NCBI GenBank assembly: GCA_945860405.1
Contig: CAMARC010000002.1
Coordinates: forward strand, 1 to 43,369
Source of the DNA: Candidatus Kuenenia stuttgartensis
Lineage (GTDB): Bacteria > Planctomycetota > Planctomycetia > Pirellulales > UBA1268
DNA: 43,369 nt
Reading direction: 5' to 3'
Under the pieces are notes generated by a model. It was not told where the DNA came from. It saw only the letters and a program-made list of their open reading frames with translations, and did no database searches. Of the stretch, positions 1 through 43,369 are shown piece after piece (position 1 is the stretch's first letter; each line of letters opens with the position of its first letter). Made by a program: the position numbers and the translations under genes.

Positions 1-1007
1 TGGCCGGTCTTCATCCCCTCGACACAGGCGACGCCATCCTCCTCCGCCTTGTGGGCGAGCATCGGCCCCGGGATGCAGTCGCCGATCGCCCACACGCCGG
101 CGGCCGACGTGCGGAACAAGCCGTCAACCGGAACATACCCGCGCTTGTCGGGCTGGATGCCGACGGAGTCGAGGCCGATGTCGGCGGTGGCCGGGCGCCG
201 CCCCGTGGCGGCGAGCACGCGATCGCAGTGAATCGGCTCGAGCCCCTCACACTCCACCACCGCGCCGCCTGACTTGGTCGCGCGGGCACCTTTCACCTTG
301 GCGCCAAGACGGATGTCGAGCCCCTGCTTGCGGAATTGCACGAGCGCCTCCGAAGCGATGTCGGCATCGATTCCGGCCAGGATCCGATCGGCGTACTCGA
401 GCACCGTCACCTTGGCACCGAGGCGGCGCCAAACGCTGCCGAGCTCGAGACCGATGTAACCGCCGCCGATGACGACCAGATGCCCGGGGACGACGTCGTA
501 GGAAAGCGCCTCGGTGCTCGTTCCCACGACGCCACCGTCGACTTCGACGCCGGGGAGAACGATGCTCGAGCTCCCCACCGCGAGGATGATCCGGGCCGAC
601 TCTAGGAGCGACTTCGTGCCGTCGGCCCCGGTCACTTCGACGCGCCCCGGCCCGGCGAGCCGGCCGGTGCCAAGGATCCGGGCGATCTTGTTCTTCGCGA
701 GGAGGCCGTCGATTCCTTTGCAGAGCGTGGCAACAACTTCGTCCTTGCGTTTGAGCATCGCGGCGAGATCGAGGGCCACCGAGCCGACCTGGACCCCGTG
801 GAGGGCGAGCTCACCGCGCGCCTCCTCGTACTTGTGGCTCGACTCGAGGAGCGCCTTGGAGGGGATGCAGCCGACCCGGAGGCAGGTCCCGCCGAGGCGG
901 TCCTCCTTCTCGATCACCGCGGCGGAGAAACCGAGTTGGGCGGCACGGATGGCTGCCACATAGCCGCCGGGACCGGCGCCGATCACCAGCACGTCGTACG
1001 CTTGCAT
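1..1007 (-). CDS. lpdA: Dihydrolipoyl dehydrogenase (E3), N-terminal ~335 codons; the 3' end runs off the window
   Basis: Absent from the ORF track because there is no stop codon inside the window. Manual minus-strand translation from the ATG at 1005-1007 gives MQAYDVLVIGAGPGGYVAAIRAAQLGFSAAVIEKEDRLGGTCLRVGCIPSKALLESSHKYEE... This shows the GxGxxG FAD fold and the redox-active CxxxxC disulfide motif of class-I flavoprotein disulfide reductases. It lies directly downstream of sucB. Confidence 0.85.
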   Translation of the reverse strand, partial: MQAYDVLVIGAGPGGYVAAIRAAQLGFSAAVIEKEDRLGGTCLRVGCIPSKALLESSHKYEEARGELALHGVQVGSVALDLAAMLKRKDEVVATLCKGIDGLLAKNKIARILGTGRLAGPGRVEVTGADGTKSLLESARIILAVGSSSIVLPGVEVDGGVVGTSTEALSYDVVPGHLVVIGGGYIGLELGSVWRRLGAKVTVLEYADRILAGIDADIASEALVQFRKQGLDIRLGAKVKGARATKSGGAVVECEGLEPIHCDRVLAATGRRPATADIGLDSVGIQPDKRGYVPVDGLFRTSAAGVWAIGDCIPGPMLAHKAEEDGVACVEGMKTG

Positions 1008-1128
1008 CGGCCAGCCTGCTCCTCTCACTCGCCCGCCATCGGCCGGGGACCTTCCCCGACCATCCGCCACGGCATCCCCTCGTCGGGGCGTGCCGGCCGG
1101 TGAATCACCCCGTCGACGAACGTACGGC

Positions 1129-2385
1129 TCAGACTTCGAGGATCAGACGGGTCGGATCCTCGATCGTGTCCTTGATTTTCTTGAGGAATGTCACCGCCTC
1201 GCGACCATCGACGAGGCGATGGTCGTACGTCAGCGCCAGGTACATCATCGGCCGGATCACCACCTGCCCATCGACGGCCACGGGGCGGTCGGTGATCGCG
1301 TGGAGGCCGAGGATGCCGCTCTGCGGCGGGTTGATGATCGGCGTGCTCATCATCGATCCATAGACGCCGCCGTTGGAGATCGTGAACGTCCCCCCTTGGA
1401 GCTCATCGAGCTTGAGCTTGTTGTCGGCTGCACGCTTGGCAAAATCGGCGATGCCGAGCTCGATCTGGGCAAAGGAGAGCGTTTCCGCATTCCGTAGCAC
1501 GGGGACGACAAGCCCCTTGCCACCGCCAACGGCGATGCCGATGTCGGCGTAGTCGCGGTAGACGATGTGCGGGTCGCGGAACTCGGCGTTCACCTGCGGA
1601 ACCGCCCGCAGCGCCTCGACGGCAGCCCGCACGAAGAACGACATGAAGCCGAGCTTCACGCCGTACCGCTGCAGGAAGACATCCTTGAACTTGTTGCGCA
1701 GCGCCATCACGGCACTCATGTCGACTTCGTTGAAGGTCGTGAGGAGCGCCGCCTGCTGCTGGGCTTCGACGAGCCGTTCGGCGATCCGCCGACGGATCGG
1801 GCTGATGAGCACCGCGCGCTCCTCCCGAGCCCCAGGGATCCTGGCCGGCACGGAGGCCGCGGCGATCACCGGGGCCGGCTTGGCGACCGCTGTGGGGGCC
1901 TTCGCGGCGGCAACGGCCCCGATCGCGTCCTCCTTCGTCACCCGGCCGCCGGGACCAGTGCCCGTGGCCGCCGACGCAGCGATGCCGGCTTCACCGAGCA
2001 CGCGTGCCGCGGCGGGCATGACCCTCGAGCCGTCGTTGGGCGACATCTGGACCGAGCCGATGTCGACCCGACTGCCCGTGCGTTTCACGTCGACCACAGG
2101 TTGGCCGCCGGGGGCCGCCGGAGGAGCCGGAGCCGCCGCGGCCGATCCGACTGGCTCCAGATAACCGATCACCTCGCCGACGCGGGCCTTCTCGCCGCTC
2201 GCTTTGAGGATCTTCGTGACGGTTCCGGCGGCAGGCGCCGGGAGATCGACGGTCGCCTTGTCACTCTCGATTTCCACGATGGAGTCATCCATCGCGACCC
2301 CTTCCCCCTCGCGCTTCTTCCAGGTGCCGATCTGCACCTCGGTGATCGATTCGCCGACTTCGGGGACCTTGAGTTCGATGGGCAT
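1129..2385 (-). CDS. sucB: Dihydrolipoamide succinyltransferase (E2 of 2-oxoglutarate dehydrogenase), 418 aa
   Basis: C-terminal part of ORF 1129..3660. Real start at [24 protein letters not shown] (ATG ending at 2385). Lipoyl domain ([13 protein letters not shown]), E3-binding domain ([11 protein letters not shown]), catalytic domain ending [33 protein letters not shown]. Immediately downstream of sucA. The longer ORF upstream overlaps sucA in another frame. Confidence 0.92.
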
Positions 2386-2450
2386 GATGGCGGTGCCGGG
2401 GAGGGAGTTGATGGTGGACGAGGAAAGACGGGAAGCGGGGCCGCGCCCAC

Positions 2451-5429
<2,979 letters not shown>

Positions 5430-5503
5430 GGCTGCGATCCAATGCTTACGGTGGGACGACGGGGCGGCGGCATTCCGCCTCCAGCCCCCGGATGAAGAGG
5501 AGA

Positions 5504-6823
5504 TCAGCGGGCAAGGAGAAGACGCCCGGGGCTCTCGAGGTAACCGATCACTTCCCGGAGGAACCGGGCAGCCATGGCACCGTCGACGATCCGGTGGTCG
5601 TACGACAACGACAGGGGCATCATCAGACGCGGCTCGATGCGGTCCCCCTGAACCACCGGCAACTTCCGCGACCGGCCGACAAGCAGAATCGCCACTTCGG
5701 GCCAATTGATGATCGGCGTCGAGTAGGTGCCGCCGATGGCGCCGAGGTTGCTGATCGTGAACGTGCCGCCGCGGAGATCCTCGATCGAATACTGGGCGTG
5801 CTTGGCCTTCTCGGCGGTCTCCGCGATCGCCTGGGCGATCTGCGGAATCGAGAGTTCGTCGCAGCCCCGGAGCACCGGCACCACCAGCCCGCGGGGCGTA
5901 TCGACCGCGAGGCCAATGTTGACGTAATCCTTGTAGAGGATCTCCCCCTTCTCGACGTCGATGCTGGAATTCATAGCCGGGTGCTGGCGGAGGGAGAGAC
6001 TCACCGCCTTGATCACGAACGACAGCGCCGTCAGCTTGACGTTCACCTTGGCGTGGTCGTCGGCGCTCGCCTTTCGGAGGCGTTCCATCTCGGTGACATC
6101 GGCGTCGTCGAAGTTCGTCAGATGAGGGATCGTCGAGACGCTCCGCACCATGTTGGTGGCGATCGTCCGCCGCATCCGCGACATCTGTTCGCGATGGACC
6201 GGCCCCCAGTCATCGCGGTCGGAGGACGGCGCCGAGGCAGAACGCGCCCCTTGGGCACTTCCCTGACGGACAGCCGCCACGATGTCTTCGCGGAGGATTC
6301 GCCCCGCAGGCCCACTCCCCTTCACGCGACCGAGATCGACGCCCAGTTCGCGAGCGAGCCGTCGCACCGCCGGACCGGCAGGCTCGACGGCAGCCACGGC
6401 CGGCGTCGGGGCGGCAGGCTCAGGCTCCGCGGCTGGCTTCACGGCGGCCGGCTTCATGGCGACTGGCGGCGGGGCGACCGGCGTGGGCTCGGCCGGCGCG
6501 ACTTTCGCCGCGGCGGGGGGGGCCGCGACGGGCGCAGGCTTGGCGGGTGCAGCCGCCACGGGCGTCGCGACGGAAGGCGATGAGCCTGCCGCTTCGAGGG
6601 TGAGCAGCGTCTGCCCCACCTTGACGGTGTCCCCCTTCTTGACGAGCACGCTGGCGACGCGCCCACCGGGGGGGCAGGGAACCTCGATGACCGCTTTGTC
6701 GGTCTCGACCTCGAGGAGCGCCTGGCCAGGCTTCACCACGTCCCCGACGGAGACAAACACACTGACGACATCGCCCGAGGCAATGTTTTCGCCCAGGTCG
6801 GGCAGCTTGAAATCGGTGGCCAT
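5504..6823 (-). CDS. aceF: Dihydrolipoamide acetyltransferase (E2 of pyruvate dehydrogenase), 439 aa
   Basis: C-terminal part of ORF 5504..7159. Start at [20 protein letters not shown] (ATG ending at 6823). One lipoyl domain ([13 protein letters not shown]), an Ala/Pro linker, an E3-binding domain ([31 protein letters not shown]) and a catalytic domain ([18 protein letters not shown]). Directly downstream of aceE. Confidence 0.9.
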
Positions 6824-6908
6824 GGTGGGATCGCGGAGGAAATCGGGCGGGGGAGAGAAGAACGATTCGATCCGGCGGGGGCGACGGGCACCACGACGGA
6901 GGGGAAAA

Positions 6909-9743
6909 TCAGGCGCTCGCCGCGTCGATCTTGTCGGGATCGACTCCGAGGGCCGTGATCGCGTCGGCGACGACATCGGCGCCGATCGCACCGGCAGCCG
7001 CGAGCCGGGAGAGCACGCCGACGGCGATGCATTCGGCATCGACCTCGAAGTGCCGACGGAGCCGTGGGCGGGATTCACTCCGCCCGAACCCGTCGGTGCC
7101 CATGACGAACAGGCCCCCGGGAATCCAGGGATCGAGTTGCTCAGGGACGGTTCGGACATGATCGCTGGCGGCGACGAAGATCCCCTCGGCGGCGCCGAGC
7201 GTCTCCTCGAGGTAGCTGCGACGCGGAGTTTCCGTCGGGTGGAGCATGTTCCAGTGCCGGCAGGCCAGCGCCTCGCGGCGCAGTTCCTTCCAGCTCGTCA
7301 CGCTCCACACCGTGCTGGTTACGCCGAAGCGTTCGGCGAGGATTTCTCCAGCGCGAATGACCTCGCGGAGGATCGATCCGGAGCCGAGCAGCTGGACGGG
7401 GGGGAGCGATGCGCCCTTCCCCTTCTTCGCCCCCTTGGCCGCGACTGCCTTGCCGGGGATGTCGCGGAGCCGGTAGGCCCCCTTCACGATCCCTTCCTCG
7501 CAGCCTGCCGGCATCGGCGGCATCTCGTAGTTTTCGTTGTAGATCGTGAGGTAGTAGATCCAGTCCTCACCCTTGGCGTACATCCGCTCCATCCCGTCGA
7601 GCATGATCACGGTCGTCTCGTACACGAACGCCGGGTCGTAGGCCTTCACCGTCGGATAGGCCATCGCGAACAGATGGCTGTGGCCGTCTTGGTGCTGCAG
7701 CCCCTCGCCGTTGAGGGAGGTGCGGCCGGCGGTGCCGCCGAGGAGGAAGCCACGGGCCCGGCAGTCGCAGGCGGCCCAGATCAGATCGCCGATCCGCTGG
7801 AACCCGAACATCGAGTAGTAGATGAACATCGGGATCATCGGCACGCCGTGCGTCGCATACGCCGTTCCGGCGGCGATGAAGCTCGCCATGCTCCCTGCCT
7901 CGGTGATCCCCTCTTCGAGGATCTGTCCGTCCTTCGCCTCCCGGTAGTAAAGGAGCTGATCGGAATCGACCGGTTCGTAGAGCTGCCCGGTGTGGGCGTA
8001 GATCCCGCACTGTTTGAAGAGCGGATCCATGCCGAAGGTCCGCGACTCGTCGGGGACGATCGGGACGATGTACTTCCCCACCGACTTATCCTTGAGCAGC
8101 GACGCCATCAGTGTCACCGCCCCGGTGGTGGTCGAGACCTCGCGGCCGGCACTCTTCTCGATGAAGGGGAGGTAGTCGGCGAGTTTCGGAACCTCGAGCC
8201 GCGGAGAATCCAACGGCCGGGTCGGCACATAGCCCCCGAGTGCCTCGCGGCGCTCGCGGAGATACTTCATCTCCGGCGAATCCTCCGCCGGCCGGTAGAA
8301 CGGCGCCTTGGCGACCTCGTCGTCGGAGATCGGGATCCCGAAGCGCGAGCGGAAGGCCCGCAATTCGTCCTCGTTGAGCTTCTTCTGCTGGTGGGTGACG
8401 TTGCGCCCCTCCCCCACTTCACCGAGACCGTAGCCCTTGATCGTCTTGGCAAGGATCACCGTCGGCTTGCCCGTGCAGGCCATCGCCGCCGCGTAGGCGG
8501 CGTAGACCTTCTCGGGATCGTGCCCGCCCCGACGGAGTTTCTTGAGCTTGTCGTCGGAGAGATGAGCCACCATGTCGGCGAGCTTCGGATCGGCGCCGAA
8601 GAAGTGCTCACGGATGTAGCCGCCGGGCATGACGACATATTTCTGGTATTGCCCGTCGACCACCTCGTTCATCCGTTTGACAAGGAGACCTTCGTCGTCC
8701 TTGTCGAGGAGCGGATCCCACTCATCGCCCCAGATCACCTTGATGACGTTCCAGCCGGCACCGCGGAACAGCCCCTCGAGCTCCTGAATGATCTTGCCGT
8801 TGCCGCGCACCGGACCATCGAGCCGCTGGAGGTTGCAGTTGATGACGAACACGAGGTTGTCGAGCTTCTCACGGGCCCCCAGCGTGATCGCGCCGAGCGT
8901 CTCCGGCTCGTCGCTCTCGCCGTCACCGATGAACGACCAGACCGTCTGACGGCTCGTGTCTTTGATGCCCCGATCCTGGAGGTACTTGTTGAACCTCGCC
9001 TGATAGATCGCCATCAGCGGCCCGAGCCCCATCGACACCGTGGGGAACTCCCAGAAACCCGGCATCAACCAAGGGTGGGGATAGCTAGAGAGCCCTCCGC
9101 CATCGCCGAGCTCACGGCGGAAATTCTCCAACTGCTTCTCGGTGATCCGCCCTTCGACGAAGGCACGGGCGTAGATCCCCGGGGAGGCATGCCCCTGGAA
9201 ATAGACTTGATCACCGGAAAAATCGTCGCCGCGGCCGCGAATGAAGTGGTTCATCGCCACCTCGACAAGCGTCGCCGAGGAGGCGAAGGTCGAGATGTGG
9301 CCGCCGATGCTCTTGTCCTCGCGGTTGGCGCGGACCACCATCGCCATTGCGTTCCAGCGGATCATGCTCTTGATCCGCCGCTCGATCTCACGGTCCCCCG
9401 GGAAGAGCGGCTGCTTGTCGACCGGGATGGTGTTGATGTACGGGGTCGTCGCCGAGAACGGAATCGAAACCCCGAGGCGGTACGCCTCCTGCTCGATGGC
9501 GTGGAGGAGGTAGGCGGCCCGCTCTTCGCCACGGCTGTTGAGCACGTAGCGGAGGGAGTCGAGCCACTCCCGCGTCTCGGTGGGATCGGCGTCGATGCTG
9601 GACGTGCCGTCGACCGGCACTGGCTGCCCGGCCGACGTGTCCGTCATCCGTCCGATCGACATCTGGGCATGGGCGCCCGGGGGGAGCTGCGAAGCCTGGG
9701 TATCTCGGTCGGTGCCAGACTCGTCGATGTCGGGGCTCGCCAT
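6909..9743 (-). CDS. aceE: Pyruvate dehydrogenase E1 component, homodimeric AceE type, ~944 aa
   Basis: ORF 6909..9902. DADPTETREWLDSLRYVLNSRGEERAAYLL matches the AceE N-terminus, followed by ThDP-binding and transketolase-like regions. The start is ambiguous. The ORF opens with a GTG at 9902. In-frame ATGs end at 9779, 9743, 9662 and 9647. I chose 9743 (MASPDID...) because GGAG lies 6 nt upstream and third-position GC rises from there. Confidence 0.88.
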   Translation of the reverse strand: MASPDIDESGTDRDTQASQLPPGAHAQMSIGRMTDTSAGQPVPVDGTSSIDADPTETREWLDSLRYVLNSRGEERAAYLLHAIEQEAYRLGVSIPFSATTPYINTIPVDKQPLFPGDREIERRIKSMIRWNAMAMVVRANREDKSIGGHISTFASSATLVEVAMNHFIRGRGDDFSGDQVYFQGHASPGIYARAFVEGRITEKQLENFRRELGDGGGLSSYPHPWLMPGFWEFPTVSMGLGPLMAIYQARFNKYLQDRGIKDTSRQTVWSFIGDGESDEPETLGAITLGAREKLDNLVFVINCNLQRLDGPVRGNGKIIQELEGLFRGAGWNVIKVIWGDEWDPLLDKDDEGLLVKRMNEVVDGQYQKYVVMPGGYIREHFFGADPKLADMVAHLSDDKLKKLRRGGHDPEKVYAAYAAAMACTGKPTVILAKTIKGYGLGEVGEGRNVTHQQKKLNEDELRAFRSRFGIPISDDEVAKAPFYRPAEDSPEMKYLRERREALGGYVPTRPLDSPRLEVPKLADYLPFIEKSAGREVSTTTGAVTLMASLLKDKSVGKYIVPIVPDESRTFGMDPLFKQCGIYAHTGQLYEPVDSDQLLYYREAKDGQILEEGITEAGSMASFIAAGTAYATHGVPMIPMFIYYSMFGFQRIGDLIWAACDCRARGFLLGGTAGRTSLNGEGLQHQDGHSHLFAMAYPTVKAYDPAFVYETTVIMLDGMERMYAKGEDWIYYLTIYNENYEMPPMPAGCEEGIVKGAYRLRDIPGKAVAAKGAKKGKGASLPPVQLLGSGSILREVIRAGEILAERFGVTSTVWSVTSWKELRREALACRHWNMLHPTETPRRSYLEETLGAAEGIFVAASDHVRTVPEQLDPWIPGGLFVMGTDGFGRSESRPRLRRHFEVDAECIAVGVLSRLAAAGAIGADVVADAITALGVDPDKIDAASA

Positions 9744-9945
9744 GGGCAACTCCGGGTGGGCTGGGTGATCTTTTCCCATTATTCCGCCCTTGCCGGCAGC
9801 CGTAAAGGCCGTTTCGTCGGCCGGCCGCGTGACGAAAGTCGGTTGCTCGAAACGGTTTTCGACGCGGCACCGGGCCCGCAATCGGACCCCGATTCGGCTC
9901 ACCGATCAGCGGACAACCCGCCGGCCGAGCGACGACTGCGGGGCT

Positions 9946-11355
<1,410 letters not shown>

Positions 11356-11523
11356 CGGCTCGGACTCCAATACGGCTGACAGGAGGCGGAAGGGGCTGGG
11401 AAGGGTCGTTGTTGTAGTTGCGGTAACCGGTTCCTTCAAGAAACACTCCTGAATGCCCGCCCCCCCGCGGACCGCCACGCCACGGCTGCCCCACTCCTGC
11501 CCCGATGCCCGCGCGAGGCCCCC

Positions 11524-13059
11524 ATGACGACCGCCCGCTCCCCCAACGCAGCCGCCCGGAGCGGCCAAGGCCCTGCCGCCCGCGGCGGCCCGGCTGCGTT
11601 CCTCGGCAGCGCGCTGGCACTCGATCGCCGCAGCCTGGCACTGTTCCGCCTGGTGCTCGGCTCGATTCTCATCGCCGACGCCCTGTGCCGCGCTCCCGAT
11701 GCCCCCCTGACGCTCGCTCCCGATGGGATGCTCCCTCCCGATCTCGTCCGCCCGTTTGTCGGTTATCCCTGGTCGTGGTCGATCGGACTGTGGTGCGATG
11801 CCCCCTGGTGGGGCTGTGGGCTGCTCGTTGCCGAAGGGCTCTGTGGTCTGCTCCTCGCGGCCGGGATCGGCCTCCCGCTGACGACGACGGCCGCCTGGGT
11901 GGTGGTGGTGAGCCTCGTCCGCCGCACGGCGCCGGTGACGAACGCCGGCGACGTCTTCCTCGCCGCCCTCCTTTTCTGGGGGCAGTTTCTGCCGCTCAAA
12001 ACTCCCTCGCCCCAGGGGAGCCGGTCGCGCGGGGGGATCGCCGCTTGGGCCCTCACACTCCAGGTGGCGGCGGTCTATCTCTCGGCCGGACTGGCCAAAT
12101 GCAACGGCGTCTGGTGGTCGGGCGAGGCCGTCGGATACGCGTTGTCGGTCCATGACCATGGCACCGTGTTTGGCAACACCATCGCTGGATGGGGATGGGG
12201 CGGGCGTTCGCTGACGTGGGCGACGCTCGTGGTCGAACTCCTCGGCCCGCCGCTGCTCCTCCTTCCGCAACTCCGTCTTCCCTTGGTCGCGACATTCGTG
12301 CTGATGCATCTGGCCATCGCCGTGACGATGAACGTCTGCCTGTTTCCCTGGGTGGGGATCGCCGCCTGGGCCGCCCTCCTCCCCGGGAGCTTCTGGGACC
12401 AGATCGGCGTGGGGGCGAAGGGCACGACAACCGGCGGGCCAGCCGGCGATGGCCTCGATCGACCGCGACGCCTCCTCTGCGGGGGAGCCATCCTCGTCGC
12501 CGTCATCGCCTTCGCCCACGCCAACGGCCCCTGGCGGCAGCAGCGGATGCCGGCGGGCCTCAGACATGCGGTGCAGCTGACGTTCCTGGAGCAGGACTGG
12601 CGCGTCTTTGGCGACATCCGCCGACAGCGGCAGTGGGTCTATGGCCGTGCCGAACTGGCGAACGGGGAGATCGTCGATCTCCTCCGTCAGGGGAGGCCTC
12701 TGGAAACCGTTCTCCCCAGCGACGGCTTCAACGGACTCGGCGACCAGCGGCGGCAGAAGCTGTTTTGGGAACTTCCCAAGCCCGAGTACCGCGTCTTTGC
12801 AACCGCGATCGCCACCGCGCTGTCCCGGCAGTGGAACTCCACCCACCCTCCCGAGCGCCAAGTCATCTCGCTGGAAATCCATGGCGCACGGATGATCACG
12901 GCTCCCGAGCCGGGCGCGATCCAGGATGTCTTGATGGCGACCTGGCCCCCGCGTTCACCGACGGGCCAGGGCAATCTCGAACGCTTTCTGCGAGACTCCA
13001 CCCCCGTCCCCAATGACGCCGATCGGGGCCTTGCCAGACCGGGCGGGCAGGGGCGATGA
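11524..13059 (+). CDS. HTTM-domain (vitamin K-dependent gamma-carboxylase-like) polytopic membrane protein, 511 aa
   Basis: N-terminal LDRRSLALFRLVLGSILIADAL, followed by several hydrophobic helices and ...TNAGDVFLAALLFWGQFLPL. This is the pattern I associate with the HTTM domain of VKGC-like proteins. The C-terminal ~170 aa are soluble with no recognised motif. Confidence 0.65.
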   Translation: MTTARSPNAAARSGQGPAARGGPAAFLGSALALDRRSLALFRLVLGSILIADALCRAPDAPLTLAPDGMLPPDLVRPFVGYPWSWSIGLWCDAPWWGCGLLVAEGLCGLLLAAGIGLPLTTTAAWVVVVSLVRRTAPVTNAGDVFLAALLFWGQFLPLKTPSPQGSRSRGGIAAWALTLQVAAVYLSAGLAKCNGVWWSGEAVGYALSVHDHGTVFGNTIAGWGWGGRSLTWATLVVELLGPPLLLLPQLRLPLVATFVLMHLAIAVTMNVCLFPWVGIAAWAALLPGSFWDQIGVGAKGTTTGGPAGDGLDRPRRLLCGGAILVAVIAFAHANGPWRQQRMPAGLRHAVQLTFLEQDWRVFGDIRRQRQWVYGRAELANGEIVDLLRQGRPLETVLPSDGFNGLGDQRRQKLFWELPKPEYRVFATAIATALSRQWNSTHPPERQVISLEIHGARMITAPEPGAIQDVLMATWPPRSPTGQGNLERFLRDSTPVPNDADRGLARPGGQGR

Positions 13060-13124
13060 CGGGGAGCCGCGTTCCTGGATGCGGCGCCAGGGACTTCATC
13101 CACGGCCTGCTAGACTCGTGCTCG

Positions 13125-13206
<82 letters not shown>

Positions 13207-13243
13207 TTGGGCGGTAGCCAGCGGCCTCGCAAGCTGTGGAACT

Positions 13244-14515
13244 TCAGCGGAGCGGATTCCCCGGCTGGGCGGTCACGCCACGGAGCGGATTGGCCGCAGC
13301 TTCGCCCGAGGCCTCCGCCGGAGCGGCTGCCTTGGCACGCCAACGCCCGACGGCCCGCTCGCTTCCCTCCACCATCCGCTGAGCCGGAGAGCGGAGTTTG
13401 GAGCCATCGCGTCGATCGTCGGATCCCTCCACGTCCGTTGTCTCGGCAGGCCCGCTTGTCCGCACGACGCTTCCCGGTGGGGCCTGCTTCCGATCCGCCA
13501 CGGAGGCGCGCGACCAGTTCGACCAGGCACCCGCGGTGAGGGCCCCCGCAGGACGGGCCGCCTCGGCCCCCGACGTCTCGAGGGGGACATCGCGAGGGCC
13601 GTTGGCCTTGGATGGCGTGTTGGATGGCGTGGCGTCCTTGTCGCCTGACTTCGCTTCAGCGTCCTCCGATTCGGAGGCACTCGGGGCCAACGGAGCACCG
13701 TCGGGGAGGCCGCCTTCCGATCCGGAGGCACCATCAGCCCCTGCGGCGGCCTCGGCGTCACCTGCGGCCGCGTCGGCCTTGCCTGCGGCGTCAGCCTCGG
13801 CGTCGGCCATCGCCTCTTCTTCCTCCTCCTCCTCCTCTTCCTCGTCGGGCGCGGCCTCGTCGAGTTGGCTGGGAAGGGCGAGTTCGTCCTCCATGCCGGG
13901 CACCTCGGACCGGGGCGGTACCGCGGGTGTCGTGGCCGGGTCAAAATGCCCGACCTGCTTCACGCCCTGCCCGGGCCAGGATCGCCAGCGGGTGGCGTAG
14001 TAGCCGAATTGATCGGGCCGCACCGGGCAGTGCGCCTGGCACCCTCCCTGCTCACAGAGGCCGTTGCAGTGGAGACCGAGACGGTCTCCCACCGGACGGC
14101 ATTTTCCGCAGTCCTGCCGGCCGCATTGGCGACAGTCGGCGTTTGCCATCGCTCCCCCGGCCAGCACCACGCCGCCGTCCGCACTGACCGTGGCGCTCGC
14201 TTGGCGCACCCCAGCAGCGGCGGCACGATCGCCTGCTGGCGATCGGCCCCGCGCAGCCGTCGTCGCCGCCCCGCTTGCCCCCTCCTGTGCGACACGCTTG
14301 GCAGCGGCATTCGATGCCGTGGCAGCGGTCCGTGAGCCCTGCTTGGACGTTCGGGCGGACGATTCGGCCCGCCGGGGCGCGGCCCCCGGGGCGGACTGCT
14401 GGGCGAACAACTCCGGGCCTCCACCGGCCCCAAACGTGGCAGCCACCATGAGCCCCACGAGGAACGCCTGCGGCCGTGACGGCAGGGAAAAAGAGCGGGA
14501 GGATGGGGGGATCAT
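13244..14515 (-). CDS. Secreted hypothetical protein with an 8-Cys cluster and a poly-Glu/acidic low-complexity region, 423 aa
   Basis: ATG start. Signal-peptide-like N-terminus (AFLVGLMVAATFGAGGG). Cys cluster CRQCGRQDCGKCRPVGDRLGLHCNGLCEQGGCQAHC, then FGYYATRWRSWPG, then DEEEEEEEEEEAMADAEADAAGKADAAAGDAEAAAG. No family recognised. Confidence 0.6.
   Translation of the reverse strand: MIPPSSRSFSLPSRPQAFLVGLMVAATFGAGGGPELFAQQSAPGAAPRRAESSARTSKQGSRTAATASNAAAKRVAQEGASGAATTAARGRSPAGDRAAAAGVRQASATVSADGGVVLAGGAMANADCRQCGRQDCGKCRPVGDRLGLHCNGLCEQGGCQAHCPVRPDQFGYYATRWRSWPGQGVKQVGHFDPATTPAVPPRSEVPGMEDELALPSQLDEAAPDEEEEEEEEEEAMADAEADAAGKADAAAGDAEAAAGADGASGSEGGLPDGAPLAPSASESEDAEAKSGDKDATPSNTPSKANGPRDVPLETSGAEAARPAGALTAGAWSNWSRASVADRKQAPPGSVVRTSGPAETTDVEGSDDRRDGSKLRSPAQRMVEGSERAVGRWRAKAAAPAEASGEAAANPLRGVTAQPGNPLR
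13814..13843 (-). repeat. Run of 10 consecutive Glu codons (GAG/GAA) inside the secreted protein gene
   Basis: The plus strand reads ctcttcttcctcctcctcctcctcttcctc. The reverse complement is (GAG/GAA)x10, in frame with the CDS. Confidence 0.9.
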
Positions 14516-14730
14516 GCTTGGCCTCGCGGTGGATCGACCGTGGTGTTTGCGGGACCATCAGCCTTACGACCGACAATCCCGGCTCACCAGGAATATTCGT
14601 CCCAATCCCTCCCGCTTCTTTGATCGGACTTTTCAGGATTCCCGAAGAACAGTTCCTTCCCCCCAATTTGCCTCAACGGATAAGATGGAAAAACAGAAGG
14701 ATCCGCCCACGACGCGGAAAGCGACACATC

Positions 14731-17700
14731 ATGCAATCGGTCAACCTCAAACTCCTCATCCTCCTCGCCGTCCTCACCGTCGGCGGCATGGGGGGGGTGT
14801 ATGCGGTCCACGAGTTCCAGGTCTATCGCAACGCTGACAATATTCTCGCCCTCGCCCGAGAGCGTGCCGAGGAGGGTCGATCGGAGGAGGCCGTAGGGCT
14901 CTATGTCCGCTACATGGGGTTGCGGAGCGAAGACAAAGAGGCGCGGGCCGAGTTCGCCAGACTCATGCTCCGGAAGGTGGGGGCGACGAGGGCCTCGAAA
15001 GCGAGCTACGCCCAGGCTTATGACGCCCTGGAAGCGGCCGTCCGGATGAACCCCGATGACGACGATCTCCGCGAGCAGCTCGCCGGATTTCTCTATCGAA
15101 CGGGGAATTACACCGAATCACGCCAGCATTTCGGTCTCATCCGCGATCATCGCCTGACGAATCCGGTCGCCTCGGAGGCCAAGGAAGAGGCCGTCTCGGA
15201 GGGGGAGAAAAAAAGGAAGCCTCCCACCCCCGACCACATCATCAACCTCCGTTACGCAACGTCCTGCGCGGGGATGGGGCGATACGATGAGGCGGCGGAA
15301 GTCGCCTCGAAACTGATCGGCTTCGATCTCGGTACGAAGTCGTTCGACACCTCCTGGGAACCGCTGCCCGACTGTGCCGATGCCTATCTCCTCATCGCCG
15401 AGATCCTCGAGCGACGCTACAACGACACCTCCACCGCCTCGCGAGTGATGCGTCGGCTGCCGGAAGTTTATCCCAACGACAGCAAAGCCTGGTTGTCGAT
15501 GGCGTCTTGGAGTTTTTTCCGCAACGATCTCGCCGCGGCCGGCATCGAGATCGGGCGGGCTGCCCGGCTTGCTCCCGATTCTCCGCAGGTGTTGTTTGCG
15601 GAGTTCGAGATCGCGATGCGGACCAAAGACTACGCACGAGCCACGAAGGTGATGCAGGAAGGTCTGGCTCCCTACGCCGATGACGCCCGCGTGATCCTCG
15701 GAAGAGCCGACCTGGCCAGGGCCAGTGGCGAGCCCGAGACGTCGCTCGATATCCTCGTCAAAGGCGTTGAGACCCTGCCCGAAAATCCGACCATTCGCGG
15801 TCGCATCATTGATCTGCTGTTCGATCTCGGACGCGGCGAAGACTCCATACCGCATGTCGATGCAATGCGCGAACTGGAGGGTGAAGACGATCCCGTCGTC
15901 ACGTGGGCGGATGCACGCCTTCTCATGGAGCGCCAGCAATGGTTGCCGGCATTGGAGAAGCTGAAGTCGCTCCGACCGAACGTGGCGGGTTCCCAGCAAC
16001 TCACCCATGCCGTCGACCTCGCTCTGGCGATCTGCCACCAGGCGCTCGGCCAAGCCGATGAACTTCTTGAGGCGAGCCGACGGGTGCTGGCCGACGAACC
16101 AAACTCCTATCAAGCCCGGGTCGCGCTTGCCACAGCCCACGCCCAGGCCGGGAGAGATGACGAGGCATTGGCGGAATTCGAATCGCTGGCTGCGACTCAG
16201 GCGTTGGAAGATCTCCCGCGGATGCAACTGCTCTGGGCTCCTCTCCTCGACCTCCGCGTCAAGGAGCAACTTCGTCGCCCGGAGCCGGAACGCAATTGGA
16301 AAAAGGTCGACGACCTCGTCGAACTCCTCAGCACTTCCCCGCACATCGGAGATGCCCAAATCGCCTCGATCCGATCGAACGTTTTGCAGCGCCGCGGAGA
16401 CGAATCCGGAGCGGTGGAAATTGCCTCACAGGCGTTCGAAGCCTCGTCGGATGATCCGCTGGTAGCCGCACAGTTCGTGACGCTCCTCCTCGCCAGCCAA
16501 GACATCGAGCGGGCGAGGCAGACCGTCGATCGGCTCAAGCCCGAAGTCCGTCGCGATCCACGGGTGCTCTCCGCTGAGGCCCGGGTTTCCGCCAGCGAAG
16601 GGGGGGAAGCAGGCGAGGCCGGGTTGGCATTGGTCGAGAAAGTGTGCGAGGAGATCCCCAACAAGGATGCGGTTCTCGTCCTTCTCACCGTCATGGGGAT
16701 CCGCATCCAGCAGCGCAGTATTCCGGAGGCTGAACGGATCGCTGCCGTGATCCTCAAGCGGGAGCCTTCGGAGGTCCGCGCTCATGCATCGCTCCTCCAA
16801 ATCGCCATCGACGAAAAAGATGTCGAAAAGCTGTCCGCATACGCCGAACAGATTGGCGACTTGACCGGACGCTCGTCGGCACCGTCGCGAGTGGCCCAGG
16901 CGATGGTGATGATCCTGAAAGTCCAGATCTCGCGGGAAAAGCAACTCGGCGAAGACAAGATGCCCCCGCCATTCTCGGTGGAGGATCGCCAACTCATCGA
17001 GCAAGCACGCAATTTCTTGCTCGAGGCCCAGAACGATCGCCCGGGATGGTTCCAGATCCAGCAGTGCTTTGCGGAGATTGCCGGGATCAGCGGCGACAAT
17101 GCTGCCTGCATCAGTCACCTCCGGAAGGCGATCGAACTGGGGGCCACGAACCCGTCAGTCCAAAGGATGCTCGCAGGAATGTTGCGGCAGGCAGGCAGAC
17201 TCGACGAGGCGGAGGAAGTCATTGGTTCGATGGGCGACGCCGCCGGACTCGGCGCCGCTCGGATCAGGGCTGACATCGACGCCCAAGCGGGCCGATTCGA
17301 CGAGGCCGTGGCCCGCGCCGAAGAAATCACCCCGGCAGACGAATCGAACGTCGATCATCTCCTCTGGTACGCCCGACTGCTCCAGGCCTGTGAAAAGCAG
17401 CCCAGCGCTCTGGAAGTCTTCGTGCGGGCCGCGGAACTCGCCCCCGACAGGCTCGAATGCTGGATCGACCTCATCCGTCAGCAACTCCTGTTGGGTGCCT
17501 CGCAGCAGGCCGATGCCTCGCTCCAACGGGCCACCGCCGTTCTCACCGGGCCCGACAAAGAGATCGTTGCGGCGGTCTTCCACGAGATGCGAAGTGATGC
17601 CGGAAAAGCGGAGGTGGCCTACCGGAATGCGACTCTGGCTGCACCGACCGATCACCGCGTTGCCCGACGATTCGCCGAGTTTCTCCTCCGCCGTGGCCTT

Positions 17701-19110
17701 CTGAATCCGGCCAAGACCGAACTTCTGCGGATCATCGACATGCCCGAAGCAGCTGGCACGACGAGCGTCTATTGGGCCCGCCGCAGGCTCGCCCAGGACT
17801 ACACGAGGAATGCCTCATACCGTGCACTCCAGGAAACTCTCGGTATTCTCCGGAAGAACATCGATGCCGAAGGAAAATTGACCCCGGAGGACATGCGGAT
17901 CGAGTTTGCGATTCTCATGGATCGTGAGGAGCCCGAGTGCTGGAGACAGGCCATCGCGCTCCTCGATGAATTGAAGCGCCGGGGCGAAGTCGAAGCCGAA
18001 CAGCGTGTCCTCCTTGCATGGCTCCAAGACAGACTCGGCAATTGGCTTGAGTCCCGCGAAACGCTCTTCAACATCGCAGCCGAACCGAACTGCCCGCCTG
18101 CCGTGATCGCCACGCTCGTCGAGCAACTCATCGCCCACGGGGAACTCTCTTCCGCCCGCACCTGGGCAGCCAGACTTCGGCAAAATGCGCCAGACGCGCC
18201 GATGACCGTCCGGCTCGACGCCAAACTCGCCATTGCTGCCGACGATCGTGAGGCCGCCGCCGAGGCGGCACGGAAACTCATTCCCCAAGGCCCGACCACC
18301 CCGGAGACCGCCGGATCGATCGGCGCCGTGGCCCAGTTGGTGGAAGAACTCGGCTTCCCGAAGGCGGCCGACAAGCTCTACACGGAATACGCCGAGTTGT
18401 CTGCCGACGGGATCCTGGCTCGGGCAGCTTTCCTCGGGCGCCAACAGCGCACCGAAGAGGCGATCGAGTTCCTCGAGACCGCGTGGGATCGACTGTCTGT
18501 TCTCGATATTCTCGGCACGGGGGTCGGAATCCTCGAAGCCAACGGTGAATCCCCATCCGCGATGGCCGACGAGCGTCTCTTGGAAATGTGCGCGAAGGCC
18601 CGTCGGGCCGATCCGGAATCATTCATGATCGTGATTCTCCAGGGCGCGGTGATGGAGTTGATCGGCAGGTCGGACGAAGCGGTTGCGATCTACCGTGAAC
18701 TCCTCGCGAAACCCGACCTCGATCCGGTTGTCGCCTCGCGGACCAAGAACAACCTGGCGGCGATTCTCATCGGCAGGAAGGAGATCGACGAGGCCCGGCA
18801 GTTGATCGATTCGGCGGTCTCCGAACTCGGCCCGCACCCGACGCTTCTCGATACCCGGGCTCTTGTTTGGCTCGCGCGGGGCGACACCTCGCGTGCGATC
18901 GAGGATCTGAAGGAATCGTTATTGGCCGCTTCGGCCACGACCCATCTCCACATGGCGCTGGCCGCCTACGATGCGCGGATGACCACGGAGTCCCGAGCCG
19001 CCCTGATCAACGCCGAAAAGAAGGGGCTTCGAACCGGACGGCTCACCAAGGTCGACCGGGAACGCCTCGCCACCCTCGACAAAGCGCTCGCCGAGCAGGT
19101 TGACAAGTAG
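14731..19110 (+). CDS. Giant TPR-repeat protein with an N-terminal membrane anchor, 1459 aa
   Basis: ORF 14476..19110. The preferred start is the ATG at 14731 (MQSVNLKLLILLAVLTVGGMGGVYAV, a TM helix). The rest is helical, Ala/Leu/Arg/Glu-rich, with many TPR-like repeats (e.g. AVGLYVRYMGLRSEDKEARAEFARLML, AIYRELLAKPDLDPVVASRTKNNLAAIL). No catalytic motif seen. Confidence 0.75.
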   Translation: MQSVNLKLLILLAVLTVGGMGGVYAVHEFQVYRNADNILALARERAEEGRSEEAVGLYVRYMGLRSEDKEARAEFARLMLRKVGATRASKASYAQAYDALEAAVRMNPDDDDLREQLAGFLYRTGNYTESRQHFGLIRDHRLTNPVASEAKEEAVSEGEKKRKPPTPDHIINLRYATSCAGMGRYDEAAEVASKLIGFDLGTKSFDTSWEPLPDCADAYLLIAEILERRYNDTSTASRVMRRLPEVYPNDSKAWLSMASWSFFRNDLAAAGIEIGRAARLAPDSPQVLFAEFEIAMRTKDYARATKVMQEGLAPYADDARVILGRADLARASGEPETSLDILVKGVETLPENPTIRGRIIDLLFDLGRGEDSIPHVDAMRELEGEDDPVVTWADARLLMERQQWLPALEKLKSLRPNVAGSQQLTHAVDLALAICHQALGQADELLEASRRVLADEPNSYQARVALATAHAQAGRDDEALAEFESLAATQALEDLPRMQLLWAPLLDLRVKEQLRRPEPERNWKKVDDLVELLSTSPHIGDAQIASIRSNVLQRRGDESGAVEIASQAFEASSDDPLVAAQFVTLLLASQDIERARQTVDRLKPEVRRDPRVLSAEARVSASEGGEAGEAGLALVEKVCEEIPNKDAVLVLLTVMGIRIQQRSIPEAERIAAVILKREPSEVRAHASLLQIAIDEKDVEKLSAYAEQIGDLTGRSSAPSRVAQAMVMILKVQISREKQLGEDKMPPPFSVEDRQLIEQARNFLLEAQNDRPGWFQIQQCFAEIAGISGDNAACISHLRKAIELGATNPSVQRMLAGMLRQAGRLDEAEEVIGSMGDAAGLGAARIRADIDAQAGRFDEAVARAEEITPADESNVDHLLWYARLLQACEKQPSALEVFVRAAELAPDRLECWIDLIRQQLLLGASQQADASLQRATAVLTGPDKEIVAAVFHEMRSDAGKAEVAYRNATLAAPTDHRVARRFAEFLLRRGLLNPAKTELLRIIDMPEAAGTTSVYWARRRLAQDYTRNASYRALQETLGILRKNIDAEGKLTPEDMRIEFAILMDREEPECWRQAIALLDELKRRGEVEAEQRVLLAWLQDRLGNWLESRETLFNIAAEPNCPPAVIATLVEQLIAHGELSSARTWAARLRQNAPDAPMTVRLDAKLAIAADDREAAAEAARKLIPQGPTTPETAGSIGAVAQLVEELGFPKAADKLYTEYAELSADGILARAAFLGRQQRTEEAIEFLETAWDRLSVLDILGTGVGILEANGESPSAMADERLLEMCAKARRADPESFMIVILQGAVMELIGRSDEAVAIYRELLAKPDLDPVVASRTKNNLAAILIGRKEIDEARQLIDSAVSELGPHPTLLDTRALVWLARGDTSRAIEDLKESLLAASATTHLHMALAAYDARMTTESRAALINAEKKGLRTGRLTKVDRERLATLDKALAEQVDK

Positions 19111-19168
19111 CCGGTGCGCGGAGGCAGTTGGGCACGTCCCCAAAGGGCAGTGTCAACTCGGCTTCCTG

Positions 19169-19483
19169 CTATCGCCCCTGCATGGCCCGGGAGCGAGCCA
19201 GCGCGTCCTCGGCCTCGGCGATCTTCCCGGCTCGCATGCAGGCAACGCTCAGTGCCGTGTAGCTGAACGGGTCGTTTGGCTCGAGCTCACAGGCACGACG
19301 TGCGTGCCTGACGGCGTCTTCGTGACGCTCGAGGCGGGTGCACCAAGCGGCGAGTGCTGAATGGGCCAACGCGAAATCTGGGTGGTCAGCCACCACCGCT
19401 TCGAGTTCTGCCACGGCTTCCGCCAGCCGTCCGGAGTCCTTCGTGGCGTGGGCGGCATCATAGCGTTCGTCGCGAGTCGTCAT
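19169..19483 (-). CDS. Small TPR-like protein, 104 aa
   Basis: ATG start. GRLAEAVAELEAVVADHPDFALAHSALAAWCTRLERHEDAVRHARRACELEPNDPFSYTALSVACMRAGKIAEAEDAL reads as about 2-3 TPR units. Convergent with the giant TPR gene. Confidence 0.6.
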   Translation of the reverse strand: MTTRDERYDAAHATKDSGRLAEAVAELEAVVADHPDFALAHSALAAWCTRLERHEDAVRHARRACELEPNDPFSYTALSVACMRAGKIAEAEDALARSRAMQGR

Positions 19484-19951
19484 CCCTCTTCCCTCCTCGG
19501 TTCGCCTGAAGTGCGTCTCAGGCCCAATCTTCCACGTCGTCCATTTCGGCGGCGGGTCTCCCCAGTCTAGCCTTCGGCAGAAAAAATCCTTGTCCGACGT
19601 TTTCCTCGTCCATACCCGCCACCATCAGCCGCGTCGCTGCTCCTGTGAGTTCCGGCCATCAGGCCGATTCCGAAGGCCCCGGCAGCCCATCTGGCGAACC
19701 GGGGGACCTGCGGCCAAAGGCGGGATCGGGGGAATCTGGACGAGCTGGGAAGCCGCTCTTCTCCGGTTGAAAATGCCATTGAATCCTCGCCCGCAGGAAG
19801 ACGATAACCCTGCGGATTCATTCGGACTTCACGGACTGCCGCGACAGATGACGACGGCCTGCCGTTCGTTCGAACCCCGACGGGATCGGGCCCACCGCTC
19901 GATCGATCCCGGTCTTACGTCCCGAGCTGCTCCCGATCTGGAAGGCACGCC

Positions 19952-20809
19952 GTGAGCATTCATCCGTTGGCTGCCGTGAGCCCCGAGGCAAGGCTTGGCG
20001 CGGGCGTCAAGATCGGCGCTTTCGCTTCGGTGGAGGCCGGGGTCGAACTGGGGGACCACTGCCTCGTCGCCTCGGGCGCCGTGATCAAGGCAGGCGTCAC
20101 CGCCGGTTGCCACAACGAGTTCTGCGAGCATTCGGTCATCGGCGGCGCACCGCAGCACGTGGCCAGGCCGGCCGATGTCGGGCGCGTCATCATCGGTGAC
20201 CACAACGTCTTTCGCGAGCACGTCACAGTTCATCGCGGGCTCAAGCCAGGCTGCGACACCATCGTCGGAAGTAGCAATTACGTCATGGCGGGGGGTCACT
20301 TCGGCCACGATTCCCTGGTCGGCAACAGCTGCATCTTCGCCAACGGCAGCATGCTCGGGGGCCATGTCCAAATCGAGGACAAAGCGTTCGTTTCCGGCGC
20401 CGTCGCGATCCACCAATTCTGCCGCGTGGGCCGTTTGGCCATGGTCGGTGGCCATGCGCGAGTCACGCAGGACATCCCCCCGTACATGCTCGTTGATGGC
20501 CAGAGTGGATGCATCGTGGGCCTCAACGTCGTCGGGCTGCGACGAAGTGGGCACACCGCGGAAGACATTGCTGATCTCAAGAACGCCTACCGCATCATCT
20601 ATCGTCGCGGTCTTTCCTGGCAGGAAGTGCTGGAAACGCTGCGGACGGAGTTCCGTGCGGGCCCGGTTCTCCACCTGCGGGATTTCCTCGGCTCTGGCAA
20701 GCGGGGATTCACGCAGGAACGTCGTGCCCCTCCCAATGCCACCCTCCGCCTCCGCGTCGCCGATGACGCTCCGGTGGTGGCACCGGCCCTCCGCTCCAAG
20801 GCCGGCTGA
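19952..20809 (+). CDS. lpxA: Acyl-ACP--UDP-N-acetylglucosamine O-acyltransferase, 285 aa
   Basis: GTG start. Left-handed beta-helix hexapeptide repeats followed by the LpxA-specific C-terminal region: AIHQFCRVGRLAMVGGHARVTQDIPPYMLVDG...GLNVVGLRRSGHTAEDIADLKNAYRIIYRRGLS. This is collinear with E. coli LpxA as I remember it. Confidence 0.9.
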   Translation: MSIHPLAAVSPEARLGAGVKIGAFASVEAGVELGDHCLVASGAVIKAGVTAGCHNEFCEHSVIGGAPQHVARPADVGRVIIGDHNVFREHVTVHRGLKPGCDTIVGSSNYVMAGGHFGHDSLVGNSCIFANGSMLGGHVQIEDKAFVSGAVAIHQFCRVGRLAMVGGHARVTQDIPPYMLVDGQSGCIVGLNVVGLRRSGHTAEDIADLKNAYRIIYRRGLSWQEVLETLRTEFRAGPVLHLRDFLGSGKRGFTQERRAPPNATLRLRVADDAPVVAPALRSKAG

Positions 20810-20822
20810 GTCGCAGTCGATC

Positions 20823-20848
20823 TCCGACCCCGTGGGGTCGGATTTCTC
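20823..20848 (+). terminator. Rho-independent-type terminator hairpin after lpxA
   Basis: tccgaccc-cgtg-gggtcgga (8-bp stem, 4-nt loop) followed by tttctc, 14 nt after the lpxA stop. Confidence 0.55.
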
Positions 20849-21033
20849 GGCTGCGGCGCGGAAGGGGCAGATGGAGTGGCTTTTTCTGCGGGGTCCGAGG
20901 GGCCCTTTCCGCGGTAAATCGGCGATTCCCGGGAAATCCATTTCCGCTGGGTCGCGTGGCCTGAAAAGATGGGCAAAGATTGACGGAGGCGGAGAGTCTC
21001 CGTTGCCCGTCACCGCACGCGCCCACGGCCACC

Positions 21034-22377
21034 ATGTCCCGACGGCAATCAGATCCAACGAACGCCCGGCTCGGCGCGTCGCCCTTCCCGTCGCCCAGGC
21101 AATCCAACTGGCCGTGGATCCTCGGCGCCGTCGCATTGACTGCCCTCGGCGGATGGTGGATCGGCCAATGGCTCGGCGAACGCGCGCCGATCGTTGTGGG
21201 GATCCTCCACTCGCGATCCGGGCCGACGGCCGCTCAGGAACGCCCCCTCATCGACGCCGAGGTGATGGCCCTCGAGGACATCAACAGGGCCGGGGGGCTG
21301 CTGGGGCGAAAGATCCGTTGGGTGATCGCCGACGGCGGGACTGACGGCAACTCCTTCGCCCGGCAGGCGGAACGGCTCATTCGGGACGACCGGGTCGACG
21401 TCATCGTCGGATGTTGGTCGACGGCGAGCCGGCGGTCCGTGGTGCCTGTCGTCGAGGCGAACGACCACCTCCTCCTCCACCCGAACCGCCACGAGGGCTT
21501 CGAGGAATCGCCGAACGTCGTCTCGATCGGCCCGTTGCCGAACCAGCAGATCGCTCCGGCTGTGGCCTGGTGCCAGGAGGCAATGTCGGCCCGCCGCTTC
21601 TTCCTCATCGGGACCGACGATCCATGGTCGAGAGCGGCGGGAGCGTTTCTCGGAGACCAACTCGCCGGCATCGGTGCCGCGCTCGTCGGGGAGGAGTATC
21701 TGCCGGCCGGGAGCCTCGACGTGGTGTCGACGATCCAGGCGATCGGCGTCTCGAACCCCGACGTCGTGTTCAGCCTCCTCGGCGGCGATTCGACCGCCGC
21801 GTTGCTCCGCCAACTCCGTGAGGCTGGGGTCCGCCCCGCCGATCTTCCCGTGATGATGTTCACCGTCAGCGAGGATGAGCTTCAAGCCATGCCTCGCGAT
21901 GACGTCGCGCTGAACTACGTCGTCGCGGGCTCTTTTCAAGGCAAGGATCGGGCCACCGATCAGGCATTCACCAGCACGTTCACAACGAGCACCGAAAAAG
22001 AACGTCCCAGGTCGGAGCAAGCCATGGCCGCTTATGGGGCCGTTCGCCTCTGGGCGGAGGCGGTCAAGGAAGCCGGCTCCGCCGACGCATCGACCGTGCG
22101 TTCGACGATCAGCCATCAAACGCTGCCGAGCCCGGAGGGCGTGATCGCCGTCGATCCGGACAGCCGCCATGCTTGGCGCAATCTCGCTGTGGGCCGAATC
22201 CGTTCGGACGGCCAAGTTGACACGCTCTGGTCGACACGGGGACCGACACGCCCGACGCCGTTCCCGGCGACGCGGACCCGCCCCGAATGGACCAAGTTTC
22301 TGGTGACGGTCCAACGGCAGAAGGCCCAGCGACGTGCGGTCCCGGCGTCCGAGCCCCGATCGGGGGCGACACCATGA
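21034..22377 (+). CDS. Membrane-anchored type-1 periplasmic solute-binding protein, AmiC/UrtA (amide/urea-binding) family, ~447 aa
   Basis: ORF 20980..22377 opens with a TTG. I prefer the ATG at 21034 (MSRRQSD...). TM/signal anchor [22 protein letters not shown]. The motifs [90 protein letters not shown] and [11 protein letters not shown] are collinear with P. aeruginosa AmiC/UrtA as I recall them. The stop overlaps the MCP start (ATGA at 22374-22377). Confidence 0.8.
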
Positions 22378-24371
22378 GTTCCCCGCGCACCCCGCTGGCC
22401 GTGAACACCGCGAGGCGGTCGATCGTCGGTAGGCTCCTCTTCTGGTTCCTCATCATCGCCCTTGTGCCCTGCGCGATCCTCACGGCGACGACCGCCCGAC
22501 TGGCCACCCGGACGATGGAGGATTCCGTCCATGCCAGTCTCTCCCGGATCGCGGCCACGAAGGCGGCCGAACTCGAGAACGACGCGGCCGAAAGGATCCG
22601 TGATGTCACCGCCCTCTGCCGGGCGCCGGACCTCGTCCGAGCCATCCGTCAGACCGGCGGCGGATCGGACGATGCCACCAGCGGAAGCGGGTACCTCGAT
22701 GCCCTTGCCTCCTCGATGGCCTTCTCCCATGCCATCCTTGTCGACGCCGACGGACGCATCGTCCACTCCGGGGACGATCTCCTTCCGGAGGGCGCCTCGT
22801 TGCTCACCGGAGGGTTGGCAACGTCGGAACTCGCCTCCGGCTTCGCCCGGGCCCGCTCGCTCCTCCAAGCCGATCTCACCGGCTTCCAGACGTACGGATC
22901 GTCCCAGCGCCCGCTGGCCTTCGCAGTCGGCCCGATCCTCGACGGAGGCCGGGTGGTGGGGGTCCTGGCGTTGGGCTTCGGAACCGAGCGGATCTTCTCA
23001 ACGCTCGACGCTTTCACCGGACTCGGCAAGACCGGGGAGATCGTCGTCGGACTCCGCTCCGGCGACGACATCCTCGTCACTGCCCCCATCAGACACGTGC
23101 CAGACGCCGCGTTCCGGATGCGGATCCCCGCCACCGTCAATCGCGGGACGGCCCTCCCGGCCGCCGCTGCGGGAGAACGTGGTGAGGGAATCATCACCGA
23201 TTACCGCGGAAACCGGGTCGTCGCAGCGTGGTGCCATCTTCCCAGCTACCGTTGGGGGATGACGGTAAAGCAGGATGCCAGAGAGGCCTTCTCGCTCGTC
23301 GATTTCCAACGGGCCCTGGTCGTCGGACTGTCCCTCGCAACCATCGCCGGAGTGTCTCTGGCGGCATTCGTCGTCGCGCGAACGATCTCCAATCCGATCC
23401 GCACAGCGGTCCACATCGCCAGGCAAGTGGCAGCTGGCGATCTGCGGGGGAATGTCGTCGGCCACTCCGACGATGAGACCGGCGCCCTCCTGACGGCGAT
23501 CCAGACGATGACAAACGATCTGCGCGGCCTCATCGGCCGGATCCAGAAGTCCTCGGTGGCCTTGATCTCGACGGCCACGGCGATGCAGGCAACGAGTGCC
23601 GAGCAGCAGCAGGTAATCGCCGACTACGGCGCCTCGACGAGCCAGGCCGTAGCGGCGGTGAAGCAGATCACCGTCACCAGCCAGGAACTGGTTCGGACGA
23701 TGACGGAGGTCAATGACATGGCCGCCCACACCGGGGACATGGCAGCCGGTGGCCGGGACAATCTCGCCAGCATGGACGGCACCATGCGTCACCTCGCCGA
23801 CAGCACGACCTCCTTCAGCGCGAAGCTCGCCGTCATCAGCGAACGGGCAGCTCACATCAACCTCGCCGTGACCACGATCGCGAAGGTGGCCGACCAGACG
23901 AATCTGCTGTCGATCAACGCTGCCATCGAAGCAGAGAAGGCCGGGGAATACGGCCTCGGCTTCCTCGTCGTGGCCCGGGAGATCCGTCGGCTCGCCGACC
24001 AGACCGCCGTGGCATCGCTCGACATCGAGCGGATGGTCAAGGAGATGCAAAATGCCGTGTCGGCGGGCGTCATGGAGATGGACAAGTTCAGCGAACAGGT
24101 GCGGGGCGGCGTCAGCGAGATCGGCGAGATCTCGGCCCGACTCGGCGACATCATCTCCGCCGTACAGGGAATCTCCGGACGCTTCGGTCAGGTCACCGAG
24201 GGGATGAGGGCGCAATCGCAGGGAGCCGAACAGATCCGCGAGGCGATGGTCCGGCTGGCCGAAGGGGCAGCGCGGACGGCGGAATCGCTCAATGATTTCA
24301 ACGGCGCCACGATCCACCTCCGCGAGGCGGTTGGCGACCTCAAGGAGGAGGTGTCCAGGTTCACGATCTGA
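22374..24371 (+). CDS. Methyl-accepting chemotaxis protein with a Cache-like periplasmic sensor and HAMP domain, 665 aa (WspA position)
   Basis: Start at MSSPRTP (ATG at 22374). Two TM helices ([18 protein letters not shown] and [21 protein letters not shown]) flank ~300 aa with Cache-type signatures ([49 protein letters not shown]). A HAMP domain follows. Conserved signalling hairpin [44 protein letters not shown]. Confidence 0.92.
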
Positions 24372-24413
24372 TCGCCATCCGTCACCCTTGCGCGATCTCC
24401 GGGCCCCGCCGCC

Positions 24414-24905
24414 ATGCAACTCCTCACCTTCACCGCCGGCGGACAGACCTACGCCATCGAGGCCACGTGCGTCGTGGAGGTGCTGCCGGCCGTGCCGGCC
24501 CGCGTGGTCCCCAGGCTGCCCGACTACGTCCTCGGGGTGGTCGGTTACCGGGGAAGGCTGATCCCGGTCATCGACCTGGCCAAGCGGCTCACCGACGAGT
24601 TCTCGGCCCGCCGGTTGAGCACGAGGCTGCTGGTGGTCGAGTTTCCCTGGAGGGAAGGGTCGGAGTCCTCGCGACCGTCGCCGAAGGCCCGGTTGGGGAT
24701 CGTGGCCGAGAACATGGTCTCGACGCTCAGGTCGGACGACGTCGATATGGTTTTTCCGACGATGCACCTGGAAAGTTCCCCGTATTTAGGGAGAATCCTT
24801 CGACTGAACGGGCAGACGGTACACATGCTGATCGTCGAGAATCTCCTCCCGGCAGAACTCGCCTCGGGCTTGTTCGCGGCTGCCCCGGAGCCGCCATTGC
24901 CATGA
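24414..24905 (+). CDS. cheW: CheW-like coupling protein, 163 aa (WspB position)
   Basis: MQLLTFTAGGQTYAIEATCVVEVLPAVPARVVPRLPDYVLGVVGYRGRLIPVIDLAKRL is a typical CheW domain. The stop overlaps the cheR start (ATGA at 24902-24905). Confidence 0.88.
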   Translation: MQLLTFTAGGQTYAIEATCVVEVLPAVPARVVPRLPDYVLGVVGYRGRLIPVIDLAKRLTDEFSARRLSTRLLVVEFPWREGSESSRPSPKARLGIVAENMVSTLRSDDVDMVFPTMHLESSPYLGRILRLNGQTVHMLIVENLLPAELASGLFAAAPEPPLP

Positions 24906-26278
24906 ATCAGTCCCCTGCCTTGCCTTCGACAGCGGCCGAGGAGGTGCTCCGACGTTGGATCGGCCTCGACCCCCACAGCATCGGCGAAGCGGCCATCCGC
25001 CGTGCTGTCCGCCTGAGGATGCTCTCGCTGGGTCTCGACGACATCCAGACCTTTGTCCGTCTCGTGGAGACCGACCGGACGGAGCGTGATCGCCTCGTCG
25101 AGGAGGTCGTGGTCGCGGAGAGTTGGTTTTTCCGCGACCAGCAGGTCTATGACCATCTCCGGCGATTCGTCTCGGCAAGAATCGCGGCCCGCCCCGGCGA
25201 TCCGGTGAGGATTCTCAGCGCCCCCTGCGCGGCGGGTGAGGAGCCCTACTCGATCGCGATGGCGCTGCTCGATTCCGGCTTGCGTTCCGAGCAATTCCGC
25301 ATCGATGCCATCGACATCAGTCGTGTCGCCCTTTCCAAAGCGCAGACCGCACGCTATTCCCCGAACGCGTTTCGTAACGCCGACAGTGGTTTCCGCGACC
25401 GCTGGTTCAGGATGGACGGTGGCAGCGCCGTGCTCGACGAGGCGGTGTCTCGCTGCATCCGCTTCGCCTGGGCAAACATCCTCGAGGAGTCTTTTGTGTC
25501 CGGAGCGCTCGACTCCGGCCGGGCTCCGTACGACGTCGTGTTCTGTCGGAACCTCCTCATCTATCTCACGCCCGATGCCAGGGCTGCCGTGGAGCGGTCG
25601 ATCGATCGACTGCTGAAGCCGGATGGCATCGTGGTCCTCGGGGCGGCGGAGCCCGCGATCCTCCAGGGCAACTGGGTGGCAGACTCCGCCGGATCGACGT
25701 TCACCCTCCGACGGGGAGGCTCCGGGGAAACCGCCCGCTGGCCCTCCCTGGCCGCTGGCCCGAGCACCACGCCACGGCGCCCCGCGCCCCTCACAGCGTC
25801 CCGCGCCCACCACCCGAAGGCCACTGCTCGATTGACGCCGCGTCAGCTCACGCCGATCACGCCGCCGCCCCTCTCGTCATTCGATGGACAGGCACACGCA
25901 GCACCACAAGCCCCCGTTCCCCCTCCCGATGGGGCCGCAACCGAACCGAGGCCCCAAAACGTTTCCCAGACGTTGGCCGATGTCAATGCCCTCGCCAACG
26001 CCCGACGCTTCAAGGAAGCAATCGCCTTGTGTGAATCGGCCCAGAAGGATCTGGGCCCCTCGGCGGAGCTGTACTTCATCGCCGGAATCATGCACCAGAC
26101 CTCCGGCAGCCTGACCGTAGCCGAGGACTGCTTCCACAAGACGCTCTACCTCGACGGCACCCACGATGAAGCCCTTCTCGCCCTTTCCCTGCTCGCTGAG
26201 CAGCGTGGCGACCGCGGCCAAGCCGAGCAGTACCGTCGCTCGGCGTTGCGGGTCGTGGAACGGAAGGGAGATCAATGA
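24902..26278 (+). CDS. cheR: Chemotaxis protein methyltransferase CheR with a C-terminal TPR domain, 458 aa (WspC position)
   Basis: Start at MNQSPALP (ATG at 24902). ESWFFRDQQVYDHL, ILSAPCAAGEEPYSIAMAL and YDVVFCRNLLIYL are the CheR SAM-methyltransferase motifs. A Pro-rich linker leads to TPR-like repeats (ALANARRFKEAIALCESAQ..., EDCFHKTLYLDGTHDEALLALSLLAEQRGDRGQAEQY). The stop overlaps the next start (ATGA at 26275-26278). Confidence 0.9.
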   Translation: MNQSPALPSTAAEEVLRRWIGLDPHSIGEAAIRRAVRLRMLSLGLDDIQTFVRLVETDRTERDRLVEEVVVAESWFFRDQQVYDHLRRFVSARIAARPGDPVRILSAPCAAGEEPYSIAMALLDSGLRSEQFRIDAIDISRVALSKAQTARYSPNAFRNADSGFRDRWFRMDGGSAVLDEAVSRCIRFAWANILEESFVSGALDSGRAPYDVVFCRNLLIYLTPDARAAVERSIDRLLKPDGIVVLGAAEPAILQGNWVADSAGSTFTLRRGGSGETARWPSLAAGPSTTPRRPAPLTASRAHHPKATARLTPRQLTPITPPPLSSFDGQAHAAPQAPVPPPDGAATEPRPQNVSQTLADVNALANARRFKEAIALCESAQKDLGPSAELYFIAGIMHQTSGSLTVAEDCFHKTLYLDGTHDEALLALSLLAEQRGDRGQAEQYRRSALRVVERKGDQ

Positions 26279-27096
26279 ACGACCCTTCCTCCGTCCATGC
26301 GGCGCATCATCCAGTTCCTCCCCCGACAGCCCAGGGCGGTCCGGCCCCATGTGCGCCCGAGCAGATCGACGCCCATCTCCCTCCAGTCGCCGCGCCGGCC
26401 GACCGGGAGGAGTGCTGGCGACGAATCGGCGTCACCGGTGATCGGAGTTGCCGGGAACTGGAGACCTACATCCACTGTCGCAACTGCCCCGTCATGGCCG
26501 ATGCGGCACGCGCTTTCTTCGATCGCCTGGCGCCGATCGGCTATCTCGAATCGTGGTCGGGGATCATCGAGGAACGCGGCACCCGCCGCGATCAAGAGGT
26601 TGTCAGCGTCCTCGTCTTCCGGCTCGCTGACGAGTGGCTTGCCCTGCCGACAACGGCGCTGGTCGAGGTCACCAAAGTACGCCGGTGCCATCGCGTGCCG
26701 CACCGGACCGGCGGCGTCCTCGAAGGCCTCGTGAACATCCGCGGACAGTTGCAACTGTGCGTCTCCGCGCAGCGCCTGCTGGGGATCGAAGAGGCCGCCG
26801 CGGAACCGAGGGCCGCGACGGGCGACCTCATCCGAGTCGTTGATCCGGAGCTGCGCCGCTTGCTCGTCGTCGAGCGGCAGGGCCGCCACGGCCCCGACCG
26901 CTGGGTTTTCCCTGTTGAGCAGGTCGCCGGTGTTTTCCGCGTCGACCAGGCCACGCTCCGCGCGGTTCCCGCCACGGTCAGTCAGTCGGGGGCCCGGTTC
27001 TGCCAGGCGCTGTTCGATTGGCAGGGCGTGATCGTGGGAATCCTCGACGAGACCCGGTTTCTCGACGGCCTCAAAGACCAGGTCCGTTCGACCTGA
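26275..27096 (+). CDS. CheW-like protein with an N-terminal four-Cys module, 273 aa (WspD position)
   Basis: N-terminal CWRRIGVTGDRSCRELETYIHCRNCPV, followed by a CheW domain (VLVFRLADEWLALPTTALVEVTKVRRCHRVPHRTGGVLEGLVNIRGQLQLCV). Confidence 0.85.
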   Translation: MNDPSSVHAAHHPVPPPTAQGGPAPCAPEQIDAHLPPVAAPADREECWRRIGVTGDRSCRELETYIHCRNCPVMADAARAFFDRLAPIGYLESWSGIIEERGTRRDQEVVSVLVFRLADEWLALPTTALVEVTKVRRCHRVPHRTGGVLEGLVNIRGQLQLCVSAQRLLGIEEAAAEPRAATGDLIRVVDPELRRLLVVERQGRHGPDRWVFPVEQVAGVFRVDQATLRAVPATVSQSGARFCQALFDWQGVIVGILDETRFLDGLKDQVRST

Positions 27097-27125
27097 CCCA
27101 TCCCCGACTCGCCGGACCTGAACAG

Positions 27126-27132
27126 AAAGGAG
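27126..27132 (+). promoter_or_regulatory. Shine-Dalgarno sequence for cheA
   Basis: AAAGGAG ends 6 nt before the GTG start at 27139. The nearby ATG at 27134 is out of frame with the CheA ORF. Confidence 0.6.
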
Positions 27133-27138
27133 CATGCC

Positions 27139-29487
27139 GTGGCGGAAGATCTGAGCGGCTTTTCCATGCTCGAACTGTTTCGGCTCGAGGCCGACACACA
27201 GACCGCCGTGCTGTCGGCGGGGATTCTGGCCATCGAACGCCTCGACCTGTCTGCCCAGACCATCGAGGCGATGATGCGCGCCGCACACTCGCTGAAGGGG
27301 GCCGCCCGCATCGTCGGAGTCGAGCCCGCCGTCGAGGTGTCCCATGCCCTCGAGGACTGTTTCGTCGCTGCCGGCCGGGGCGAGATCCAAGTCCGCCCTG
27401 AGCATGCCGACGTTCTCCTGGCGTGCGTTGACTTCCTTGCGTCGATCGGCCGGGCTGACGATGCGCTGCTGCCGGATGGCCCCTGGTTCGGAAGGGCGAT
27501 GGCCCTCGTCGCGGCCTTGGGAAGGATGCATTCGCTCCCCGAGGAACTCTTCCCGGTACCCTCGGCACAGGTCGCGCCCCCGGCTCCCCTTCCGGAGATT
27601 CCGGGCCGTTTCCCCACGCCGGCTCTTCTGCCCCGATCCCCCGAGCCAGCCCGCGATGAGGAGCCGCCGGTCGCGATCGCGCCCTCCGACGAACCGCCGG
27701 TGGCGACGGCTCCCGAGCCTGCGCTCGAATCGACTGACCGTGTCGTGCGGGTTTCGGCGGACAGCTTGACCAGATTGGTGGGCCTTGCCGGCGAGGCTCT
27801 CGTGGAGACCCGGCAACTCCGTCCGTTCATCGACGGACTCCTCGGATTGCGGGCCTCCCAGATCGAACTCTGTGACTCCCTGGCGGCCCTCGAGGATCGG
27901 ACGGCAGCCGATGGCGTTGCCCTGCCGGCGTCCGTGGCGATGGCCGTCGAGCGGGCGCGATCGCGGGCCGACGCGATGTTGGCGACGCTCATGAAGCACG
28001 TCGATGACTTCGAGAGCTTTGCTCGACGCAATGAGGACCTCTCGGGCCGGCTCCACCACGAGGTGATCGTCAGCCGGATGCGGCCGCTGGCCGATGGAAT
28101 TCGCGCGTTTCCGAGGCTCGTTCGTGATCTCGCCCGGTCGCTCGACCGACAGGTGCGGTTCGAGGTGCGTGGCGAGCAGACCGGCGTGGACCGCGACATC
28201 CTCGACAAGCTCGAAGCTCCCCTCTCGCACCTCATTCGCAACGCCATCGATCATGGCATCGAGCCCCCTGACGAACGGATCGCCGCCGGCAAGCCCCCGT
28301 CGGGCAAAATCGTCCTCGAAGCCCGTCACCGCGCCGGGATGCTGCAGATCCTCATCACCGACGATGGCCGGGGCATCGATGTCGAGCGACTGCGAGCCCG
28401 CGCCGTGGAACGCGATCTCGTCCCCCGACACGTCGCCGAACGCCTCACCGAATCGGAGGTGATGGAGTTCATGTTCCTGCCCGGCTTCTCCACTCGGGAA
28501 CGGGTCACGGAAATCTCCGGACGCGGGGTCGGGCTCGACGTCGTTCAGAGCATGGTGAAGGCGGTCGGTGGCGGTGTCCGGGTCTCCAGCCAAGCCGGCC
28601 GCCAGACGGTTTTCACGCTCCAACTGCCGATCACGATGTCGGTTGTCCGCGCCCTGCTCGTCGAGGTCGCCGGCGAGCCCTACGCATTTCCTTTGACGCG
28701 GATCGACAACATCCAATTCGTCGATCATGCCGACGTGCGCACCGTCGAGGGGCGGCAATTCTTCCGCCGGGACGACGAATCGATCGGATTGGTGATGGCC
28801 GAGCAGATTCTGGGCACCGGAACGGGAGACAGCCCGCCCGCCCCGATGCCGGTCGTCGTCGTCAGCGACCGGGGGCAAAAGTTCGGCATGATCGTCGACG
28901 CCTTTCTGGGAGAGCGGGATCTCGAAGTCCGTCCCCTCGATCGCCGGCTCGGGAAGATCGCCGACATCAGCAGCGCCTCGCTCCTGGAAAACGGCGATCC
29001 GGTGCTGATCGTCGACGTCGAGGATCTCGTGCTCTCGATCGACAACATGCTGATGGGGCGGAGGTTGTCGCGGGTCGACTTCGAGCATCTCGTCCGTCGG
29101 GCCCGTCGGACGAAGCGGGTTTTGGTCGTTGACGATTCCGTCACCGTCCGAGAACTGGAGCGTCAACTACTCCATTCGCGGGGTTTCGATGTCGACGTTG
29201 CCGTGGATGGCATGGACGGCTGGAATGCAATCCGTGGTGGCGACTACGATCTGGTGGTCAGCGACGTCGACATGCCCAGGCTCGACGGGATCGGCTTGGT
29301 GTCCCTCATCAAGGGGGACCCTCTCCGCAAGGACCTTCCTGTCGTGATCGTCTCCTACAAGGATCGGGAGAGCGATCGGATCCGCGGACTCGATGCCGGG
29401 GCGAACCGCTACCTGACCAAGACCAGTTTTCACGACCAGACTTTCATATCCACGATCATCGACCTGATCGGTGAGCCGAACGCGTGA
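27139..29487 (+). CDS. cheA: Hybrid chemotaxis histidine kinase CheA with a C-terminal receiver domain, 782 aa (WspE position)
   Basis: HPt domain (MMRAAHSLKGAARIVGV). ATP-binding boxes (HLIRNAIDHGIE, ITDDGRGID, GFSTRERVTEISGRGVGLDVV). CheW-like P5 domain (ALLVEVAGEPYAFPLTRI). Receiver domain (VLVVDDSVTVRELE...DLVVSDVDMPRLDG...VSYK). Confidence 0.93.
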   Translation: MAEDLSGFSMLELFRLEADTQTAVLSAGILAIERLDLSAQTIEAMMRAAHSLKGAARIVGVEPAVEVSHALEDCFVAAGRGEIQVRPEHADVLLACVDFLASIGRADDALLPDGPWFGRAMALVAALGRMHSLPEELFPVPSAQVAPPAPLPEIPGRFPTPALLPRSPEPARDEEPPVAIAPSDEPPVATAPEPALESTDRVVRVSADSLTRLVGLAGEALVETRQLRPFIDGLLGLRASQIELCDSLAALEDRTAADGVALPASVAMAVERARSRADAMLATLMKHVDDFESFARRNEDLSGRLHHEVIVSRMRPLADGIRAFPRLVRDLARSLDRQVRFEVRGEQTGVDRDILDKLEAPLSHLIRNAIDHGIEPPDERIAAGKPPSGKIVLEARHRAGMLQILITDDGRGIDVERLRARAVERDLVPRHVAERLTESEVMEFMFLPGFSTRERVTEISGRGVGLDVVQSMVKAVGGGVRVSSQAGRQTVFTLQLPITMSVVRALLVEVAGEPYAFPLTRIDNIQFVDHADVRTVEGRQFFRRDDESIGLVMAEQILGTGTGDSPPAPMPVVVVSDRGQKFGMIVDAFLGERDLEVRPLDRRLGKIADISSASLLENGDPVLIVDVEDLVLSIDNMLMGRRLSRVDFEHLVRRARRTKRVLVVDDSVTVRELERQLLHSRGFDVDVAVDGMDGWNAIRGGDYDLVVSDVDMPRLDGIGLVSLIKGDPLRKDLPVVIVSYKDRESDRIRGLDAGANRYLTKTSFHDQTFISTIIDLIGEPNA

Positions 29488-29505
29488 ACCGCGGGCGGCC
29501 ACCTT

Positions 29506-29516
29506 GGGGGGGGGGG
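29506..29516 (+). repeat. G11 homopolymer in the cheA-cheB spacer
   Basis: accttGGGGGGGGGGGcagtGTG. Eleven consecutive G end 4 nt before the cheB GTG start at 29521. This is the longest homopolymer I noticed in the window. Confidence 0.9.
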
Positions 29517-29520
29517 CAGT

Positions 29521-30525
29521 GTGCGAATCGGAATCGTCAATGACGTACGGGCCGCGAGCGAGGCTCTGCGTCGGATTGTCACCGGCCTGACAGACCATGA
29601 GATCGCCTGGACGGCCAGTGACGGTGTCGAGGCGGTGGCGGCGGCCAAGCGCGACCGCCCTGACCTGATCCTCATGGATCTGCTCATGCCGCACATGGAT
29701 GGCGTCCAGGCCACCCGGCAGATCATGCTCTCGTCCCCGTGCGCGATCCTCGTGGTCACCGCGACGGTGAGCGGCAATATTTCCTTGGTCTACGAGGCCA
29801 TGGGCCACGGTGCGCTCGATGCCGTCGACACGCCTGTGCTCGGTCCGTCGGGCGAGGTTCAGGGGGCCCAGGCGCTCGTCGACAAGATCGCCATGATTGG
29901 AAAATTGGTCGGCGCGTCCCCCGATGCCCGTCGTACCAGCCGGGTGGCTGCTCCGTCCGGCCCGCCCAAACTGCTCCTCATCGGCGCCTCAACCGGGGGA
30001 CCGAAGGCGATCTCCGAGATTCTCCAGCCACTCCCCGTCGACTGGAATGTTGCCGTGCTGATCGTGCAGCACGTCGACATGGCCTTCGCACCGGGGCTGG
30101 CAAAATGGCTCGGGGACCGAACCGGACGATCGGTGCGGGTGGTCGAGGACGGCCAAATGCCCCTGGCCGGGGACGTGCTCGTCGCCGGCACCAACGACCA
30201 TCTCATCTTCAACAAGGATCGGACCCTCGCCTATCGCGAGGAACCGAAACACCTCTTCTTCAGACCGAGCGTCGATGTCTTCTTCTGGAGCGTGGCCGAA
30301 TGCTGGCCCCAGGCCGGCACTGCGATCCTCCTCACGGGCATGGGAACCGACGGTGCCAAGGGACTGCTCGCCCTCCGGGCCCGCGGCTGGCACACGATCG
30401 CCCAGGATCAGTCGAGCAGCGTGGTCTGGAGCATGCCGAAGGCCGCGATCGAACTCAACGCAGCCTGCGAAGTGCTGCCGGTCGCCAAGATGTCCCAGGC
30501 GATCAGCCAACGATTGGCGAAGTGA
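29521..30525 (+). CDS. cheB: Protein-glutamate methylesterase CheB (REC + methylesterase), 334 aa (WspF position)
   Basis: GTG start. Receiver domain (IGIVNDV...DLILMDLLMPHMDG). Methylesterase catalytic motifs GASTGGP, VQHVD and GMGTDGA. Confidence 0.92.
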   Translation: MRIGIVNDVRAASEALRRIVTGLTDHEIAWTASDGVEAVAAAKRDRPDLILMDLLMPHMDGVQATRQIMLSSPCAILVVTATVSGNISLVYEAMGHGALDAVDTPVLGPSGEVQGAQALVDKIAMIGKLVGASPDARRTSRVAAPSGPPKLLLIGASTGGPKAISEILQPLPVDWNVAVLIVQHVDMAFAPGLAKWLGDRTGRSVRVVEDGQMPLAGDVLVAGTNDHLIFNKDRTLAYREEPKHLFFRPSVDVFFWSVAECWPQAGTAILLTGMGTDGAKGLLALRARGWHTIAQDQSSSVVWSMPKAAIELNAACEVLPVAKMSQAISQRLAK

Positions 30526-32002
30526 CGCCGCCGTGGCCGGCGATCTCGCGCATCACTCCGAGCACGATCGCCTCGGCGGTGCCGGGGCGGCGATCGAGCG
30601 CGATGACCTGCACCCCGACCGGTAATCCGGCACTGCCGCGATCGGTCTCGATGGCCGCGGCCTCGACAGGGTCGTTCGACCGGGGCCGACCCGACTCCTC
30701 GTCGCCCCGCACCGCGGTGACCGGCACCGCCCCCGCCGCAAGGTCGAGAAGATTCGCGAGGAGACAGGGGGACGCTGCCAAAAGGAGGCGCGACGCCGAG
30801 CCATGACGGAGGGCAGGGAGCGCGGAGACGGGGCAGACAATGCAATCGTGGGCCGTCGCCCAACGCGCTACGGTGGCCTCGATCGGGCCCCGGCTCCAGA
30901 GGAGAGCTTCGCGCGCGGCCGCGTTCCGGGGGCCGGTTCGACGCAGCGCTCGAGCCTCGAGGGCACGCCCCCCCCAGACGCACGCCCCGGCAACGATGCC
31001 CCGTGCCCACCCCGGGATCCCCGCCAGGGTGAGGAGTCGACGGACCGGATCGATCGGTCGCTCCCCGGCGAACAGCCGGCGGATGTCGGCGCCGCCGTCC
31101 GCCGAAAGGATGCCGAGATGCACCCAGGCGGCCTCGGCGGCCACCTCGGGATCGAGTCGGGTCACGGTGGCCCCGGAGGCAGCGAGACGTTCGACCGCCA
31201 AGGCGACGGCCCGGCGGACCGCCGGGGAGGGAGCCAGGGGGCCGGCCTCGTCCCACCACCCCACACGGAGACGATTGACAGGAGGGGCTCCAACGACAGG
31301 CGTTCCACACAGCCCAAGGAATCCTGCTTCGGCATCGTCGACCGTCCGCGCGAGGAAACCGGCCCGTGATCGCTGCCCGACGAGCCGTGGCATCGTCTCG
31401 AAGGCCCCGCCGCCGCCGAGCGTTTCCGCGCGCGGCAACAGGCCGACGATCCCGCAGGCGTGTGCCGGTTGGCGGATGCTGCCGGCCAGGTCAGTCCCGA
31501 TGGCCAGCGGAACACACCCGGCGGCGACCAGCGCCGCATCCCCGCCACTGCTTCCTCCCGGGCCCCGTTCAGCATCGGTCGGGTGAACGGTCCTTCCCCA
31601 CACGGGATTGTCGGTCTCGTGGAGGTAGAGCGCTTGGGGTACGTTCCCCTTGCCGATGACGATCGCTCCGGCGGCCTGCAATCGAGTCACGATTCCCGCG
31701 TCATCCCGGTCGAGCGCCGACGCCCGGCCACGAATCCCGAGGGTTGTGACCAGCCCCCTGACGGCGAAGCACTCCTTGACGCTCACCGGCACACCGGCGA
31801 GTGGACCGGGGGCCGAGTTGGCGAGCCGGGAAGCATCCGCGATCGCCTCGGCGCCACGGGACTGCACGAGAGCATTGAGACCGGCGTGGGCGCGGCGGCA
31901 ACAATCGACCGACTCCGTGACCACGTCCACCGGATCGACGGCTCCACGGGCTACCTCGGCGACGATTCCTGCCACGGTCTCCCGATGATTCGGCTCGCCC
32001 AT
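30503..32002 (-). CDS. Amidase-signature family hydrolase, 499 aa
   Basis: C-terminal part of ORF 30503..32485. Start at MGEPNHRETVAGIVAEVARGAVDPVDVV (ATG ending at 32002). Catalytic Lys context PVSVKECF, GGSSGGDAALVAAG, GTDLAGSIRQPA. The 3' end overlaps the cheB 3' end by 23 bp (30503-30525), convergent. Confidence 0.85.
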   Translation of the reverse strand: MGEPNHRETVAGIVAEVARGAVDPVDVVTESVDCCRRAHAGLNALVQSRGAEAIADASRLANSAPGPLAGVPVSVKECFAVRGLVTTLGIRGRASALDRDDAGIVTRLQAAGAIVIGKGNVPQALYLHETDNPVWGRTVHPTDAERGPGGSSGGDAALVAAGCVPLAIGTDLAGSIRQPAHACGIVGLLPRAETLGGGGAFETMPRLVGQRSRAGFLARTVDDAEAGFLGLCGTPVVGAPPVNRLRVGWWDEAGPLAPSPAVRRAVALAVERLAASGATVTRLDPEVAAEAAWVHLGILSADGGADIRRLFAGERPIDPVRRLLTLAGIPGWARGIVAGACVWGGRALEARALRRTGPRNAAAREALLWSRGPIEATVARWATAHDCIVCPVSALPALRHGSASRLLLAASPCLLANLLDLAAGAVPVTAVRGDEESGRPRSNDPVEAAAIETDRGSAGLPVGVQVIALDRRPGTAEAIVLGVMREIAGHGGVTSPIVG

Positions 32003-32037
32003 CCGATCAAGCTCCGCAGGGATGAACGCGCCGTCGA

Positions 32038-33873
32038 TCACAACGAGTTGGGATCGACCGCATCGTCCGCCGCTTTTCCAACCGCCGGCAGCGTCCCGAT
32101 ATCGACGGCCCAGATCGTGTCGGATTCCCCGAGAACACCGACCACGATGACCGCATCGCCGGGCTGGGCCATGGGGGCACTGCGGCTTAGGAACGACAGC
32201 CCATGGGGGGCCTCTCCTCCGACGGCGAGCCGCCCACCCCACCAGGGACCAACGGGGCGGACCGCTTCGAGCGTAGCGATGAGGATCGCCCCATCCGACG
32301 GGCGTTTTTCGCTGGCGAGCCACATGCTGCCGAGAAGCTCCAGATCGTTGTGACGATCGAGGGCCAACCTCGCGCGCAACTCGGCAAACCGATCGATGAC
32401 CTCGGAAGACGATTGGCCCGACTCGATCGCCGCCCGTTCCACCTTGGCCAATTCGAGCGCCACGAGGCTCAAACTCCGGTACCACAAGACGAGCGCCTGC
32501 TCGCGGGCAGCCGGATCCCCGCCGAAGGCTCCTTCGCCGAGCGTATCGGTGGCGCTGGTCGCCGCGTTGATCGCCGCCGTGACCGTGGCAAGATCGATCC
32601 CGGCCGACTCGTGCCCGGCTTCGATGCCCGCGCTCCCGGCGTCAACCAGCACCGGATCGACGACGATCTCCAGTTCCTCGATCGGCTGAGGCTGAGGCTG
32701 AGGCGAGGCGGGAAGCCCACTGCCGGCGAGTTCGGCCGCATCGGCGGGAGCGGGGGCCGGCGCGATCGCCCCCTCCACGAGCGCCCCCTCAACAGGGGCC
32801 GGGGTGGCAGCAGCGGGGGCGATGCTCGGTGCCGGCACCGGCTCTGCCGTGGTCGTGCCTTTGGCCGGCGGGGAAGAAATCTGATCGAGCGTCAACCTTC
32901 CGGGGCCACCGGTCGTCTTGTCGGTGCGTCTCTCCTCGCCGGCCGAGCGGAAACGGGACGGGAGGAGGAATCGAAGGCCGTTAGGCACCTTCGGGGTGAT
33001 CTGGAGGGGATCACGCTGAAACCCGAACAGGAGAATCGCCAGCGTGACGGGGATCGCCAGCACGCCCCCGATCACCACGCCGACCATCTGCCCCAATCCC
33101 CCGCCTGCTCGCTTCGAGCGCGGTCCCGACGTCACAATCGCACCGGAGGCGACAGCGGGGGGCAGGGCTGCCGAGAGCGCCCCGACGTCGATCGTTTCGC
33201 CTTGGGATTCGTCGATCCCCTGCGAGTCTCCGTGGTAGGAGTCCGCGACTGCGGGATCGACAACCTCCGCTTCACCAACGAACGCGCCGAATCCGATCGA
33301 CTCCGACGGCAGGTCATCACGCACTGTCGCGACGATGTCACGCCACTCATCCGCGGCCTTCTCGCCGCCGGAGTGGAGTTCCTCCTCGGGCAACGGATCT
33401 GTCCCGGCCGGCCAGACGGGCTCATCCTCTGGAACCTCTGTGGCAAGCGTGCGGACCGCACGCTCCTCCGGTGGGCTGACCGACGAACCGACATCGCTCG
33501 GCGACGCGATACCCGATTGGCCGGTGCCGATCTGCACCCGAGAGGCGTGAGAAACGCCCGACGCCTCGGGATCGTCTTCGGAGGTGGTCACGGCAAGAGG
33601 GTCGGGGCCGACATCGATGGCAACATCGAGGTCGGCCGGTCCCTCGAGCCAGCCTTCCGGCATTCCATCGACACGGGAACGCTCCTCTTCGGAGGTCTCT
33701 CCGATGCCGACCCGCGCGTCATCGATCCCGAGTTCGAAGCGATCGGCATCCGTGGGCTCGATGCTTTCCCAAGCCTCCGCAGATGCCCGGTCAGTCAGGG
33801 AGTCATCCCCGGCCGACGGGGCCGGAGTGATGTCATCCCCTTCGGGCACCGGTCGGTCGTTCTCGAAAGTCAT
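32038..33873 (-). CDS. Hypothetical single-pass membrane protein with a highly acidic N-terminal half, ~611 aa
   Basis: ORF 32038..33939 opens with a GTG. I prefer the ATG ending at 33873 (MTFENDRP), preceded by GGAGGGGG. About 270 aa are rich in Asp/Glu. One TM helix (MVGVVIGGVLAIPVTLAILLFGF). Pro/Ala linker with PQPQPQP. A C-terminal ~190-aa globular-looking region. No family recognised. The gene ends 35 nt upstream of the amidase start, same strand. Confidence 0.55.
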   Translation of the reverse strand: MTFENDRPVPEGDDITPAPSAGDDSLTDRASAEAWESIEPTDADRFELGIDDARVGIGETSEEERSRVDGMPEGWLEGPADLDVAIDVGPDPLAVTTSEDDPEASGVSHASRVQIGTGQSGIASPSDVGSSVSPPEERAVRTLATEVPEDEPVWPAGTDPLPEEELHSGGEKAADEWRDIVATVRDDLPSESIGFGAFVGEAEVVDPAVADSYHGDSQGIDESQGETIDVGALSAALPPAVASGAIVTSGPRSKRAGGGLGQMVGVVIGGVLAIPVTLAILLFGFQRDPLQITPKVPNGLRFLLPSRFRSAGEERRTDKTTGGPGRLTLDQISSPPAKGTTTAEPVPAPSIAPAAATPAPVEGALVEGAIAPAPAPADAAELAGSGLPASPQPQPQPIEELEIVVDPVLVDAGSAGIEAGHESAGIDLATVTAAINAATSATDTLGEGAFGGDPAAREQALVLWYRSLSLVALELAKVERAAIESGQSSSEVIDRFAELRARLALDRHNDLELLGSMWLASEKRPSDGAILIATLEAVRPVGPWWGGRLAVGGEAPHGLSFLSRSAPMAQPGDAVIVVGVLGESDTIWAVDIGTLPAVGKAADDAVDPNSL

Positions 33874-34069
33874 CGCCCCCTCCAGCCGCTTGTGATCGGC
33901 GATCCACACGGGGGGACGGGGCGTCCCGGGTGGGGCCACACGCCACCAAGACCACCGGATCGATCGCCTTCATCCCACCCACTTTCGTTTCGATTGTACC
34001 ACCGGGTCCAAGGCTCAACTGTCCCGGTCTGGAGGCATTCCATGCCGCTGATCAAGGGGCCGGTCGAGG

Positions 34070-35638
34070 TCACGACGGGGGCAACGTCTCCAGGCCGTGG
34101 GCCGGTCCGTAGCGGGCCCACAGACTCTCCACCAGCCACCGCTCCGAGACAGGCCGACCCGTGGCCCCGGAAACGAGCGGTCCGGGATCGATCAGTCGCC
34201 CGTGCTTGTGAACCCGCTCCCGGAGCCATTCCAGAAGCGGGCCGAACCTCCCAGCGGTGATGGCTGCGGGGAGATCGGGCAGATCGGTCTCGACCGCGGC
34301 CATCATCTGTGCGGAGTAGACGTTCCCGAGGGTGTAGGTGGGGAAATAGCCGATCAATCCGGCGCTCCAGTGGATGTCTTGGAGAACCCCTTCGGCCGCG
34401 GTGGCCGGGCGGATCCCGAAGTCCTGTTCGAATCGCTCGTCCCAGGCGACCGGAAGATCGGCCACGGCGAGCTCCCCACGGATGAGGGCCCGCTCGAGAT
34501 CGAAGCGGAGCATGATGTGAAGATTGTAGGTCACCTCGTCAGCCTCGACGCGGATCAGCGACGGACGGACGACGAGCAACGACCGCTGGACTTCCTCGGG
34601 GGATGCGTCCGACAGCGCCTCCGGGAACATCCTCCTGGCCAGCGGCAGGCACCATTCCCAGAATGGGAGCGAGCGACCGACGAGATTCTCCCAGAGCCGT
34701 GATTGAGACTCGTGAACGCCAAGCGAGGCCGCCTCGCCACCCGGAAGTCCGAACGCATCGGACCGCAGACCCTGTTCGTAAAGCCCATGACCGGCCTCGT
34801 GGAGCACGCCGAACAGGGCGGTGGGAAGATACGACTCGTCCCAGCGCGTGGTGAGTCGGCAGTCGTGCGGCCCGGTCGTGCTACAAAACGGGTGCTCCGA
34901 GGTGTCGATCCGCCCACGAGCGAAGTCGAAGCCGATTTTCTCGGCCACCATCCGGACGAACGATTCCTGGGCTGCGCGGGGAAAATGCTGCCGCAGCAGG
35001 TCGTCCCGCGGAGGGCACCTCGATCCACGACACGCCCGGACAAGGGCCACGATCCCCGGGCGCAACCGGTCGAAGAGCGCCGAGACGTCGCTCGACCGGG
35101 CGCCTGGTTCGTGGTCGTCGAGGAGGGCGTCGTAGGGATCGAGGTCGGGCGACTGACAGGTTGCCTGCTCCCGCTTCAGCCTCACAAGGCGGGCGAGGTG
35201 CGGGGCGAATCCCTTCCAGTCCGAATGCCGTCGGGCTTCGACCCACGCCTGCTGGCCATCGATGCAGGCCCGCGCGATCTCCTCCACCAGCCGCGCGGGC
35301 AGTCGGAGTTGCTTGCGGAGGTCGCAGAGAAGGCGGAGGACGGTGACACGCTCCTCGTCGCTCCAGTCGCCCTCGCCCCCCTCCATCGAGGTGGCGAGCC
35401 GTTCGAGGCGATCCCGCTGCGCCGGCTCGGTGCGGGCCGTGTGAACCAAGGAAGCGACGGCAGCCGCCTGGTCGGCGCGGTACGCCCCGCCAGCCGGCGG
35501 CAACATCGTCTGCTCGTCCCAGCCGAGGAGCGATTCGACCGAGGCCAGCACCGCCGTCCGCCGTGCGTGGGCGGCCGCGGCGACATACTCGGAGCGAAGA
35601 TCGGGGGGAGACCTGCGGGGTTCGTCTGAGGTGGGCAT
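34070..35638 (-). CDS. M32 family (Taq-type) metallocarboxypeptidase, ~522 aa
   Basis: HEAGHGLYEQG (HExxH), GVHESQSRLWEN, IRVEADEVTYNLHI and GVLQDIHWS form the motif set of peptidase family M32. The start is ambiguous between the ATG ending at 35689 and the one ending at 35638. I chose the latter because it leaves 77 nt to the divergent gene. Confidence 0.85.
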   Translation of the reverse strand: MPTSDEPRRSPPDLRSEYVAAAAHARRTAVLASVESLLGWDEQTMLPPAGGAYRADQAAAVASLVHTARTEPAQRDRLERLATSMEGGEGDWSDEERVTVLRLLCDLRKQLRLPARLVEEIARACIDGQQAWVEARRHSDWKGFAPHLARLVRLKREQATCQSPDLDPYDALLDDHEPGARSSDVSALFDRLRPGIVALVRACRGSRCPPRDDLLRQHFPRAAQESFVRMVAEKIGFDFARGRIDTSEHPFCSTTGPHDCRLTTRWDESYLPTALFGVLHEAGHGLYEQGLRSDAFGLPGGEAASLGVHESQSRLWENLVGRSLPFWEWCLPLARRMFPEALSDASPEEVQRSLLVVRPSLIRVEADEVTYNLHIMLRFDLERALIRGELAVADLPVAWDERFEQDFGIRPATAAEGVLQDIHWSAGLIGYFPTYTLGNVYSAQMMAAVETDLPDLPAAITAGRFGPLLEWLRERVHKHGRLIDPGPLVSGATGRPVSERWLVESLWARYGPAHGLETLPPS

Positions 35639-35715
35639 GGGGGGAGAGTATGCTCCCGGGGACACCCCTGACAACCGGCCCCGTGCCATTCATCCAGGCC
35701 CCCGTGGAAGTTCCC

Positions 35716-36417
35716 ATGCTCGACGCCCTCGTCATCGCCCCCCATCCCGACGATGCTGAACTCGGCATGGGGGGCACCATCGCGCTCATGCTTGCCCGCG
35801 GGCTGCGCGTCGGCGTCCTCGATCTCACCGATGGTGAACCGACGCCGCGGGGCACGACCGAGATCCGTGCCCGGGAGACCGCCGCCGCCACCGATGTGCT
35901 CGGGATCCCGTGGCGGGAGAATCTCGGCCTCCCCAACCGTCGTCTCCGGGCCACGCTCGCCGCCCGTGCCAGCCTTGCCGCCACGATCCGCCGCACCCGC
36001 CCGAGATGGCTGTTCTCACCACACTGGGTGGACGCCCACCCTGACCACGTCGCCGCCACCCGCCTCGTCGATGCGGCGCGATTCTGGGCAAAACTCACGA
36101 AATGCGACCTGCCTGGTGAACCGTGGCATCCGTCGCGCGTCTACCACTACTCGTGCGTCCACCTCAAAGTGCTGCTCCGTCCGGCGTTCATCGTCGACAT
36201 CAGCTCAACCTGGGATCTCAAGGCCCGAAGTCTCGCCTGCTACGCCAGCCAATTCCCCCCTCCGTCCTCCTCCTCCCCGACCATGTCCCCGCCGACAGTG
36301 CTTGAAAACGTCGACGCCGCGGCGCGGTGGTGGGGCTCGATGATCGGCGTGGCCCGCGGCGAGCCGTTCACCTCCCGCGAACCGATTGGACTGCGTGGTT
36401 TCGGGGATCTTTTCTGA
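35716..36417 (+). CDS. PIG-L/LmbE family N-acetylglucosaminyl deacetylase (BshB-like), 233 aa
   Basis: Start at MLDALVIAPHPDDAELGMGGTIA (ATG at 35716). A HPDH motif appears later (WVDAHPDHVAA). The ORF extends upstream to 35563, but that part has no family-like sequence. Confidence 0.8.
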   Translation: MLDALVIAPHPDDAELGMGGTIALMLARGLRVGVLDLTDGEPTPRGTTEIRARETAAATDVLGIPWRENLGLPNRRLRATLAARASLAATIRRTRPRWLFSPHWVDAHPDHVAATRLVDAARFWAKLTKCDLPGEPWHPSRVYHYSCVHLKVLLRPAFIVDISSTWDLKARSLACYASQFPPPSSSSPTMSPPTVLENVDAAARWWGSMIGVARGEPFTSREPIGLRGFGDLF

Positions 36418-36637
36418 CGCCTTCCTGAGGCTGCCGACGTCGGATCGGCCCCTCGGGCAAACTGCGCCGGCAAGCGCTGCGGAGGGGAGACGGGAGTGCC
36501 GCCGGGACTTGGCCGGATGGGAGCGATTCGAGGGGCGAACGACGGAATCGTACGGCTCACGGTGGCCCCGGGCCGATACCCACAGTGCGGTCGCATGCGC
36601 GTCCGCCGCCGCTCCCTCGGCCCACAGGGTCTTCACC

Positions 36638-36871
36638 ATGCCCGCCCGAGACATCAACGTCATGGCCCTGGTCAAGGGGGGCGAACGGTACGTCTTCCTG
36701 TACGACGACGAAAGCCGTGCCGAAGCCCTTCGCACCCTCGGCCGCTTCGCTTCCGATCCAGAGTTGAGCTTCACGTGGCACGACGCCGCCGTCCTCGGCG
36801 AGAAGGTCCGCCACGCCGCGCCGCGGGTCAATCGGGTGCGTTTCGTGCCCCCGGCCGACCGGACGGCCTGA
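36638..36871 (+). CDS. Small hypothetical protein, 77 aa
   Basis: ATG at 36638 (MPARDINVMALVKGGERYVFLYDDESRAEALRTLGRFASDPELSFTWHDAAVLGEKV...). Globular-looking composition. Ends 24 nt before xerC on the same strand. The upstream part of ORF 36386..36871 looks non-coding. Confidence 0.45.
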   Translation: MPARDINVMALVKGGERYVFLYDDESRAEALRTLGRFASDPELSFTWHDAAVLGEKVRHAAPRVNRVRFVPPADRTA

Positions 36872-36895
36872 TCGCTCCCCCGGGCAGGGATCCCG

Positions 36896-37822
36896 ATGCC
36901 CACACCGCCACCTGATGCCACCGCCGGATTCATGCCGGTGATCGATCGCTTCCTCGGGGCCATGGTCGCCGAACGGGGCTGCTCCCCCTTCACCGTCAAA
37001 AGCTACCGAGAGGATCTCCTCCAGTTGGCGGAGTTCCTCGCCTCGGCCGGCTGTCGCAGCCCCGGCGATGCAACGAGCACGATCCTGCGGCGATTCGCCG
37101 GCGGACTCCACGCGGCCGGCTACGCCTCGGCGACGGTGGCGAGGAAGCTGGCAAGCACCCGCAGCTTCTACGCTTTCGGTCAGCGCGAGGGATGGGTGCG
37201 GACGAATCCCGCCAAGCCGCTGCGGGGTCCGAAACGGGCGCGAAAGCTCCCCAAGTTTCTCACTGGCGAGGAAATCGGCCGCCTCCTTGCCGCCCCCCAA
37301 CCGAAGGCCACCGGCGGGCTCCGCGATCGGGCGATCCTCGAGCTGATGTATTCAGCGGGGCTCCGCGTCCGCGAACTCGTCGGCGTCGACGACACCGACC
37401 TCGACCTCCGCGGCGGCACGGTGAGGGTTCGCGGCAAGGGACGCCGGGAGCGTCTGGGAATCGTCGGGCGCCACGCTCAGCGCGCGGTCGAAGCCTGGCT
37501 CGCTTCCCGTCCCCGCCCGAGAGGCCCAGCCGCCGCCCGTGTTCAGCCGTTGTTCACCAATCGGTTCGGAACGCGGCTCTCGGTGCGAGGCGTTGCCCGG
37601 CTTCTCGAGAAACATCTCCTCACGGCCGGGCTCGCCGGACGGGCCAGCCCCCACACCCTGCGTCACAGTTTCGCCACTCATCTGCTCGACGCAGGAGCGG
37701 ACATCCGCAGCGTCCAAGAGCTCCTTGGGCACAAGAGCCTCGTCACCACGCAGATCTACACCCACGTGACGACCACGCGTCTTCTCGACGCGTTCGACAA
37801 AGCCCATCCCCGCGCCCGCTAG
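36896..37822 (+). CDS. xerC: Tyrosine site-specific recombinase, XerC/XerD family, 308 aa
   Basis: N-terminal SAM-like core-binding domain (FLGAMVAERGCSPFTVKSYREDLLQLAEFL). Catalytic region AILELMYSAGLRVRELVGV...HTLRHSFATHLLDAGADIRSVQELLGHKSLVTTQIYTHV, carrying the R..HxxR..Y residues. XerC versus XerD cannot be settled by eye. Confidence 0.85.
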   Translation: MPTPPPDATAGFMPVIDRFLGAMVAERGCSPFTVKSYREDLLQLAEFLASAGCRSPGDATSTILRRFAGGLHAAGYASATVARKLASTRSFYAFGQREGWVRTNPAKPLRGPKRARKLPKFLTGEEIGRLLAAPQPKATGGLRDRAILELMYSAGLRVRELVGVDDTDLDLRGGTVRVRGKGRRERLGIVGRHAQRAVEAWLASRPRPRGPAAARVQPLFTNRFGTRLSVRGVARLLEKHLLTAGLAGRASPHTLRHSFATHLLDAGADIRSVQELLGHKSLVTTQIYTHVTTTRLLDAFDKAHPRAR

Positions 37823-37843
37823 CAGGCCGTGGCCAGCGAAGGT

Positions 37844-38476
37844 TCAGACGAGGCCCCGGCGCACGGCCCACACGGCCGCCTGCGTCCGATCGGTGACGGC
37901 GATCTTGCGGAGGATGTTTTGGACATGCTCCTTCACCGTCTCGACGCTGATCGTCAGCGATTGGGCGATCTCCTTGTTGGAGAGCCCCAGGGCCATGTGG
38001 CGGAGAACCTGCGTTTCACGCTGCGTGAGGGGGATATCGGGATCGGGCGTGGCTACCCGGTTGGCCATCGTCGTGGCCACGCGGCGCAACTCGCCAGCAC
38101 GGGCCGGGAGTTGACCAGCTGCGGCCCCGGTTATCGCGGCGATGATTTCGCTCCGCGAGGCCCCCTTGAGGATGTAGTCGTGGGCCCCAGCGGCCACCGC
38201 GCGGGCCACGTAAGTCGGATTGTCGAACGTCGAGAGCATCACCACCCGGACGGTGGGCAGATCGGCCCGGATCTTCTCGAGGGCCGCCAAGCCATCCTTT
38301 CCCGGCATACGGATGTCGAGGAGCACGACATCGGGCTTGAGCTTCTTGGCCAGTTTCACCGCCTCGTCGCCGTTGGAAGCCTCGCCCAGAATCTTGACCT
38401 CGGAGCCGGCAAGCAGGCTGGCGAGACCGCGGCGAACCACTTCATGGTCATCGGCGATGAGGACTTTGACTGACAT
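37844..38476 (-). CDS. NarL/FixJ-family response regulator (REC + LuxR-type HTH), ~210 aa
   Basis: Preferred start at MSVKVLIADDHEVVRRGL (ATG ending at 38476). DVVLLDIRMPGKDG. C-terminal LTQRETQVLRHMALGLSNKEIAQSLTISVETVKEHVQNILRKI. Confidence 0.9.
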   Translation of the reverse strand: MSVKVLIADDHEVVRRGLASLLAGSEVKILGEASNGDEAVKLAKKLKPDVVLLDIRMPGKDGLAALEKIRADLPTVRVVMLSTFDNPTYVARAVAAGAHDYILKGASRSEIIAAITGAAAGQLPARAGELRRVATTMANRVATPDPDIPLTQRETQVLRHMALGLSNKEIAQSLTISVETVKEHVQNILRKIAVTDRTQAAVWAVRRGLV

Positions 38477-38630
38477 GCTCTCTGGGCTCCTTCGATGATG
38501 TGACACAACTTCGGTGTATGTTGCATCGTAGCTCCATTGCCTGCGAGCTACAACGATGAGGACGAAGCTCCCCTCACACGACGTATTTTACCCCGCTAGG
38601 GAGCCAGAAACAATGAACAAAGCCTTCGGC

Positions 38631-39587
38631 CTACCCCTGCCGGAGCCGCCCCTCGGCTTCGCGTCCCAGGGCGAGCAGGTCGTCGGCCCCCAGCCGGCGC
38701 AGGTCTTCGGCCACCCTCCGGCCGAGTTCCTCCGGTGTCTCGGCGGCGCCAGCAACGGCCCGGGCCTCGATCGTCGCGATCCCTGCGCCGTTCGGTCCGA
38801 GGACGCAGGCACCGAGGTGGAGGAGATCTCCTTCGAATCGGGCCCAGGCGCCCACTGGCGCCAAGCATCCACCCGCCAGAGCCGCCAAACAGGCACGCTC
38901 GGCACGCACCGCCGCGTGGGATGACGGATCATCGATTGCACTGACCACGGCCGCCATCCGCGGATCTCCACTGCGGATCTGCACGACGAGGGCTCCCTGG
39001 GCAACGGCGGGCCAGAAAGCGTCGGGACGGAGCACCTCGGTGATCCGCTGCTCCAAACCGAGACGCCCGAGGCCAGCGGCCGCGAGGATCAAGCCGTCAC
39101 ACACCCCCTCGTCGAGTTGGCGGAGACGGGTGTCGACATTGCCGCGGACCGATCGGACCTCGAGGTCGGGACGGCGGGCCCGGAGTTGCATGACACGGCG
39201 GACGCTTGAGGTCCCCACGACGGCTCGGGGCGGCAGTTGGTCGATCGTCGGCGCCGCACGCCCCACGAACGCGTCGAAGGGGGACGCCCGGAGGGGAACG
39301 CAGGCCAATTCGAGGCCCGGCGTGACGGCAGTGGGGAGGTCTTTGAAACTGTGGACCGCCGCATCGATCCGCCCGTCGAGGAGGGCACGCTCGAGTTCGC
39401 GAACGAACACCCCGTCCCCCCCCCGGATACCGGCGATCGGGACATCGGTGACGACGTCGCCCCGGGTGGAGACGAGTTCGACCGACACTTCGTGCCCGCG
39501 GGCCCGGAACTGGTCAACCACCCACCCTGTCTGCGTCCGCGCCAGCGCACTTCCCCTCGTCCCGACGCGGATCTCCGTCCGTTCCAT
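38631..39587 (-). CDS. hemC: Hydroxymethylbilane synthase (porphobilinogen deaminase), 318 aa
   Basis: IRVGTRGSALARTQ, AVHSFKDLP, RGNVDTRL and the cofactor Cys context LAGGCLAPVGA. Confidence 0.92.
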   Translation of the reverse strand: MERTEIRVGTRGSALARTQTGWVVDQFRARGHEVSVELVSTRGDVVTDVPIAGIRGGDGVFVRELERALLDGRIDAAVHSFKDLPTAVTPGLELACVPLRASPFDAFVGRAAPTIDQLPPRAVVGTSSVRRVMQLRARRPDLEVRSVRGNVDTRLRQLDEGVCDGLILAAAGLGRLGLEQRITEVLRPDAFWPAVAQGALVVQIRSGDPRMAAVVSAIDDPSSHAAVRAERACLAALAGGCLAPVGAWARFEGDLLHLGACVLGPNGAGIATIEARAVAGAAETPEELGRRVAEDLRRLGADDLLALGREAEGRLRQG

Positions 39588-39659
39588 CGCATATCCCTCG
39601 TGCTCGGCGCCTCCCTCGCGGCGCAGTGGTCGACATTTCAGGGCACCAGCCCGGTCTTC

Positions 39660-40454
39660 TCAATCGTCCCCGTCATGATCGGCCCGGGCAATGACGGCGA
39701 CATGAACGGCGGCGGCCCCTGCCTTCGACAGCGCCCGGCGACAGGCCGACAGCGTACCACCGGTGGTGACCACATCGTCGACAAGGAGCACCCGCATCCC
39801 GGCAACCCCGCGGCGCCGGCCGCCGAAGGCATCGCGAACGTTGGCCCGCCGCTCCCCGAACGGGAGGCGGTTTTGCATCACCGTGGCCCGGGTACGCCGC
39901 AGCAACCGGCGCATCGGAAGCCCCGACAGCCCCCCCAACCGCCCGGCGATGACCTCCGCCGCACTCGTGCCGCGCACGACCCGACGCCACCAGTGCATCG
40001 GCACCGGCACGACGACGTCCGGCTTCCAGGAGGCTATTGTTGCGGCGTGGTGGCGGTGAAGGAGCGTGGCGAGCGCTGCAGCGACGTCATCGCCGCGGGG
40101 ATGCTTCGCGCGGAGCACCGCGTCCCGGAGCAGTCCGCCATACCCCCCCAGCACGACGATCCCGTCCCAGTCCCGACACCGCCCCCGACATGACCGGCAC
40201 TGTCCTGTCTCCCCACCCTGCCCACACGCCAGACAGCGTGGGCCACCAGCCGTGAGTTCACCGACACATCCCCGGCAGAGCGGAAGCGGCCTCACCCATC
40301 CCGTCACCTCCGTTGGGGCGGGCCCCTGCTCCGCCGACGGTGCCACATCCCCCTCTCTCTGGCAGAGGACGCAGCGGGGGGGAAAGAGCAGGTCGATCGC
40401 GGGGCCTGCCCAGGCCCCACGCTGCCGCTCCAGCCAAGTCCGAAGCCGTGTCAT
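39660..40454 (-). CDS. comF: ComF-family phosphoribosyltransferase-like protein, 264 aa
   Basis: C-terminal part of ORF 39660..41936. Start at MTRLRTWLE (ATG ending at 40454). N-terminal Cys pairs (CVLC, CRGC, CLAC, CRSC). PRTase motif VLLVDDVVTTGGTL. The upstream ORF extension is antisense to the lptF/G-family gene. Confidence 0.8.
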   Translation of the reverse strand: MTRLRTWLERQRGAWAGPAIDLLFPPRCVLCQREGDVAPSAEQGPAPTEVTGWVRPLPLCRGCVGELTAGGPRCLACGQGGETGQCRSCRGRCRDWDGIVVLGGYGGLLRDAVLRAKHPRGDDVAAALATLLHRHHAATIASWKPDVVVPVPMHWWRRVVRGTSAAEVIAGRLGGLSGLPMRRLLRRTRATVMQNRLPFGERRANVRDAFGGRRRGVAGMRVLLVDDVVTTGGTLSACRRALSKAGAAAVHVAVIARADHDGDD

Positions 40455-40583
40455 CGCCGCGGAAATCCCGTATTGAGCCAGGTTGACGCTGTTTCCGGGC
40501 CGCCCTATCCTCCGCCCCTCCGCCCGGTCCCAGGCTTCCGCTGCCGGGCCATTCCCCCGCCGTCCGCAAACGCCAGGCCCGGC

Positions 40584-41714
40584 ATGCTGATCGACCGCTA
40601 CATCGCCCGCGCCCAACTCCATGCGTTCGTGATCGTGTTCGTCAGTTTGGCAGGGCTGACATTCGTTGTCGACGCCTTCACCAACATGGAGGAGTTCGTC
40701 ACGCACGCGGCCGAAGGGGGTGGGTTGTGGAAGGTGCTCGGCAAGTACTACGGCTACCGCCTGATCTCGTTCTTTGACGCCACAAGCGCCATCATTTCCC
40801 TGGCCAGCGCCATGTTCGCCCTGTCGTGGCTGGAGCGCCACAACGAATTGACCGCCCTGCTGGCTGCGGGGGTCACCCGCTGGCGGATCGCCCGCGGATC
40901 GATCGCGTTCGCCGCCGTCGTGGCGATCCTCGCTGGCGCCAACCGCGAATTGGTCCTGCCCCGAATCCGGGAAGCGTTCTCCCGCAACGCCCAAGACCTC
41001 AAGGGCAACAAAGACCAGCCGTTCGAGGCCCGCTACGACCACGAGACCGAGATCCTCTTCCGGGGGCGATCGGTGCAAGCTGCGCCCCGCCGGATCGAGT
41101 CGCCCAGCCTCCTCCTCCCCCAGCCGCTGGCGGAACACGGCACGCAGATCGATGCGGCCGAGGCCCACTGGCTCCCCGCTGACGCCCGCCACCCCGCCGG
41201 CTACCTTCTCGGGGCGGTGCGTGAGCCGGCTGGCATCGACCGCCTCGCTCCGATCGAGGCCGGTGGCCGGACGATCATCCAGACACGGGCCGGGGCCGAC
41301 TGGCTGGAACCGGGCCAATGTTTCGTGGCCAGCGACGTCTCCTTCGAGCAGTTGATCGGGTCGTCGAACTGGATCCAGTATTCCTCCACGCCCGAACTCG
41401 TCGCGTCGATCGCCAATCCCGCCCTCGGAGTCGGCGCCGACATCCCGCTCCGTGTCCACGCCCGTTTCGTGGCGCCGTTCCTCGACATGTCGCTGGCCCT
41501 GTTGGGCATCCCGCTGGTGGTCGGCCCCAACCGTCGCGGGATTTTCGTCGCCGTCGGCCTGTGCGTCGCGATGACCGTGTTCTTCTTCCTCGTCACGCTC
41601 GGCTGCCACGCGGCAGCCTCGAGTTACGTGATCAGCCCGTCGGTCGGCGCCTGGGCCCCGCTGCTCATCCTCGCCCCTTTGGCCGCTTGGCGGGCCCAGC
41701 CGATGTGGCAGTGA
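40584..41714 (+). CDS. LptF/LptG (YjgP/YjgQ) family LPS export permease, 376 aa
   Basis: Start at MLIDRYIARAQLHAFVIVFVSLAGLTFV (ATG at 40584). NELTALLAAGVTRWRI, a large central periplasmic region and three C-terminal TM helices. LptF versus LptG cannot be called by eye. Confidence 0.8.
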   Translation: MLIDRYIARAQLHAFVIVFVSLAGLTFVVDAFTNMEEFVTHAAEGGGLWKVLGKYYGYRLISFFDATSAIISLASAMFALSWLERHNELTALLAAGVTRWRIARGSIAFAAVVAILAGANRELVLPRIREAFSRNAQDLKGNKDQPFEARYDHETEILFRGRSVQAAPRRIESPSLLLPQPLAEHGTQIDAAEAHWLPADARHPAGYLLGAVREPAGIDRLAPIEAGGRTIIQTRAGADWLEPGQCFVASDVSFEQLIGSSNWIQYSSTPELVASIANPALGVGADIPLRVHARFVAPFLDMSLALLGIPLVVGPNRRGIFVAVGLCVAMTVFFFLVTLGCHAAASSYVISPSVGAWAPLLILAPLAAWRAQPMWQ

Positions 41715-41971
41715 CACTGCCAACACTCCACGGCCGTGGTCGTACGGCCATCCGGATGGAGCGGTCGTGACGATTGCCCGAAATTGGCAGGCCTCGAGCG
41801 GGGCGTCGCGGATGCCCCCGCCCCCCCGGGCCGCATCCCTTGCCACACCCTCCCCGTTTCGCCAAACCTTTTTTCTCGACCCGGACACCGCCGTCGGCCG
41901 ATCTCTCCTTCTATGGGAGGGCACCGACACCGGCACCGTCCCGCAACGTCCGGCAAAGGAGTGCCCTGGCC

Positions 41972-42412
41972 ATGCGCATCAACACCTCACGATTCGGGCG
42001 CATCGACATCGACGCCGCCGACATCATCAGTTTCCCCAGCGGACTTCCCGGGCTCGAGGGATGCCGCGAATGGGCCCTGCTGGCGGACGCGACCAACGAC
42101 GCCCTCGGTTGGCTTCAGAGCACGACGCGGGGCGACATTGCCCTCGCCGTCGTGAGCCCGAGACGATTCGTCCCCGATTACCAGGTGCGCATCCCGCGCA
42201 GCGAACTCACCCCGCTTGCGATCGCCGATCTCCGCCAGGCCCAGGTGGTGGTCATCGTCGGTAGCAACGGCAGGACCCTCACCCTCAATCTCAAAGCTCC
42301 GATCGTCATTAACCTCGAAGCCCGCACAGGCCGCCAAGTCGTTGCCAGCGGCGAGCTTCCGATGCAGTACGAATTGCCCTGCGCGACTCCCGGCCTCAAA
42401 AAGAGCGCATAA
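41972..42412 (+). CDS. fliW: Flagellar assembly factor FliW (CsrA antagonist), 146 aa
   Basis: Start at MRINTSRFGRIDIDAADIISFPSGLPGLEGCREWALL (ATG at 41972), with AAAGGAG 10 nt upstream. The N-terminal pattern resembles B. subtilis FliW. It lies immediately upstream of csrA. Confidence 0.85.
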   Translation: MRINTSRFGRIDIDAADIISFPSGLPGLEGCREWALLADATNDALGWLQSTTRGDIALAVVSPRRFVPDYQVRIPRSELTPLAIADLRQAQVVVIVGSNGRTLTLNLKAPIVINLEARTGRQVVASGELPMQYELPCATPGLKKSA

Positions 42413-42422
42413 TGATAGTGAC

Positions 42423-42465
42423 AGCCGACCGGGGAATGTCGGCTCCACGACAGGATCAGGAAGGA
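42423..42465 (+). promoter_or_regulatory. csrA leader: a hairpin presenting GGA in its loop, plus three GGA motifs over the Shine-Dalgarno region (candidate CsrA autoregulatory sites)
   Basis: agccgac-cGGGGAat-gtcggct (7-bp stem, 42423-42444), then caGGAtcaGGAaGGAtcgaccgATG (GGA at 42453, 42459 and 42463; ATG at 42473). Confidence 0.5.
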
Positions 42466-42472
42466 TCGACCG

Positions 42473-42745
42473 ATGCTCGTGCTCTCCAGACAGCGTGATG
42501 AAAGCATCATGATCGGTGACAACATCGTTGTCACGATCGTTGACATTCGGGGAGACAAGGTTCGCCTTGGCATCAACGCCCCTTCGGAGATTCCGGTTCA
42601 CCGCCAGGAGGTCTATGAGGCCATCCAGCGCGAGAACCTCCGGGCGGCGCGGCTCGAGCCAGGGGACACCGAGGGACTCGGACGGCTGGCCGACCGGGCT
42701 GCCGTTCAGGGCCCGAAGAAGCCCACCGAAGGCCCGCGTCGCTGA
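42473..42745 (+). CDS. csrA: Carbon storage regulator CsrA with a C-terminal extension, 90 aa
   Basis: [51 protein letters not shown] is a near-canonical CsrA core. An extra ~35-aa charged/Gly/Pro tail follows. Confidence 0.93.
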
Positions 42746-42779
42746 TTTCGTCTCGGGCTTCCTCAGCCCCCGACGAAAT
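42745..42779. terminator. Interrupted hairpin between convergent csrA and the thioredoxin-fold gene (possible bidirectional terminator)
   Basis: atttcgtc-tc-gggc-ttcctca-gccc-cc-gacgaaat. The outer 8 bp and inner 4 bp pair. A/T-rich flanks on both sides. It encloses the stop codon of the minus-strand gene. Confidence 0.4.
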
Positions 42780-43347
42780 AATCGGGCTCCTGCCCCGGCT
42801 TCCACTTGATGTTGCAGCCGAGACTCGGGCGCTGCACTTCGGCGGGCTTGTTCCCTGCCACGAGGGCGTCGAGCGCCGCACGGAGATCGGCTCCGTTCAC
42901 CGGCACCCCGTTCCCGGGGCGGCTGCCGTCGAGTTGGCCACGATAGGCCAGCTTCCGTCCCGCATCGAAGGCGAAGAAATCGGGCGTGCACGCTGCCCGG
43001 TAGTCGCGGGCAACCTCCTGCGTCTCGTCATAGAGATAGGGGAACGGGTAGCCCCGCAACTCCGCCTCGTGAATCATCTGCTCCGGCGAGTCGGCCGGGT
43101 GCCCGGAAACGTCGTTGGAACTGACGGCCACGAATCCGATGCCGCGCGCCGCGTAATCCCGACCGAGCTGGGCGAGTTGGTCGGCCACATGCTTCACGAA
43201 CGGGCAGTGGTTGCAAATGAACATCACGACCGTGCCACGTTCACCGACGACATCCTCGAGCGACAAAACCCTGCCATCGACATTCGGGAGGGAGAAGTCG
43301 GGCGCGGCGGTGCCCAGTGGCAGCATGGTGCTCGGGGTGCGGACCAT
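42763..43347 (-). CDS. Thioredoxin-fold (AhpC/TSA-like) thiol-disulfide oxidoreductase, 194 aa
   Basis: GTAAPDFSLPNVDGRVLSLEDV...VVMFICNHCPFV (CxxC active site)...LGCNIKWKPG. An alternative start is the ATG ending at 43326 (MLPLGTAAPDF). Confidence 0.8.
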   Translation of the reverse strand: MVRTPSTMLPLGTAAPDFSLPNVDGRVLSLEDVVGERGTVVMFICNHCPFVKHVADQLAQLGRDYAARGIGFVAVSSNDVSGHPADSPEQMIHEAELRGYPFPYLYDETQEVARDYRAACTPDFFAFDAGRKLAYRGQLDGSRPGNGVPVNGADLRAALDALVAGNKPAEVQRPSLGCNIKWKPGQEPDYFVGG

Positions 43348-43369
43348 CGGACGAGTCTCCGGGGGGCTG

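Follow-up and report, generated by a model that had tools for sequence, protein, structure and literature searches.

Organization of the operon

In the window, by which we mean the whole 43,369-nt stretch of DNA that was analyzed, seven open reading frames (ORFs) follow each other on the plus strand from 21034 to 30525 (Table 1). Each lies exactly where the initial annotation had placed it, and the seven-gene operon described there is confirmed. Three neighboring pairs are joined by ATGA start/stop overlaps and the remaining gaps are 42, 42 and 33 nt, as read off the sequence; no terminator-like sites were found within the operon, and GC3 was 0.79-0.85 in most of the seven ORFs. A Pfam search matched Peripla_BP_5, MCPsignal, CheW, CheR, HATPase_c and CheB_methylest in the ORFs expected to carry them, so that a binding protein (PBP) and a receptor (MCP) precede five further Che proteins. 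The organism from which the DNA originates is a freshwater planctomycete.

Table 1. Features of the operon and its surroundings in the window.
Feature	Coordinates	Strand	Evidence
PBP, sensor-type, 447 aa, UrtA/AmiC fold	21034..22377	+	Pfam Peripla_BP_5, E 1e-107
N-terminal hydrophobic helix of PBP, residues 26-47	21109..21174	+	AlphaFold2
MCP, 665 aa (TM1, dCache, TM2, HAMP, signaling domain)	22374..24371	+	Pfam MCPsignal, HAMP
Periplasmic dCache ligand-binding domain of MCP, approximately residues 45-325	22506..23348	+	AlphaFold2, Foldseek
CheW (WspB-like)	24414..24905	+	Pfam CheW; 32% identity, collinear with L084
CheR methyltransferase with C-terminal TPR-like tail (WspC-like)	24902..26278	+	Pfam CheR
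CheW with N-terminal extension (WspD-like)	26275..27096	+	Pfam CheW, residues 112-264
Hybrid CheA::REC kinase (WspE-like)	27139..29487	+	Pfam Hpt, HATPase_c, CheW, REC
CheB methylesterase (WspF-like)	29521..30525	+	REC, CheB_methylest; 52% identity with L084
Amidase-signature enzyme, conserved neighbor	30503..32005	-	Pfam Amidase, E 1e-75
FliW	41774-42412		

The amidase gene is convergent with cheB, and the 3' ends of the two genes share 23 nt. Its likely start is the Met that gives a protein of about 500 aa, which has no signal sequence and is cytoplasmic. The gene adjoins cheB in the same way in the related loci L001, L004-L007, L009, L012, L014, L017 and L027; it is a conserved neighbor that may possibly belong to the system.

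The Che core is of Wsp type

Each of the six Che proteins has its counterpart, at 31-52% identity and in collinear order, in the Mesorhizobium japonicum pMLb cluster, which reads MCP-CheW-CheR-CheW-hybrid kinase-CheB-PleD-like regulator. A full-length comparison of the kinase with the hybrid kinases of Wsp-type clusters, that of pMLb included, gives 48% identity, and CheB scores 418 bits against NCBIfam NF009206 (cutoff 342). CheR aligns over residues 9-456 with CheR of locus L084, to which residues 21-270 of the WspD-like CheW show 37% identity. In IMG/KEGG, relatives at least 90% identical carry the names WspA to WspF, one per Che protein. The Wsp gene order and hybrid kinase recognized in the initial annotation are thus borne out by collinearity with pMLb, by the CheA::REC domains and by the IMG names. 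The TPR tail ascribed to CheR is matched weakly by NCBIfam TPR models (residues 366-450, E 5e-5) and by no Pfam TPR family at E 0.01; CheR-TPR fusions occur predominantly in alternative-cellular-function (ACF) clusters (PMC3447774).

The gene order is also that of Pseudomonas Wsp (WspABCDEFR), MCP-CheW-CheR(TPR)-CheW-CheA::REC-CheB, from which the operon differs by its additional first cistron, its dCache receptor, its planctomycete host and the lack of WspR. A Wsp identity holds for the six-protein core, but not for the sensor domain of the receptor, which is a dCache domain rather than one of Wsp type, nor for the output: no WspR (REC-GGDEF) gene was found in the operon or elsewhere in the window, and no response-regulator gene is linked to the operon in this lineage. 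"Wsp-type" is accordingly a description of the core only, with no WspR or other output linked to it.

Possibly, the pathway serves chemotaxis, directing flagellar swimming toward or away from the PBP ligand, instead of having a Wsp-like, non-motility output. The organism is probably flagellated because the window encodes FliW, and a motility output is possible. Chemotaxis would also be in line with the lack of a linked GGDEF regulator and with the many relatives in which the PBP-MCP pair stands by itself and the nearest 10 kb contain no che genes, so that these MCPs must feed a Che core encoded elsewhere. However, CheY, CheZ, CheC, CheD and CheV genes are all absent from the operon, the six core proteins all have their closest similarity to Wsp-type clusters ending in a PleD/WspR-like regulator, and alternative-function systems are where CheR-TPR and CheA::REC are typically found (PMC3447774). 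Furthermore, in an Isosphaeraceae relative cheB is followed by a gene for a REC-SpoIIE phosphatase, the REC domain of which is 61% identical to that of a WspR-like regulator. On this evidence control of swimming is unlikely, and the earlier label "non-flagellar" is one that we infer from family resemblance.

A dCache receptor and a binding protein with a likely membrane tether

The proposed placement of the first cistron in the UrtA/AmiC family is supported by both sequence and predicted fold. The AlphaFold2 model of the PBP had a mean pLDDT of 82, and the best solved relatives are 8tg1 (a urea-binding protein, E 2e-85), UrtA (7s6f/8hic/7s6e) and AmiC (1pea). UrtA of the UrtABCDE transporter (8HIC, 7S6E/F, 8TG1) is closest in both sequence and fold (Foldseek TM-score 0.85, target-normalized). 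Against the UrtA model TIGR03407 the PBP nevertheless scores 316 bits, below the cutoff of 492.75. In public databases it is annotated as "urea ABC transporter substrate-binding protein".

The N-terminal membrane anchor claimed for the PBP corresponds to a real hydrophobic segment, modeled as a helix and followed after only five residues by strand 1 of the fold (residues 53-59). No lipobox was found, and the helix is likely an uncleaved signal anchor holding the protein at the outer face of the cytoplasmic membrane. This arrangement recurs in sensor-linked relatives, most of which have a hydrophobic segment of 19-23 aa that ends 3-12 residues ahead of the core, whereas most transporter-linked relatives have a lipobox or signal peptide and then a linker of 15-42 residues.

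The start ATG of the MCP gene lies within the ATGA that contains the PBP stop. The receptor had been described as Cache-type, and fold and homologues assign it to dCache, though the Pfam dCache_1 match is weak (33.7 bits, cutoff 45): the AlphaFold2 model of the sensor domain (pLDDT 79.6) shows two alpha/beta modules on a long helix, the best Foldseek matches are the dCache domains of PctA, Mlp24, DctB and Tlp3, and dCache_1 is recorded for nearly all homologues of the MCP. At 46% identity, residues 332-665 match the MCP of Wsp-type clusters, and no similarity to it was found ahead of residue 332; the receptor is WspA-like in its cytoplasmic part only.

The pair is conserved in relatives

Adjacency of the PBP and the receptor, which the initial annotation had named as a test, was seen throughout the relatives. 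In 36/36 relatives (those with a PBP of at least 40% identity and with sequence downstream of it), the gene after the PBP encodes a homologous dCache receptor, of MCP type in about 32 and of histidine-kinase type in 4. At 10 more distant loci, from Beta- and Zetaproteobacteria and unclassified MAGs, the PBP is followed by a dCache-HAMP-histidine kinase or a dCache-HAMP-PAS-GGDEF-EAL protein; distant PBP-dCache pairs with histidine-kinase or GGDEF-EAL outputs occur in Verrucomicrobiota as well as in Beta- and Zetaproteobacteria. None of the sensor-linked PBPs has urtBCDE downstream. By contrast, urtB/C comes immediately after the PBP gene in 25 transporter-type relatives, mostly with urease genes close by; true UrtA relatives are found in urtBCDE-urease loci. 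In a quick neighbor-joining tree without support values, in which L007 and L027 were misplaced due to mis-extracted ORFs, the sensor-linked PBPs group in a single clade.

The higher the identity of two PBP cores, the higher was that of the sensor domains of their MCPs (r = 0.95), and conservation of the cytoplasmic MCP domain was far greater; part of this correlation is a product of co-inheritance alone. The dN/dS values were 0.12-0.16 for the PBP core, which is under purifying selection, 0.11-0.125 for the MCP sensor domain and 0.004-0.033 for its cytoplasmic domain.

The urea pocket has been rebuilt

The amide/urea-like signal proposed in the initial annotation does not hold for the window PBP. 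Of the ten positions that contact urea in UrtA, three are kept and seven replaced (W-S-Y-Q-Y-E-Y-F-N-S in UrtA, W-T-H-R-H-E-D-W-G-T here). Since this change brings His, Arg, His, Asp and smaller residues into the pocket, the ligand is not urea and probably not a simple aliphatic amide either. The replacements H149, R152, H153, D196, G250 and A298 show 72-100% identity across the window clade, and R152 and H153 together with an acidic residue at 196 are also present in P0016 and P0023 (52-56% identity). AmiC-like changes are found in the wider planctomycete clade, where Q144 is exchanged for a small residue and N246 for Val; the window pocket matches neither AmiC nor UrtA.

Such remodeling could mean that ligand binding has been lost. 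The PBP might then be an accessory subunit that stabilizes, localizes or inhibits the MCP independently of any ligand, with sensing done by the dCache domain or with a physical or envelope cue as in Pseudomonas Wsp. Besides the seven replaced positions, this would agree with the finding that direct binding of ligands, in the membrane-distal module, is usual for dCache domains (PMC8050422), and with Pseudomonas Wsp being tied to cell-surface interactions and not to a known chemical ligand (cited so in PMC6461901). Against it, the new pocket residues are themselves conserved and the PBP core is under purifying selection, a combination that is a better match to altered specificity than to a dead pocket. 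Most histidine-kinase- and GGDEF-EAL-linked relatives, moreover, keep the complete urea pocket, and therefore the ancestral mode of the family is ligand binding. A ligand-independent role is thus improbable.

Even less credible is that the PBP is an ordinary transporter part, an orphan serving an ABC importer elsewhere whose position means nothing for signaling: its public name, its fold and nearest solved structures are those of transporter proteins, and most of the binding proteins with an additional stimulating effect on bacterial chemoreceptors are associated with transporters (PMC8050422), but ABC genes are absent downstream of every sensor-linked PBP and from the window, as first noted (no ORF of at least 100 aa has a Walker A motif or ABC signature, and no urtB-E or ure homologues were found), the score is below the UrtA cutoff, the short tether is unlike that of transporter-linked relatives, and the adjacency persists across phyla despite changing receptor outputs. 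A dual role in transport and sensing is possible.

A proposed two-protein receptor for a Wsp-type pathway

Together, our results make it probable, although not certain, that the seven genes form one transcription unit for a Wsp-type (ACF class) chemosensory pathway with a two-protein receptor. In this receptor we propose the PBP as co-receptor of the MCP and the dCache domain as its docking site, and we infer their physical contact, the direction of signaling and the output. The tethered PBP would catch a small periplasmic molecule and close around it, and the closed form would alter the contact with the dCache domain, perhaps near the membrane-proximal module, as the five-residue tether suggests. 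The MCP would then modulate CheA::REC via both CheW proteins, and methylation by CheR-TPR and CheB would adapt the receptor.

The initial annotation knew of no characterized Wsp-type system with its own PBP cistron. This novelty has to be narrowed, as a dedicated binding-protein gene beside a transducer has precedent in archaeal basB/basT and cosB/cosT (PMC8050422). Binding proteins that act on dCache-like receptors encoded alongside also include LuxP/LuxQ, NspS/MbaA and ScrB/ScrC (PMC8050422), and our system is a variant within this known class of binding-protein-dependent receptors (BasB/BasT, LuxP/LuxQ). In Halobacterium salinarum, the genes for BasB and CosB lie directly upstream of those for the dCache-like transducers BasT and CosT, with no attached transporter genes, and BasB is likewise a type-1 PBP, but of family Peripla_BP_6 (PMC8050422). 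These pairs are archaeal, serve flagellar taxis, belong to other PBP families and bind amino acids or osmoprotectants, whereas the window pair is bacterial and encoded by the first two genes of a Wsp-type operon, and its PBP is of Peripla_BP_5 (UrtA/AmiC) and apparently anchored by a transmembrane helix.

LuxP/LuxQ, NspS/MbaA, ScrB/ScrC and HptA/HptS also combine a dedicated ligand-sensing binding protein with a neighboring dCache-like receptor (PMC8050422) and match the kinase- and GGDEF-EAL-linked relatives of the window PBP. Their binding proteins, however, are soluble periplasmic members of Peripla_BP_4, SBP_bac_8 and SBP_bac_3; UrtA-like proteins are not among them, nor is any of them connected to a Che pathway. 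Where UrtA has a long linker after its signal peptide or lipobox, the window PBP has a short membrane tether, and no urtBCDE or urease genes accompany it. With AmiC it shares fold and family (E 1e-43) and a role in sensing rather than transport, but AmiC acts in the cytoplasm, with the antiterminator AmiR of the Pseudomonas amidase operon under its control, while the window PBP is paired with an MCP and is predicted to be exported and anchored. The occurrence of this PBP-receptor pairing in several phyla suggests an undescribed route by which a small-molecule signal may enter Wsp-type pathways.

A seven-gene operon with a Wsp-type core

The seven plus-strand ORFs that the initial annotation had placed in 20980-30525 were all recovered at the same coordinates, and a Pfam profile search gave the domains listed in the table. 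Third-position G+C is high in most of the seven ORFs, as expected for real genes in a genome of 67% G+C. By the names of its homologues the window belongs to freshwater Planctomycetota (Pirellulales/Planctomycetaceae). The genes are joined by three ATGA overlaps, one of them shared by the binding protein (PBP) and receptor (MCP) genes, and from the sequence the other gaps are 42, 42 and 33 nt; a promoter/terminator scan, otherwise uninformative, found no terminator-like site within the seven-gene unit. The cheA-cheB spacer carries a run of G residues immediately 5' of the cheB GTG start. This tract, at the ribosome-binding position, is variable in length, with 9 G in the related locus L004 and 6-7 G in L001, L005 and L006.

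Features of the operon and of the genes around it, in window coordinates
Feature	Position	Strand	Remarks
2-oxoacid dehydrogenase genes, LpxA-like acyltransferase			upstream of operon
HTTM-domain protein	11524-13059	+	upstream of operon
TPR protein, 1544 aa	14476-19110	+	upstream of operon
Small TPR protein, 104 aa	19169-19483	-	upstream of operon
Hairpin	20824-20841		3' of the upstream lpxA-like gene
PBP	21034-22377	+	Pfam Peripla_BP_5, E 1e-107
MCP	22374-24371	+	Pfam MCPsignal, HAMP, weak dCache_1
CheW (first)	24414-24905	+	Pfam CheW
CheR	24902-26278	+	Pfam CheR
CheW (second)	26275-27096	+	CheW at residues 112-264 behind an N-terminal extension
CheA::REC	27139-29487	+	Hpt, HATPase_c, CheW, REC
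11-G run	29506-29516		in the 33-nt cheA-cheB spacer
CheB	29521-30525	+	REC, CheB_methylest
Amidase-signature enzyme	30503-32005	-	convergent with cheB, 3' ends overlap 23 nt
Two long overlapping ORFs	32038-34260	- and +	633 aa (-), 685 aa (+); no Pfam match for either
NarL-type response regulator	37844-38506	-	REC + GerE; 7 kb downstream of cheB
FliW homologue	41774-42412	+
M32 carboxypeptidase, PIG-L deacetylase, XerC/D-type recombinase, HemC, LptF/G permease			farther downstream

The order MCP-CheW-CheR-CheW-CheA::REC-CheB is identical to that of the Wsp-type cluster on pMLb of Mesorhizobium japonicum (L084), which consists of MCP, CheW, CheR, CheW, hybrid kinase, CheB and a PleD-family regulator. 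The Wsp gene order read earlier from the sequence is thus borne out by the Pfam domains, the coordinates and this match, and the homology of the core holds as well, since the six Che proteins are collinear with L084 and with an unannotated Ralstonia megaplasmid cluster and proteins at least 90% identical to the window's six are called WspA-WspF in IMG. In tblastn comparisons with L084 and a second cluster, L085, identity was 46% for the cytoplasmic part of the MCP, 32% for the first CheW, 32-34% for CheR (full length), 37% for the second CheW, whose alignment to Wsp-type clusters takes in part of its N-terminal extension, 48% for CheA (full length, as in its best matches on plasmid records, at about 48%) and 52% for CheB, which also passed NCBIfam NF009206 (418 bits vs. 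a cutoff of 342). The tail of CheR aligns to the tail of the L084 CheR and gave weak NCBIfam TPR matches (residues 366-450, E 5e-5), with no Pfam TPR match at E 0.01. CheR-TPR fusions occur mostly in alternative-function pathways (PMC3447774), and freshwater Planctomycetes have been noted before to possess WspE-WspRF systems (PMC6461901). The FliW homologue in the window suggests that the organism is flagellated; for a pathway with this Wsp-type core we regard a flagellar output as unlikely.

Compared with Wsp itself (WspABCDEFR), the operon lacks both a linked WspR and a WspA-type sensor domain. Similarity of the MCP to Wsp-type MCPs starts at residue 332, so the receptor is Wsp-like in its cytoplasmic part only, and its sensor domain is by fold a dCache domain and not of the WspA type. 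The Pfam dCache_1 match on the window MCP is below threshold; the AlphaFold2 model of the sensor domain (pLDDT 79.6) shows a long helix carrying two alpha/beta modules, and Foldseek matched it best to the dCache domains of PctA, Mlp24, DctB and Tlp3. With a WspR-like query, neither the window nor the planctomycete che loci yielded a WspR-like REC-GGDEF gene, the gene after cheB in the window is the convergent amidase and not WspR, and the output gene is unlinked to the operon in the window lineage. In an Isosphaeraceae MAG a response regulator with REC and SpoIIE (PP2C phosphatase) domains directly follows cheB (L031:19401-20603), and over the REC domain it shares 61% identity with the M. japonicum pMLb WspR-like regulator. 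This protein may serve planctomycete Wsp-type pathways as an alternative output, which would mean that outputs vary within the phylum.

Joint evolution of the PBP and the dCache domain

Scanning 185,579 species genomes and looking up contigs yielded 86 loci. In 38 of these the PBP was at least 40% identical to that of the window, and at all 36 that had downstream sequence a homologous dCache receptor gene came next, so that the adjacency of PBP and receptor genes, proposed earlier as the key test of the pairing, is kept in all 36. The receptor is an MCP in about 32 of the 36 and a hybrid histidine kinase in four, labelled Methylacidiphilales, Chthoniobacterales, Victivallales and, in one case, 'Bacteroidetes'. 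At least 15 of the close loci carry the full CheW-CheR-CheW-CheA::REC-CheB set and about nine the PBP-MCP pair alone. Among 45 loci with a PBP of 31-41% identity, urtB/C genes came next in 25, mostly with urease genes nearby, and a dCache-HAMP receptor in 10. The latter belong to Betaproteobacteria, Zetaproteobacteria and unclassified MAGs, and their dCache-HAMP part is fused with a histidine kinase or with PAS-GGDEF-EAL. An ABC motif scan and a UrtB-E homology search found no transporter genes directly after any sensor-linked PBP; the ATPase motif scan missed some cyanobacterial and other loci, and the homology search was preferred. As the sensor domain alone returned only 10 fragments, full-length MCP was used as query, and dCache_1 was recorded in nearly all the MCP homologues; of the scanned relatives with a kinase or GGDEF-EAL output, most had it above threshold.

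In a quick neighbour-joining tree, calculated without support values, the sensor-linked PBPs form a single clade. L007 and L027 fall outside it because their PBP ORFs were mis-extracted, and the tblastn matches of both are normal. The PBP core and the receptor sensor domain diverge in step, with paired identities of 87/85, 77/82, 53/51, 50/47, 41/34 and 38/30% (r = 0.95), over a range in which the cytoplasmic domain of the MCP stays at 100, 96, 85 and 70%. In the window clade the dN/dS values are 0.12-0.16 (PBP core), 0.11-0.125 (sensor domain) and 0.004-0.033 (cytoplasmic domain). Taken together, the conserved adjacency, the matched divergence and the dN/dS values show PBP and dCache domain evolving as if they were a single unit, one that has been joined to different outputs.

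Genes flanking the pair

The HTTM gene and the genes for the 1544-aa and 104-aa TPR proteins are syntenic with the operon in L001, in L086 and on the contig of the PBP homologue P0023, the HTTM gene being missing from the last. On the other side the amidase is convergent with cheB in at least 10 related loci, and in relatives an unannotated minus-strand gene of 548-601 aa comes after it. Since the amidase is convergent, cytoplasmic and missing from loci that carry the PBP-MCP pair alone, we dropped it as a functional partner and treat it as a neighbour only.

In the wider planctomycete clade a divergent sigma-54 activator gene lies between lpxA and the PBP gene (L086:8358-9575 and also L007, L009, L010, L012, L014, L017, L018, L022 and L027). 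Its product has AAA+ and HTH domains, with no REC or other sensory domain, and is 67-75% identical between loci. In the window and its close relatives the activator is absent, lpxA and the PBP gene being 225 nt apart, and inspection by eye found no -24/-12 match upstream of the window PBP gene; sigma-54 control of the operon was therefore dropped. Two loci of one planctomycete lineage (L002:13560-21362 and L003) have the pair without che genes next to a full reductive pyrimidine-catabolism cluster encoding PreT/PreA-like proteins, CN hydrolase, dihydropyrimidinase, aldehyde dehydrogenase and aminotransferase. By tblastn no other locus has such neighbours, and we made no use of them to infer a ligand.

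The binding pocket differs between clades

The PBP is a member of the UrtA/AmiC family. Its best solved relatives by sequence are 8tg1, a Caldicellulosiruptor urea-binding protein, the UrtA structures 7s6f, 8hic and 7s6e, and AmiC (1pea), and the same five head the Foldseek matches of its AlphaFold2 model (pLDDT 82). With the UrtA profile TIGR03407 it scored 316.2 bits, below the curated cutoff of 492.75. Nine residues contact urea in Prochlorococcus UrtA (W120, S122, Y141, Q144, E146, Y190, F192, N246 and S274; PMC10392092), and we compared these and the adjacent Y145 between groups of relatives.

Residues at ten UrtA pocket positions (8HIC numbering)
Group	W120	S122	Y141	Q144	Y145	E146	Y190	F192	N246	S274
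Transporter-linked relatives	W	S	Y	Q	Y	E	Y	F	N	S
Kinase- and GGDEF-EAL-linked relatives, two Roseateles loci excepted	W	S	Y	Q	Y	E	Y	F	N	S
Wider planctomycete MCP-linked clade	W	S	Y	A	Y	E	Y	W	V	A
AmiC (1PEA, acetamide-bound)	Y	S	Y	P	Y	E	Y	Y	V	T
Window clade	W	T	H	R	H	E	D	W	G	T

The window PBP does not have the conserved urea-contact set (W, T, H, R, E, D, G and T at W120, S122, Y141, Q144, E146, Y190, N246 and S274), and its clade has Ala-Gly where Trp-Asn is otherwise conserved. These replacements are conserved inside the clade, and R152, H153 and an acidic residue at 196 are kept in relatives at 52-56% identity, which argues that the predicted pocket is rebuilt, larger and charged, and not decayed. 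A ligand-independent accessory role for the PBP, with which the loss of urea contacts could be reconciled, is improbable for a pocket so maintained. The initial annotation had proposed an amide/urea-like signal; with the urea pocket residues replaced, urea and simple amides are unlikely ligands of the window PBP. In the wider planctomycete clade Q144 and N246, hydrogen-bond acceptors for one urea nitrogen, have become Ala and Val, and at these positions the clade resembles the acetamide-binding AmiC, which suggests an amide rather than urea as its ligand.

The relatives linked to kinases and GGDEF-EAL enzymes that have the full urea pocket are probably urea sensors. In L033, a Methylacidiphilales MAG locus (L033:45-15382), ureC/F/G and urtEDCBA are divergent from a second, sensor-type UrtA paralogue, which keeps all ten urea-contact residues; after it come a dCache-HAMP hybrid histidine kinase and then an NtrC-type (REC-sigma54-HTH) regulator. 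The gene content of this locus suggests a two-component system that senses urea and controls urease and the uptake of urea.

A predicted membrane tether and a possible mechanism

The N-terminal membrane anchor noted earlier on the PBP appears in the model as a helix at residues 26-47, and as strand 1 begins at residue 53 the predicted tether is about 5 residues. Most sensor-linked relatives likewise have a hydrophobic segment of 19-23 residues, usually without lipobox, that ends 3-12 residues before the core, and in most transporter-linked relatives a lipobox or signal peptide precedes a linker of 15-42 residues. AmiC is cytoplasmic and has an AmiR/ANTAR partner, whereas the window PBP has a predicted N-terminal transmembrane helix, and no ANTAR domain was found among the window ORFs scanned. 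UrtA has urtBCDE neighbours, as seen in the 25 transporter-type relatives, whereas the window PBP has none: the window contains no ORF with a Walker A or ABC-signature motif and no UrtB-E or urease homologue by homology search, in agreement with the reported lack of ABC transporter genes nearby. A transporter-only role, in line with the public annotation of the PBP as a urea-transport component, is accordingly very improbable.

We propose that the tethered PBP captures a small molecule in the periplasm and that its contact with the dCache domain of the MCP, which the short tether suggests to be close to the membrane, would modulate CheA::REC, with CheR and its putative TPR tail, and CheB, supplying adaptation. 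The analysis shows gene content, folds, homology and conservation; the PBP-MCP interaction, its sign and the output of the pathway are what we infer. For the interaction, the matched divergence and dN/dS of the two proteins give indirect support. In LuxP/LuxQ, NspS/MbaA, ScrB/ScrC and HptA/HptS a binding protein activates an adjacently encoded dCache-like receptor, and transducers with a neighbouring binding-protein gene are found in the archaeal BasB/BasT and CosB/CosT; according to the same review, binding proteins linked to bacterial chemoreceptors are otherwise transporter-associated (PMC8050422). With pairs of the BasB/BasT, LuxP/LuxQ and NspS/MbaA kind the window pair shares adjacent, co-oriented genes, the lack of transporter genes and a dCache-like extracytoplasmic domain. 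A literature search, with most subscription journals outside its coverage, found no published pairing of an UrtA-like PBP with a Cache receptor and, within that incomplete coverage, no published Wsp-type operon with a PBP cistron.

Implications

Our overall reading, which as a whole falls a little short of being likely, is of a mobile two-gene cassette, made up of the tethered UrtA-like PBP and its cognate dCache domain, with three outputs, urea-sensing members and retuned planctomycete pockets. Across at least three phyla evolution would have plugged this cassette into three outputs: Wsp-type MCPs (Planctomycetota), hybrid histidine kinases (Verrucomicrobiota and Proteobacteria) and PAS-GGDEF-EAL enzymes (Betaproteobacteria). 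Retuning would have made the pocket AmiC-like in the wider planctomycete clade and charged, with His/Arg/Asp, in the window. If this is true, the members with a full urea pocket would provide the first two-component and c-di-GMP systems that sense urea, and the Wsp-type pathway would gain a defined small-molecule input.

The predicted sensor family, which crosses phyla, is now labelled 'urea transport system substrate-binding protein' in public annotation, and that label overstates the urea uptake inferred from freshwater Planctomycetota metagenomes. Kinase-linked members with an intact urea pocket offer a way into bacterial sensing of external urea. UrtA-like scaffolds are already in use for urea biosensors, and within the family one such scaffold comes with a range of naturally occurring pocket variants. 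The input of Wsp-type pathways is poorly understood, and to our knowledge no chemical ligand has been identified for Wsp in Pseudomonas. The Pseudomonas Wsp input is tied to cell-surface interactions (PMC6461901). The window pathway is of the Wsp type with a likely chemical input, and a Wsp-type operon with a dedicated ligand-binding subunit makes a tractable case for finding it.
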